Assembly (NCBI GenBank): GCA_963727825.1
Contig: CAVSHO010000009.1
Location: forward strand, 640,001 to 704,000
DNA from: Ignavibacteriota bacterium
Lineage (GTDB): Bacteria > Bacteroidota > Ignavibacteria > UBA10030
DNA length: 64,000 nucleotides
Direction of reading: 5' to 3'
Shown: positions 1 through 64,000 of the stretch, in pieces
Numbering within the stretch: position 1 is the first letter of the stretch
Layout of the letters: each line of letters starts with the position of its first letter
Translations under genes and position numbers: made by a program
The notes under the pieces: generated by a model
Databases searched by the model: none
Told to the model about the DNA's origin: nothing
The model's input: only the letters and a program-made list of their open reading frames with translations

Positions 1-368
1 TTGCCGTAACCGGTTCGGTAAATCAGAAAGGTGAAATTCAACCGATTGGCGGAGTGAATCTTAAAATCGAAGGATTCTACAATGTCTGTAAAGCACGTGG
101 ATTAACTGGCAAACAAGGTGTTATTATTCCGATCCAAAATGTAGACGATTTAATGCTACGTGAAGAAGTGTATGAAGCCGTTGATAAAAAGAAGTTTTCA
201 ATTTATGCTATCAAATCCATCGATGAGGGAATAGAAATTCTTACTGGATTGAAAGCAGGAAAAAAGAAATCCGACAATACTTTTGAATCCGGCACCATCA
301 ACGCACTTGCTGATGAGAAACTTCAGCGCTATGCTGGTGACTGGAAAAAGTTTGAAAGTCGAATTTAG
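1..368 (+). CDS. Lon-type (S16) ATP-dependent protease, C-terminal fragment (5' end outside window)
   Basis: Frame open from base 3: AVTGSVNQKGEIQPIGGVNLKIEGF...GVIIP..NVDDLML, the Lon proteolytic-domain motif around the catalytic Lys (LonB/LonC-like). Confidence 0.85.
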   Translation, partial: AVTGSVNQKGEIQPIGGVNLKIEGFYNVCKARGLTGKQGVIIPIQNVDDLMLREEVYEAVDKKKFSIYAIKSIDEGIEILTGLKAGKKKSDNTFESGTINALADEKLQRYAGDWKKFESRI

Positions 369-413
369 ATATTTTCTGCTAATAATAGAGCATTTAAAAA
401 ATACCAATACAAT

Positions 414-1415
414 ATGAATGCTGCGCGCAACGCACTTCAAATAATTTTTCTACTTTTACTCATCCTCATCGCAGGCACATTGGGGTATCATTTCATTGAG
501 GGCTGGTCACTCTTTGATTCATTGTATATGTCGGTGATCACGCTTGCCACAGTCGGTTATAGCGAGACCCATCCACTGTCCATACCCGGACGTGTCTTTA
601 CTATTTTTTTAATTTTAGGCGGCATGGGCATTATCCTCTACGGCATATCGGAAATAACACAATTCATCGTGCAAGGAGGCATAAACGGAATTCTTAGGAG
701 ACGAAAAATGGAACGCACCATTAAAAAAATTTCACATCATTATATTCTTTGCGGCGCTGGAAAAAACGGACACTATGTTTTGGAAGAACTTATTAGGACA
801 AAACGGAAGGTCGTAGCTGTTGAGAAAGATCCTAAAAAAGTGCAGGCTCTTATCAACCAAGGTATTCCGACTATTGAAGGCGATGCTTCAAGCGACAATG
901 TTCTTCATTCGGCAGGCATAAATCGCGCTATTGGTCTTGTAAGCACATTACCGGAAGATAAAGATAATCTATTTGTTGTTATCACAGCGCGTGGATTGAA
1001 TCCAAAGCTTCGCATAGTGGCAAAAGTAGATGATATTGAAGTGAGAGAGAAATTTTTCCGCAGCGGTGCTAATTCGGCTGTATCTGCTCCATACATTGGC
1101 GGCTTGCGAATGGCATCTGAATTGATACGTCCGGATACGACAACATTTTTAGACTCGATGATGCGTGATAGTTCAGCGCTGCGTGTAGATGAAGTGAAGA
1201 TTGGCTCAACAACAAGCTATCGCGGCAAAACAATAGAAAACTGCGATGTAATTGCATCTTCTGACGTCGTGCTTGTTTCTATGCGGCGCGGAATGGATGA
1301 ACAGGATTTCATCTTCAATCCTCCGCTAAGTACTATCCTCAACACGGGTGATACACTTATCTTCATCGGCAATCCGGAGCAACTTGAAATCCTGAGAGCA
1401 AAGTTATCAAAGTAA
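414..1415 (+). CDS. Potassium channel protein (2TM pore + RCK/TrkA-N + TrkA-C; MthK/Kch-like)
   Basis: TLATVGY selectivity-filter motif between two TM helices, followed by a CGAGKNG Rossmann motif and a TrkA-C-like tail. Confidence 0.9.
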   Translation: MNAARNALQIIFLLLLILIAGTLGYHFIEGWSLFDSLYMSVITLATVGYSETHPLSIPGRVFTIFLILGGMGIILYGISEITQFIVQGGINGILRRRKMERTIKKISHHYILCGAGKNGHYVLEELIRTKRKVVAVEKDPKKVQALINQGIPTIEGDASSDNVLHSAGINRAIGLVSTLPEDKDNLFVVITARGLNPKLRIVAKVDDIEVREKFFRSGANSAVSAPYIGGLRMASELIRPDTTTFLDSMMRDSSALRVDEVKIGSTTSYRGKTIENCDVIASSDVVLVSMRRGMDEQDFIFNPPLSTILNTGDTLIFIGNPEQLEILRAKLSK

Positions 1416-1470
1416 CAATTTCTATGGTATTCCCCTGACGGAAAAAATATCTTTACAGAAAGGCTGTCTT

Positions 1471-1842
1471 ATGCCAACATTTATTCCAGCGCCATCGATC
1501 ATCAAAGCTGCCGGCAATATACCAAAGGTCATTGAAGAATTCATAGGTAGAATCAATACCAGTACAAATGGTTTGAGCATTGCACGCATGAAAAGTCCCA
1601 GCGGATGGATAGAACCCGGTCAAACACCTGAATTTGACGAGTACACAATAGTCCTTTATGGCACTTTGCGTGTCAAGACAAAAACTGGGTCAAATGATGT
1701 CGCTGCAGGTCAAGCAATTGTCGTTACAAAGGGAGAATGGGTTCAGTACAGCTCTCCGGAACCAGGCGGCGCAGAATATATTGCCGTCTGTCAGCCGGCT
1801 TTTTCACCCGATAATGTACATAGAGATATTGGTTCAAATTAA
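1471..1842 (+). CDS. Cupin-domain protein (EutQ-like)
   Basis: GWIEPGQTPEFDEYTIVLYG...AGQAIVV..GEWVQYS cupin pattern. Confidence 0.8.
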   Translation: MPTFIPAPSIIKAAGNIPKVIEEFIGRINTSTNGLSIARMKSPSGWIEPGQTPEFDEYTIVLYGTLRVKTKTGSNDVAAGQAIVVTKGEWVQYSSPEPGGAEYIAVCQPAFSPDNVHRDIGSN

Positions 1843-1888
1843 TTTTGAACGTCATAATTGATTCCTTAACTATTGTGGAGATTTTTTT

Positions 1889-3208
1889 ATGGATGCACTT
1901 TTACTCGCGCGGTTGCAATTCGCGTTTACCATTGGATTTCATTTCCTTTTTCCCCCGATCTCCATCGGACTTGCATGGCTATTAGTGATCATGGAAGGAC
2001 TTGGATGGCAAAGAAAAGATGAAGTGTACGTGCGTATGGGCAAGTTCTTTGGGAAATTACTCGCATTAACGTTTGCAGTCGGTGTGGCGACCGGTATTGT
2101 TATGGAATTTCAATTTGGGACTAACTGGGCTGTATATTCAAAATTTGTTGGTGATATTTTCGGCGCACCGCTTGCCGCTGAAGGTATATTTGCTTTTTTC
2201 CTCGAATCGGGTTTCCTCGGACTCTATCTTTTTGGACGCAACAAAGTTTCTAAGAGTGTTCATTGGTTCTCAATTCTAATGGTAGCAGTTGGTGCGACTA
2301 TCTCTGCATTCTGGATTATCGTAGCAAATTCCTGGCAGCAAACTCCGGCGGGATATATTCTCAGAAACGGAAGAGCAGAACTTACCAGCTTTTACGAAGC
2401 TGTCTTTAATCCATCGACTGTGATTCGTTATTTCCACACTGTAGATGCCGCGTTGATTACTGGAGCTTTTTTTGTAGCAGGTATTGCAGCTTATCTCATC
2501 TTAAAAGGAAAAGAAACCGAACTTGCCCAACGTGCGCTGAAGATTGCCGTTATTTTTGGATTAATTACTTCTCTGCTTGAGCTGATGCCTTTGGGCCATG
2601 AACACGCAAGGCAAGTAGCACACACACAACCCGAAAAATTTGCTGCTATTGAAGGGCTCTATGCAACGCAATCCGGAGCACCGCTTGTCTTCTTTGCAAT
2701 TCCATTCACTAAACCGCCAGAACTAAAAGCAAAAATGGAATTATCAGGACTTCTCAGCTGGATGGCATTTGGCGATGTCAATGCAAAGATTAAAGGCATT
2801 AATGAATTTCCGCCTGAAAATATTCCACCGCTCTGGCTGACATTCGTTTCATTTCACAATATGGTTGTGTTGGGGATGTACTTTATCGCGGTTACACTTT
2901 ATGCTTTCATACAACTTCGCAGGAGAAAATTATTTGAAACGAAGTGGCTGCTGAGGATTTTCGTGTGGTCTATTCCCCTGCCGCTTGCAGCCTGCCAGCT
3001 TGGATGGATTGCAACCGAGGTCGGCCGTCAGCCATGGATTGTGTACCATTTATTAAAAACATCGGAAGCATATTCGGCGACTGTAACTGTAAGTGAAATT
3101 GTATTCTCAATTATTCTATTTGGTATAATTTATTTATTGCTTGGTGTTTTGTATGTCTATATTCTCGTACGGGAAGTAAAACATGGACCGCAACATACAC
3201 ACGCTTAG
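1889..3208 (+). CDS. cydA: Cytochrome bd quinol oxidase subunit I
   Basis: LARLQFAFTIGFHFLF, EFQFGTNW, QPEKFAAIEG and EVGRQPW motifs; short Q-loop. Confidence 0.97.
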   Translation: MDALLLARLQFAFTIGFHFLFPPISIGLAWLLVIMEGLGWQRKDEVYVRMGKFFGKLLALTFAVGVATGIVMEFQFGTNWAVYSKFVGDIFGAPLAAEGIFAFFLESGFLGLYLFGRNKVSKSVHWFSILMVAVGATISAFWIIVANSWQQTPAGYILRNGRAELTSFYEAVFNPSTVIRYFHTVDAALITGAFFVAGIAAYLILKGKETELAQRALKIAVIFGLITSLLELMPLGHEHARQVAHTQPEKFAAIEGLYATQSGAPLVFFAIPFTKPPELKAKMELSGLLSWMAFGDVNAKIKGINEFPPENIPPLWLTFVSFHNMVVLGMYFIAVTLYAFIQLRRRKLFETKWLLRIFVWSIPLPLAACQLGWIATEVGRQPWIVYHLLKTSEAYSATVTVSEIVFSIILFGIIYLLLGVLYVYILVREVKHGPQHTHA

Positions 3209-3220
3209 GAGCTTCTGAAA

Positions 3221-4237
3221 ATGAATTTGAACACGATTTGGTTTTGCCTTATAGGTGGATTGATAATCGGCTATGCCATTTTGGATGGATTTGATTTCGG
3301 TATCGGTATTTTGTCACTATTTGAGCGCGATGAAAAAAAACGTCGTATTCACTTCAATGCTATCGGTCCTGTATGGGATGGAAACGAAGTCTGGCTCCTC
3401 ACCGGCGGGGGTGCATTGTTTGCGGCATTTCCGGCTGTCTATGCAACAGTGTTCAGCGGCTTTTATCTTGCGTTAATGTTATTATTAGCTGCACTTATCT
3501 TCCGCGCAGTATCTTTCGAATTCCGCAATAAGGTTGATTCACCAACTTGGCGGAGTGCATGGGATTGGGCATTCGGACTCGGAAGTCTTCTTCCAGCTCT
3601 TCTCTTTGGTGTTGCAATTGGGAATATTCTTCGCGGTGTACCGATTGATGCAAATGGAAATTATCTGGGAACGTTTTTAGACTTACTTAATCCTTATTCC
3701 ATCGGTGTTGGTATATTGAGTTCAATACTCTTTACGATGCATGGCGCGATCTATCTTGCGACAAAATCAGAAGGCGGTCTGCGTGACCGATGCCAGAAGT
3801 TGGCATCATCTCTGTGGGTGGTTTATGTAATGATCTATGTTATTATATCGGTGTGGACTTGGCTGGCGTCTTCATTTCTATTCAAGGATTTACTCGGCAA
3901 TTCATTATTCTACATTTTTATCATTGCATTGTTCGGATGTATAGTGTATCTGCCGATTCCTTTAAAGGCAGGAAAATTTCAACGCGCATTCGTCTTTTCG
4001 TCATTGATTATTGCAGCGATGTTAGGTCAAATGGCGCTCAGTCTTTATCCGAGGCTTGTGCCGTCATCTATCGATCTAAATTATAGTCTTACAATCTACA
4101 ACTCGTCATCCAGTCCATTAACTTTACAGACAATGTTGGTTATTGCCGTTCTGGGTGTGCCAATAGTGATTGCATATTCTATTTTCATTCACTATGTTTT
4201 TCGCGGGAAAGTTGAAATCACCGAAGAAAGTTATTAA
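3221..4237 (+). CDS. cydB: Cytochrome bd quinol oxidase subunit II
   Basis: YAILDGFDFG and IGPVWDGNEVWL motifs; directly after cydA. Confidence 0.97.
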   Translation: MNLNTIWFCLIGGLIIGYAILDGFDFGIGILSLFERDEKKRRIHFNAIGPVWDGNEVWLLTGGGALFAAFPAVYATVFSGFYLALMLLLAALIFRAVSFEFRNKVDSPTWRSAWDWAFGLGSLLPALLFGVAIGNILRGVPIDANGNYLGTFLDLLNPYSIGVGILSSILFTMHGAIYLATKSEGGLRDRCQKLASSLWVVYVMIYVIISVWTWLASSFLFKDLLGNSLFYIFIIALFGCIVYLPIPLKAGKFQRAFVFSSLIIAAMLGQMALSLYPRLVPSSIDLNYSLTIYNSSSSPLTLQTMLVIAVLGVPIVIAYSIFIHYVFRGKVEITEESY

Positions 4238-4265
4238 GGAAGTTTGTTCTGGTAATATGCATGCT

Positions 4266-4286
4266 GTCAGGACCTTTTGTTCTGAC
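4266..4286 (+). terminator. Probable terminator hairpin after cydB (between convergent genes)
   Basis: GTCAGGAC-ctttt-GTTCTGAC stem (one G-U pair) followed by T-rich ggttatttgttt. Confidence 0.45.
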
Positions 4287-4326
4287 GGTTATTTGTTTAA
4301 AGGAATTAAGAAGCGAGTAGAATGCT

Positions 4327-4737
4327 TTACTCAAACGCGGCAAAATTATATACATGACTTGTCATATCTATTACCGATGAAATATAATCCTTGCTCAACC
4401 TAAATTCTGCAGCGTACTGTTTGAGAAGATCTTGTTCCGATACTGCAAAATCCCGATCAACTTGTGCAAGGTCGTACAAAAGATGGTATGTTATCCTTTT
4501 TTGTTCATCGTTCAATCTTGCCGATACAACTTTGATACAAACATCAAGAGGCCGTTCATTATAGAAGCTGAATGCATTTAAAAACGCCGACTCATCCGTA
4601 TGAATCAAATTGCGAAGCTTTTCTAATTCTTCTTCTTTGAATACTTCATCGATTCCTGCCATTGTAATTGCTGCAAGACATAAAGCCATCTTAGCGGATA
4701 ACCCGGATTCTTCCTCTGATGTCGAATTTGTAACCAT
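4327..4737 (-). CDS. TerB-like (tellurite-resistance/co-chaperone DjlA-N fold) protein
   Basis: Two repeats of the TerB-like pattern (MAGIDEVFKEEELEKL; LAQVDRDFAVSEQDLL). Confidence 0.65.
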   Translation of the reverse strand: MVTNSTSEEESGLSAKMALCLAAITMAGIDEVFKEEELEKLRNLIHTDESAFLNAFSFYNERPLDVCIKVVSARLNDEQKRITYHLLYDLAQVDRDFAVSEQDLLKQYAAEFRLSKDYISSVIDMTSHVYNFAAFE

Positions 4738-4817
4738 TATTGTGTTTTCCTAGAAAGTAAGAATTATGATTGCAAATTAAATTGATGTGCTGTTAATATA
4801 AACAAATTCTTCTAATT

Positions 4818-5700
4818 TTACGCAAGCATCAATAATATAAACAGTAATAAAAGAAATAGAAGGGAGAAATAGAAAATCCTGCGCGCAGCATTGGGTGATT
4901 TATTATGAAAGAATGCAATTCCTATGGTTAGAAAGGATATTGACAAGATCAGTGCACCAATAAAATATACGTACCCGGTAAAACCTACTAACGTTGGCAT
5001 CAATGAAGCCGGTACAAGTGCGCAGCAATATACAAGAATCTGCCGGCTTGTGATTTCTCCAGTTTGATCTAAAACGACCAGTATTTTATATCCGGCACGC
5101 GCATAGTCCTTACGATACATCCAAGACAATGACAGGAAATGCGGCATTTGCCAAAAGAATAAAACGAAAAAGAGCGACCATGCTTCCATTGATACCCTGC
5201 CTTGTACAACCGCCCATCCAATGAGCGGCGGTAATGCTCCAGGAATACCACCAACAACTGTCGCAAAAGGCGTCAATCTTTTTAATGGAGTATAGATTGC
5301 CAGATAACTGAACCAGCGTTAACACTGAAAGTGAAACAGCAATCCAATTTGTGAATAGTGCAAGATAGGATAGTCCGGAAATGCAGAGAATGACCCCAAA
5401 GAATAAAGCATCTGCCGGTTGAATGCGTCCGGCGGGAAGCGGACGATGTTCCGTCCGTTTCATCATTGCATCATATTGGCGTTCAATATATTGATTCAAT
5501 ACTCCGGCGGCACCGCCGACAAGCAGTGTCCCGATAAGCGTGTGAACGAGAAGTGAATAATGCATCGAACCATGAAGTGCTATATAGGCACTGCCGACAG
5601 CTGTTGACACAGAAAGTAGTGTCAATTCGGGTTTCATTAACATGATATAATCAGAGATAGACTGCGAGCGATGAAGAGCCATAGAATCAAAAATTTTCAC
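4818..5700 (-). CDS. ctaB: Protoheme IX farnesyltransferase (heme o synthase); split by one extra base at ~5311
   Basis: The N-part has LNQYIERQYDAMMKRTEHRPLPAG and the C-part has GGIPGALPPLIGW and FWQMPHF. Removing one base restores LVSYLAIYTPLKRLT and joins the two ORFs. Confidence 0.9.
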
Positions 5701-7071
5701 GTTAGTTTCGCTCCACCCTGTAGAGATCGTGCAACTCTTCGCAGGATATAACGTGCAACGGAATCTGCTTCAAGCTGCCCGTAATCCCGGATTTTGCATC
5801 GGCGGATAATCAGGATTCTTTTTTGTGGGATGGAGAATGAACGAAACCAGCTCTGCTTTCTTCCCTTGGTATTTTGGTATCGTTTCAAAATAAGGCGGTC
5901 CAACTTTTTTCTTATCAAAGAGATGACACGATTCGCATCTGCTGTTATAAATCCCTTCCCCGGTGAACGATACCGTCGTTACTCCCAGCGTGGCTTTTAA
6001 ATCTTCAATAGATTTTTCATGAGAATTTGCCAGGCGCGTTACCTGATTGCGTGTTGCGGTACCAAAAGCAAGATTATCGCCTATTACTAACATTCCCGTT
6101 GCAAATAAAAACATTGCGAAACCTACGGCAAGCGAAACGGATTGCAGCGACTTGTGATATCCGTATATAAGATGCGCCGAGAGAAAAAAGAATATAATCG
6201 CCGTACCTGCAAGCGAATAGAATGACCCCGAGAGTGCTTCATTGGACATCATCGCAACATTCAATAACACCGAAGCCGGCAAAGCAATTAGTCCAACAAC
6301 ACTGAGACGTATGCCGAGCATTTTTGCTAGCACCGAATAATCTTCCCCATGATCTTTCCGTTTTTCCCATACAAATGAGAAAAAAAGTATCCCGATACCC
6401 GTTGTTCCAATACTTAAAAATAAAAGCTCGATGATTTTCAGCCAAACATTCAAGGAAACAATTACAGGAAATATGGAATCCAGATCCCTGTTGAGAGGGT
6501 TTAATGCGGTACTATTAGCGGCGGCATAGAGCGCAAACGATGCGCAAAGAAAAATTATTCCGTATCTTCCCGAACGAATATGTGCTTGTGTGTTTGATTC
6601 CTGATATGCTATTACAGCTTTATTCGATTGACCATGCGGCTGTTTCTTCAACAATTGTTGATAAGACCCAAGAAATTCTTGTACGCGAAAAGTGTATTTA
6701 TGGGAGTAAAGAAGAGCCATACCTGCGATAAGAAATAAGAACCCAAAGCCGGCGAGACTTGCACCCGGGGATTGTGTCCCCTGTAGGATTTGGGCATAAA
6801 CAAATACTAATGATAATCCCGGCAGAATAGAAAGAAAAATAATGAGACTTTTATTGAAGAGTGCGCGATCGATAAGGTCATGTGCAAATTGGAGAAAAAT
6901 AACATTATCATCTCTGTGCCCTCTATGGTTATACCACAAAGACAAAAGTGATGATCCTACTACAAAACCGAGATACGGAATAAATACAAGCGAACTGAGC
7001 GTCGCGACGAGCACGAGCAGATGAAAATGTTCCAGTGATTGAGGGATTGCAAAATCTTTGAGAAATTCCAT
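5697..7071 (-). CDS. Polytopic membrane protein with C-terminal monoheme cytochrome c; extra base at ~5772
   Basis: Many hydrophobic helices, then CESCH...VGP...PPM. The +1 frame continues EADSVARYIL to a stop overlapping the ctaB start (GTGA). Confidence 0.75.
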
Positions 7072-7075
7072 ATCG

Positions 7076-7735
7076 TTAATCCGGTTGCTTCACAATGTTG
7101 ACAAATGGCAGATAAGGCTTAGTCTGTTGTGCTGATATTTGCCGATACCAATGATCGAAGTCGGACGAATCCTGCGAGATAACTTTTGTATACATATAGG
7201 AATGATTAAGACCGCAGTATTCCGCACAGGCAATGTCGTAAGCAGCTTTTCGTACTGTTTTAAACCACATGACATTTTCACGATTAGGAATGACATCTTT
7301 TTTGATTCGAAATGATGGAATATAAAACGAATGATTGACATCCATTGAGTGGAGCGTACATTTAATCGGTGTATTCATCGGCACATACAGCGTATCGGTT
7401 TGTACACCATTAGGATATTCAAACGTCCATTTCCACATTTGAGCGGTTACTTTGATCGGAATCGCATTGTCCGGTACTTGTAGTTCTGTCAGGTACCCCC
7501 GCCATCCCATATAGAACATTCCCATAAAAAGGACAAGAGGAATAACTGTCCAAGTGATTTCGAGAGGAACATGACCTTCGATATTTGTAGGATGGGGATT
7601 TTTCTTGCGGCTATAGTGTATGATGAAGTACACCATCGCAATCAACAGTCCCAACAAGACGAGAAGAGAGATTCCCGTGATTGTCAAAAACGTTGTATCA
7701 ACAGAGTCCGAAAACGGAGATGATCCTGAATACAT
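7076..7735 (-). CDS. ctaC: Heme-copper oxidase subunit II (CuA; no fused cytochrome c)
   Basis: LEITWT, DVNHSFYIP and CAEYCGLNHSYM CuA ligands; no CXXCH. Confidence 0.95.
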   Translation of the reverse strand: MYSGSSPFSDSVDTTFLTITGISLLVLLGLLIAMVYFIIHYSRKKNPHPTNIEGHVPLEITWTVIPLVLFMGMFYMGWRGYLTELQVPDNAIPIKVTAQMWKWTFEYPNGVQTDTLYVPMNTPIKCTLHSMDVNHSFYIPSFRIKKDVIPNRENVMWFKTVRKAAYDIACAEYCGLNHSYMYTKVISQDSSDFDHWYRQISAQQTKPYLPFVNIVKQPD

Positions 7736-7749
7736 ATCAGTAATTCCGC

Positions 7750-8070
7750 TTAGTGAAAAGCATAGTCAAAAAAAGTTAACGAGATGAAGATGATAAATGT
7801 TGTTATCGCGACACCGACAAATATTCTGAATATCCGATCTTCATATTTCAAATGCATAAATATATTAACCACCAACATTGATTTAATAGAAGCAATGGTT
7901 AGTGCTGTGATAATTATCCAGCGGCCCATGTTCATGCCTGCAAACGATACAGTTGCACAGGTTAACGCGAGCAACCCCAGCCAGTTAAGTATGTACCTGC
8001 CGTAACCTATTGGCTGGTGTTGTTGATGGTCCTCTGATTGCACTGATTTATTATTCGTTTCAGTATTCAT
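7750..8070 (-). CDS. ctaF: Heme-copper oxidase subunit IV
   Basis: Three TM helices with K...FMHLKYE motif; the start is probably MNTETNNK at 8070. Confidence 0.85.
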   Translation of the reverse strand: MNTETNNKSVQSEDHQQHQPIGYGRYILNWLGLLALTCATVSFAGMNMGRWIIITALTIASIKSMLVVNIFMHLKYEDRIFRIFVGVAITTFIIFISLTFFDYAFH

Positions 8071-8104
8071 CGTTATTATGTCTTTTTCATTGTCGAAGTA
8101 CACA

Positions 8105-8719
8105 TTAATGAATCAAGTAAAAGAGAGGAAATAAAAATATCCAAATGATATCCACCAGATGCCAATAGAGTCCGCCTGCTTCGAGCCGGACAAATGAATC
8201 CTTGTTGATCTTTCCGGTCTTAATAAATATCATCATGACTGAAAGAATAACCATTCCAATAACGACATGCAAAGCGTGCAGTCCTGTCATAACATAGTAT
8301 AATCCAAAATATAATATTTCTCCCTGGGGCTTGTTTACTAAATCCGGTGATTGAGGATAGATACCAAGAGAAATCTTATGGCTCCATTCAAAGTACTTAA
8401 TCACCAAAAACACCGAAGCAAATAGAATCGTAATCCCTACTAATGACATCGAAAGATTCTTTTTCCCTTTCTGAATAGCAGTGATCGACATAGCCACAGT
8501 CAAACTGCTTGTCAGCAGAATGATTGTATTTATTGTTCCTATGAACGGGTCAAGCTCCTCAGCTGCAAGACGAAATTCTTCCGGATGCTTAAAGCGGTAG
8601 ACCGCATAGATAATGAACATTCCTCCGAACAAGATTAACTCGCTGAAGAGGAACAACCATAATCCCATTCTCGAACCTACATCATCTCGGTGGCTATGCT
8701 CCATTGTTGTTGATATCAC
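8105..8719 (-). CDS. ctaE: Heme-copper oxidase subunit III
   Basis: GLWLFLFSE, TGLHALHV and YWHLVDIIW motifs. Confidence 0.95.
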   Translation of the reverse strand: MISTTMEHSHRDDVGSRMGLWLFLFSELILFGGMFIIYAVYRFKHPEEFRLAAEELDPFIGTINTIILLTSSLTVAMSITAIQKGKKNLSMSLVGITILFASVFLVIKYFEWSHKISLGIYPQSPDLVNKPQGEILYFGLYYVMTGLHALHVVIGMVILSVMMIFIKTGKINKDSFVRLEAGGLYWHLVDIIWIFLFPLFYLIH

Positions 8720-10359
8720 GTCGGCTCCGATGCGGTTCGTTCATATTCTGAATAGTCATACGGTCCTGCAGTGACAACCGGAATTTCTTGAAAATTTTCT
8801 GTCGGCGGCGGTGATGAGACCGTCCATTCAAGCGTTCGTCCGCCCCAAGGATTCGCCGATGCCTTATCGCCACGTTTTAATGACACAATCAGATTAATGA
8901 TAAGAATAAGTATCCCGGCGACCATAATCCACGAACCGACGGTTGCAATACGTTGAAGCGTTTGATATTCAGAGAGGTAATGATAATATCTACGAGGCAT
9001 ACCAATATACCCCAGTATTAGCATCGGGAAATAGAGAATGTTAAATCCAATTGTCATGAACAACCACCCGATAAATGCCGGGCGTTTTTTGTACATCCTT
9101 CCGAACATTTTTGGAAACCAATAATGCATTGCGCCAAAGAGAGCAAATCCTGTTCCGCCAAACATTACATAATGAAAGTGGCCAACAACGAAATACGTGT
9201 CTGTTACGTGGATATTCACCGATAGTGCACCAAGCATCAATCCGGTAAGTCCGCCAATGCTGAATTGTACGATGAAGGCAAGCATAAAGAGAAGAGGAAC
9301 CTCAAGTTCAATCGATCCTTTGTAGAGTGTCGCAACCCAGTTAAAGACTTTGATAGCGCTTGGAATTGCGACCAGAAAGGTTAAGAGTGAGAACATAAAC
9401 ATTCCCGTATTACTCATTCCAACGGTGAACATGTGATGTGCCCACACGAGCGAACCGACAGAAGCAATCGCCAAACTGGAATAGGCAATAGGTTTATACC
9501 CAAAGATTGTCCGACGCGCAAATACAGGAATTATTTCCGATACCACTCCCATGGCTGGAAGAATGATAATATAGACTGCGGGGTGAGAATACATCCAGAA
9601 TAAATGTTGATACAAGACAGGATCCCCTCCTAGAGTTGGGTCGAAAATACCAACTCCAAACAACCGTTCAATGGTCACGAGTAAAAGCGTAATACCAATA
9701 ACGGGTGTGGCAAGAACTTGGACCCACCCCGTTGCATATAACGACCAGACGAACAACGGCATTTTAAACCAGGTCATTCCATGTGCCCGCATGCGATGAA
9801 TGGTGGTGATAAAATTCAACCCTGTTAAGATTGAGGAAAAGCCAAGGATGAACGCGGCCAGCAGAGCGGGGATAATATTTGTATTGGAACGGATGCTGTA
9901 AGGAACATAAAATGTCCATCCGGTATCCGCAGCGCCACCCGGAAGAAAAAGCGAAACAAGCGCAAGTGTTCCACCGGCAATGAAGAGCCACCACGACAAA
10001 AGATTTAACCGCGGAAAAAATACGTCTTTCGCCCCGATCATTAACGGTAGGAAGAAATTGCCGAATATAGCCGGAAACGCCGGAATGACAACTAAAAAAA
10101 TCATAATAATACCATGCAGCGTAAAGAATGTGTTGTACATCTGTGCCGTGACAATAGTGTTTTCCGGATTTAACATTTCCAGCCGCATTAAAAATCCGAG
10201 GGTCATCCCAACCAAGAAAAACACGATGATGGCTGTAAGATACAGGATACCGATTCGTTTGTGATCGGTACTGAAAATCCAGCCAAAAATTCCCTTCAAC
10301 CTTGTTTTCTCGTGATAAAAATCAGGTACGGTGTCCATAGCGATTGCTTCTGTTGTCAT
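8716..10359 (-). CDS. ctaD: Heme-copper oxygen reductase subunit I, type A2
   Basis: TDHKRIG (D-channel), YSHPAVY (A2 YS motif), WAHHM and GHFHY metal ligands, K-channel Lys in PSAIKVF. Confidence 0.97.
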   Translation of the reverse strand: MTTEAIAMDTVPDFYHEKTRLKGIFGWIFSTDHKRIGILYLTAIIVFFLVGMTLGFLMRLEMLNPENTIVTAQMYNTFFTLHGIIMIFLVVIPAFPAIFGNFFLPLMIGAKDVFFPRLNLLSWWLFIAGGTLALVSLFLPGGAADTGWTFYVPYSIRSNTNIIPALLAAFILGFSSILTGLNFITTIHRMRAHGMTWFKMPLFVWSLYATGWVQVLATPVIGITLLLVTIERLFGVGIFDPTLGGDPVLYQHLFWMYSHPAVYIIILPAMGVVSEIIPVFARRTIFGYKPIAYSSLAIASVGSLVWAHHMFTVGMSNTGMFMFSLLTFLVAIPSAIKVFNWVATLYKGSIELEVPLLFMLAFIVQFSIGGLTGLMLGALSVNIHVTDTYFVVGHFHYVMFGGTGFALFGAMHYWFPKMFGRMYKKRPAFIGWLFMTIGFNILYFPMLILGYIGMPRRYYHYLSEYQTLQRIATVGSWIMVAGILILIINLIVSLKRGDKASANPWGGRTLEWTVSSPPPTENFQEIPVVTAGPYDYSEYERTASEPT

Positions 10360-10363
10360 AGAG

Positions 10364-11134
10364 TTATAGCCTTTCTTTTTTCTTCTTTGGTATTACTATG
10401 AACACTACCACAAACAAGGCAACTAAGCCTACAACGACTACTCCACTGATCTGGACAATATTAAATACATAATGTTTCCCATCCGGATCGTATGTGTAAC
10501 ACATATTTAATATCTTCGATATGGTTGGTGCAGTATGTCCTTGCGAAGCTTCCATAACAGCCAGTTTTACATCAAGCGGAAGTTGATAAATACCATAAAG
10601 GTACCGTGTTATTTTTCCCTCAGGAGAAACTGCAATGAGCCCTGTCGGATGAATCCAATCCTTCCCGCTTCGTTGATAATAAAATCCCATACTATCGGTA
10701 AGGCGGCATATATTTGTGCTGTCCCCGGTGAGAAATCGCCATCCATCGGGATTTACTGATTTTCTTATTTCGCCGAGATAATTATCACGTTTGTCTGACG
10801 CTGTTTCGGGCTGCTCTGTAAAATCGAAACTGATGGTGAGAATCTGATAATCTTTTCCAAGTTCTAGATCCATCTTGTCTACAACTTTGGTAACCTCATT
10901 AAGCAAAGGAGTGCAGATGCCGGTGCATCGGAAATAGACAAACGCAATAAGCGTCGGCTTGTTGATAAGCGATTTAAGTTGGACAAGATTCCCGGATTCA
11001 TCATACAATTCTACATCCAGCGGTACATAGTGTCCGAGTTTTTCGATGATACCGACAGGAGGCTTTGCCTGCTGCCCCATTCCCTTCATCGTAACGAAGA
11101 AGAGTAACAGAGTAAAAATAATTCTCTTTTTCAT
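10364..11134 (-). CDS. SCO1/SenC copper chaperone
   Basis: YFRCTGIC (CxxxC) and a conserved His (WIHP); signal peptide and C-terminal TM. Confidence 0.88.
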   Translation of the reverse strand: MKKRIIFTLLLFFVTMKGMGQQAKPPVGIIEKLGHYVPLDVELYDESGNLVQLKSLINKPTLIAFVYFRCTGICTPLLNEVTKVVDKMDLELGKDYQILTISFDFTEQPETASDKRDNYLGEIRKSVNPDGWRFLTGDSTNICRLTDSMGFYYQRSGKDWIHPTGLIAVSPEGKITRYLYGIYQLPLDVKLAVMEASQGHTAPTISKILNMCYTYDPDGKHYVFNIVQISGVVVVGLVALFVVVFIVIPKKKKERL

Positions 11135-11146
11135 AGGTATGGATCT

Positions 11147-12082
11147 CTATTGAATGATTGAATACATATATCGATACAACTCCCTCCACTCATCTTGGGA
11201 CAAAAGAGCGACAGTTGGTTTAAATCCAAGATAAATCGGGTCGGAAGATATATCCTTAATAAACTCATCTACATTCCGTACATTATTTTTCATGTGGTGA
11301 ACGCTTATGATTACCTTTGTTTTGTCTAACGAGATACGTTTTAATATTTCCGCACCGATAGTTTCTGATGCATCCATTGTTCTTCTGACTTCCTGAATCT
11401 TTGCGATGAACGGATCATTCTCCTTGGTTACAATTTGCATTGCCTTTTTGATCGGTATTTGCCCAGCAACGTTCATTCCTTTGGAAAGTTGATACACAGC
11501 ATCAAGTTGTTTTAATTCCTCCGGAGAATCCTGAGGTTGATTGTTCGCAAGTGTTCGTGTATAGTGAATCAAAGCAAATCTATCTTCAGGAGGCATATAA
11601 TTATATGATGCCATGCCGCTCCCGGTAATTCCCTCTTCCAGTGTTTTATATATCTGCGAAACTTTTGAGCCGTTTTTCCAGCCAGTAAGTGAATGAAAAT
11701 TACGAGGTTTCGGATTTAGCATAGATGCCGATGGCCCGTCGCCTTGGCCGTTTTCGCCATGACATGCAACGCAATTTGCTTTGAATAATTCTTGTCCTCT
11801 ATTGATAAATTCCGGTGTAGAGACACCAGCCTTCATTACGTCTACTGGCGGAATAACACGCGGACTCTGCAAAGGAATATCCTTTATCAAAGCTACTGAA
11901 TCTTGCAAAACCGATGGATTGACTGCGTTCTTCCCAATCGTACTCAGATTCCAAATATAAAGCAACCCAATGCCTACCAAGATGATAATAACATATATGT
12001 ATGAATAGCCAAATAATTTCTCCGGCTTTCTTACAAAATCCATCCAATCAATCTCATCTTTATAGTGTGGTGTTTGATCCAT
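11147..12082 (-). CDS. Membrane-anchored monoheme cytochrome c
   Basis: N-terminal TM, CVACHG..GQGDGP, PKPRNF, GSGMASY distal Met; extra C-terminal domain. Confidence 0.88.
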   Translation of the reverse strand: MDQTPHYKDEIDWMDFVRKPEKLFGYSYIYVIIILVGIGLLYIWNLSTIGKNAVNPSVLQDSVALIKDIPLQSPRVIPPVDVMKAGVSTPEFINRGQELFKANCVACHGENGQGDGPSASMLNPKPRNFHSLTGWKNGSKVSQIYKTLEEGITGSGMASYNYMPPEDRFALIHYTRTLANNQPQDSPEELKQLDAVYQLSKGMNVAGQIPIKKAMQIVTKENDPFIAKIQEVRRTMDASETIGAEILKRISLDKTKVIISVHHMKNNVRNVDEFIKDISSDPIYLGFKPTVALLSQDEWRELYRYMYSIIQ

Positions 12083-12101
12083 TGTTCTTTTCTATCAACA
12101 A

Positions 12102-13286
12102 TTACAGTCGAAATTCTAATCCGCGTCCGAGCTTCGGGTCGCCGATTGGTATTAAATTCTGCCGCTTCATCTTCCACACAAAAACGATACATACCAAGCC
12201 TATAATGAGAATAGGAAAACTGATTTCCATCCAAGTCAATACCGGAGATGCGCTAAAACTCGGCATGACAAGCCAATACAAATCGAGCAGATGAGCAAAG
12301 AGCAACCAAATGGATATAAACTTCAGCCGTTTCAGATCCATCTTTGAATCCTGAGATAACAGCATAAAATACGGGACAGCAAAATGGACAACAATAAGGA
12401 GGATCGAGATATACTCCCAGCCGTTTTTCCAGCGAGCAATAAACCAGTATGTTTCTTCCGGCAAGTTCGCATACCAGATGAGCAGAAATTGACTGAAGGC
12501 TATGTATGCCCAGAAGTTGACAAAAACAAACATTAATGTGCCGAGGCTGTAAAAATGATCACGCCTCAATTGCGGAAAATATCCATGCACGTGCAGTTTT
12601 ACGATGATATATGTCGCGGCTGATACTCCCGCTAAAACAGTGCCGGAAAAATAATACACTCCATAAATTGTTGAATACCAATGCGGTTCTAAACTCATCG
12701 CCCAATCAATTGCAATTGAAGTCAATCCAATTGCAAAAGTTGGAATAAAAGCCGCAGCGAGGCCAATATTGAATTTAGTACGCTTCTGATCTTTATCGGT
12801 ATCCTGCTTTAGCGAATTCCGTGTAAACAAATAAAAGAAAAGTGTCCACGATCCGAAAATAACAACAAACCGGACTGTAAAAAAGTTTACGTTCAGGTAC
12901 GGTTCTTTTACTTTCAGCAAAGTATCATGTGCAACTGTTTCTGTATTCACCCATGGAAAGAGATCGTGCAGATGGAAAAAAAGCGGCAATGCCATTAGCG
13001 CTGCGAAAGGAATTAAAGAAGCAAGGAACTCATTCACTCGCCGCATCGGAACACTCCAGACGGCCCCAGCGATATATTCGAGTGCGATGAGGAATAAGGC
13101 ACCGGCACCGACACTTGTGAGAAAAAGAAAATTCACTACGTGTTCAAATGCTGCATGTCGAACATCCACCAGATAACCGATTGCATAACACGCTATACCC
13201 GACATAAGAAGCCCCCAACCAATTCTGCCGATTATCGCAGGCAAAGGTTTCTTAAACGATTCTGTTGAAGAAGGTGGGCCGATCAT
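12102..13286 (-). CDS. actF: Alternative complex III subunit ActF
   Basis: DWAMSLEPHWYSTIYG and FWAYIAFSQFLLIWYANLPEE motifs. Confidence 0.92.
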   Translation of the reverse strand: MIGPPSSTESFKKPLPAIIGRIGWGLLMSGIACYAIGYLVDVRHAAFEHVVNFLFLTSVGAGALFLIALEYIAGAVWSVPMRRVNEFLASLIPFAALMALPLFFHLHDLFPWVNTETVAHDTLLKVKEPYLNVNFFTVRFVVIFGSWTLFFYLFTRNSLKQDTDKDQKRTKFNIGLAAAFIPTFAIGLTSIAIDWAMSLEPHWYSTIYGVYYFSGTVLAGVSAATYIIVKLHVHGYFPQLRRDHFYSLGTLMFVFVNFWAYIAFSQFLLIWYANLPEETYWFIARWKNGWEYISILLIVVHFAVPYFMLLSQDSKMDLKRLKFISIWLLFAHLLDLYWLVMPSFSASPVLTWMEISFPILIIGLVCIVFVWKMKRQNLIPIGDPKLGRGLEFRL

Positions 13287-14442
13287 TTTAAGTCGGACTC
13301 CTTTGCATTTTGCGCCCGCTGGAGAACACGAATATAATTGATGATCGCCCAGCGTTCTTCTGGAGAAATTTGAGGGGCATAGCTCGGCATGGCATTCTGC
13401 CCTTCAGTGATAACATGATAAATTCTTCCATCTGTCCAATTGCGAATTTTCTCCGAATGCAGAGTTGGCGGATTGGGGAATTGTCCCTGCAAGCGGCTGT
13501 CGCCGCGCGCGAAGTTGCCGTGACACGGACTGCAGAAGGTAAGATATTTTGACTTTCCCTTGTCCAGCACTTCTTTTGTAGGCAGCAATGGATCAACGAG
13601 ATATTTTCCGGCGTCTTCAGGTTTACCTTTGAATGGATACGGCATAAATCCGCTCGCTATAGTTCCTTCCACCGGCTGCCGCATTCCAATGCCATTCTTA
13701 AACAATTCGCTCGGCTGTTGTGCTTTCAACTTGTTCTGCACCATCATCCAATTAAAAGGCTGCATATAAAGGAGTTTGTTCAGTGTGAAATATGATGCTC
13801 CAGAAACTGTCAGCGCAACGACGATAAGAACACCGATAAATTTCAAATCGAAAAGCTGTTGTCCGTGATCGAGTTCTTCCGGTTCAAAATATACAGATGT
13901 AATTTCTTCTCCCCCTATTGATTTGAGAAATTCTCTTACTCGTTTTTCATCAAACTTCGTATCTTCTGCCTGGATACTGAGACCAAACTTGTCGGAGGAA
14001 ACCTGCTTCATATATCGTGTGTCATGCAGGGGGTGCGCATTGTTCGGAAATTTAAAATAGAGAACGATCATCGTCAATGTAGAAAGGACAGACGCAAACA
14101 AGACCATTACTTCGAATGAGACAGGTACAAATGCAGGCCACGACCAGAATGGTTTTCCGCCGATGACGAGCGGGTAATCGGAGATTGTTATCCACGAAAT
14201 AAATGTAACAGCGCCTAATGCACCAAGCAGACCGAATGCGAATGCAAAGTAACCGATCATCGATGTCTTTAATCGCATCGCATGGTCACATGCCATGAAC
14301 AGGGTACGGTGTATGCACATCGAACTTAGTATATCCGGCATTACTTGTTTTTTCTGCTGCATGAATAATTTCATCCGGTGAATTGAACAAAGCTGTTATC
14401 GAATACAATGGTTTTTGCTTAATAGATAGTTTCTTGTTCAAT
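13283..14442 (-). CDS. Alternative complex III fused ActD-ActE (DUF3341 + monoheme cytochrome c); extra base at ~14288
   Basis: [11 protein letters not shown]|[13 protein letters not shown] and [13 protein letters not shown] (ActD), then [14 protein letters not shown] and GQNAMPSY (ActE). The N-terminus is in the actC frame and the remainder in the +1 frame. Confidence 0.85.
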
Positions 14443-15809
14443 GATTGTTTAGTCTGTGCACCATCGATCACTGCCTTCAATTCCGCCATCGCTACCGTCG
14501 GCAGGAAGCGGACAAAGAGCAATACACAGGTGAAAAACAAACCGAATCCAAGCGATAAAATTCCATAGTCATAGAGTGTCGGTGAAAAATGGCCCCAACT
14601 CGACGGTAAAAAATCCCGCGAAAGAGACGTGACAATAATGACATACCTTTCAAACCACATGCCGACATTCACAAAAATACCGATGATAAACATAAAAGGA
14701 ACATATGTGCGAATTTTTTTGAACCAAAATCCCTGAACAAAAATAACATTGCAGGAAACCATCGTCCAGTATGCCCATGCGTACGGCCCGAGTGCACGGT
14801 TGAGGAACACAAACCTCTCGAACTGGCTTCCGCTGTACCATGCCATGAAAAATTCCATTGCGTACGCATATCCAACCATACTGCCGGTAAGAAGCATGAC
14901 CTTGTTCATGTTTTCAAGATGTTTTATCGTGATGATATGTTCGAATTTGAACATCTTCCGAACAACAACAAGCACGTTCTGCACCATCGCAAAGCCGGAG
15001 AAAACCGCACCGGCAACAAAGTACGGCGGGAAGATTGTCGAATGCCAGCCGGGTAAAATCGAAACTGCAAAGTCAAAGCTCACAATAGTATGCACCGAGA
15101 GCACGAGCGGCGTGGCAAAACCTGCAAGGATAAGATACAACCGTTCATAATGTGTCCAATGACGATTCGAAAACCGCCAGCCCAGACTGAGAATGGAATA
15201 GATTATTTTCTTGTATTTATTTTCTGCCCGATCACGCAATGTAGCAAAGTCCGGTATGAGGCCAAGATACCAAAAGACAAACGAAACGGCGAAATATGTC
15301 GAGACAGCAAACACATCCCACACAAGCGGCGAGTTGAAGTTAATCCACAATCCATGTTGATTGGGATACGGGAAGAGATATCCCATCAGCCAGACACGAC
15401 CAAGATGTGTCACGGTCACAAACATGCCGGCGCACATGACTGCAAAGATAGTCATTGCCTCCGCAAAGCGCGCAATGGCATTCCGCCACCGCTGACGCAT
15501 GAGAAATAGAATGGCTGAAATAAGCGTACCTGCATGACCAATTCCAACCCAAAAAACGAAATTTGTAACGTCAAACGCCCATGCAACTGGCTGATTGAAC
15601 CCTGCCACTCCAAGCCCCTTCAACTGGATCATTGTTACCGCAAAGAGTCCAAACGACAACACGGAAAGCGATATAGCGAATGCGATCCACCAACGTTTCG
15701 AAGGGAAGCGGATGAGCGGAGCTTCTATTGCCGCGTCAATGTCCGCCGATGCAACCGGCTGCGTTGTAATCTGTGGTTCTTTTGTATAATCAATAACCGC
15801 GGAAGTCAA
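14438..15809 (-). CDS. actC: Alternative complex III subunit ActC (NrfD/PsrC family); as sequenced it reads through into ActD
   Basis: [45 protein letters not shown] and GMWFERY motifs. Removing one T at 14440/14441 gives TGA overlapping an ATG for ActD. Confidence 0.93.
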
Positions 15810-18800
15810 CCTGATTTCTCCGATTCAACATTACGCAATTTGGCAAGGTACGTTACATTCGGACGCACATTCGTCTCTTCCAGCACATGATACCCCAGTG
15901 TATGCGTCCGGTACTTCGACACTTCTGAATTCGAGTCATTCATATCTCCAAACACAATCGCTGTCGCAGGACATGCTTCCTGGCACGCCGTTTTTACATC
16001 GCTGCCTTTAAGCTCACGTCCTTGTTCGATTGCATATTGCCGCGCTTCCATAATTCGCTGGATGCAGAAGGTACATTTTTCCATCACGCCGCGCGAGCGA
16101 ACAGTGACTTCCGGATTATGCACAAGACTCACCGGTTGTTGCTCATAATATCCAGCAGCAAAATTAGTATGCCAATTATAGAAATTAAAGCGACGTACCT
16201 TATAGGGACAGTTGTTCGAACAATACTTTGTTCCAACGCAGCGATTATACACCATTTGATTAAGGCCGTCAGGACTATGATTGGTCGCTGCAACAGGACA
16301 TACATTTTCACAGGGTGCATTATCGCACTGCTGACATAACATCGGTTGATGGCTTAATAATGGATCTGCGTCGATTCCTGAATAATATCGATCGATGCGA
16401 ATCCATTGCATCGCACGCCCTTTTGCTGTTTGTTCTTTACCAACCACGGGAATATTGTTTTCCACATTACATCCCGCTACACAAACATTGCATCCGATAC
16501 ATTTATTCAGATCGATGGACATTGCCCATTTGACACCTTTATATTCGATTTCCTTGGTAATGCTGGGCAATTTTGTTTTTTCTTCATGGAAGAAATTCGG
16601 ATTCTTTTCGTACTCAGCGAGGGTTTCCTCACGGATAATTTTTCTCTTGAGATGCAGATCCTTCGTGAATTCATCGTCGAGCGAATGATGCTCTTGTGTA
16701 GAAACAAGTTCGTACTTCTCCACGGTTTTAGCTATTATCGCCCCCGTAAAAACGTGTGGGCCAGTGAATGATGCTTTCGTAAGCAATGGACATGCATTCA
16801 CTCCGACATTACTTCCAATGGGGCCAGCGTTAGTTCGTCCATACCCGAGTGAAATAGAAATACAATCATCTGCCTGCCCAGGCTGCAAAAAAACTGGTAC
16901 CGATAAAGACCCTTGTGGCAGCTTCACTTCAACTATATCGTTATTCTTGAGGTTAAGAGACCATGCTGTTTTTGGCGAGATTGCAGCATAATTATCCCAC
17001 ACAATCTTTGATATCGGATCCGGCAACTCCTGAAGCCACCCGTTGTTTGCAAACTCACCATCTCCAATAAAAGAACTTTCCGTTAATGCAACCGCCGTTC
17101 CAGAAACCGGCACGAGCGCAATTGAGGTGAGCGCACCGGTATTAAACTTTCTGTCGTTCTTCATCGGTTCATGAAACTTTACAACTCCATCATGCAAAGA
17201 GGAATACCAGAACGTCTTGAAATCAACTTTAAGCTTGAGCATCGGGAATACTTCCTTTTCCCAGCGGCTCATGAGATATTCGTGGTAGATCGTTTCCTTG
17301 TAAGGCTCATTTTTATTCATCCAAGAAAGCAAGACTGCTTCTTTTTGCCGCGTATCATATAAAGGAGCAATGACTGGCTGCTGTAGAGAAATAATTCCAC
17401 TCCTTACTTGATAATCACCCCACGATTCGAACGCATGATGAATCGGGAGCACGAAGGTACAGTGCCGGGATGTCTCGTTCTCCGACTCAACAAGGCTGAT
17501 GCTGAGTGGAGTGGATTTCAACGCCTTTTCATAATCAAATTCTTTGGGAAAATGATAGAGAGGATTTGAATCAAAGTGGACGACAATCCCAACTCTTCCT
17601 GATTTCATCCCGCTGATAAGCACTTCTATTTCTTCAGAGGATGATAACGGCATACTATTTATTGTACGATGTTCCTTCTGGAAAAGGGTTATATTGCCAA
17701 GAAGTTCATTCAGATAGTTCACGGCAATATGCACTTCTTCCGAGAGAATGTCCCCGGCATAGATCATTGCCTCACCGCGATGGGTCTTTAAATCGTCGAT
17801 AAGGCGTTGCAGTATCTCAGTTGAAAGTTCATAGTTCTGTGCAACATCTTGAAGAGACGGGCTCGACGGGAAGTTATTGCCACCGAGTTCCTTTGCAAGT
17901 GCTAAGACAAATTCCACCTGTGCATCCGGTCGGAGCCGCAGTCTATAATCTGCATTGGCACCAGTCAGAGACATTGCACCTTCCATACAGTACAGACGGT
18001 TGAAGGTTTTAGATTTCATGATATCCCGGGCATTCGTGAATTTGCGGATTTGTTCGACCACCATTCCATCCGTCCCAAGGAAATCGGATTCTAACGCAAG
18101 AATAATTTTTGCTTTTTCCCACTCAACAACCGGCAAATCCAATGAACCATAACATTTATGCCATGCTTTTCTTCGTGGTTCATCATTCAAAAGCGAGTAG
18201 CTGTAGACTTTTGTTGTTGGGTACTTTGATTTAAATTCATCCAATAGTTTTTTTGTTGTCGGCGAATTGATTTCTCTTGTCACAACTGCAATTTCTTTTC
18301 CGCTGTGAACGGCATCAGTAAGACTTCGAATAATCTCTTCATCTATCTGCTTCCAGGATGCATCTCCATGTTTATCGGAAGCACCTGCATAGTGCGGTGT
18401 GCGCAAACGAAATGGATCGTAGAGATTCAGAACGCTTGCCTGTCCTTTTGCGCAAATTTTTCCGCGGTTGATGGGATGGTCCGTGTTGCCGTCAATTTTA
18501 ATAGGACGGCCTTCACGTGTTTTGATAAAAATGCCGCATGCTTGTGAACATCCCGTACAGGTAGAAGCATAATAATTCGGAACACCTGGGGTTACTTCTT
18601 CAGGTTTTTTTGTATACGGAACGATTTCACCTTTGTCCCGATAGTTTGAACACCCGGCTGCTGTAAACGCAGCGGAAGCAGCAAGCAGCGCAAGAAATTG
18701 TTTGCGTGACATTCCTGACATTTCCGACGGAGAAAAATCATCTGTCGCACCATCAAAAAACTCATGCATTTCTGGTGAAGCATTAGATTTTTGTGTATCC

Positions 18801-18841
18801 AATTCACGGAGGCTTTTCCAATATTTCGGATTATGCACCAT
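15806..18841 (-). CDS. actB: Alternative complex III subunit ActB (molybdopterin-oxidoreductase-like domain + Fe-S domain)
   Basis: YWKSLREL N-terminus, Tat-variant SRKQFL and lipobox AAGC; [33 protein letters not shown] and CTFC...CQEACP Fe-S motifs. Confidence 0.95.
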
Positions 18842-19043
18842 GAGATTTTTCTTCCTTATTCGAGCGTGGAATCGCTAACGGATTGATTTTAACCTGAATT
18901 GCTTTATTGCTCTTTATAAGAGCGGTCGAGCGCTCAATACCCGGGAAAAGATTTCCAGCTACCCATCCTCCGGCGATACCGCCAAAAATTCGTATTATAA
19001 AGGAACGACGCTTATACACGTTTTTATCTTCTATTGTTTTCAT
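18831..19043 (-). CDS. Small (70 aa) hypothetical protein with twin-arginine-like motif, inside the act operon
   Basis: MKTIEDKNVYKRRSFIIRIFGGIAGGWVAGNLF; fills the actA-actB gap, and its end overlaps the actB start. Confidence 0.7.
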   Translation of the reverse strand: MKTIEDKNVYKRRSFIIRIFGGIAGGWVAGNLFPGIERSTALIKSNKAIQVKINPLAIPRSNKEEKSHGA

Positions 19044-19053
19044 ATTCAATTGT

Positions 19054-19623
19054 TTACCGATGACACGCATAACAATTTTCGGGTCCAATTTTAATGCCGT
19101 GGATATTTGTCAGCAATGTTGGCGCATTGCGATGACAATTCAAGCATGCCGCCATAGTAAATTCCGATACCTGCATTGCACCATCCATATCCTCTACTTT
19201 ACCATGGCAGCTTGCACATTCAATTCCTTTGTTAATATGTACACTGTGATTGAAATACGCATAATCAGGAATACGATGAACACGTTTCCATGGAATGGCA
19301 ATACCTTCATTATAATATTTTGTGAGTTTGACGATTTCCGGCTTGTCTTTCTGTGCTATTGCATGACAATTCATGCAAGTTGCGACAGATGGAATAGTCG
19401 CATGTGGAGAACTATCAACAGCCGTATGGCAGTACTTACAATCAATTTGCATAGTCCCGGCATGGAGCTTATGCGAGAATGCAATTGGCTGAATTGGTGA
19501 ATATCCTACTCCGTCGCGTTCGGCACGAGAATAGAAGTATGTGATGATGAAAAACAGTGCTACGACAAATAGAATGATGGGGAGTCGAATGCGTAGCGTG
19601 TAATCAAGGAGCGCTTTTTTCAT
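19054..19623 (-). CDS. actA: Alternative complex III pentaheme cytochrome c ActA
   Basis: N-terminal TM, QPIAFSHKLHAG and five CXXCH motifs (CKYCH, CMNCH, CASCH, CLNCH, CYACH). Confidence 0.95.
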   Translation of the reverse strand: MKKALLDYTLRIRLPIILFVVALFFIITYFYSRAERDGVGYSPIQPIAFSHKLHAGTMQIDCKYCHTAVDSSPHATIPSVATCMNCHAIAQKDKPEIVKLTKYYNEGIAIPWKRVHRIPDYAYFNHSVHINKGIECASCHGKVEDMDGAMQVSEFTMAACLNCHRNAPTLLTNIHGIKIGPENCYACHR

Positions 19624-19700
19624 AAACGTTCGGTGTACATTTTTCTATCTTTCAATTATATCGGCAAAACACACCGATAAGATGATAGCTTTCTGAAGCT

Positions 19701-19729
19701 ATCCTACGAAAAAAAAGGTATCAAGTCAA
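19701..19729 (-). promoter_or_regulatory. Putative sigma70 promoter of the act-cox operon
   Basis: Minus strand TTGACT-N17-TAGGAT, ~80 nt upstream of actA. Confidence 0.5.
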
Positions 19730-19864
19730 TTAGTAGATTGAATTACATTCTGAAGTAAAACGGTAAAGAGTTAAAAAATGATTCCAAACAGACTACATTT
19801 CGAAAAACATTTTTATAAAATAAAAAAGAATGGCTTTTACGCAATCGACATGATTGTTGACAAT

Positions 19865-19893
19865 TTGCAATAGCAGAGAAGAATACGTAAATT
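19865..19893 (+). promoter_or_regulatory. Putative sigma70 promoter of tRNA-Val
   Basis: TTGCAA-N17-TAAATT ending 16 nt before the tRNA. Confidence 0.5.
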
Positions 19894-19909
19894 TGAGTAG
19901 TATTTTACC

Positions 19910-19984
19910 GGACGCTTAGCTCAGCTGGTTCAGAGCGCTGCCCTTACAAGGCAGAGGTCGTAGGTTCGAACCCCACAGCGTCCA
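19910..19984 (+). tRNA. tRNA-Val (anticodon TAC), CCA not encoded
   Basis: Acceptor stem GGACGCT/AGCGTCC, D arm GCTC-agctggttca-GAGC, anticodon arm CTGCC-ctTACaa-GGCAG, T loop TTCGAAC. Confidence 0.96.
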
Positions 19985-19985
19985 C

Positions 19986-20010
19986 AAAAAAGGCCGTATT
20001 CAACGGGCTT
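19986..20010. terminator. Probable terminator between convergent tRNA-Val and asparaginase
   Basis: Minus strand aagcccgt-tgaat-acggcc followed by a T run. Confidence 0.5.
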
Positions 20011-20039
20011 GTGTATGAACGTTTTTTATATTCTTTCTA

Positions 20040-20528
20040 TTACCTTACCTCTTCAAACTCTCCGGTCTTCCGGTTTTTTTTCACATTATTCCACATAAAA
20101 CAGCGTCCATTCATAACAACATAAACACCACATGAAAGAGTTTGTGCAAACGCGAGTGCGCTGCCAAGATTAAAAAGTCCATCAGAGCTTCCAAACTTGT
20201 ATGGTACCATAGCCCCGGTAAGCACAATGGTCTTCTCAAGACCCGCTTTACCAAGCACCTTTGCCGTTTCTTCCATAGTATCGGTGCCATGTGTGATAAC
20301 TATACGGTCTTCTTTACATTTCCGGCATTGCTCAACAATAATCTGGCGATCTGCATCGGTCATCTCCAGACTATCGACAAGCATTAGAGTACGAATTTCC
20401 ACCGGTACTTTGCATCTACCCAGTTTAAGCATTTCCGGCAAGTGCGTGTCTTTAAAAAAGAGTTTGCCGTCCAGTTCATTATATTCTTTATCAAATGTTC
20501 CGCCTGTAATAAAGATTCTAACTGCCAT
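20040..20528 (-). CDS. Short asparaginase/glutaminase-family protein (N-terminal domain only)
   Basis: ITGGTFDK, DSLEM, VITHGTDTM, VLTGAM and SDGLFN motifs; 162 aa from MAVRIF. Confidence 0.88.
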   Translation of the reverse strand: MAVRIFITGGTFDKEYNELDGKLFFKDTHLPEMLKLGRCKVPVEIRTLMLVDSLEMTDADRQIIVEQCRKCKEDRIVITHGTDTMEETAKVLGKAGLEKTIVLTGAMVPYKFGSSDGLFNLGSALAFAQTLSCGVYVVMNGRCFMWNNVKKNRKTGEFEEVR

Positions 20529-20562
20529 ATATTGCTTCCTATTGATATCAGTTTGTTTCTTC

Positions 20563-21927
20563 TTATATCGGTAGTGAAAAAGTAAAAGTGGACCCATTTC
20601 CAATTTCACTATCCACCCAAATAATACCACCATGGGCTTCGACTATGCGGCGTGTAATCGCAAGTCCCAGTCCAATAGATTTTTCACCTGCAGTGGGCTT
20701 CACGCTGGTGCGGGAAAATTCCTTAAATAGATGCTTCATTTCTTCTACCGGAATGCCTTGTCCCTGGTCTTTTACTGCTATCCATACCTCTTTATTAAAT
20801 ACTTTTACAATGAGAAGAACAGTTGTGTTAGAAAAAGAGTATTTCAATGCGTTCGTGATGAGGTTCGTAAGTACCTGTTTGATCCGAGCTTGATCAATTT
20901 GAAGAACGGGGAGCGACATCGGGAGATCGACCTCAATTTTTATCGACTTTGTATGTGCAAGTACGCGAAGAGAAGCCTGAACGTCATGGAGGAGTTCATC
21001 AATCTTCGTCGGTTCTCGCTTAAGCTGCAAGTTCCCAGTTTCAATTGCAGTTACATCAAGAAGGTCATTTATCAGACCCAGCATGACATCGCTTGTCTGA
21101 TTCATATCATTCATTACTTCTCTTTGATCAGCTGTAAGTTCGCCTAATGCATTAGTAAGGAATAATTCAAGATATCCTTTTATAGCCGAGAGTGGATTAC
21201 GCAAATCGTGCGCAGCCATACCAAGGAATTTATCTTTAAGCTCGTTTAATTCAAGAAGCTGCTGAAGATATCTGCTTTTTTCTACGATTGTGGATAATTG
21301 ATTGGCAATTCGAATAAAAATGTCTTGATGGATTTTTATATACATATCGGGTTTCATGCTGGAAAAAAATAGAAATCCAATAGGTTTTCCCACTGCACTC
21401 AATGGACATGTAAAACTGGAGCGCATTCCTTCTCTTACAATTTTTTGTGTCGATTCGGAGTTAGGATGATTGACAAGGTACATTTCCAAGTTGTTGATTA
21501 TACGCGGCTGTCCTGTTTCCATAATGGCATGTAAACTACTTCCTTCTAGCTCCGCTGAATAGCCTTTAGTAATTTCCATATAATCAGCATCCGAACGTGC
21601 CCAGCATGCTCGCACAATTTTTCCATTCTCTTCAATAAGTGAGCATCCAATGCGATCGTACGGAATGATTGGCCGAAAGGATTCAAAAACATAATTGAGC
21701 ACATCATCTAATAACATTCCGGAATTGATATGCGTGGTGATATTCGTGAGAGTTTTAATTTCCTCAAAACGCTTTTCCAATGAGCGGGCAAGATCTTCAA
21801 GTGCCGCCCCGAGCTCGGCTACCTCGTCTGTTCCTTCTTTTGGAAGGTTGACTTTGAAGCTGCCTTGCTTCATTGCATGTGCAACTTCGACATATTTCAA
21901 GATTCTTGGATCTGTATTAGAGGTCAT
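20563..21927 (-). CDS. Cytoplasmic HAMP-GAF sensor histidine kinase
   Basis: HAMP (DEVAELGAALEDL), GAF region, H-box AAHDLRNPL, N-box NLITNALKYS, DQGQG and GLGL boxes; no TM helix. Confidence 0.9.
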   Translation of the reverse strand: MTSNTDPRILKYVEVAHAMKQGSFKVNLPKEGTDEVAELGAALEDLARSLEKRFEEIKTLTNITTHINSGMLLDDVLNYVFESFRPIIPYDRIGCSLIEENGKIVRACWARSDADYMEITKGYSAELEGSSLHAIMETGQPRIINNLEMYLVNHPNSESTQKIVREGMRSSFTCPLSAVGKPIGFLFFSSMKPDMYIKIHQDIFIRIANQLSTIVEKSRYLQQLLELNELKDKFLGMAAHDLRNPLSAIKGYLELFLTNALGELTADQREVMNDMNQTSDVMLGLINDLLDVTAIETGNLQLKREPTKIDELLHDVQASLRVLAHTKSIKIEVDLPMSLPVLQIDQARIKQVLTNLITNALKYSFSNTTVLLIVKVFNKEVWIAVKDQGQGIPVEEMKHLFKEFSRTSVKPTAGEKSIGLGLAITRRIVEAHGGIIWVDSEIGNGSTFTFSLPI

Positions 21928-22049
21928 AACGATTTTCCCATGGAAAATACATTCAATAAAATAATACAAAACATAACATTGTTTTTTTAGATTCTATTGC
22001 GTGATGGCCATTGTTATATTTGCATAACGCTTTAGTGTTGCTCAATATT

Positions 22050-23159
22050 TCAATCGCCAAAACTGATTCCCAAATCACGGCCGGTAAGAATGATGTCACA
22101 ATCTACAGGAACGCACTTCATCCGATTTGTTGCTTCTGCAAGCGGTACATAGCGCACAGTTGGCGGATCAAGCGCTACCATCACACCATTCTGTCCTTCA
22201 TCCAGAGCACGTACTGCTGCTGCACCAAAGCGAAGCGAAATTAACCTGTCAAAAGTCGTCGGGGTTCCGCCGCGCAGCAAGTGTCCGAGTACTACACAAC
22301 GCGTTTCTTTCCCTGTTATATCTTGAATTTCTTTTGCAACGCGTTCGCCTGCGCCGCCAAGCTTTTCAGCCCTGCCGATCTCTTTTGAGACAACGGAAAC
22401 TGTTCCACCTTTTGGTTTGGCTCCTTCCGCTACAACCACGATAGCGAAATGTGCCCCAATATCCCAGCGTTCATTTATTTTTTTTGCAATCTTGTGAATA
22501 TCATACGGAATTTCGGGAATAAGAATCGCATCTGCAGTACCAGAGACACCGCACTCAAGTGCAATCCATCCGGCGTAGCGGCCCATCACTTCCACAACCA
22601 TTACCCGCTGGTGCGATTCAGCCGTTGTATGCAGCCTATCGATGCATGCTGTCGCAAACGAGACTGCTGTGTCAAACCCAAATGTGATAACAGTTTTATC
22701 CAGATCATTGTCTATGGTTTTTGGTACGCCGATCACTCGTAATCCTTTTTGAGAAAGGATATTAGCTATCCCAAGAGATCCATCGCCACCTATGGCTATA
22801 AGTGCGTCAATTTTATTTTTTTGAAACATTTTTATCAGTTCATCTGTGCGATCGATTTCATGCAGTTTGCCGTCTTTTCCTTTCACTGGCCACTTTAATG
22901 GATTACCTTTGTTGGTGGTACCAAGAATCGTTCCGCCGAGATGAGTAATGCCGCGCACCCTCGATCTTGGGAGCGGAATTAATCCACCATCGGGATAATT
23001 CTTCGGCTCTAACAATCCATTATAGCCGTCGCGTATGCCGTAACATTCCCATCCGCGATTAATAGCAGAAACAACCGCTGCACGGATAACTGCGTTCAAG
23101 CCCGGCGCATCGCCACCTCCGGTGTTTATCGCTATTCGTTTGATTATTTGACGTTTCAT
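22050..23159 (-). CDS. pfkA: 6-phosphofructokinase (PfkA family, group III-like)
   Basis: TGGGDAPGLN, IGGDGS, PKTIDND, EVMGRYAGW and LGHLLRGG motifs. Confidence 0.93.
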   Translation of the reverse strand: MKRQIIKRIAINTGGGDAPGLNAVIRAAVVSAINRGWECYGIRDGYNGLLEPKNYPDGGLIPLPRSRVRGITHLGGTILGTTNKGNPLKWPVKGKDGKLHEIDRTDELIKMFQKNKIDALIAIGGDGSLGIANILSQKGLRVIGVPKTIDNDLDKTVITFGFDTAVSFATACIDRLHTTAESHQRVMVVEVMGRYAGWIALECGVSGTADAILIPEIPYDIHKIAKKINERWDIGAHFAIVVVAEGAKPKGGTVSVVSKEIGRAEKLGGAGERVAKEIQDITGKETRCVVLGHLLRGGTPTTFDRLISLRFGAAAVRALDEGQNGVMVALDPPTVRYVPLAEATNRMKCVPVDCDIILTGRDLGISFGD

Positions 23160-23315
23160 TATTGATTCCTTTCTTATATTAGAAAAAGAAAACAATTCCA
23201 GCGCATGGTTTCGATGAGGATAAAGAAAGTGAATCTTCTTTGAAGAAATTAACTATTGCAGAGAGCAATAGCAATACCTGAAATATACAGGTATTGTCGA
23301 ATGAGAAAATAAGGG

Positions 23316-23346
23316 GATGGAGTCCGTATAATAATTGGACTCCATC
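23316..23346 (-). terminator. Terminator hairpin after yceI
   Basis: 10-bp perfect stem GATGGAGTCC/GGACTCCATC starting 11 nt after the yceI stop, followed on the minus strand by ccttattttct. Confidence 0.6.
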
Positions 23347-23357
23347 TTGAGAAAGGA

Positions 23358-23936
23358 TTACTTGTTCAATTCCAAATTCATCGTGATGGTCACATCTTGT
23401 CCGACCATTAAACCGCCAGTTTCTAGAGTTTTGCTCCATTTTAAATTATAATCAAAGCGGTTAATCGTCGTAGTGGCTTTCCAGGCAGAAAGTACACCAC
23501 GATCAGTTTTAAGCGTACCATTGAGGACTGCATCAAATGTTACGTTCTTTGTTACATCGCGAATTGTTAAATCGCCGGTAATTTTGTACTTATTATCACT
23601 AAGTTTCTCGAATGATGTACTCTTGAAATTTATCTCCGGGAACTTCTCAGCATTAAAAAAATCATCCGATTTTAGATGATTATCTCGCATTGCATTATCC
23701 GTACTGATGCTGCCAACCTTGATAATGCTCTGAACCTCTGCATCTGAGAAATCATCTTTTGCGGATTTCAGTGTGATAGAGAAATCTTTGAAACTTCCTG
23801 CTACTTCAGAAATAACCATATGCCGCACTGTGAATGTGATGCTGGAATGGGCCTTATCTAACTTCCAATCAGATTGCGCTGATGCAAACACCATGGCAAT
23901 AAAAAAAGTGAGAAGAATCATTGTTATTCTTTTCAT
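23358..23936 (-). CDS. YceI family (polyisoprenoid-binding) secreted protein
   Basis: Signal peptide; WKLDKAHSSITF.VRH, RDNHLKSDDFF and GDLTIRDVTK motifs. Confidence 0.93.
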   Translation of the reverse strand: MKRITMILLTFFIAMVFASAQSDWKLDKAHSSITFTVRHMVISEVAGSFKDFSITLKSAKDDFSDAEVQSIIKVGSISTDNAMRDNHLKSDDFFNAEKFPEINFKSTSFEKLSDNKYKITGDLTIRDVTKNVTFDAVLNGTLKTDRGVLSAWKATTTINRFDYNLKWSKTLETGGLMVGQDVTITMNLELNK

Positions 23937-23996
23937 GATAGTATCTCCATAATTGATTAAAGATTTGTTTTTCATTCTGTATTATAACCTGGCAAA

Positions 23997-24293
23997 TTAG
24001 TTCATAGATAAATGCATTCGTGCTTGAACTGGACTGTTATGAAACATCAACTCAACAATATCATAGTGCATAAACTTGAACAGTGGCATCATTTTAAGCG
24101 TTTTCTCTACTGCTTCCAAAGAAGTTGCAAGCAATGTTACCCAAAGTGTTCCTCGATCTGCGGATAAGCTATAGCTTGTGATTATTCCATTTTCCATAAG
24201 GCGGCTAATTTGTGCACGCTGGTTAGGAAGCAGATCAATAAATTCTTCGTTAAACGATGTTATAAATCGGATAATGATCATATACTCATTCAT
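23997..24293 (-). CDS. Muconolactone-isomerase/YCII-like dimeric alpha-beta barrel protein
   Basis: 98 aa with the pattern QRAQISRLMENG.ITSYSLSADRGTLWV...MPL. Confidence 0.6.
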   Translation of the reverse strand: MNEYMIIIRFITSFNEEFIDLLPNQRAQISRLMENGIITSYSLSADRGTLWVTLLATSLEAVEKTLKMMPLFKFMHYDIVELMFHNSPVQARMHLSMN

Positions 24294-24349
24294 AAAAGAC
24301 TGCCTGTTCTATAAGAATCATTAATAGTTTTCATTTGCACTTCTTGATA

Positions 24350-24721
24350 TTATACAAACGTATGCGCCAACAGAATTAATACAGCGCCAAGTAGCGCAAT
24401 ATTTTTAGTAAAATTTATCATCTCACCCATTTTGGCCATTGGATCTTGAATCTTCCAAAAAGCGTGCATTATAAATGTGACCGGAACAAGAAAAAGCGCC
24501 AAAGCGATAAGACCAAAACCTGGCAATATATCAAAGAGTACGCTCAATCCACCTACAATTAGCAGAACTCCCGAAAATGCTACAGATAATTTCGGCATAG
24601 GTGCACCTTTGGACTTTGCATATCCGGACATCATATCAAGCATTCTTAAATTATTTAACCCGTTATAGGCAAAATATCCGCCAAATAATATCCTGCCAAG
24701 ATAGAGCAAAGTTGTTTCCAT
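24350..24721 (-). CDS. DoxX family membrane protein
   Basis: LGRIL, HAFW and F.KNIAL.G DoxX motifs; four TM helices. Confidence 0.88.
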   Translation of the reverse strand: METTLLYLGRILFGGYFAYNGLNNLRMLDMMSGYAKSKGAPMPKLSVAFSGVLLIVGGLSVLFDILPGFGLIALALFLVPVTFIMHAFWKIQDPMAKMGEMINFTKNIALLGAVLILLAHTFV

Positions 24722-24794
24722 TCGATTTCTCCTTTTATTGTACCAATTGCAAATAATTATTAAGTGCTGATAATGTTAGCAATATTGTCTTTTG

Positions 24795-25373
24795 CTAAAC
24801 ACTTCTATTTTCTAATTTGCGATGAGCGAGTTTTAACGTCGCTTCAATCAATTGAAGAAGTTGTTGTTCTATTTTCTTGTCGGCTAGTGATCCGTCTGAT
24901 AGAAACGCCTCGTTGGCAGAACGAATAAAGACTTGCGGTTGCGACACAAGATCGACATTCAATGCTGCCAATACTTGCCGAAGATGAAGCTGTGCTCTCA
25001 ATGTTCCAAATAATCCTATCGACGCACCGAAGATTGCTGCCGTCTTTCCCGCAAATGGATTAGTTTTATCAGACGCCCAATCGATGGCGTTCTTTAATAC
25101 ACCGGGAATCGAATGGTTATACTCAGGTGTTGCGATAAGCAGTACGTCGGCTGAAGCTATTACATCTTTCAGTTTCTTTACTGATTCCGGAAATCCATTA
25201 GTTCTAAGATCTGCATCAAACAGTGGAAGGTCGAGTGTTTTCAGATCTAATTCCACTACATTTACATTTAACTCAGATACAATCTGTTTTGCTTTCTGCA
25301 GCACTTTCCGATTAAAAGATTCTGACCTTAGGCTACCGGCGAGTGCTAGAATATTTAATGTTTTGATTGCCAA
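24795..25373 (-). CDS. NAD(P)H-dependent FMN reductase (ChrR/SsuE family)
   Basis: GSLRSESFN and TPEYNHSIPGVLKNAIDW motifs; TTG start. Confidence 0.92.
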   Translation of the reverse strand: MAIKTLNILALAGSLRSESFNRKVLQKAKQIVSELNVNVVELDLKTLDLPLFDADLRTNGFPESVKKLKDVIASADVLLIATPEYNHSIPGVLKNAIDWASDKTNPFAGKTAAIFGASIGLFGTLRAQLHLRQVLAALNVDLVSQPQVFIRSANEAFLSDGSLADKKIEQQLLQLIEATLKLAHRKLENRSV

Positions 25374-25447
25374 TTCTTATTCTCTCTGTGATATTGATAA
25401 CAGTGAACCCATTCTCACCGTTACAAATTTGTAATAAACAAAATTTA

Positions 25448-25906
25448 TTAGCGCACTTCTTGCAGGCTGGTGCCAAGCTTCTTTAAAAGAAGTCCGAGTT
25501 CTGCTTGTTCGGATTCTAAAAGCACTGAAGCAAGTTTTACTATATATTGTGCTTGCTTTGAAAATATTTTTTCAAAAAGGCGCTTGCCTTTGGGTGTTAA
25601 TTTCACATAAAAAGCACGGTGGTCTTTATCGTTTACCGAACGCTCTACAAGTTCATCTTTTTCTAAATTATCTACTACCACCGTCATATTGCCGCCGCTG
25701 ACGAGATGCTTCTTCGTAAGGTCACCGATAAGCATAGTACCAAGATGACCAAGACATTCTATCACACCAAATTGTGCCGGTGTCAATCCGAACGAACGGA
25801 TATTTGCCGCTGTTAGGTGGCTGAATGTATCATGAGCCCGGGTCAGTTTTACCCACATTGAAAGTGCAAGATCAACTTTTTTACCGTATTGCTTTGTAGT
25901 TTTCAT
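25448..25906 (-). CDS. MarR family transcriptional regulator (MhqR-like)
   Basis: GLTPAQFGVIECL.H.G, SGGNMTVVVDNLEK and D.R...V.LT.KG motifs. Confidence 0.9.
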   Translation of the reverse strand: MKTTKQYGKKVDLALSMWVKLTRAHDTFSHLTAANIRSFGLTPAQFGVIECLGHLGTMLIGDLTKKHLVSGGNMTVVVDNLEKDELVERSVNDKDHRAFYVKLTPKGKRLFEKIFSKQAQYIVKLASVLLESEQAELGLLLKKLGTSLQEVR

Positions 25907-26082
25907 ATGTCATCCTTTTAAGTTCAAAGTATTTAACAGAAAAATAATATGGATAGTTCCCGGTATCAAGAGAAAAAGAAAAGGTGTTACAGGAGAAAAA
26001 GATGGTTTTTGCTGAATCTGTAATGGCGATACATAAATTGCTATTATGAGTTTATTTCGCCGATTTTTTCGTTTTTGTTATT

Positions 26083-26455
26083 CTATTTGTCTAATTTCAC
26101 ATCGATAATCGGTACATCCCAATGTCCGATTAATATTTCAAACCGGCGCTGTTCTTCTTTTTTGAATGTTTCCTGATTTTTAAACAATTGCCGGCTAAGT
26201 TCGGCTTCATCAAATCCATCATCAGTTGCCTGCACATTCTTCCAAACGAGAGTAACTCTATAATCCCATCTGCCGTCTTCGGTTGCATGGAGACGTGGAC
26301 GGGTTGCCGAAATATGAAGAAGTCTTCCTAACTCTATTTGTTTTTTTAGAATTGGATAATGGTTCTTTCTAAATAAGCGAATAAACTCTTCGGCATGTCC
26401 CCACTTAGTTTTGTAGTAATATTCGACTAACATACGGTTTGTCTTGTTGGGTCAT
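26083..26455 (-). CDS. Conserved hypothetical (NIPSNAP-like alpha-beta barrel) protein; extra base at ~26430
   Basis: MTQQDKPYV joins VEYYYKTKWGHAEEF...HWD after removing one base. Confidence 0.6.
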
Positions 26456-26503
26456 TGTTGTTCTCCAAATTGTATTATAATTGGTTCTCTTTCTTTTGTT
26501 ACA

Positions 26504-26530
26504 GTAGGACGTTCAATTGAACGTCTCTAC
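26504..26530. repeat. GTAG-type REP-like palindrome, copy 1
   Basis: GTAG-GACGTTCAATTGAACGTCTCTAC, 4 nt after the thrC stop; near-identical to 43565-43592. Confidence 0.75.
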
Positions 26531-26534
26531 ATGT

Positions 26535-27860
26535 TTATTTCCCAATTGCACGATCAATTGCGTTCCGGACTGCATTGACATCCGCAGGCAGAAGTATCGG
26601 TGGATTCGGATAAAGTGAATTCGCGTCAGCTATTTTTTTCTCATGATAGTCTACTTTGAATTGGGAAAATTTTAATCCGTGAGCAGTAGATACAACAACT
26701 ACTCGGTCTTTTTTCTTGATAACTTTGCGTTCAATCAATTTTGATAGAGCAGCGAGCGCCACGCCGGTTTGCGGGCAAGTGAACAATCCGGCACGGTCAG
26801 CACGGGCAGAGGCATTTGCTAATTCATCTTCCGTTGCCTGCTCTACAATGCCATTAAACTGCCGCAATACTTTCACTGCCCGTTCATAACTTACCGGTGC
26901 ACCGATTTGGATGGCAGAGGCAAGTGTTTTCTTCGCCTCGACAGGTCTATATTCTTTATATCCGTTAAGAAAACTTAGATAGAGCGGATTTGCATGCGAT
27001 GCTTGTGCACACGCAATACGCGGAAGTTTTTTAATCAAGCCAAGATCGCGCATCATCAACAAACCTTTGCCTAACGCGCTCACGTTGCCAAGGTTTCCCG
27101 CAGGTATGACAATCCATTCAGGCACTTCCCAATCGAATTGCTGAACGATCTCCACACCGACTGTTTTCTGTCCCTCCATCCGTAAGGAATTCATCGAATT
27201 GGCAAGATAGATAGAATTGTCTGCAGTAATTTCTTGAACAATACGCATACATCCGTCAAAATCGGTATCGAGAGAAAGTACTGTTGCACCATTGGCAATC
27301 GGCTGCACAAGTTGTGCTGTAGACACTTTTCCTTTTGGCAGAAATACAATTGTGGGAATTCCCGCCGCAGCACCGTATGCAGAGAGAGCCGCAGATGTAT
27401 CACCAGTAGAAGCACACGCAACAGCGCGAATAGGTTTTCCATCAGCAATCATTTGTTTTACGACGGAGACGAGTACCGTCATACCAAGATCTTTAAACGA
27501 ACCAGTATGACTGTTGCCGCAGAGCTTCACCCATAAATCAGGGATACCGATTTCCTTGCCTAACCGTTCCGCCCAGAAACAATTGGTATGTCCTTCATAC
27601 ATCGAGACAACATTTTCGTTATCAAGCTGGGGGCATACCCATTCTTTTTTACCCCAGACACCGCTTGCGTATGGCCATTTGTTTGTTCTTGTGCGGTCAT
27701 CAAATAACTTCTTCCATGATGCCGCAGTTCGGCGTTTGAGTGTTTTGATATTGTGTTCAACATCAAGCAAACCACCGCAATTCTCGCATCGATAGATTAC
27801 ATCGTAAATAGAATATTTCTTTCCGCATCCTCTAATACATTCTAACCAGCTCTGTTGCAT
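26535..27860 (-). CDS. thrC: Threonine synthase (plant-like subfamily, N-terminal Zn ribbon)
   Basis: [12 protein letters not shown]-Lys motif, CASTGDTSA and GNLGN; [14 protein letters not shown] region. Confidence 0.95.
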
Positions 27861-27899
27861 ATTTCTCCTCCTTTTCTACATCTTGCTATCCGCAAATAT

Positions 27900-28493
27900 T
27901 CACTCCACCCAGATTGTTACAACACTGACAATCATCAGGGAAAACATTGTATATCCCAATATCTGACTTGCTTTCTCCGATTTAATGATCTTTGCAATCA
28001 TATCACCCATCTTGAGCCATATTATCATACAAGGAAATCCGACCAACCCGAAACTTATTGCGTATACGAAGACATTCAGATGAATATTATTAGATTGCGG
28101 CAAAAAGGCGGTTGCTCCAGTGATTGCCATTACCCATGCTTTCAGATTAATAAATTGCATGAAAAATGCTTCAACAAATCCAATAGCTACTTTTTTATCC
28201 GGTTCTACTTCTATACTGAGTTTTCTTAATACGAATGCAAGATAAAGCATCCATAACGACCCGGCAATTTTTAATACCAATCCCGCCGTTGGACTGCTCG
28301 TGATGATTTTCGCAATGCTATACCCAGCTGAGCAAAGCATAAGAAAGAAACCCAAAAAAATCCCGAGTATAACATTTCTCGAATCATTAAATCCATATGC
28401 TTTTCCGTATGAAAGAAGCATTAGGTTATTGGGACCCGGGGTAATCGACATCAAAGAGGCATAGATGAGATAGCCAAATATATTAAAACTCAT
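27900..28493 (-). CDS. LysE/RhtB family amino-acid exporter
   Basis: SITPGPNN and F.MQFINLKAW motifs; about six TM helices. Confidence 0.9.
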   Translation of the reverse strand: MSFNIFGYLIYASLMSITPGPNNLMLLSYGKAYGFNDSRNVILGIFLGFFLMLCSAGYSIAKIITSSPTAGLVLKIAGSLWMLYLAFVLRKLSIEVEPDKKVAIGFVEAFFMQFINLKAWVMAITGATAFLPQSNNIHLNVFVYAISFGLVGFPCMIIWLKMGDMIAKIIKSEKASQILGYTMFSLMIVSVVTIWVE

Positions 28494-28510
28494 GCAATGT
28501 ACAAGTTTCT

Positions 28511-29702
28511 TTACTGTAGAAAATATTCCATTAACTGATAGCCGTTATCAATCTTAATACCTGTTTTGGCGGCATTAGTTTCGCCAAGAGGCAGATGTAC
28601 CTCGCCGCTGATTCCATCACCCATCATTGCAAAAGGTACCGCTTCCCCTGTATGCCCGCGCGTTGACACAGGCGTAGGGTGATCTGGCATCACAAGTATA
28701 CGCCAGCTTTTATATTTTTTTAGTTCTTTCATTGCTGGTCCAATAATGTGCTTATCAATTTCTTCTAAAGCTTTCTTCTTCTCATCTGCTTGTCCGGCAT
28801 GACCGGCTTCATCTGTTGCCTCCACATGAACAAGCACGATATCATATTTTTTAATCGCTTCAACTGCTGCCAACCCCTTAGCGCGATAATCGGTATCGAA
28901 ATATCCTGTTGCACCTTCAACTTTTATAAAATCGAATCCGACGAGATATGCCAGTCCTTTAACAAGATCAACTGCTGTGATTACTGCACCATTTAAACCA
29001 TATTTTTTTTTGAACGCTTCCATCCGAGCTTTTTTTCCATGTCCCCAGAGCCAAATCGAGGTGGCTTCGTTCTTTTTGAGGTTCCTACGGATAAGATTGA
29101 TCTTATGATCCTTAAATAGTTTTTCACTTTTTTTAATAAGATCGATAAGAACATCAGCGTTTTTTCCACGGGGCAGTAATTTTTCCGTCTTTACACCAAT
29201 ATTATCATGCGGTGGCTGTAATTGGAGATCAGGAAAATCGTAACCTTTTACTACCATCAAGTGGCGATAACCTACTCCCGGATAAAATCTGATGCGTTCA
29301 CTGCCAAGAGTTTTGTTTAATTCTTCAATAAAATTTTTACCTTCTTCGCTGGAGATGTTACCAGAACTATGGTCGACCATTTTACCGCTTACGGTTGTCA
29401 CAAGGTTGCAGCGGAATATCCAATCGTTTTCTGTAACGTTGATTCCTTGTGCAACGGCTTCAATTGGTGCTCTGCCCGTGTAATATTTTGCCGGATCATA
29501 ACCAAGCACTGCCATCATTGCCACATCGCTACCCGGTTGAAGCGCAGGAGGTACCGTCTGGCAAAGTCCCTGTCTACCATTCATGGCTATGAAATCGATA
29601 TTGGGCTTTTCCGCAGCTTCGAATATAGTTTTACCGCCAAACACCTGTAACGGTCTATCGGCTGCTCCATCAGGGTACTACTATTATATATTTCCTACTC
29701 AA
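28511..29702 (-). CDS. apgM: ApgM-like cofactor-independent phosphoglycerate-mutase superfamily protein (proposed homoserine kinase); extra base at ~29674
   Basis: MSRKYIIVVP|DGAAD after removing one base; PGSDVA, TGRAPIEA, HVEATDEAGH and PDHPTP metal motifs; lies between thrA and thrC. Confidence 0.88.
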
Positions 29703-29727
29703 TGATAAACTCCTTTATTCGATCGTA

Positions 29728-32199
29728 CTATTGAGGTAAATAATGAAGCAATTTTAGGAGGTCGGAAAAAACACCCATAGCTGTAACATCCGCACCTGCA
29801 CCTGGACCTTGCACAACTAACGGTGTCTTTGAATATCGTTGTGTTGTAAACGCAATAATATTATCGCTTCCCTTAGTGGAGGCAAGCATATGATTTGCCG
29901 GAACTTCTATGACTCCGGCCGAGCCTTTGCCATCCTTGAGGATAGCAACATATCGAAGGACATTACCGTGTACTCGAGCCTTCTCAAGCCGACGTTTCAT
30001 AATATTATCATACTTGGAGTATTCTTGGAAAAAGCTCTTAGAAAATGCTCCACCTTGCAAAGGCTTAGGGACTAGATTCTCAATCTTGATGTGGTGGAGG
30101 TCCATTTTTAGACCTATCTGACGGGCAAGAATCAAAAGCTTTCTATGAACATCGGTCCCGGACAAATCTTCTCGTGGATCCGGCTCGGTATAACAAAGTT
30201 TGAGTGCTTCTTCAACGAGTGCACTGAATGGACGTGAGCCGTCATAAGAATTAAACAGATGACTTAGTGTACCAGAGAATATACCTTCAATTTTTACAAT
30301 TTGATCGCCGCTTACGATTAAATCGTTCAATGTTGAGATAATTGGTAAACCCGCACCGACGTTTGTCTCAAACAAGAAATATTTTTGCCGCTTTTTCAGT
30401 AACTCCGTTAACCGTGTATATCGATTCCAGGGAAGAACGTTCGCTCTTTTATTCGGTGTGATAATGTGCATATTGAGATTTACGAAGTTTTCATACAAAT
30501 CAACAATTTCCGAGCTTGCGGTGCAATCAACAAGTACTGCGTTGGTGAGATGCAAATTTGAAATTTGTTTTAATAGTTCAGAATAACTTATGCGTGCAGA
30601 AGAACTGTCGATTAATTCTTTCCACTTCTTTAAATTGATTCCTTTAGAAGAAAAGACGGCTTTTCCAATATCAAAGATTCCGTTTACTCTGACATCATAT
30701 CCTAACGTACGAAGATACTGCTGTTGTTGTTGTATCTGCTTCAGGAATGTCCCTCCAATATTTCCCGGTCCGATCAAAATGATACCGAGCTTCTTCATTG
30801 GTTCAAAGAACGCTTCATGGATAACGTTTAATGCCAGGAGCTTCTGTGCTTCGTCGATGACGAAAGAAATGTTTCGTTCAGAGGCTCCTTGAGCAATCGC
30901 AGAAATATTGACGCTGTTTCGTCCAAGTGCCTGAAATACTTTTCCCGACACGCCCGGTGTCCCTTTCATACCATCGCCGACAATTGCAACAATTGTCTGA
31001 CATGGTTTTTCGTCCAACGACGTTAATTTGGATTGAAGCTCAAAATGAAATTCTTGATGCACCGCTTTTTTTGCTGCGGCGGAATCCGACGTACTGATAG
31101 CAAAGCAAATAGTATGTTCAGATGATGCCTGAGAAATCAAAATAACATTGACCCTGTGAGATGCAAGCGCCCTGAATAATCGCTCTGCGATTCCGGGAAC
31201 TCCCACCATACTCATGCCTCGTAATGTAAGAAGCGTGCAATCGTCAACCGAAGTGATTCCTTTAGCTACTCCTTCCCAGCGGTTCACATGATGTGAGATG
31301 TGTGTACCCGTTGCCGCAGGATTCAGTGTATTCTTGATGTCGATAGGAATATGTTTTGCCACTGCAGGGGCAATAGTTGAAGCATGTAGAACCTTTGCAC
31401 CAAAATAGGAAAGCTCCATTGCTTCTTCATACGACATCTGCGGTACGACAAATGCTGCTGGAACACAATTCGGATCCGCACTCAGAATTCCATCGACATC
31501 TGTCCATATTTCAATTAATGATACATCCAACGCTGCACCGAAAATTGCTGCAGAATAATCTGATCCATTTCTTCCGATAGTGGTGGTAAGACCGTCGTCG
31601 GTTGAACCGATGAATCCGGTAACAACTGGAATAAGCCGTTTGCTAGAATGCTCAAAAAGTTTTTTGAAATACGCTTTGATTGCGCGGTTAGTTTTATCAA
31701 ATTGAACGGCTGCGCGCATGAATTGATCATCGGTCTTTACTATATCACGCGAATCGACGAAGCACGACGATTGTGATTGTTGGAGAAATGAAGCGATGAT
31801 TAATGCTGAAAGTCGTTCGCCAAAACTTGCCGTCAAATCAAGTGCGCGCGGAGAACTATGACGAAGCAAATAAATTCCATGAAGAGTATCCCAAAGTTCA
31901 GTGAGCATTGTTTGGAGATTTGCTTCAACATGCTTCTGCGAACGATTGTTATGGAGAACCCTCAACGCTGCGATATGGCGTTGAACAAGTGATTTGTACA
32001 TTGACTGAAATTTTGTATCACCAAGTTCTGCCAGACGTGCACATTCTAATAGTTGATTGGTGACTCCCTGAAATGCGGAGACAATGACAACTACACGTTC
32101 CTTTTTAGCGGCATTGAGAACAATAGAAGCAACCTCACGAATCCGTTCTGGGTTAGCTACTGATGATCCGCCAAACTTTAATATTTTCTTTACGGGCAT
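29728..32199 (-). CDS. thrA: Bifunctional aspartokinase/homoserine dehydrogenase
   Basis: KFGGSSV, GRNGSDYSA, two ACT domains, ETNVGAGLP, EPDPREDLSG and GPGAG..VTA motifs. Confidence 0.96.
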   Translation of the reverse strand: MPVKKILKFGGSSVANPERIREVASIVLNAAKKERVVVIVSAFQGVTNQLLECARLAELGDTKFQSMYKSLVQRHIAALRVLHNNRSQKHVEANLQTMLTELWDTLHGIYLLRHSSPRALDLTASFGERLSALIIASFLQQSQSSCFVDSRDIVKTDDQFMRAAVQFDKTNRAIKAYFKKLFEHSSKRLIPVVTGFIGSTDDGLTTTIGRNGSDYSAAIFGAALDVSLIEIWTDVDGILSADPNCVPAAFVVPQMSYEEAMELSYFGAKVLHASTIAPAVAKHIPIDIKNTLNPAATGTHISHHVNRWEGVAKGITSVDDCTLLTLRGMSMVGVPGIAERLFRALASHRVNVILISQASSEHTICFAISTSDSAAAKKAVHQEFHFELQSKLTSLDEKPCQTIVAIVGDGMKGTPGVSGKVFQALGRNSVNISAIAQGASERNISFVIDEAQKLLALNVIHEAFFEPMKKLGIILIGPGNIGGTFLKQIQQQQQYLRTLGYDVRVNGIFDIGKAVFSSKGINLKKWKELIDSSSARISYSELLKQISNLHLTNAVLVDCTASSEIVDLYENFVNLNMHIITPNKRANVLPWNRYTRLTELLKKRQKYFLFETNVGAGLPIISTLNDLIVSGDQIVKIEGIFSGTLSHLFNSYDGSRPFSALVEEALKLCYTEPDPREDLSGTDVHRKLLILARQIGLKMDLHHIKIENLVPKPLQGGAFSKSFFQEYSKYDNIMKRRLEKARVHGNVLRYVAILKDGKGSAGVIEVPANHMLASTKGSDNIIAFTTQRYSKTPLVVQGPGAGADVTAMGVFSDLLKLLHYLPQ

Positions 32200-32224
32200 A
32201 TAAGTTCTCTATCATTTAAAAATT

Positions 32225-33310
32225 TCAAAGTATAGTTTTATTCTGCAAGATATTTGCTAACTGAAGCATATCTTCCATTACACCGGCGGCTTTAATTTCA
32301 GGACCTGCGCCCGGCCCGGATATAACAAGCGGCATTTCTTGATAGCGATGCGTAAAGATCGCGACAGAATTCACTGGACCGCTTTTAGATCCTATATGGC
32401 CGTCTTTCGCAACCGATGTCAAGCCAACTCTGCCGCCTTTGGATGTCATATATGCAACATACCGAAGGCTTCTCCCTTCGCTTTGTGCCAACCGAACTTG
32501 CGATGCGTACATCTCATTGAGCGACGGAAGTGCAGACATAAATTCTTCAACTGTTCGTTCAGTCCACGTCTGCGGATACATTGGTTCTGAAGTTAGATTG
32601 CTCATCTCCAGCGGCCAGCCGGCTGTGCGTGCAAGAATCAACGCTTTTCGCACAATGTCATGTCCGCTTAAATCGTCCCGAGGATCCGGTTCAGTATAAC
32701 CCATATTCCTTGCATTTGCCACAGCGACAGAATATGGAACACCCAATTCTAAAGCGGTACACAAAAAACCTAGCGTGCCACTCACGGATGCTTCGATACT
32801 TGTAATTTCGTCTCCTGTATCGAGTAAGTATCGTAACGTGGAAATGAGAGGAAGCCCGGCGCCGACTGTCGCTTCATATCTGATCAATGGATGATCATAG
32901 TACATTTTTGCTTTCGCCCATTCGGCAGCAAGTGGCATTTTATTTGCGACAACGATACCGCATCCCGCTTTTAATGCATCCTGAACGATAGCGGTCGTTT
33001 CCAGTGTATGTGTCGCATCAACGAGAAGAGTGCCAGGAAGCAGAACATCATACAACTTTGCATGTGGATGAAGATCCGCAACACCATTGAGTTTTCTGCG
33101 ATCATCAGTATCTCGTAGAATTTTTCGCAGCATCTCTTCGGAGATGCCTTCATTTTCCCACATCAAACCGGATGCATCAGATATGCCCGCGAGGATAAAC
33201 TGAATTCCAGTTCTTTGGGCAACGGTTTTGTGTGTATCGAGAATCTGAGTCATTAAGGCCCGACCGACAGGACCTAAACCAAGCAAGATAAATGGTACTT
33301 GTTTGTCCAT
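32225..33310 (-). CDS. Stand-alone homoserine dehydrogenase
   Basis: GLGPVG, ANK, YEATVGAGLP and GYTEPDPRDDLSGHD..RK motifs. Confidence 0.88.
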   Translation of the reverse strand: MDKQVPFILLGLGPVGRALMTQILDTHKTVAQRTGIQFILAGISDASGLMWENEGISEEMLRKILRDTDDRRKLNGVADLHPHAKLYDVLLPGTLLVDATHTLETTAIVQDALKAGCGIVVANKMPLAAEWAKAKMYYDHPLIRYEATVGAGLPLISTLRYLLDTGDEITSIEASVSGTLGFLCTALELGVPYSVAVANARNMGYTEPDPRDDLSGHDIVRKALILARTAGWPLEMSNLTSEPMYPQTWTERTVEEFMSALPSLNEMYASQVRLAQSEGRSLRYVAYMTSKGGRVGLTSVAKDGHIGSKSGPVNSVAIFTHRYQEMPLVISGPGAGPEIKAAGVMEDMLQLANILQNKTIL

Positions 33311-33335
33311 TATTCATTTCCTAAAAATAGTCTCG

Positions 33336-34397
33336 TTAAATCCCTGCAGCAACCATATCACCGATCTCTTCAGTAGTATATCCCATTTTTCCTGCTGCTA
33401 GAGTCTTGAGTTTTTTCTGTACAATTTTGATAACTGCATTCTCGATTGCTTTACCGGCTTTTTCTTCTCCAATTGTTTCTAACAGCATTCCCATTGCACA
33501 AATCGCTGCAAGCGGATTAATGACATGTTTTCCGGTATACTTTGGTGCAGATCCGCCGATGGGCTCAAACATGGAAACACCTTCCGGATTAATATTGCCG
33601 CCGGCTGCAATTCCCATACCTCCCTGCACCATTGCGCCAAGATCTGTTATGATATCACCAAACATATTATCTGTTACGATAACATCGAACCATTCGGGAT
33701 TTTTTACAAACCACATTGTTGTCGCGTCAACGTTGGCATAATCTGTCTGAATGTCCGGATATTCTTTTTTCACTTCATCAAACGTCCGCTGCCAAAGATC
33801 CCATGCAAATGTCAACACATTTGTTTTTCCGCAAAGTGTTACTTTTCGCTTCTTGCTGTTACGCTTTTTGCAATACTCGAAAGCGTAGCGTATGCAACGT
33901 TCAACACCTTTGCGAGTATTATGAGAGATTTGAATTGCAATTTCATCCTTCGTGCCTTTATTTTCAAAACTACCTAAACCTTTATATAAACCTTCGGAAT
34001 TCTCGCGCACTACAACAAAATCTATATCCTCGGGTTTCTTATCCTTCAGCGGACAAAACGCTTCATTATATAACTTGATCGGACGTAAGTTAATATACTG
34101 ATCGAGAACAAACCGTGTTTTCAATAAAATCCCTTGTTCGAGGATGCCAGGTTTTACATCCGGGTGCCCAATCGCACCCAGGTAAATCGCATCGAATTTC
34201 TTTAACCCTTCAAGTTCATCATCTGTAATAGTTTTGCCTGTTTTCAGGTACCGTTCACCGCCATAATCAAACATGGTCGTATCATAAGAAAAACCATATT
34301 TTTTAGAAACATCTCTCAGAACTTTCAAACCCTCAGCAACAACTTCGGGTCCAGTGCCATCACCGCCAATTACCGCAATAGTATATTTCTTTCCCAT
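33336..34397 (-). CDS. leuB: 3-isopropylmalate dehydrogenase
   Basis: GDGTGPEV, VRENSEG, NMFGDIITD and FEPIGGSAP motifs; leu operon context. Confidence 0.93.
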   Translation of the reverse strand: MGKKYTIAVIGGDGTGPEVVAEGLKVLRDVSKKYGFSYDTTMFDYGGERYLKTGKTITDDELEGLKKFDAIYLGAIGHPDVKPGILEQGILLKTRFVLDQYINLRPIKLYNEAFCPLKDKKPEDIDFVVVRENSEGLYKGLGSFENKGTKDEIAIQISHNTRKGVERCIRYAFEYCKKRNSKKRKVTLCGKTNVLTFAWDLWQRTFDEVKKEYPDIQTDYANVDATTMWFVKNPEWFDVIVTDNMFGDIITDLGAMVQGGMGIAAGGNINPEGVSMFEPIGGSAPKYTGKHVINPLAAICAMGMLLETIGEEKAGKAIENAVIKIVQKKLKTLAAGKMGYTTEEIGDMVAAGI

Positions 34398-34435
34398 TAT
34401 ATTTCCTTTGCTCCTTGATTAAAACATTCTTTTTC

Positions 34436-35308
34436 TTATAAGTTATTCATTATTTTACTTAATTCTTCTGATCTGTGCGTTGCTGTTGCAACCGCATCAA
34501 TTAGCATTGAGCGGATGCCATGCGATTCAAGCTCGTGAATTGCATTGATAGTTGTTCCACCGGGTGTCGTTACCTGATCGCGCAAAATTGCCGGATGCAA
34601 GCCGGAGGATTTTGCTAACTTTGCGGAGCCAAGAACTGTTTGAATGGCAAGCTTCGATGAAATATCCCGGGATAATCCCATTTTCACCCCGCCATCAATC
34701 AACGCTTCAATCACCATATAAATGTATGCTGGACCACTGCCGCTAAGACCGGTTACGGCATCAAGCTGATCCTCGGTAACTACGACAACTTCGCCAACAG
34801 CTTCGAAGATGGATTTTGCAATCTTTTGTTGTTCAGCGGTTACATGATTCCCGAATGCTACAGCTGCTGCGCCTTCATCGACCGTCGCGGCAATATTTGG
34901 CATCGTACGCACGATACCAAGATTTGTTCCAAGCATTTGTTGAATAAACGCAATCCGCATTCCAGCCACAATTGAAATTACAAGTTGATTAGGCCGAATT
35001 GATTCTTTCATAGTCTCCAGAACATTGGAAAGTGTTTGCGGCTTCACACAGAGCAATAAAATATCCGAATCTTTGACTGCTTCTCTAATGTTGGGTGTTG
35101 TGCGAACCTTCCACTCCGACGCAAGGGTTTGCAGTTTTTCTGGATTGATATCGCATGCAATAATTTTTTTTGGCGGTGTCAGTTTTGCATTAATGATGCC
35201 CTTCATTAATGCCGATCCCATATTACCGGCACCAAGGATAGCAATAGGCCGATCGATATGATGATATTCTTCGTGCTCTTGCATCACTTTTTTTCCTTTT
35301 GTCTGCAT
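34436..35308 (-). CDS. proC: Pyrroline-5-carboxylate reductase
   Basis: GAGNMG, VKPQ, RTMPN, TGLSGSGPAY and VTTPGGTT motifs. Confidence 0.95.
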   Translation of the reverse strand: MQTKGKKVMQEHEEYHHIDRPIAILGAGNMGSALMKGIINAKLTPPKKIIACDINPEKLQTLASEWKVRTTPNIREAVKDSDILLLCVKPQTLSNVLETMKESIRPNQLVISIVAGMRIAFIQQMLGTNLGIVRTMPNIAATVDEGAAAVAFGNHVTAEQQKIAKSIFEAVGEVVVVTEDQLDAVTGLSGSGPAYIYMVIEALIDGGVKMGLSRDISSKLAIQTVLGSAKLAKSSGLHPAILRDQVTTPGGTTINAIHELESHGIRSMLIDAVATATHRSEELSKIMNNL

Positions 35309-35321
35309 AACCTATTCTCCA

Positions 35322-35912
35322 TTACTTTGCATTATTCGCTTCGTATTGTTCTACCTCTTTGCTGAATCGTCGCAAGTATTCCAATTCATCTACGCCGTTC
35401 AAGAGACAAAATTTTGAAAACGGATCAATTGGAAACGATGCACTTATTCCTGATGGAAAAACGATTTGCTGTTTCTCAAGATCAATTGTCACTTCGGCAT
35501 TCGGTGACTTCTGAATTTCTTCTTTTAACTGCCGATGTTCTTCTTGAGTGAGGATGACTGGAAGCAGTCCGTTTTTCATCGAGTTGCTGCGGAAGATATC
35601 TGCAATTGTTGTGCTGATAACCGCTCGAAATCCGAATGCCGTAAGCGCCCACGGTGCATGCTCGCGTGATGAACCGCACCCGAAATTATCTCCCGCTAAC
35701 AAGACTTGTGATCCACGATGTTGTTGTTGATTTAATACAAAATCAGATTTTGGAGAACCATCGGTATTGTACCGCCAATCACAAAACAATTGTTCACCGA
35801 GTCCTTTTTTATCCGTGACTTTCAAAAATCTTGCAGGAATGATTTGATCCGTGTCAATATTATCCACTAACAGTGGAACAACGCGAGATATAAGTTTAGT
35901 AAATGTTGCCAT
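35322..35912 (-). CDS. leuD: 3-isopropylmalate dehydratase small subunit
   Basis: NIDTDQIIPARFL and NFGCGSSREHAPWAL motifs. Confidence 0.96.
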   Translation of the reverse strand: MATFTKLISRVVPLLVDNIDTDQIIPARFLKVTDKKGLGEQLFCDWRYNTDGSPKSDFVLNQQQHRGSQVLLAGDNFGCGSSREHAPWALTAFGFRAVISTTIADIFRSNSMKNGLLPVILTQEEHRQLKEEIQKSPNAEVTIDLEKQQIVFPSGISASFPIDPFSKFCLLNGVDELEYLRRFSKEVEQYEANNAK

Positions 35913-35945
35913 AGTATTTTTTGTCTTTAAGGATTGAAATTGAAT

Positions 35946-36746
35946 TTATCGTTTAATGGCTTCGACCTCAAGCCGCACCATATTAACATGAACCACACCG
36001 TTTTCATCAGCAGGATGATATTTGAGATAGTCATCTGCTAACTGAGTTATAAAAAATTCTCTATCTTCTTCCGGTACCCGATGCGTATAAGGAAGCCAAG
36101 TTGTTCTGACCCACGATTCGAAACCTGAGCGACCGTCATGTTTTGCATCTTTTGGAATCAGTTCCACACGTTTTGCCACTAACCCAGCTTCACGAAGCCA
36201 TAATCTATATTCGTCAGGTCCATAGAAACCATAAGAAAAATTGAAACCAATGAAGTACCTGCTCCACTCTTCTTTAGTGATCAGTTTCTTCATTGTAATT
36301 TCAACCTCATATGCATTATTACGTCCGCCCATTTGTAAAAGAATATTCCCGCCCCTTTTCAGACCTGAATAAATACACTTCAGTACAGGCTTATGATCAA
36401 GAATCCAATGCAAAGTCGCATTAGAAAAAACTACGTCGAATTCGTTGTCGAACATTAACCTGCTTGCATCTCCTCGTTGAAACCGCAAGTTGGGAAAAAC
36501 ATCTGTCGAGTACTTGCTTTGTGCAAGCGCGACCATCGCCTCTGAGCTGTCAATGCCAACGACAGACCCATTCGGCAAGCAACTGGCAATCTCGGCGCTG
36601 ACTTTACCATCACCGCTTCCAATGTCGAGAAGCTTTTCGCTACCTTTCAACTTTAGTTTGCCGATAAGCTCACGCGCCCATTGTTGTTGAATACTGGAAC
36701 TTTTTGCATAATCAACAGCATTCCATTGATAAGTTTGAACGTCCAT
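35946..36746 (-). CDS. Class I SAM-dependent methyltransferase (trans-aconitate methyltransferase-like)
   Basis: W...Y N-terminus, LDIGSGDG, GIDSS..M and FDVVFSNATLHW motifs. Confidence 0.85.
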   Translation of the reverse strand: MDVQTYQWNAVDYAKSSSIQQQWARELIGKLKLKGSEKLLDIGSGDGKVSAEIASCLPNGSVVGIDSSEAMVALAQSKYSTDVFPNLRFQRGDASRLMFDNEFDVVFSNATLHWILDHKPVLKCIYSGLKRGGNILLQMGGRNNAYEVEITMKKLITKEEWSRYFIGFNFSYGFYGPDEYRLWLREAGLVAKRVELIPKDAKHDGRSGFESWVRTTWLPYTHRVPEEDREFFITQLADDYLKYHPADENGVVHVNMVRLEVEAIKR

Positions 36747-36749
36747 TAT

Positions 36750-38162
36750 TTAATCCGTTAGTAATGTGCGAACATCGGTAATCCTACCGGTAACAGCGGC
36801 AGCAGCAGCAGTTAGTGGAGAAGCAAGAAGCGTCCTTCCGCCTTTACCTTGCCGTCCTTCAAAATTACGATTGCTCGTCGAGACGGCATATTGACCTGCT
36901 TTAATTTCATCGCCATTCATAGCGATGCACATTGAACAGCCGGATTCGCGCCATTCGGCGCCAGCATCTGTAAATATTTTGTGCAATCCTTCAGCTTCCG
37001 CCTGCCGTTTGATTTCTTGTGAACCGGGAACGACCATCGCACGTACATTCAGTGCAACTTTGCGTCCTCGGAATACACGTGCGGCATCTCGTAAATCAGA
37101 CATGCGGCCATTGGTACAACTTCCTATAAACACAACATCGATCTTCTTTCCTACAAGAATCTCATTCGGCTCGAAACCCATATAGTGAAGAGATTTCTCC
37201 AATGTCTGCTTATCTGTTGCGTTCTTTGAACTCGATGGATTTGGAATGCGTCCGGTGACAGGTATTCCCATTCCTGGATTTGTACCAAATGTCAGCATCG
37301 GCTCAAGTTTTGAAATATCCAATGTGACCGTTGTATCATACGTAGCACCTGCATCTGTTGGTAAAGAACGCCATGACATCAACGCTTTTTCCCATGCGTC
37401 ACCTTTCGGAGCAAACTCCCGATTTGCAAGGAACTCAAACGTTTTATCATCCGGAGCCATCATACCGGCGCGTGCACCGCCCTCTATAGACATATTGCAG
37501 ACAGTCATTCGTTCTTCCATAGAAAGCGATTTCACAGTTGATCCTGTGTATTCAATTACATGTCCTGTACCACCACCAACACCTATCTTTGCTAAAAGCG
37601 CAAGTATTATATCTTTTGCGGAAACACCATTACTCAATCTTCCTTCAATGCGAACTTCCATTGTTTTGGGAAGACGCTGCAGCAGACATTGCGTTGCCAG
37701 TACATGCTCAACTTCACTGGTCCCGATACCGAATGCAAGTGCACCGAAAGCTCCATGAGTTGCCGTGTGACTGTCACCGCAGACAATTGTCATTCCCGGC
37801 TGAGTTAAACCGCGTTCTGGACCAATAATATGTACAATTCCACGTTGTGGATGATCTTTTCCGTAAAGTTGAAAACCAAATTCCTGCGCATTTATTTCCA
37901 TCTGACGCATTTGTTTCGCTGCAAGTTCATCGGAAATAGGAACGGAAGGAGGCAAAGTCGGAATGCTATGATCCATTGTTCCGACGGTGCGATCAGGACG
38001 CCGTACTTTAAGTCCGCGACGACGCAGACCATCGAATGCTTGAGGCGAAGTAACTTCATGAACAAGTTGCAAATCTATGTACAGAACAGCGGGCGATTCT
38101 GGTTCCTGCGCAACGACATGTCGATTCCAGACTTTTTGAAATAGTGTAAGTGGTTGAGACAT
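36750..38162 (-). CDS. leuC: 3-isopropylmalate dehydratase large subunit
   Basis: [25 protein letters not shown] and [12 protein letters not shown] motifs; start at MSQPLT. Confidence 0.97.
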
Positions 38163-38210
38163 AATATAATCCATTTGATTTGATAAAATATTTTCTTTGT
38201 CTATTGTCAA

Positions 38211-38591
38211 TTATTTGATATTTATAAATTCTATTCTCTTTGATAATGTTTTCTTCACTGGACAGCTTTGTGCTACCCGTATAAGCTTCTCTTTTTCTTG
38301 TACGGTTAATTTTCCATTAATCTTTACCTTGTATTCAAATGTAACAAATTCAGGATCGTTTCTATTAAGCGACACTTCTGTCTTCACCTTAGAAACACTC
38401 ATTTTATGATTTTCAGCAAACATCCTTATATGCATATTCATGCAACATGCTACTGCTGCCTCCAGAAGCTCATGTGGCCTAAAACCAGAATTACTTCCCC
38501 CTTTATCAATCGTTGTATCTGAAAAGGCTGAATGTTTTCCATTAGAAAATTCTGTTCCATAATTATTTTCGACATTTTTTGTTTTTATCAT
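38211..38591 (-). CDS. OsmC/Ohr family protein
   Basis: GG...G.RPHELLEAAVACC and CPVKKTL two-Cys pattern. Confidence 0.88.
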   Translation of the reverse strand: MIKTKNVENNYGTEFSNGKHSAFSDTTIDKGGSNSGFRPHELLEAAVACCMNMHIRMFAENHKMSVSKVKTEVSLNRNDPEFVTFEYKVKINGKLTVQEKEKLIRVAQSCPVKKTLSKRIEFINIK

Positions 38592-39292
38592 TTTATTGCC
38601 ATTGCATATTTAAGTATGCTTTCTACATGTATTTCGGTCGTATTCAATAATTTGAAATTAATAAAATCCTCTTTTTTCAAGATAAAAGGTAATTCAGTTC
38701 CGCCTAATATCAGACCTTCAATACCATTCAATTCAATCATCTCATTAGTAATATCTATCAATTTCTCCTTTGTCTCCGATCGAAATATTCCATTCACAAG
38801 TTCATTCATATATTTGTCATGAATATAATTCTGTGATTCTATCTGTGGCGTTATAATCTCTATTCCTTCCTTGGAAAATCCTGTTTGATAAAATCCACCT
38901 TGCATTGTTGATTTTGTTCCAAATAGTCCAAGCTTTTTTATGCCGAGTTTTTTCGCATATGAAATCGTTACATCAACGATACTGATTAATGGAATACTAG
39001 ATCGCTTCTGCAATTGCTCAAAAACAATGTGCGGTGTATTGGATGCTATTGCTGCAAAATCAGCACCGCCATCTTTCAGCTTCTGAATCTCACTGCTTAT
39101 ATACTCAATTAATCCGTGATACTCTTTTTTCGCGATAAAATTTAACACCCGCGTCATATCAATACTGTTAATCAATATTGACGGATATTGAAGAGTCTTT
39201 CCCTTTTCCTGAAATCCAGAAATTATCTTCTGATAATAATCTATTGTCGATGGAGGTGCAATTCCTCCTATAATTCCGATAACTTTTTGCAT
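38588..39292 (-). CDS. Aspartate/glutamate racemase family protein (RacX/YgeA-like) with substituted catalytic residues
   Basis: IGIIGG, STIDYY, ASNTPH, GLFGT..TM and LGGTELP motifs. Confidence 0.85.
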   Translation of the reverse strand: MQKVIGIIGGIAPPSTIDYYQKIISGFQEKGKTLQYPSILINSIDMTRVLNFIAKKEYHGLIEYISSEIQKLKDGGADFAAIASNTPHIVFEQLQKRSSIPLISIVDVTISYAKKLGIKKLGLFGTKSTMQGGFYQTGFSKEGIEIITPQIESQNYIHDKYMNELVNGIFRSETKEKLIDITNEMIELNGIEGLILGGTELPFILKKEDFINFKLLNTTEIHVESILKYAMAIK

Positions 39293-39330
39293 AGAGCTAC
39301 TGAAACAATAATACTATTCTCCGGAACTGC

Positions 39331-40860
39331 TTAATTTTGCTGTTCTTCTTTCCGCTTTTTTGATGCCAAGGCCCGATTAAGCGCTTCTAAGTACGCACGC
39401 GCGCTGCCTGCAAGAATATCTGTGCTAGCGGCACGGCCGTTAAACAGCACACCATCAAACTCAACGCGCACAAATACTTCGCCGACTGCATCATGGCCAA
39501 GACTAACAGATTTGATAGAATATTCCGTCAGTTTACCAATGACACCAGTAATACGTTCAATCGCTTTATAGGAAGCATCCACAGGACCGTCACCCGTCGC
39601 TGAATCCACAATTGTTTTATCGCCTTGCTGCAGCTCAATTGTTGCGGTCGGACGAAGATTCGTTCCACTGACGATTTGAATATTCGTCAAACTAAACACT
39701 TCTTCAATTTCGCTCGAGGTTTCAAGAATCGCTTCAAGGTCCTCATCAAACACTTCTTTCTTTTGATCGGCAATCTCGCAGAAGAGTTTATAAGCACGCT
39801 GAAGTTCATCATCCGATAATTTGTATCCTAATTCAGTATAACGCTGTTTCAGTGCATGCCTGCCGGAATGTTTTCCAAGTACCAACATTGTATGCTTGAT
39901 ACCAACAGACTGCGGCGTCATAATTTCATAAGTGATCGGGCTTTTTAATACGCCATCCTGATGAATACCAGCTTCATGGGCGAATGCATTCGCACCTACA
40001 ATTGCTTTATTTCGTTGAACCATCATGCCGGTTAGACTGCTTAATAATTTACTTGATTTGTAAATCTCTTGTGTATCGATATTCGTTTTGAGTCCAAGTT
40101 TTTCATGCCGCGTCTTGATAGCCATAGCTATTTCTTCTAACGAAGCATTGCCCGCACGTTCACCAATGCCGTTAAGAGTGCATTCTACTTGCCGCACACC
40201 ATTTTGAATTGCAGCAATAGAATTGGCAACTGCCAGACCAAGATCGTTATGACAGTGTGAACTCAAAACCGCTTTCTTGATATTTGGCACTCGTTCGCGA
40301 ACCATACGAAACATAGCGCCATATTCGTCTGGAATAGCATACCCTACCGTATCGGGCAGATTAATAATACTTGCACCGGCGTCAATTGTTGCTTCGACAA
40401 CTGTGCACAAATAGTTAATATCGGTACGAGAGGCATCTTCGCAAGAAAATTCTACCTCCTCACAAAGCGATTTGGCATATGTCACCGCCCACACTGCATC
40501 CTGTAAAACTTGCTCACGTGATTTTTTAAGCTTGTACTTCAAATGCAAATCCGACGTTGCCAAGAAAATGTGGATTCGCGGTTTGACCGCACTTTGGATT
40601 GCTTCCCAGGCGCGATCGATATCCAATTTTACAGTCCGAGCAAGTGCCGCGACCGTACATGTTTTAATCTTTTCTGCAATAAGTTTTACTGCCTCGAAAT
40701 CGCCAACAGATGCAATTGGAAACCCTGCTTCAATCGCATCTACGCAAAGAAGTTGAAGTTGACGGGCAAGACGAAATTTTTCTTCTATATTCATACTGCA
40801 ACCGGGAGATTGCTCGCCATCGCGTAGTGTCGTGTCAAAAATGTATATTAGGTTTTCCAT
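39331..40860 (-). CDS. leuA: 2-isopropylmalate synthase
   Basis: DTTLRDGEQ, HCHNDLG, GIGERAGN, HEAGIHQDG motifs and a regulatory domain (GDGPVDA). Confidence 0.96.
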   Translation of the reverse strand: MENLIYIFDTTLRDGEQSPGCSMNIEEKFRLARQLQLLCVDAIEAGFPIASVGDFEAVKLIAEKIKTCTVAALARTVKLDIDRAWEAIQSAVKPRIHIFLATSDLHLKYKLKKSREQVLQDAVWAVTYAKSLCEEVEFSCEDASRTDINYLCTVVEATIDAGASIINLPDTVGYAIPDEYGAMFRMVRERVPNIKKAVLSSHCHNDLGLAVANSIAAIQNGVRQVECTLNGIGERAGNASLEEIAMAIKTRHEKLGLKTNIDTQEIYKSSKLLSSLTGMMVQRNKAIVGANAFAHEAGIHQDGVLKSPITYEIMTPQSVGIKHTMLVLGKHSGRHALKQRYTELGYKLSDDELQRAYKLFCEIADQKKEVFDEDLEAILETSSEIEEVFSLTNIQIVSGTNLRPTATIELQQGDKTIVDSATGDGPVDASYKAIERITGVIGKLTEYSIKSVSLGHDAVGEVFVRVEFDGVLFNGRAASTDILAGSARAYLEALNRALASKKRKEEQQN

Positions 40861-40871
40861 AGTTTGTTTTC

Positions 40872-41912
40872 CTACAATGTTTTGTTTTCGAGTAGTGCTA
40901 ATTTACGAACCCACTCCATTAATATTCCAAATTGTTCTGGTGTCAACGATTGCGCACCATCCGAAAACGCCGCTTCCGGATGTGGATGAACTTCAATAAT
41001 TAATCCGTCGGCGCCAACAGCAATAGCTGCTTTTGCAAGCGGAGTAACAAGACTGCGGACGCCAGTGCCATGACTTGGATCAACGATCACAGGCAAATGA
41101 CTCAGCTCTTTCAAAGCTGGCACCGCTGAGAGGTCGCAAGTATTGCGTGTGTATTCTTCGAACGTTCTGATGCCTCGTTCGCAGAGAATGACTTGTTCGT
41201 TACCCTGCGACATAATGTATTCTGCTGACATCAGCAATTCTTTCAACGTGCTGGACTGTCCGCGTTTTAGCAAAACCGGTTTTTTAAATTTGCCGATATC
41301 TTTTAGCAGTGCAAAGTTTTGCATGTTACGCGCGCCAATCTGCAAAATATCTGCATAGTCTGCCACAAGCGGTATGTCAGTCGGAGTGATTACTTCCGTA
41401 ATAATGAGTAGACCGGTTTTTTCACGCGCTTCGGCAAGCAGTTTTAATCCTTCTTCTTCTAAACCTTGAAATGCATAAGGCGATGTCCTCGGTTTGAACG
41501 CGCCTCCACGGAGAACTTTTGCTCCAGATTTCTTCACTAATTCTGCCGAAAGGAGAATCTGTTCGCGACTTTCAACCGAGCAAGGTCCCGCCATGACAAC
41601 AATATTACCGTTACCGATGATTACAGGCGGCAGATCGCTTTCATTTGGAGCTGGAATTGTGATGACTGTCCGAGACTCGTTCCATTCTCGGCTTGCAAGC
41701 TTAAACGGCTTTAGAATCGGGACAACATTTTCGACGCCATCAAGTGTTTCGAGTGCTTGCAATCGGTACTTCCCGCGTTCATCGCCCACGCAAGCAATTA
41801 CAGTTCGCAATTCTCCATAAATTGGGTGCACGCGGAACCCAAGTTCTTGTACTTTCTCAAATACACGTTCAATTTGCTGCTGGCTCGCACCAGCTTTCAT
41901 TACGATTATCAT
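40872..41912 (-). CDS. aroF: DAHP synthase, type I-beta with N-terminal ACT/ferredoxin-like domain
   Basis: MIIVMK N-terminus; [26 protein letters not shown] and DPSHG motifs. Confidence 0.94.
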
Positions 41913-41944
41913 TAAATAATTTTCTATTTGTCAGAAACCAAATA

Positions 41945-43526
41945 TTATTTGATATTTTTTGCCTTATGATTTAACAAATGATAACTGATTGAGTCGACCA
42001 GCGCTTTCCAGCTTGCTTCAACTACATCCGGAGATACGCCGACCGTATTCCATGATGATTCACTATTTTTGGTCTCAATAAGTACACGCACTTTTGCCGC
42101 CGTTGCGTTTTGTGAGTCAAGCACACGCACCTTGTAATCGGTTAAATGAATCTCACTGAGTTCCGGATAAAATTTTTCAAGTGCCTTTCGCAGCGCCTTA
42201 TCAAGTGCATTGACCGGCCCATCGCCTTCAGCTGCAGTAATTTCAGTTTCATCACCTACGCGTATTTTAATAAGCGCCTCAGACCGCGCGTCTTTTTCAA
42301 GATCATCCTTCTGGATACTTACCTTAAATCGTTCTAAATCAAAGAAGTGTTTCATTTCTCCGGTATGCCGCTTCACCATTAACTCAAAAGATCCTTCGGC
42401 ATCTTCATAACTGTAACCGTAGTGTTCCATTTCTTTGATTTCATCAACAATTTTTTGTACAGCAGGAGATTTTTCGTCAAGCTTCACGCCTAATTCTTTC
42501 ACTTTGAAGAGGACATTACTTCGTCCCGAAAGATCTGAAATGAGAACCCGGCGTACGCTGCCAACTGTTTCCGGTACGATATGTTCATAGGTGAGTGCAG
42601 TTTTCATTACGGCACTGACGTGAACACCGCCTTTGTGGGCAAATGCACTCTCGCCGACGAATGGAAGATTCTTCTGATGTTTCATGTTTGCCAGTTCACT
42701 CACGTACCGTGAAACGCTTGTAAGATGTTGCAGCTGTTCATCCGTAATACAGCTATAGCCCATTTTTAATTGAAGATCGGGTATAATTGTACATAGGTTG
42801 GCATTCCCGCACCGCTCACCATAGCCGTTGATCGTTCCCTGGACTTGAACGCATCCTTCACGTACCGCTATCAACGAACTTGCGACTGCGGTTCCAGAAT
42901 CGTTATGAGTGTGAATACCAAGCGGAGTAGAGATACTTTTTTTGACTTCGCACACAATCTCTGCTATTTCCCATGGCAGGGTTCCGCCATTGGTGTCGCA
43001 CAAAACAAGAATTTCTGCACCCGCCTTGGCAGCAGCAGTTAATGTCTGTAAGGCATATGCTTTATTCATGTTTATACCCGTCGAAGAAATGTTCTGCATC
43101 GTAGATCACTTCTTTTCCGTGTTTCTTAAGATATGCTACGGAGTCGTTGATGATTGCCAAATTTTCTTCAGGTGAAATTTGTAGCGCTTCTTTGACATGG
43201 AGCAGCCAGCTTTTGCCGAAAATGGTGACGACCGGTGTCTGAGCATCCAACAGAGCGCAAATATTCTCATCTTTCTCGACAGGATTTTTTGCACGTCGTG
43301 TAGAACCAAACGCCACGATTTTTGCATGTAAAAATTTAGTGCTGCGGGCACGTTTGAAGAATTCCATATCTTTTGGATTCGAACCAGGCCAGCCGCCTTC
43401 GATATACGACACACCAAACGCATCAAGCCGTTTGGCAATCTTTATCTTATCTTCGGCAGAGAAAGAGATCTCTTCCCCTTGTGTGCCGTCGCGCAGTGTT
43501 GTATCATACAGAAATATTTTTTTCAT
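41945..43526 (-). CDS. cimA: Citramalate synthase; split by one extra base at ~43070
   Basis: [34 protein letters not shown] | [18 protein letters not shown] and [11 protein letters not shown] motifs of the bacterial CimA family. Confidence 0.92.
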
Positions 43527-43564
43527 AGATGACCTTTGAACGATCTATGGTTTATTGCATTCTT

Positions 43565-43592
43565 GTAGAGACATTCAATTGAATGTCTCTAC
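43565..43592. repeat. GTAG-type REP-like perfect palindrome, copy 2
   Basis: GTAGAGACATTCAATTGAATGTCTCTAC, a 28-bp perfect palindrome between ilvC and cimA. Confidence 0.8.
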
Positions 43593-43601
43593 TTATTGAT
43601 T

Positions 43602-44702
43602 TTAATTCTGTCCTCGTCCACCGATTCCTTTGACGCCTTTGGAAATATCTTTTGCTTTCTCTTTAGGACGTAGCGCACGAACAGCAGCACCGGCGCGCCA
43701 CATTTCGGAATTATGGATCTCTCCAAGTTTTTTTGACAGATACTTCTGATAATCTTTGCCGCCACAATCGCGAATCACTTCACGAGTTTCCTGTCCGCTC
43801 TTAACGGATTTGTAGAGCTTCTCGAATACTGGAAGGTTTATCTTACGGAAAATCGGCCTCCATTTGAGCGCTCCATGCTGAGCGGTAACGGAACAGTTGG
43901 AATACATCCAATCCATTCCATTCTCATCAACGAGCCGGATAAGACTTTGTGTAAGTTCTTCGACTGTTTCGTTGAAAGCTTCCGACGGTGAATGTCCGTT
44001 CTTGCGAAGCACATCATACTGTGCTTGCATGATACCTGCGAGCGCACCCATCAGAACTCCACGTTCGCCAGTAAGATCACTATAAACTTCCTTCAGAAAG
44101 GTTGTAGGGAATAAATAGCCCGAGCCGACTGCAATTCCAATAGCCAGGCAGCGTTCTTCTGCGTGTCCGGTTGCATCCTGGAAAACACCATAACTGGAAT
44201 TGATGCCTGCGCCAGATAGAAAATTTCGGCGGACGTTGAGACCGGATCCTTTAGGGGCAACCAGGATCACGTCAACGCTTTTCTGGGGAACCACACCAGT
44301 TTGTTCTTTATATGTAATGGAGAATCCATGTGAAAAGTACAGCGCATCTCCTGATTTGAGATTCTTTTTAACCGTCGGCCAAATTACACGTTGAGCTGCA
44401 TCAGATACCAGCATCATAACAATAGTTCCACGTTGAACTGCTTCCTCAATCGGGAAAAGTGTTTTGCCTGGAACCCAACCGTCTTTCACCGCACGATTCC
44501 AATCTTTCTTATATTCTTTTGCCTGGCCAACAATTACCTTAATGCCGTTGTCTTTCATGTTCAGCGCCTGAGCAGGCCCTTGAACACCGTAACCAATGAC
44601 GGCCACAGTTTCTTTTCTTAGAACTTTGCGTGCTTTTGCAAGTGTAAATTCCTTTCTGGTAACAACTTTCTCTTTGTTTCCACCAAAATCGATAATTGTC
44701 AT
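43602..44702 (-). CDS. ilvC: Ketol-acid reductoisomerase
   Basis: IGYGVQG, FSHGF, VAPKGSG, EVYSDLTGERG and CSVTAQ.G motifs. Confidence 0.96.
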   Translation of the reverse strand: MTIIDFGGNKEKVVTRKEFTLAKARKVLRKETVAVIGYGVQGPAQALNMKDNGIKVIVGQAKEYKKDWNRAVKDGWVPGKTLFPIEEAVQRGTIVMMLVSDAAQRVIWPTVKKNLKSGDALYFSHGFSITYKEQTGVVPQKSVDVILVAPKGSGLNVRRNFLSGAGINSSYGVFQDATGHAEERCLAIGIAVGSGYLFPTTFLKEVYSDLTGERGVLMGALAGIMQAQYDVLRKNGHSPSEAFNETVEELTQSLIRLVDENGMDWMYSNCSVTAQHGALKWRPIFRKINLPVFEKLYKSVKSGQETREVIRDCGGKDYQKYLSKKLGEIHNSEMWRAGAAVRALRPKEKAKDISKGVKGIGGRGQN

Positions 44703-44748
44703 TTTTTTCTCCTTATTTAGAATGATTGCTTTTTTATTTTCACAATTC

Positions 44749-46170
44749 CTATGGTAAATTTGAAAATCCCATTAAATGAATATCTATTGCACGAGCAGCT
44801 TTTCGCCCTTCTGCAATTGCCCATACGACTAACGATTGACCCCGCCGCATGTCACCTGCTGCAAATACTTCAGGGACAGAAGTCATGTAATTTTCGTCAG
44901 TGGAAATATTCCCGCGGGAATCGAGCGCAACACCCAACTCATCAAGCAGTCCGCTCTTCGTCGGGCCAATGAATCCCATTGCGATAAGTACAAGATCTAC
45001 ATTAATAGAAAATTCAGATCCTGGAACAGGTTTAAAATCGGGGGCAGGACCAACACGTACGGCATGCAGTTTTTTAACATTGCCTTCAGCATCGCCTTCG
45101 AAACGAGTTGTTGCAATGGACCAATCTCGTATACCACCTTCTTCGTGAGCACTTTCTGTACGCAATTGCAACGGCCATAGCGGCCACGGCGTGCTGGGAG
45201 AACGGTCAACCGGAGGTTTAGGCATAATTTCAAATTGGTGAACTGATTTCGCCTTTTGCCGATGAACGGTACCAAGACAGTCAGCGCCGGTATCTCCACC
45301 GCCAAGAATTATCACCTGCTTGCCGGTTGCAAGAATTTCTTCTGCCGGATTAACAATCGTGCCGCCAACACGCTTATTTTGCTGCGTGAGAAAATCCATT
45401 GCAAAGTGGATTCCTTTTAATTCACGCCCCGGCACTTTTAGATCACGCGGTGATTCAGAGCCACCGCATAAAAGTATTGCATTATACGAGCGCTGCAATT
45501 CATCAGATGCAATATTGACTCCGACATGGGCTTTAGTCGCAAACACAATTCCTTCTGCTTGCATAATCTCAATACGCCGATCCAATTGATATTTTTCCAA
45601 TTTGAAATCAGGAATTCCATATCGCATTAACCCACCGATGCGATCGTTTTTCTCATACACTGTTACATGGTGTCCAGCTCGATTCAATTGCTGTGATGCT
45701 GCAAGTCCTGCCGGCCCCGATCCAACCACAGCAATCGTTTTCCCAGTCCGTACCGCAGGACGCTCAGCCCTGATCCACCCTTCGCGGAACGCAACATCAA
45801 TAATTGATTGCTCAATCGCCTTGATAGCAACAGACGGTTCATTGATACCCAACACGCATGCGGCCTCGCACGGTGCCGGGCAAATGCGTCCGGTAAATTC
45901 CGGAAAATTATTTGTCGAGTGCAAAATACGTATCGCTTCTTTCCATCGATTGCGGTACACAAGATCATTCCAATGTGGAATAACATTGTTTAGCGGACAC
46001 CCTTGATGACAGAACGGAATTCCGCAATCCATACAGCGCGCACCTTGTGTACGTACTTTTTGGCCGGTAAATTCTTGATAGACATCTTTCCAATCTCGGA
46101 TACGCTCTGCAACCGGCCGACGCGCCGGCGTTTCGCGCTTAAATTCTAAAAATCCGGTCGGCTTACCCAC
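44749..46170 (-). CDS. gltD: Glutamate synthase small subunit
   Basis: GTG start MGKPTGF; [25 protein letters not shown] and GGGDTG motifs. Confidence 0.96.
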
Positions 46171-49100
46171 GGGATACCTCATTGACAACCGTTGTTGATG
46201 TTTTTTTATTTATAGACTCATTTGTTGCAATGCCTAATACTCTTTTATAGTCATGTGGAAATACTTTTACAAACTTTTTTACATGCTGTTGCCATTGATC
46301 AAGAATAAATCGTGCGCGTGGGCTTGCAGTGTATTCAAAATGTTTTTCTACAAGTTTTCGAACCGTTTCTTCATCCTGTGCATCAAGTGGATCAACATCA
46401 ACCATGGATCGGTTGCATAATGTTGCAGAAAATTCACCGGATTCATCGAGCACATACGCAAAACCGCCTGACATCCCTGCCGCAAAATTCTTCCCTGTTG
46501 AGCCAAGGACAACTACTATGCCGTTAGTCATATATTCGCAGCCGTGAGCACCAACCGATTCTACAACAGCAGTTGCGCCAGAGTTGCGGATAGCAAAACG
46601 TTCGCCTGCTTTTCCATTGAAGTACGCTTCGCCGCTTATTGCTCCATAGAGAACAACATTTCCGACTACCGTATTTTCCTCTGGTATGCATTTCGATCTA
46701 TGCGGCGGATGAATGATAAGTTTCCCTCCTGACAGGCCTTTTCCTGTATAGTCGTTGGCATCCCCTTCAAGCATTAAGGTGATACCGTGTGCGAGAAATG
46801 CACCAAAACTCTGGCCCGCAGAACCGGAAAAATTAATCTTAATAGTATTATCCGGCAATCCAGCAGAACCATACTTCCTGGCAATCTCGCCACTGAGCAT
46901 TGCACCTACCGTCCGATGAACGTTTCGAATTGGAAGATCAAATTCGATCGGTGCTGCATTTTCAATTGCAGACTTTGCTTTTTCAATCAATTGGTGATCG
47001 AGCACATCATTCAGTCCATGATCTTGCAGAGTTTGACTACGGCGGCCAAATCGTGACGGTGCCGGAGGATTATGCAGAAGGAACGATAGATCAACATATT
47101 TTGCTTTCCAATGCTTGACGTCTTTTCTAGGTTCCAGCATATCTACACGCCCAACCATTTCATCAATCGTTCTAAATCCAAGCTTTGCCATAATCTCTCG
47201 CAATTCTTCGGCAACGAAGAAAAAGAAATTGATAACATGTTCCGGAGTTCCCACAAACTTTTCACGCAACGCCGGATCTTGTGTTGCAATGCCTACCGGA
47301 CATGTATTAAGATGGCATTTTCGCATCATAAGGCAGCCCATTGAAATTAATGGCATGGTCGAAAAGCCAAATTCTTCTGCACCTAATAATGACGCAATAG
47401 CAACATCGCGTCCTGTTTGTAATTTTCCATCAGTCTGCAAACGGACACGGCTGCGCAAGTCGTTCAATACAAGCACCTGTTGTGCTTCCGCAAGTCCTAT
47501 TTCCCAAGGAATGCCGGCATGTTTGATAGATGATAACGGCGATGCTCCAGTACCACCTGAATCGCCGCTGATAAGAATCGAATCTGCATGCGCCTTCGCA
47601 ACACCAGCAGCGACTGTACCGACTCCATTTTCCGAAACAAGTTTCACCGAAATGCGAGCGTGCGGATTCACATTTTTCATGTCGAAAATTAATTGCGCCA
47701 AGTCTTCGATAGAATAAATATCGTGATGCGGTGGCGGCGAAATAAGTTGTACGCCCTGAATAGAGTGGCGTGTTCTCGCAATGATGGCATCTACTTTGTG
47801 ACCGGGAAGCTGTCCGCCCTCACCGGGTTTTGCGCCTTGAGCTATTTTAATCTGGATTTCATCTGCATTTACCAAATAGTTTGCGGAAACACCAAACCGA
47901 CCAGAGGCAATTTGTTTAATAGCGCTCCGGCGAAGGTTTCCGTCGGCATCAGGTTTAAAACGTTCTTCATCTTCGCCGCCTTCGCCTGTGTTCGATCTGG
48001 CACCCATGCGGTTCATTGCAACAGCGAGTGTCTCATGCGCTTCTTTACTGATAGAACCGTAAGACATTGCTCCTGTAACGAATCGTTTGACAATTTCTTT
48101 TTCCTGTTCTACTTCTTCTATTGGAACAGCGCGTGTTCCTTTCTTGAATTCCATTAGTCCGCGCAGATTATACAATCCTCCATCCTGATTATTGAGATGC
48201 TGCGCATATTCCTTATAACTTTTTTTGTCCGAAAATCGTACTGCTTGCTGGAGCTTCGTGATGGTTGATGGATTCACCATATGCCGTTCACCGTTAATGC
48301 GGAAGTAATAATTCCCGCCGAGATCAAGCTCTGTATCGGCACCGGTGAGCTTCCGGAATGCAAAGTCGTGTTTCATTTTTGCTTCCTGCGCTATCACACT
48401 CAATCCGATACCCCCGATGCGCGATGAGATACCTGTGAAATATTTTTCTACAAGTTCCTTTCCCAGGCCGATTGCTTCAAACACCTGCGCACCCTGATAA
48501 CTTTGTAGTGTGGAAATACCCATTTTCGACATAGTTTTGAGTATTCCCTTATTCACGGCTTTTTTATAATTGTAAACTGCTTTTTCAAGTGTAAGACCTT
48601 CCGGAAAATATTCGCGATTTGAAAGTTCTTCCAATGTTTCGAAAGCAAGATACGGATTGACCGCGCTTGCACCAAATCCGATTAGCAGGCAGTAATGCAT
48701 CACTTCACGCGGCTCGCCGGATTCAACAACCAGTGCTACTTGCGTACGAGTTTTTTCCCGGACGAGATGGTTATGCACCGCAGTCAATGCCAGCAAACTC
48801 GGAATCGCTGCATATTCTTCATCAATTCCACGATCAGAAAGAATAATAATGGTGTATCCTGATTTAATCGCCAATGACGCGCGGCGGCAAAGTCCGTCTA
48901 ATGCACGTTCAAGTTCCTTTTCTCCGCCATCAACCCGGAAGAGCATCGGCAGCATCGTGGCAAGAAAATCCCCCTGTGAGACACGACGCATTTTTTCCAG
49001 ATCGCGGTTGGTCAGTATCGGTTCCGGCAGTTTCAGTGTATGGCAATGTTGAGGCGTTTCTTCCAGTAAGTTACCTTCCGTTCCAATATAACTTGTCAGC

Positions 49101-50722
49101 GACATTACTAGTTCTTCGCGGATCGAGTCAATCGGCGGATTCGTGACCTGGGCAAAATTCTGTTTAAAGTAATTGAACAATGACTGCGGTTTATCCGACA
49201 AGCATGCCAGCGGTGTATCCGCACCCATCGAACCGACAGGTTCCTGTCCCTCTACTGCCATCGGGACCATTATCATCCGAATATCTTCGTCGGTGTACCC
49301 GAACGCACGCTGCCGTTTCAGTAAATCTTCCGGGCTAAAACCGATCTCGCGTGGAGGTTCAGCCAGCTGATCCAGCCGGATTTGATTTTCTTGAATCCAT
49401 TGAGCATAAGGCTGACGCTTTGCAAGCCTGGCTTTAATCTCTTCATCTGGAATAATTCTCTTTTCTGTCAAATCAGCAAGCAGCATGTTGCCCGGTTCCA
49501 GGCATCCTTTGTGTTTTACATTTTCCGGTTCAATGTCCAATACGCCCGCCTCTGACGCCATGATTAGAAAATTATCATGCGTTACTAGAAAACGTGCAGG
49601 ACGGAGTCCGTTCCGATCAAGCGTTGCACCAATAACCCGCCCATCAGTAAATGCGACAGCTGCAGGACCGTCCCACGGCTCCATCAATGATGCATGGTAT
49701 TCATAAAATGCGCGTTTCTCCGTCGACATTCCGGTATCCGCATCCCAAGCTTCAGGAATAAGAATTGTCATTGCATGAGGAAGACTGCGCCCACTCATCG
49801 TTATTAGTTCTACTGCATTATCCAATGCCGCAGAGTCGCTTACAGCAGGCTGGATAATGGGGAATAATTTTTCGATTTCATCACCAAATACTGCCGACTT
49901 CAGTACCGATTGGCGCGCGTGCATCCAGTTCACATTACCGCGTAAAGTATTAATCTCTCCATTATGACAAATATACCGGAATGGATGTGCAAGCTGCCAA
50001 CTTGGAAACGTATTCGTTGAGAACCTCTGATGCACAAGACAGAGAGCGCTCATCGTATCAGGATCCGATAATTCTTTATAGAAACGTGCAATCTGCGGCG
50101 CTATCAGTAATCCTTTATAAATAATGGTATAAGACGAAAGTGATGGAACATAAAAGAAATTTTTATTCTGGATATTCGACGTTGCAATTTCCAATTCGGC
50201 GCGTTTCCGAATAATGTACAGTTTACGTTCAAATTCTTCGCGGGTTATACCGGTGGCAGTTCGAATAAATACTTGTTCGATATACGGCTGTGATACGCGT
50301 GCAACACGGCCGATAGCATCTGCATCAAGTGGAGTATCACGCCACCCGAGCATACTCAATCCTTCTTCCTGCACAATTCGTTCGATGATGGCTTCGCATT
50401 CAAAACGCGGCTGAGGTTCAACCGGCAGAAACAACATTCCAACGCCATATTCACCTTCAGGTGGCAGCGTAAAACCAATTTTCTCGCATTCTCTTGTAAA
50501 AAACTTATATGGAATCTGTATGGTAATACCCGCACCATCTCCTGTTTTTGGATCAGAACCGCTTGCACCGCGATGTGCAAGGTTCACCAATATCTGGATC
50601 CCTTTCATAATGGTTTCATGCGAACGTTCAGCGTTCACATTAACGATAAAACCGATTCCGCATGCATCGTGTTCATTACGCGGATCATACAATGGAAAAT
50701 TTTTTAACACTGTTGGAGTCAT
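46163..50722 (-). CDS. gltB: Glutamate synthase large subunit
   Basis: EHDACGIG Ntn Cys, [18 protein letters not shown] and [13 protein letters not shown] motifs. Confidence 0.98.
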
Positions 50723-50757
50723 ATCTGTCTATTTCTACCTCTTCATTTACTTGTAAG

Positions 50758-51276
50758 CTATGCCTCGCCTTGAAACTCTCTTTTAATCGCTACGCGACCT
50801 GTGCGTGCCAATTCTTTGATACCGAAGGGCTTAAGCATATTAATAATTGCATCCACCTTCAGCTGCGAGCCCGTCGCTTCAATAGTTAGTGTTTTTGGGC
50901 TGACATCCACTACTTTCGTGCGGAAAATTTCCGAGATCTGCATGATCTCCATCCGTGTTATTGGAGTGGATTGTACTTTTACTAACGCGAGTTCTCTATC
51001 GACAAATGTATCTTCTGTTAAATCTACTACCTTAATCGTATCGATCAGTTTGTGAAGCTGCTTCATGATTTGCTCGATGATCTGATCGTCACCGCGTGTC
51101 ACAATGGTCATGCGCGAGACAGCTTCATCTTCAGTCGGACCGACTGTGAGACTGTCAATATTGTACCCCTTCGCTGCAAAGAGTCCTGCAATTCTATTCA
51201 GTGTGCCAAAATGGTTCTCCACCGTCATTGAAATCGTATGCTGCTTAGATTGATCATTTGAAGTTGATGATGACAT
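50758..51276 (-). CDS. ilvN: Acetolactate synthase regulatory subunit
   Basis: VENHFGTLNRIAGLF, NIDSL and RELALVKV...E.ARTG motifs. Confidence 0.95.
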   Translation of the reverse strand: MSSSTSNDQSKQHTISMTVENHFGTLNRIAGLFAAKGYNIDSLTVGPTEDEAVSRMTIVTRGDDQIIEQIMKQLHKLIDTIKVVDLTEDTFVDRELALVKVQSTPITRMEIMQISEIFRTKVVDVSPKTLTIEATGSQLKVDAIINMLKPFGIKELARTGRVAIKREFQGEA

Positions 51277-51303
51277 GGTGTTTTCTCCTGTTTTTCAACA
51301 ACA

Positions 51304-53064
51304 TTATCCTTTTGCATGAATCATCGTTTTATGGGTCGCATGGTTTTGTACCAGCGGTTCCGGACTATCCATTATTTCATTCACTGTCTGTCCTGCTGGA
51401 ATCATAGGATATACATTTTCTTCCGGCGCAACGACAAACTCTGTCAGCATAGGACCATCTTTATGCGCAAGCGCCTTATGGATTGCGTTTTCCACATCTG
51501 CCGGCGATGTAACACGCTGTGCTGGAATACCGTATGCTTCGGCTACCTTCACAAAGTCCGGACTCGTAATACGTGTATTCGAATACCTTTTCTTCCAAAA
51601 GAATTCCTGCCATTGGCGAACCATACCAAGAAATCCATTATTCATAACAAATATTTTCACGGGAAGCTTATTATGTGCAATGGTTTCCAATTCCTGAATA
51701 TTCATTTGAAAACCGCCGTCGCCACTTATGCAAAAAACCGGCAAGTCGTTCCTACCAAAAGCCGCACCCATCGACGCCGGGAGCGAAAATCCCATTGTTC
51801 CGAGTCCGCCCGATGTGATTTGCGTTCGCGGATGTTTCCATTTGAAAAACTGTGCTGTCCACATTTGCGATTGACCGACATCGGATACAACGATGGCATC
51901 GCCGTCTGTGATTTCACCAAGCTTATGAATAATATACTGAACACGAAGTGACCCGTCATGTTTATACCGTAATGGATGTTCAGCTTTCCATCCGTCAATA
52001 GTTTTTAACCACTCCTTTGTATTCAGTAGTTTTACAAATTCGTTTAAATGTTTGAGAACGCGTTTTACATCTCCGACGATGGGAACATCCACCGGAACAT
52101 TTTTGCTAATAGCAGACGGATCAATATCGATATGAATTCTTTTTGCGTTCTTTGCAAATTCCTTTACATTTCCGGTCACACGATCATCAAACCGAGCACC
52201 AATGGCAACAAGCACATCACACTGATCAACAGCCATATTAGAGTACCAGGTGCCATGCATGCCCAGCATACCGAGCGCCAGCTTACTTTGCTCAGGATAC
52301 ACACCCAATCCATGCAACGTCGTAGTGATCGGAGCGTGAAGTTTGTCTGCAAGTGCGCGAACCTCCGTGGATGCATTTGAACTGATAACACCGCCGCCGA
52401 CATATAAAAGAGGCCGTTTCGCTTCATTAAGAAGTTCTGCCGCCTTCTTGATTTGTCTAAGGTTTCCCTCCACAACTGGATTGTAACTGCGGAGCGAAAT
52501 CGTCTTAGGATATTCAAAAACCGCTTTCGCCGCAAGAACATCTTTCGGTAAATCAACAAGCACTGGACCTGGACGCCCTGTAGTGGCAATATAAAATGCT
52601 GCCTTAATAGTATTTGCCAGATCGTTGACATCTTTCACAAGATAATTATGTTTTGTTATCGGACGCGTGATGCCGACGATGTCCACTTCCTGAAACGCAT
52701 CGTTTCCAATGAGCTTCGTGACAACCTGGCCAGTAAACACAACAAGCGGTATCGAATCCATATAGGCATCGGCAATTCCGGTTACTGCATTTGTTGCGCC
52801 AGGACCAGATGTGACAAGTACAACGCCGGGCCTGCCAGTCGTTTTCGAATACCCCTCGGCGGCATGCGTTGCTCCTTGTTCGTGCCGCGTGAGAATGTGT
52901 TTGATGTGTGTAAGATCGTGAAGCACATCGTAAATGCCGATAACGACACCCCCTGGATACCCAAAAAGAGTATCGACGCCTTCCTCTACAAGGCATCGCA
53001 CAAAAATCTCTGCGCCTGTCATCAATTTTCCCTGATGATTGTCGTGTGCTTTTGTCGGGGTCAT
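51304..53064 (-). CDS. ilvB: Acetolactate synthase large subunit
   Basis: FGYPGG, RHEQGA, TSGPGATN and GDGGFQMN..E TPP motif; LGMVRQWQ. Confidence 0.97.
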   Translation of the reverse strand: MTPTKAHDNHQGKLMTGAEIFVRCLVEEGVDTLFGYPGGVVIGIYDVLHDLTHIKHILTRHEQGATHAAEGYSKTTGRPGVVLVTSGPGATNAVTGIADAYMDSIPLVVFTGQVVTKLIGNDAFQEVDIVGITRPITKHNYLVKDVNDLANTIKAAFYIATTGRPGPVLVDLPKDVLAAKAVFEYPKTISLRSYNPVVEGNLRQIKKAAELLNEAKRPLLYVGGGVISSNASTEVRALADKLHAPITTTLHGLGVYPEQSKLALGMLGMHGTWYSNMAVDQCDVLVAIGARFDDRVTGNVKEFAKNAKRIHIDIDPSAISKNVPVDVPIVGDVKRVLKHLNEFVKLLNTKEWLKTIDGWKAEHPLRYKHDGSLRVQYIIHKLGEITDGDAIVVSDVGQSQMWTAQFFKWKHPRTQITSGGLGTMGFSLPASMGAAFGRNDLPVFCISGDGGFQMNIQELETIAHNKLPVKIFVMNNGFLGMVRQWQEFFWKKRYSNTRITSPDFVKVAEAYGIPAQRVTSPADVENAIHKALAHKDGPMLTEFVVAPEENVYPMIPAGQTVNEIMDSPEPLVQNHATHKTMIHAKG

Positions 53065-53111
53065 AACCTTATTCCTGAATTAATTGTTAGATGTAAAAAG
53101 TAATTTCTTCT

Positions 53112-54782
53112 TTAACTTCTCAGCATTGCGCCCGTGTTGGCACTGGTCACAAAATGCGAATATCGCCGCAGCCATTTGCTTGTTGTGCGCGGTTTGAATT
53201 CCGGCAGAGATGCAATACGCGAACGGATTTCTTCATCGCTCAGGCGCACGTTCAATGTACGTGCATCCAGATCGATATCTATTGTGTCGCCTGCGCGTAA
53301 TGCAGCAATGGGACCGCCGCTTGCCGCCTCTGGTGAAACGTGTCCGATGCATGCGCCGCGCGTTCCGCCTGAAAAACGTCCATCAGTAATGAGCGCAACT
53401 TTATCTCCCAGTCCCATTCCCATAATAGTTGATGTGGGGGAAAGCATTTCTTGCATACCAGGTCCGCCGCGGGGTCCTTCATATCGGATCACGACAACAT
53501 CGCCAGCTTGAACCTTTCCGGCAAGAATGCCTGCCTGTGCATCTTCCTGACTATCAAAAATTTTCGCCGGACCGCTATGCTTACGCATGGAGGCAGAAAC
53601 ACCAGCAGTTTTGATAACCGCACCTTCGGGCGCAAGGTTTCCGAAAAGAATCGCCAGGCCGCCTTTTTGTGAATGTGGATTTTCTACTGAACGAATAACT
53701 TCTGCGTTCTTCACTTTTGCTTTTGCAATAATACTGCGCAATGTTTTTCCGCTCACGGTCAACCGATCAAGATGAAGCAGATCATCCTCTTTGCGTGTTA
53801 CTTCATGGAGAATTGCAGGAACGCCGCCTGCTTTGTGCAAATCTTCGATATGCCAGGGACCGGATGGACTGATTTTTGACAAATGCGGAATCCTATCAGC
53901 CACTTCATTGATACGCGAAAGCGGATAATCTATTCCGGCTTCGTTGCAGAATGCAAGCGTGTGCAGCACTGTGTTGGTACTTCCACCCATCGCCATATCC
54001 AATGCAAAAGCATCATCGATCGCGTCCTTGGTGACGATATCGCGGGGTCTGATGTTCTTTTCAATCAATTTCATGATTATTTTTCCTGCTTCCTTCGTGA
54101 GATCGTTCCGCTGTTTGCTTTTCGCAAGAGCTGTGCCGTTAAAGGGCAGCGCCAGTCCGATAACTTCTAAGAGACAGTTCATGGAGTTCGCTGTGAAAAG
54201 TCCCGAACAGGAACCGCAGGACGGGCAGGCAAATTTTTCAAGTATCTTTAATCGCTTTTCATCTATCGTACCGGATTTATACTCGCCGACTCCTTCAAAC
54301 ACGGAAATCAGATCGACTGTTTTGCCATCGGGGGTTTTTCCGGCTTTCATCGCTCCGCCAGTGACAAAAAAAGTGGGGATATTCGTACGGAGAGCGCCCA
54401 TGACCATACCGGGAACAATTTTATCGCAGTTTGGTATGCAAACCATGCCATCGAAAGCATGCGCCTCAATCATCGTTTCTACACAATCGGCAATTAGTTC
54501 ACGTGAAGGCAAGCTGTATTTCATTCCGACATGCCCCATCGCAATGCCATCGTCAACAGCGATTGTGTTAAACTCGAATGGTACACCACCAGCCGCGCGG
54601 ATAGCGTTCTTTACTAACTTTCCGAATGCCTGTAAGTGCACGTGGCCTGGCACGATATCCGTGTAGGAATTCGCAACAGCAATAAACGGCTTGCCAAAGT
54701 CTTCCTCTTTTACGCCAGTTGCTCGAAGAAGAGCCCGGTGCGGTGCTCGTTCAAAACCTTTTTTAATTTGATCGCTACGCAT
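53112..54782 (-). CDS. ilvD: Dihydroxy-acid dehydratase
   Basis: [25 protein letters not shown] and TDGRFSGG motifs. Confidence 0.97.
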
Positions 54783-54824
54783 AATTCATTCCTTTCTGAC
54801 AAAAAATAACATACTTTTTCACCT

Positions 54825-54938
54825 GCCAGAGGCGAACGTTGCAAGACCTGAATTTGTTGGATACCGATTTCGGTGTGCTTCGTCAGCCTCTGGCTTTTCT
54901 CAGCCTACAATAATAAGGCTAAGTGTAAGCGCGAGGCT
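54825..54938 (-). promoter_or_regulatory. Attenuator-like structured leader of the ilvD superoperon
   Basis: Perfect 9-bp long-range stem GCCAGAGGC (54894-54886)/GCCTCTGGC (54833-54825). Two CTTAGCCT copies in the leader ORF can pair with AGGCTGAG (over the stop codon) or with GAGGCTGA (the 5' arm of the long stem). Confidence 0.7.
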
Positions 54939-55055
54939 AAGAATAAGAGTCAGTGGTACAATTACGACGCTAGTTGACAGAACAACCGTAGACACGACGC
55001 TTGCAGAAGCGGTGTTGCCTGTTAAAACGGGGGCGATATGGTTTTTCTGTTCCAC
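54900..55055 (-). CDS. Putative attenuation leader peptide (51 aa; Val/Leu/Ile/Thr-rich)
   Basis: GTG-started MEQKNHIAPVLTGNTASASVVSTVVLSTSVVIVPLTLILSLALTLSLIIVG*: 9 V, 9 L, 5 I, 6 T; ends 117 nt upstream of ilvD. Confidence 0.78.
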   Translation of the reverse strand: MEQKNHIAPVLTGNTASASVVSTVVLSTSVVIVPLTLILSLALTLSLIIVG

Positions 55056-55082
55056 TGTATTTGAGTAAATAAATTCTACTAT

Positions 55083-55111
55083 ACCATACGAAATTCTTTT
55101 CAGTTTGTCAA
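55083..55111 (-). promoter_or_regulatory. Putative sigma70 promoter for the leader peptide/ilvD operon
   Basis: TTGACA-N17-TATGGT on the minus strand, ending 27 nt upstream of the leader GTG. Confidence 0.55.
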
Positions 55112-55244
55112 GAGTTGGGTTGAAAAATTTTAATCTAAGTCTGAAGTTTACTGGAATTAAAGAGGCAAATGAGCTTTTTCCAAGCTCAGTGTGTGAAGGA
55201 GAAACGGGCTCCAGAAAGTATTTTTAATTACTAAGCAATAGCGG

Positions 55245-55625
55245 CTACACAATGCTTTTCTTTAACTTCTTTTTTTTACCCTTCTTGATGCATTGTGTGC
55301 AAAGTTCCGCAGTTGGATGCTTCTTGAAATGTGCTATCGAAATTCGTTTGCCGCAGGAGATACACACACCCAAACGGTTGATAGAAGAATTTCTCAGCGC
55401 ATCCTTAAGCTCTTTTTCTTCGGTTCCGTAAAGCAGCATTCGTTCGCACATAGCCGAAGGATTTGATTTGCAAGGTTGAATCGGTTGATCACAGAACGGA
55501 CAGATAAGATCTTTTCCATCTTTGAGTGAACTCACCCAAGAGAATTTTGACATTTTTTCCAAATTTCTATTGAGTGCTTTTACTAATATTTTTTTTCTCA
55601 TCTGACTATCTACTGTTTTTTTCAT
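55245..55625 (-). CDS. Atypical DksA/TraR C4 zinc-finger protein
   Basis: LKDALR....RLGVCISC-x17-CTQC matches the DksA/TraR C-x2-C-x17-C-x2-C spacing; extra N-terminal Cys cluster. Confidence 0.7.
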   Translation of the reverse strand: MKKTVDSQMRKKILVKALNRNLEKMSKFSWVSSLKDGKDLICPFCDQPIQPCKSNPSAMCERMLLYGTEEKELKDALRNSSINRLGVCISCGKRISIAHFKKHPTAELCTQCIKKGKKKKLKKSIV

Positions 55626-55670
55626 ACTGATTCTCTTTACCTAAGAACACAGGGAAAGAGTAATCAGTTC

Positions 55671-56669
55671 CTAAACGAGAAGTTTATAGCGGTTGAGCGC
55701 TTTCATATAATTTGCACGCTCGTAAGCAGAGGGTTCAGCAATAGATTTGTGGCTAAGACTTCCCTTCATCTGTTCGATGGATTCGTATTCATGTTCCTTC
55801 ATCCAACGCTCTACATCTTTTAATACTTTGCCGATATGCTCCTTGCCATGCATCAGCAATGCAGAACACATCATTGTTACATCTGCCCCTACCATCGTAA
55901 GCTTGAGCACATCTTCCGCAGTGTGAATCCCGCTTGTTGCCGCTAAACTTGCTTTCAATTTTCCATAGAGAATTCCAATCCAGCGCATTGACAAACGATT
56001 CGCGTACGAATCGCTTAACCCAACATCCGGCTTCACGTTTAATTCTTCGAGGTCAATATCGGGTTGATAGAAACGATTGAAGAGTACTAAACCATCCGCA
56101 CCTTCGCGCACAAGACTCTGTGCTATATTAGGAATAGAACTAAAGAACGGGCTCAATTTGATCGAGATAGGAATTTTTACTTTGCTGCGCAATTTCTTTA
56201 CCATGTCTGTGTACCGGTTTTCAACTTCTACACCAGACAATGTTCCCTCGGTTGGAATATAATAGATATTTAATTCCAACGCCGATGCATCCGCTTCTAC
56301 CATTTTCTTCGCATAATCTATCCAACCGCCTGGTGTGACACCATTGAGACTGGCTATGATAGGAATATTTAACTTATTTGATGCTTTTGCTACCAACTCC
56401 AAATATTCTTCTGGACCTAAATGATAATCGCCTGTATCAGGGAAATAGGAAAGCGCTTCCGCAAAACTTTCCGTACCATAGGTTTTATAATGATCTAATT
56501 CATCGGCTTCGTGCGTGATCTGTTCTTCAAACAGGGAGTGCATAACAATTGCCGACGCCCCCGCATCTTCAAGCCGTTGCATGGATTCCATCGAGCGCGA
56601 CAGTGGACTTGCCGAAACGACAAGAGGATTTTTTAATTTCATTCCAAGATAAGTTGTTGAAAGATCCAT
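55671..56669 (-). CDS. Dihydroorotate-dehydrogenase-like flavoprotein (nifJ-associated family)
   Basis: LSTTYLG..LKNPLVVSASPL, SLFEEQI, LVLFNRFYQPDID and AYERANYMK motifs. Confidence 0.88.
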   Translation of the reverse strand: MDLSTTYLGMKLKNPLVVSASPLSRSMESMQRLEDAGASAIVMHSLFEEQITHEADELDHYKTYGTESFAEALSYFPDTGDYHLGPEEYLELVAKASNKLNIPIIASLNGVTPGGWIDYAKKMVEADASALELNIYYIPTEGTLSGVEVENRYTDMVKKLRSKVKIPISIKLSPFFSSIPNIAQSLVREGADGLVLFNRFYQPDIDLEELNVKPDVGLSDSYANRLSMRWIGILYGKLKASLAATSGIHTAEDVLKLTMVGADVTMMCSALLMHGKEHIGKVLKDVERWMKEHEYESIEQMKGSLSHKSIAEPSAYERANYMKALNRYKLLV

Positions 56670-56727
56670 TGCATTTTACTCCTCATAATAATGAGACGAA
56701 GAAAAAACATCTACAAGAAAGATTCGG

Positions 56728-56756
56728 ATGCCACTCTGCAAAGTGCAAAGTGGCAT
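56728..56756 (-). terminator. Intergenic hairpin between nifJ and the DHOD-like gene
   Basis: ATGCCACT/AGTGGCAT stem extended by TGCA/TGCA; T-rich sequence follows on the minus strand. Confidence 0.4.
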
Positions 56757-56790
56757 GAATATTAATGATTTTTTTACAGAGCATTCCTTG

Positions 56791-59700
56791 CTAATTTGTT
56801 GCTGGGGTTTTTTCGTTACTACCCTCATGCGCAAACTGTTCGTAGATTGCCCAGCGGATCCTAACATCTTCTTCCGCCAGCTTCAGCAATTCTTTTGCGC
56901 GTTCCGGATCGCTTTTTGTCAACACATTAAAGCGTGTTTCCATAGAAGTAAAGTCAGAAAGCGCACTCTTTGGTGCTTTCGAATCAAGTTTAAATGGATT
57001 TTTGCCTTCTTTTATTAATTCTGGATTATATCGGAAGAGCGGGAAGTAACCTGTTTCGACTGCAACTTTTTGATCTATCATGCCGCGCGCCATATCGATA
57101 CCATGCGCTATGCAATGCGAATATGCGATAATGATAGATGGACCGTCGTATGCTTCTGCTTCTATGAATGCACGCACTGTCTGTGCATCATTTGCGCCCA
57201 TAGCTACGCGCGCCACATAGACGTTGTTGTACATCATCGCCATTAAACTGAGATCTTTCTTTGCTGTCGATTTACCAGCAGCTGCAAATTTTGCAACAGC
57301 AGCACGATTTGTCGACTTCGACATTTGACCGCCGGTATTCGAATATACTTCCGTATCGAGCACAAGCACATTTACATTTCTACCTGATGCGAGAACGTGA
57401 TCCAACCCGCCATAACCGATGTCGTATGCCCAGCCGTCGCCGCCCATTATCCAGATGCTTCGTTTTGCAAGGTTATCGGCAATAGTCAGTAGTCGCTTGG
57501 CTTCCGGTTTATTGATACCGACTAATTTATCTTTCAGAATCTTGACGCGTTCTCGTTGTTCATAGATTTCAGCTTCATTCTTTTGCACAGCTTCAATGAG
57601 TGCTGTGGCAAGATCAACACCGATATCGGTTGAAAGTTTTACAACGTACTCTTTTGCCATCTCGTTTAACTTGTCAGATGTTAAACGCATGCCGAGGCCG
57701 AATTCCGCATTGTCTTCAAATAATGAGTTTGACCACGCCGGCCCGCGTCCATCAATGTTCTGTGCCCACGGAGTCGTCGGCAAGTTGCCGCCAAAAATAG
57801 ATGTACAACCGGTGGCATTCGCAACTATCATGCGATCGCCAAACAATTGACTGGCTAATTTGATATATGGCGTCTCTCCGCAGCCAGAACATGCACCGCT
57901 GAACTCGAATAATGGACGGAGAAATTGTGATCCCTTTACTGTATCAACTTTCACATTGCGGCGGTCGACTTCAGGCAGACTGAGGAAGAATTCAAAGTTC
58001 GCTTTTTCTTGATCACGAATTGGTGGCTGGGGCTTCATATTGATTGCCTTTACCTTTGCTTCCTTCTTGCTCTTCGCCGGACAAAATTCTACACAGAGGT
58101 TGCATCCCGTGCAATCTTCCGGCGCTACTTGAACGGAGTATTTCATACCTTTGTACTCAGGTCCTTTGTAATCCATCGATTTGAAGTTTGCGGGGGCTGA
58201 TGCAAGCTTCGCTGGATCAAATACCTTTGTACGAATCGCCGCATGCGGGCATACAATTGCGCACTTGTTGCATTGGATACAAATATCCATTTCCCATACT
58301 GGTATTTCGAGCGCAATATTTCGCTTTTCCCATTGTGCAGAAGCTGTCGGGAATGTGCCGTCATTCGGCATTGCAGATACGGGAAGCTGGTCGCCATTAC
58401 CAGCGATAATTTTTGCCAGAACATTCTTGACAAAATCAGGCGCTTTATCAGAAACCGCTGGCGGCATCTCGATAGTGCTCGTCACGCTGGAAGGAATTTT
58501 TACCTCGTGGAGATTTGCGAGTGTCTGATCAACAGCTTGATAATTTTTCTCGACAACTGCTTCACCTTTTCTGCCGTATGTCTTTTGAATAGAATACTTA
58601 ATTGCTTTTATCGCCTCTTCTTTCGGCAAGACACCGGAGATGGCAAAGAAACAGGTTTGCATAATCGTATTTACGCGGCTACCCATGCCGGTTTTCTTCG
58701 CAACATCATATGCATCGATGACAAATAGTTTCATTTTTTTGTCAATGAGCTGTTTTTGAATATGGCGCGGCAGTTGATTCCAAACTTCATCTTTGCCGTA
58801 GATGCTGTTCAGCAAAAATGTGCTGCCGGGAATTGCCGCTTGCAGCACGTCGAACTTCTCGAGGAAAAACCATTGATGGCATGCGACAAAACTTGCGTGG
58901 TCGATGAGATAAATAGAATGAATCGGGCGCGGGCCAAAACGCAAATGCGATGTTGTGGTAGAACCGGACTTCTTTGAGTCGTACACAAAGTACCCTTGTG
59001 CGTAGTTTTCGGTATCCTCACCGATGATTTTAATAGAGTTCTTATTGGCACCAACTGTACCATCGGCACCTAGGCCATAGAAGATAGCTCGAACAACATC
59101 GTCTTTTTCAACGCTGAAGTTCGGATCACATTCCAAACTTGTGTGCGAGACATCATCAGTGATACCGACAGTAAAGTGGTTCTTAGGTTGCGGCTTTTTC
59201 ATCTCGTCGAAAACTGCTTTCACCATTGTCGGTGTAAATTCTTTTGAGGACAATCCATATCGTCCGCCGATGACGCGCGGCATGGATTTGAAAGGTGCCT
59301 TACCTGCGGACAGAGATTCATTCAATGCCGTGATGACATCAAGATACAGCGGCTCACCGACAGCGCCGGATTCTTTCGTGCGATCCAGAACTGCAATATT
59401 TTTAACCGATGCAGGCAGCGCCTTCACAAAATGTTCAATGGAGAATGGGCGAAATAAACGAACCTTAAGCAAACCGATCTTCTCGCCTTTTTCCATCAAA
59501 TATTCAACTGTTTCCTGTGCAGTCTCTGCGCCAGAGCCCATCATAATAATAACACGTTCGGCATCCGGTGCACCAACGTATTGGAACAATTTATATTCAC
59601 GTCCGACAAGTTTTGCAAATTTGTCCATCGCTTTTTGCACAATACCCGGCACTGCATTGGTGAACAGATTTGCAGCTTCGCGTGCCTGGAAAAATACATC

Positions 59701-60381
59701 GGGATTTTGCGCAGAGCCGCGAAGAACCGGATGATCCGGAGAAAGTGCGCGCGCGCGGTGTTTCTGAATTAACTCGTCATCGATCATAGCGCGAATATCG
59801 GCATCGCTCAATTGTTCTATTTTCATAACTTCATGAGATGTGCGGAAACCATCGAAGAAGTGGATGAACGGTATGCGCGATTCAAATGTTGACGCATAGG
59901 CAATAAGCGCAAGATCCATTGTCTCCTGCACCGAGTTTGAAGCAATCATTCCCCAACCGCATTGACGCGTTGCCATAACATCGCTGTGATCGCCAAAGAT
60001 TGAAAGTGCATGTGTTGCCAATGTGCGCGCAGCAATATGAAATACTGTTGAAGTCAATTCACCTGCAATTTTAAACATATTGGGAATCATCAACAGCAAT
60101 CCTTGCGAAGCTGTAAATGTGCAGGAAAGCGCTCCGGTTTGCAAAGCGCCATGCACAGCTCCGGCGGCGCCGCCTTCACTTTGCATTTCCACAACTTGCG
60201 GAACCGTGCCCCAAATATTTTTCCGTCCTTGTGCTGACCATTCATCTGCCCACTCGCCCATATTGGACGAAGGTGTAATGGGATAAATTGCAATGACCTC
60301 ATTCAGCTTATGAGCTACATAAGCAGCTGCTTCATTACCGTCAATAGTAACTTTTACTCGTCCATTCTTTGCGTCTGACAT
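56791..60381 (-). CDS. nifJ: Pyruvate:ferredoxin (flavodoxin) oxidoreductase, homodimeric
   Basis: YPITPSS, EMQSEGGAAG, two CxxCxxC ferredoxin motifs, GACSGCGETPY and GGDGWAYDIG. Confidence 0.97.
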   Translation of the reverse strand: MSDAKNGRVKVTIDGNEAAAYVAHKLNEVIAIYPITPSSNMGEWADEWSAQGRKNIWGTVPQVVEMQSEGGAAGAVHGALQTGALSCTFTASQGLLLMIPNMFKIAGELTSTVFHIAARTLATHALSIFGDHSDVMATRQCGWGMIASNSVQETMDLALIAYASTFESRIPFIHFFDGFRTSHEVMKIEQLSDADIRAMIDDELIQKHRARALSPDHPVLRGSAQNPDVFFQAREAANLFTNAVPGIVQKAMDKFAKLVGREYKLFQYVGAPDAERVIIMMGSGAETAQETVEYLMEKGEKIGLLKVRLFRPFSIEHFVKALPASVKNIAVLDRTKESGAVGEPLYLDVITALNESLSAGKAPFKSMPRVIGGRYGLSSKEFTPTMVKAVFDEMKKPQPKNHFTVGITDDVSHTSLECDPNFSVEKDDVVRAIFYGLGADGTVGANKNSIKIIGEDTENYAQGYFVYDSKKSGSTTTSHLRFGPRPIHSIYLIDHASFVACHQWFFLEKFDVLQAAIPGSTFLLNSIYGKDEVWNQLPRHIQKQLIDKKMKLFVIDAYDVAKKTGMGSRVNTIMQTCFFAISGVLPKEEAIKAIKYSIQKTYGRKGEAVVEKNYQAVDQTLANLHEVKIPSSVTSTIEMPPAVSDKAPDFVKNVLAKIIAGNGDQLPVSAMPNDGTFPTASAQWEKRNIALEIPVWEMDICIQCNKCAIVCPHAAIRTKVFDPAKLASAPANFKSMDYKGPEYKGMKYSVQVAPEDCTGCNLCVEFCPAKSKKEAKVKAINMKPQPPIRDQEKANFEFFLSLPEVDRRNVKVDTVKGSQFLRPLFEFSGACSGCGETPYIKLASQLFGDRMIVANATGCTSIFGGNLPTTPWAQNIDGRGPAWSNSLFEDNAEFGLGMRLTSDKLNEMAKEYVVKLSTDIGVDLATALIEAVQKNEAEIYEQRERVKILKDKLVGINKPEAKRLLTIADNLAKRSIWIMGGDGWAYDIGYGGLDHVLASGRNVNVLVLDTEVYSNTGGQMSKSTNRAAVAKFAAAGKSTAKKDLSLMAMMYNNVYVARVAMGANDAQTVRAFIEAEAYDGPSIIIAYSHCIAHGIDMARGMIDQKVAVETGYFPLFRYNPELIKEGKNPFKLDSKAPKSALSDFTSMETRFNVLTKSDPERAKELLKLAEEDVRIRWAIYEQFAHEGSNEKTPATN

Positions 60382-60435
60382 TGTATTTCTCTCTTCTCTA
60401 TATTATAGTTGATAAAAACATAGTCTATGTACTCA

Positions 60436-60451
60436 GGCAAGAATTGTTCCG
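60436..60451 (-). promoter_or_regulatory. Possible sigma54 (-24/-12) promoter upstream of nifJ
   Basis: Minus strand CGGAACAATTCTTGCC gives GG-N10-GC with TTGC, ~55 nt upstream of the ATG. Confidence 0.4.
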
Positions 60452-60715
60452 TCCTGCCAAGCCGTATTTGTATTGAAATTTCGCAAAATATGTCCACAAC
60501 TACAAATAGAATTCGCAGTTCTGCGAGATGGCAGCTTCAGGTTTGCAGAATTGGAAGAAAGGTTGTTTAAACTTTAAACCTAATATTAAACATAAATTAG
60601 AGGCGTTTCTTGAAGTATTCCACGATTCTTCGTTTCTGATGTCCTGGTTTGAAAGACGTCCTTCATTTAGATGAAATTGGAATTATGGATAGATGACGTC
60701 CACATACTCCCGTTA

Positions 60716-62338
60716 TTATTTTCCCCATTGTCCGATACTCGGAACAATGTCTATATCGGTTTTGAATTCTGATGTAAGATGAAACTCGATATCCGGAAAC
60801 ATCTCTCGTGCGGTATTGTAAGACCAGATTCCTTCAGCAAGAAAGACAGGATGATCATCTCTATCGTAAGCAATATGATAGTTCTGAAGGTCATGAAAGC
60901 GTTCAAGCTGTTCTTGGTTTGAAGATGTGAACCAAAATGCTTTATAGATATTCATCGATTGCATATCGCAATCCGCTCCATACTCGTGCAGCAATCTGAA
61001 TTTTATTACTTCAAATTGCATTTCGCCCACAGTACCAATGATTTTGACATTACCCTGCTGACGAACAAAAAGTTGCGCAACACCTTCATCAGTAAGCTGA
61101 TGAATGCCTTTGTCCATCTGTTTTGCTTTGAATGGATTTTTATTGACAAGCTGCCGGAAAACTTCCGGTGAAAATCTTGGAATACCTTTAAAAACAAGCT
61201 GCTCACCTTCTGTCAACGTATCACCGATCTTGAAAATACCTGTATCATACAATCCAACTACGTCGCCGGGCCACGCTTCATCGATAATACTTTTTTCATT
61301 TGCCATAAAACTTGTCGGTGTAGCAAAACGCACTTCTTTTTCCAACCGTGTATGAAGATAATATTTATTACGCTCAAACTTACCGGAACAAACCCGGCAA
61401 AAGGCAATACGATCCCGATGATGGGGATCGAGGTTGGCGTGAATTTTAAAAATAAATCCGCTGAAGGTTCCTTCCGTTGGCTCGATTTTCCTAATGTTCG
61501 TATCCCTTGGCTGCGGAGAAGGCGCAATTGCTACAAATGTATCCAGTAATTCTTTTACTCCAAAATTATTAATAGCGCTCCCGAAAAAAACAGGCGCAAG
61601 ATACGCATCGCGGTAATGTTGTTCATCGAACGGCTCAAACACCCCTTCAATTATTCCAACTTCCTCGCGAAGCTTCGCGGCAGAATCTGCTCCTATACTT
61701 TCATCAAGAAGCAGACTGTTAAGGTCGTCAATGGCAAATATATCATCCGAGATGCGTGTTTTGTTGGGAGAGAACAGCTTTAATTGTTTTTCGAACAAAC
61801 TATACACGCCTTGAAAACGGTTACCCATTCCGATAGGCCATGTGAGCGGCCTTGTATGAATGCCAAGTTCCCGTTCCAGTTCATCCAAAAGAGCAAACGG
61901 ATTGCGTCCTTCTCTATCTAATTTATTAATGAATACTATCACGGGTGTGCTTCGCATCCGGCAAACGTTCATGAGCTTTCGCGTTTGTTCTTCTACACCT
62001 TTTGCACAATCAATAACGAGGATAACACTGTCCACGGCAGTGAGTGTTCTATATGTATCTTCGGCAAAATCTTTATGACCCGGCGTATCTAAAATGTTGA
62101 CTTTATATCCGCTATATTCGAAACCCATCACAGAGGTTGCAACAGAAATACCGCGCTGCTTTTCAATTTCCATGAAGTCAGAAGTTGCGGTCTTCGTGAT
62201 CTTGTTGCTTTTTACTGCGCCAGCAGTGTGAATCGCCCCGCCGAATAAAAGTAATTTTTCTGTAAGCGTAGTTTTCCCCGCATCGGGGTGACTAATAATG
62301 GCAAATGTTCGGCGTCGTGTGAGTTCGTTTAGTTTCAT
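60716..62338 (-). CDS. prfC: Peptide chain release factor 3
   Basis: [29 protein letters not shown] and FKIHAN.DP.HRDR motifs. Confidence 0.97.
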
Positions 62339-62532
62339 TTATGATTATTCTAAAATAAGAATCTTGGTTTGTCTACGTATAGAAAGCGAGGCAAGTATAA
62401 CGCCTCGTGGATAGAGAGGGGAAGCTACGGTGGAGTAAGCTTAATATAGATTGAAAACATAATCATTCTTTTGTAATATATGAAAAATTCAGGAAAGAGC
62501 CAATAGGTCTTTCGTCTCCATCTTTCATCATT

Positions 62533-62979
62533 TCAATCTTTCATCAGCATTGTTTCTGCCAATTCAGCTGCATCATGAACATACTTAGCGCATTTTAAGT
62601 CTCGAAAATTATTTTCTTTAAAAAATTGCTGGCCTTCTGGAGTTTGGAGATTGCAACCGAGAAGTTCCTTACAGGAGATGCTCCCGTGCTTGTCAATGAA
62701 CTGATCGGAGATTTCTCTCACGAGCTTATATGTCAAATCATTTGCAGCATTGTCTTCTCTTATTGTCTTGCCATATTTGCAGCCGATGAGAAAAATTGCC
62801 CCTGAAACTGCACCGCATACTTCTTGGCGGCGTCCCATTCCAGCACCAAATCCACATGAGACTTTAAGTGCAGTAGTTCGATCAATGCCAAATTCTTCTG
62901 CATAAGTTGAGAATACTGCTTGAGCACAATTAAATCCATTAATAAAAGTTTCTGCCGCCTGATCTGGTTTCGTGTTCAT
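62533..62979 (-). CDS. C_GCAxxG_C_C family putative redox-active protein
   Basis: FNCAQAV, GFGAGMG, VCGAVSG, SCKELLG and a terminal C. Confidence 0.88.
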   Translation of the reverse strand: MNTKPDQAAETFINGFNCAQAVFSTYAEEFGIDRTTALKVSCGFGAGMGRRQEVCGAVSGAIFLIGCKYGKTIREDNAANDLTYKLVREISDQFIDKHGSISCKELLGCNLQTPEGQQFFKENNFRDLKCAKYVHDAAELAETMLMKD

Positions 62980-63006
62980 TGATATATCCTTTAATGTGTT
63001 CGGGAA

Positions 63007-64000
63007 TTATGAAGGAATAAAAATCCCTCTTCCATCTTCAAAATACTTTTTTCTGAACCACAATGCAACATTTACTAAAGAAATTAGTACTGGAACTTCA
63101 ACCAATGGACCTATAACGGCTGCAAATGCAACGCCAGAGTTGATACCGAAAACTGCGATTGAGACCGCTATCGCTAATTCAAAGTTATTGCTTGCGGCAG
63201 TAAAGGAAAGCGTTGCGGACTTTGCATAATCGGCTCCAGACTTTTTTGCGAGATAAAACGAAATCAAAAACATTATTACAAAATACACAACGAGTGGAAT
63301 AGCTATTCGAATAACATCAAGCGGAATCTTTACAATGTATTCACCTTTCAGTGAAAACATAACCACGATTGTAAATAAAAGTGCAATTAATGTTATCGGT
63401 GATATCTTAGGAATAAATTTCTGCTCATACCATTGTTTGTTCTTCAGTCTGAGTAATGTGAACCTTGTGATGATGCCAGCAATGAAGGGGATGCCAAGAT
63501 AGATAAAAACGCTTTTTGCTATTTGTCCTATCGTGATATCAACTGCGAAGGTTTTCAAACCAAGCCAAGCAGGGAACATGGTGAGAAACACATAAGCATA
63601 TACTGAAAAGAATAACACTTGGAAGATTGAGTTGAAAGCAACAAGTCCTGCGGCATATTCAGTGTCTCCTTTCGCTAGTTCGTTCCATACAATTACCATT
63701 GCAATACATCGAGCTAGGCCGATTATGATGAGGCCAGCCATATACTCCGGATATCCTCGAAGAAAGATGACCGCAAGTATGAACATCAATACCGGTCCAA
63801 CAAGCCAATTCTGGATGAGCGAAAGTGTCAGCAAGCGTGCATTCTTGAACACATCGCCAAGTTCTTCATACTTCACCTTGGCGAGCGGTGGATACATCAT
63901 CAGAATTAGTCCGATGGCAATAGGGATGTTGGTTGTTCCAGACTGAAAGGAATTCCAAAAACTCACAATGCCGGGGAAGAAATATCCGGAAAGAACGCCT
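63007..64000 (-). CDS. acr3: ACR3 family arsenite efflux transporter (5' end outside window)
   Basis: [35 protein letters not shown] and GPLVEVPV motifs. Confidence 0.95.

Follow-up and report, generated by a model that had tools for sequence, protein, structure and literature searches.

What does the short open reading frame (ORF) between a promoter and ilvD, the first gene of a large amino-acid biosynthesis cluster, contribute to expression of the genes behind it? In the window, the 64,000-nucleotide stretch of an Ignavibacteriota genome that we analysed, the entire element (promoter, leader ORF, stem and ilvD) is carried on the minus strand (Table 1), a point on which the initial annotation was silent; the motif positions, the promoter, the 51-codon ORF with 29/51 Val, Leu, Ile or Thr residues (V9, L9, I5, T6) and the stem are all as that annotation gave them. 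The sigma-70-type site is the sole promoter-like match in positions 54600-55400, where 1.3 are expected by chance, and would place the transcription start near 55076 (-). Upstream of the leader start, TTG[ACG]C[ACT]-N16-18-TAnnnT is found in 84/92 homologs, mostly 25-28 nt before the start. No Shine-Dalgarno (SD) sequence was seen before the leader start in the window; TTTAC occurs at 55065-55069 (-), and many homologs without an SD have it 14 nt upstream of their leader start. Among ORFs of 40-60 aa with at least 13 Ile, Leu or Val in their last 20 residues, which number 2/10,286 in the genome, the leader ORF is one, and the leader RNA folds with z = -3.11, none of 100 shuffles being equally stable. 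Assembled RNA contigs from 4 studies cover the leader, some bridging into ilvD, almost all of them <95% alike, and RNA runs had only small shares; because the contigs give no level, strand or ends, we do not count them as evidence. Judged from its sequence features, the element is very probably a leader-peptide attenuator.

Table 1. Features of the ilvD leader element and the genes downstream of it (positions in the window).
Feature	Position	Strand	Remarks
-35 box TTGACA	55106..55111	-	17-nt spacer to -10 box
-10 box TATGGT	55083..55088	-	ends 27 nt before leader start
Leader ORF	54900..55055	-	51 codons, GTG start
Control window of leader	about codons -17 to -2 (LTLILSLALTLSLIIV)	-	from stall scan and codon content
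Segment 1	54933..54941	-	leader codons CTT AGC CTC; predicted to pair with segment 2 (helix 1:2, OFF side)
Inner hairpin over stop codon	54899..54923	-	CTTAGCCT with AGGCTGAG
Segment 2	54881..54894	-	5' arm of long stem
Long-hairpin interior	54839..54880	-	internal loops (AAGCACACC ... GGT..GCA) conserved; apical loop variable, A/C-rich, G-poor
Segment 3 (CGTTCGCCTCTGGC)	54825..54838	-	predicted to pair with segment 2 (ON) or segment 4 (OFF)
Segment 4' (AGGTGAA)	54818..54824	-	can form a short alternative hairpin with segment 3; an A-run rather than a U-run comes next
Segment 4	54784..54801	-	ilvD Shine-Dalgarno (AAAGGA, 54795-54790) and spacer; predicted to pair with segment 3 (OFF)
ilvD, first regulated gene	53112..54782	-	TIGR00110, 825.7 bits (cut-off 618)
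Rest of cluster	26535..53064	-	gene identities by NCBIfam profiles; gaps ≤83 nt

The 28-kb amino-acid cluster of the initial annotation holds good: from ilvD to thrC, 22 same-strand ORFs occupy 28,248 bp with gaps of no more than 83 nt, spacing from which we infer a single transcript. The genes after ilvD are, in order, ilvB, ilvN, gltB, gltD, ilvC, cimA (frameshifted), aroF, leuA, a racemase ORF, leuC, a methyltransferase gene, leuD, proC, leuB, hom, thrA, apgM/homoserine-kinase-like, exporter and thrC. Synthesis of Glu, Pro and aromatic amino acids is also served by the cluster, and the leader does not reflect these.

An ORF and stem comparable to those of the window recur upstream of ilvD in relatives. 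Of 41 related genomes, 27 have ilvD, and the stem motif was present at 25/30 loci (two being the same G008 site). When 185,579 GTDB species genomes were scanned for the exact pattern, 85 stretches matched, one of which the script did not re-find; 46 of them combine an 8-9 bp stem with an ILV-rich ORF, ending 3-8 nt before the stem in all 46, and with ilvD (45) or gltB (1) downstream, and the remaining 39 have neither leader nor such a gene. The 45 matches with listed titles are all labelled as Ignavibacteria or Bacteroidota metagenome-assembled genomes (MAGs). Our core set consists of 49 elements after duplicate removal, 48 of them complete; the 48 leaders begin with GTG (36), ATG (10) or TTG (2) and have 43-51 codons, their starts having been picked within a 42-51 codon window, and across homologs leader length is 43-53 codons. 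Covariance models found the element in 60/151 and then 67/151 genomes (about 45%; E up to 0.5, a few false) of a sample of the order, in 11/151 of a class sample and in 9/151 of a phylum sample, and the only verified matches outside the order are L148, L197 and L199. G000 carries a single copy. The first long ORF after 56 model matches is ilvD (22), ilvB (23), cimA (2), gltB (2), aroF (1) or proC (1), the rest comprising three before ilvD (short ORF or missed frame), one at a contig edge and one false; 51/56 lie upstream of ilv/leu/thr-cluster genes. Thirteen new matches to a stem-only model (R2) were fetched, eight of which are ilvB/ilvD leaders and five (all E >0.02) false, and a search with this model for His, Trp, Phe or Cys versions found none. 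The R1 model match L181 (E 0.0026) proved false on inspection. Rfam held no relevant match for the element (18 loci gave only a tRNA), NCBIfam nothing relevant to the leader, and Pfam nothing above cut-off for 20 leaders, the best, DUF3094 (E 0.0087, 1/21), being below it.

Individual loci show variations on this arrangement. L026 (G038), from the same order, has a classical-looking ilvD attenuator in which a 25-codon Ile/Leu-rich leader is followed by a GC hairpin and poly-T, and its genome is without the long-stem element. Outside the order, L148 (G274) and L199 (G306) have the same kind of leader before ilvD with a shortened or altered stem, and are possibly ancestral or decayed forms. G078 carries a nearly identical pair of ilvD leader copies (C1:1044258 and C2:379651), which reflects either duplication or assembly redundancy. 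In L024 and L048, the hidden start belongs to a ~65-codon ORF downstream of the stem, and in L024 the stop of the short ORF overlaps the ilvD start (ATGA), which suggests that control there may be relayed by translational coupling. In L138, L155, L159 and L197, too, the first known gene follows after a long gap.

The RNA can be divided into segments that form three helices, 1:2, 2:3 and 3:4, which are mutually exclusive by position. CTTAGCCT occurs twice, at 54941-54934 and 54923-54916 (-), with AGGCTGAG at 54906-54899, GAGGCTGA at 54890-54883 and AGGTGAAAAAG at 54824-54814 (all -). The arms of the long stem, GCCAGAGGC/GCCTCTGGC, at 54894-54886 and 54833-54825 (-), form 9 bp enclosing 52 nt; the stem begins 5 nt past the leader stop, and ilvD starts 42 nt past the stem. 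The initial annotation had read this stem as a distal, failed terminator and had proposed a new multibranch mechanism. In our model the stem is instead the ON (anti-sequestrator) helix 2:3, covarying as the partner of segment 2 and having no U-tail, so the missing poly-U after it is expected, and classical 1:2 / 2:3 / 3:4 logic takes the place of the multibranch structure. The ACCG-aaat-CGGT hairpin at 54874-54863 (-) and the T-run (T6, beginning 18 nt after the stem in the window) are not conserved beyond close relatives in the core set.

Covariation supports two of the three helices. The outer 13 pairs of helix 2:3 are 97.8% paired in the core set; in 60 diverse members, double changes occur in 11/18 pairs (2/500 shuffles), and 62 cells are changed on both sides vs 19.7 in shuffled alignments (0/500). 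Helix 1:2 joins leader codons -13 to -11 to the 5' arm of the long stem, and the Ser AGC, Gly GGC and Asn AAC codons of the leader track GGCT, GGCC and GGTT in that arm. Together with the inner hairpin (alignment A1), it gives a covariation of 0.207 (0/500 shuffles) and 33 double-change cells (1/500); two pair-count measures do not exceed shuffles in this alignment. Within the inner hairpin, Ser/Gly at -6 covaries with Gly/Ala at -1, and pair 57-71 is CG in 22, GC in 11, GU in 2 and unpaired in 13. For helix 3:4 the support is energetic, column covariation over the 5 pairs tested, in a poorly aligned region, not going beyond shuffles (372/500). The predicted duplex of segments 3 and 4 in the window (-14.6 kcal/mol) is better than 96.8% of 400 genome start regions, and segment 3 paired with its own start region beats 95% of 400 background starts in 24/49 elements and 90% in 36/49, a pairing that is partly generic because segment 3 resembles the anti-SD. 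Starts and background for this comparison were chosen with a 16S-tail motif. Cognate duplexes surpassed non-cognate ones for all three helices (0/10,000), a result inflated by kinship and therefore not used alone.

We modelled the effect of a stalled ribosome in 48 leaders, assuming a 13-nt ribosome footprint and equilibrium (not co-transcriptional) folding. The value of p(2:3) exceeded 0.5 in 34-44/48 leaders when the A site was placed at codons -14 to -2, as compared with 12-13/48 at -22 to -18 and 2/48 at the stop codon, the loss of 2:3 at the stop being partly built in by the assumed footprint. The stall window that gives 2:3 matches the region of densest control codons. When segment 2 was covered (ribosome at stop), the ilvD start was predicted to be harder to open in 45/49 core elements (median +4.1 kcal/mol), and start opening was costlier in 31/40 wider members; the window copy shows a difference of just 1.7 kcal/mol (5.1 vs 3.4), and its ribosome-free RNA folds ON (p 0.99), not OFF. 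In the fed state, fewer than 5 bp of 3:4 form in about 10/49 core elements (hand count), and SD hiding is predicted in about 39/49.

These results are consistent with a leader-peptide attenuator of classical four-segment logic and mainly translational output, a reading that we consider probable, with SD sequestration as the likely main output in the window. A shortage of charged tRNA-Leu or -Ile (here also Thr, perhaps Val) would stall the ribosome at about codons -17 to -2, so that segment 1 is covered and segment 2 can form the long 2:3 stem, which would occupy segment 3 and keep the ilvD start open (ON). With ample charged tRNA, a ribosome at the stop codon would cover the start of segment 2, or would depart so that 1:2 forms, and the released segment 3 would pair with the ilvD SD region (OFF). 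Untranslated ilvD mRNA could then undergo Rho polarity termination, extending control to the cluster. The analysis shows the conservation and geometry of the element, the covariation of 1:2 and 2:3, the pairing potential of 3:4 and the pathway-following codons, and from these we infer leader translation, stalling, in vivo switching and the Rho step. The ribosome-stalling leader-peptide switch of the initial annotation is supported, with composition rather than sequence conserved, stems that covary and no match in Rfam, and the control of ilvD translation that it mentioned is the likely output.

The OFF state could instead be intrinsic termination at the short hairpin TTCGCCT/AGGTGAA (with AACGT/ATGTT), followed by a weak U-rich tail near 54809-54801 and set by the same 1:2/2:3 switch. 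We regard this as unlikely for the window: the short hairpin would form first in transcription, and the window and 24/49 core elements pass a lenient hairpin-plus-T test, itself without a null, but under a strict intrinsic-terminator test the core set shows no enrichment (3/49 vs 10/196 shuffled tails) and the window fails, no GC hairpin directly followed by a U-tract being present on the minus strand of its leader. A run of at least 4 T is absent in about half of the core elements and otherwise lies 9-19 nt after the stem, and L002 and L012 have a broken short hairpin together with a strong 3:4 duplex (-16.3). The family as a whole can use terminators, since 14/43 wider members pass the strict test; these are mostly leaders before ilvB of family f7, in which segment 3 fails to reach the start and a terminator-like hairpin takes the place of that pairing. 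Most likely, then, the OFF helix acts as an SD sequestrator in the window and as a terminator in f7. Leader translation might also gate a Rho-loading site directly, in the manner of mgtA and corA, with a C-rich, G-poor stretch between segments 2 and 3 left single-stranded in the OFF fold to load Rho and the SD pairing secondary. Attenuation of this kind, controlled by an upstream ORF (uORF), is established according to the available text of PMC12360218, a rho gene is present in the genome, and C outnumbers G in the loops (in 49 elements, the apical loops contain A 490, C 386, T 230 and G 114, and the whole interior C 610 vs G 330). The candidate stretch, however, is short (about 29-50 nt) and flanked by a helix on each side, selection merely for an unpaired loop would be expected to give the same bias, and Rho loading leaves unexplained the complementarity to the spacer between SD and start codon, where G[AG]A[CT] occurs in 34/49 elements vs 182/838 background starts, all of which makes a direct Rho gate quite unlikely.

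Two further explanations assign the ORF a different role. If the long hairpin bound a protein or small ligand in riboswitch-like fashion, with the ORF secondary, the at least 90% conservation of interior unpaired or weakly paired bases in the core set would be accounted for, and in Streptomyces, leader-codon mutations departed from the attenuation prediction (accessible portion of PMC1262725); this is nevertheless very improbable, as the element has no Rfam match, f7 has lost the hairpin interior but kept the leader and stem, codon content shifts with the downstream pathway, and leader codons covary with segment 2. It is extremely improbable that the ORF encodes an ordinary small membrane protein or a hydrophobic arrest peptide acting as a sensor of membrane insertion. 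The very hydrophobic C-terminal 19 residues (Kyte-Doolittle 2.64), the oddly constant length of 43-53 aa and the Arg-Pro pair that recurs in many homologs would suit such a product, but Phe, Ala and Met are nearly absent from the leader, four Thr and Ile copies are not membrane-like (0.88-1.67 on the same scale), the model matches precede ilv/leu/thr-cluster genes as counted above, there is one copy per genome here, and no Pfam family matches above cut-off.

Preferring the attenuator, we asked which amino acids its leader reads. The last 20 codons of the 48 leaders are 41% Leu, 19% Ile, 10% Val and 4.5% Thr, with Phe at 1.5%, Ala at 2.1%, Met at 0.1% and Cys at 0.1%, and because Phe, Ala and Met are nearly absent the leader appears branched-chain-specific, not generally hydrophobic. 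Composition, rather than sequence, is thus what is conserved, and the ordered V-then-L-then-IIV blocks of the initial annotation are present in the window's sub-clade and not conserved beyond it. TTA/TTG make up 7% of Leu codons in the leaders vs 33% in 13 window genes, an avoidance that agrees with the sensitive control codons predicted by the selective-charging argument (PMC1183508, available part) and is also influenced by pairing constraints and kinship. The strongest evidence on this question is that codon content follows the pathway, since the thr, cimA and gltB-cimA copies carry Thr-run or Ile-rich leaders. The ilvD copy of G060 (L10 I2 V2 T0) precedes ilvD-ilvB-ilvN-leuA-leuC-leuD-leuB-ilvC, and the second copy in that genome, which has a TTTTT run and 8 Thr in its last 20 codons, precedes proC-thrA-thrB-thrC. 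Copies before cimA-leuA (G048, G094) and before gltB (G078, where gltD-cimA follow, and G143) are rich in Ile and contain at most one Val in their last 17 codons, and the G082 copy before aroF-leuA-leuC-leuD-cimA-leuB-ilvE has Leu and Ile and no Val in that stretch.

At least one Thr is present in the last 20 codons of 22/22 leaders linked to thrC (within 35 kb downstream, fragmented genomes left out) vs 7/21 unlinked leaders, an association confounded by kinship, the linked set representing about three independent lineages. Val has a median of 1 in the last 17 codons and is missing there from 21/85 ilv-led leaders; codons -33 to -18 contain 7 Val in the window and a median of 2 in the 85 ilv-led leaders, as against 0-2 in the 6 non-ilv copies. 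The claim that four amino acids are read can therefore be kept in part: sensing of Leu and Ile is well supported by the leader sequences, sensing of Thr is plausible where thr genes share the cluster, as in the window, which belongs to the thrC-linked set, and sensing of Val, which is not enriched, is weakly indicated. Most likely, related bacteria copied the switch and re-tuned it to threonine or isoleucine. A broader joint reading, which we offer tentatively, is that a single duplicated scaffold would accept interchangeable inputs (Leu/Ile/Val, Ile-rich or Thr-run, and mixtures upon operon fusion) and outputs (SD sequestration mostly, an intrinsic terminator in f7 and a few others), with a second layer, absent from the attenuators described so far, in the ON hairpin and leader length, where a bound factor, a pause or Rho gating might act via internal loops and the fixed 43-53-codon length. 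An Arg-Pro pair lies 24-30 codons before the stop in many homologs (e.g. L004, L021, L030, L035) and is absent in the window; it looks conserved as peptide because its synonymous codons vary, and it is possibly a pause.

The element resembles the enterobacterial ilvGMEDA, ilvBN, leu and thr attenuators in its pathway-codon leader ORF, its three exclusive helices, the several amino acids per leader and the ilv target. The three-hairpin attenuator of C. glutamicum ilvBNC (PMC11857589) and the S. aureus ilvD leader (PMC5794164), as far as the available texts describe them, share the pathway-codon leader, exclusive helices and ilv target. Unlike in classical attenuators, the predicted OFF helix here and in most core members covers the ribosome-binding site, without a U-tract, and a long hairpin with interruptions, spanning about 70 nt, serves as the ON helix in the model; f7 members are possibly classical in output. 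Set against the classical family, the element has the codon enrichment and exclusive helices and lacks the terminator and an Rfam or Pfam match. E. coli attenuator leaders are about 14-32 codons long. The leaders described here have 43-53 codons vs 26 in the S. aureus ilvD leader (PMC5794164, available text).

Closer parallels in predicted output are found among translational attenuators. In mycobacterial polycysteine sORF attenuators, as is proposed here, a stall on a short ORF upon amino-acid shortage frees a downstream ribosome-binding site with operon-wide effect, the stalled ribosome itself blocking the sequestering structure, and the accessible portion of the report describes these leaderless Cys ORFs as independently evolved (Canestrari et al., 10.1101/834739). 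In the leaders studied here, unlike in those, the signal would pass from 1:2 to 2:3 to 3:4 by way of an anti-sequestrator, and homologous copies of one scaffold appear re-tuned to different amino acids; moreover, the leader is not leaderless, given the position of its -10 box, and has no Cys tract. The actinobacterial LEU element before leuA shares a Leu-rich leader ORF, the lack of a terminator and predicted SD sequestration, but belongs to a different phylum, and its Leu codons pair directly with the SD at a pseudoknot base (PMC1262725, accessible portion), whereas the folds predicted here, in a model of nested pairs without pseudoknots, join the codons to segment 2 and segment 3 to the SD. 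As in the present model, the position of a ribosome on a leader ORF decides SD hiding in ermC and cat, which, in the available parts of the sources, respond to antibiotics (10.1101/834739, PMC2965389), whereas the proposed signal here is charged-tRNA shortage. The Rho attenuators of mgtA/mgtL, corA/corL and tnaC are similar in that uORF translation remodels a leader without an intrinsic terminator (PMC12360218, available text); unlike in these, the predicted OFF helix here includes the start region, and the Rho site is putative. The ilvD (WRC-18-2) and ilvB (WRC-14-1) motifs, which occur in Veillonella and Leptospira alone, are likewise structured leaders of these genes and, in the accessible text of PMC8632094, are presented without mention of a uORF; we set them apart by description, not sequence. 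A T-box or metabolite riboswitch finds no counterpart here in an Rfam covariance-model match. Lopatovskaya et al. 2010 surveyed attenuation, including variants that overlap the ribosome-binding site, according to the available part of PMC4833913. The literature that we covered, freely accessible main texts and abstracts and in one search 30 of 222 results, contained no description of this attenuator family, which is apparently undescribed.

Amino-acid attenuators are mostly known as transcription terminators, and tested translational ones that sense amino acids are few. The family offers about 100 natural variants on one scaffold in which the sensed codons and the output module vary, some genomes having two or three differently tuned copies, and would allow study of how amino acids are gained or dropped when operons fuse or split and of how a terminator output changes to a translational one. 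It also provides a regulatory handle, the first in this analysis, on amino-acid synthesis in a MAG-represented lineage, together with a compact sensor part for Leu, Ile or Thr.

Several features of the surrounding DNA are also worth recording. Upstream of the element, an ORF at 55245-55625 (-) encodes 126 aa with two CxxC pairs; it has no NCBIfam or Pfam match, and its C-terminus presumably resembles a DksA/TraR-like zinc finger. Within the cluster, a frameshift near 43065 divides cimA (41945-43526, -) into two overlapping ORFs; the gene is a single frame in G006 and G010, pointing to either an assembly error or a recent pseudogene. Between ilvC and cimA, a 12-bp hairpin at 43565-43592 resembles a terminator when read on the plus strand; it is perhaps a repeat element, or may affect transcription of the operon. 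A stand-alone homoserine dehydrogenase gene (32225-33310, -) directly precedes the bifunctional thrA (29728-32199, -), and an apgM-like gene occupies the place in the cluster where thrB would be expected.
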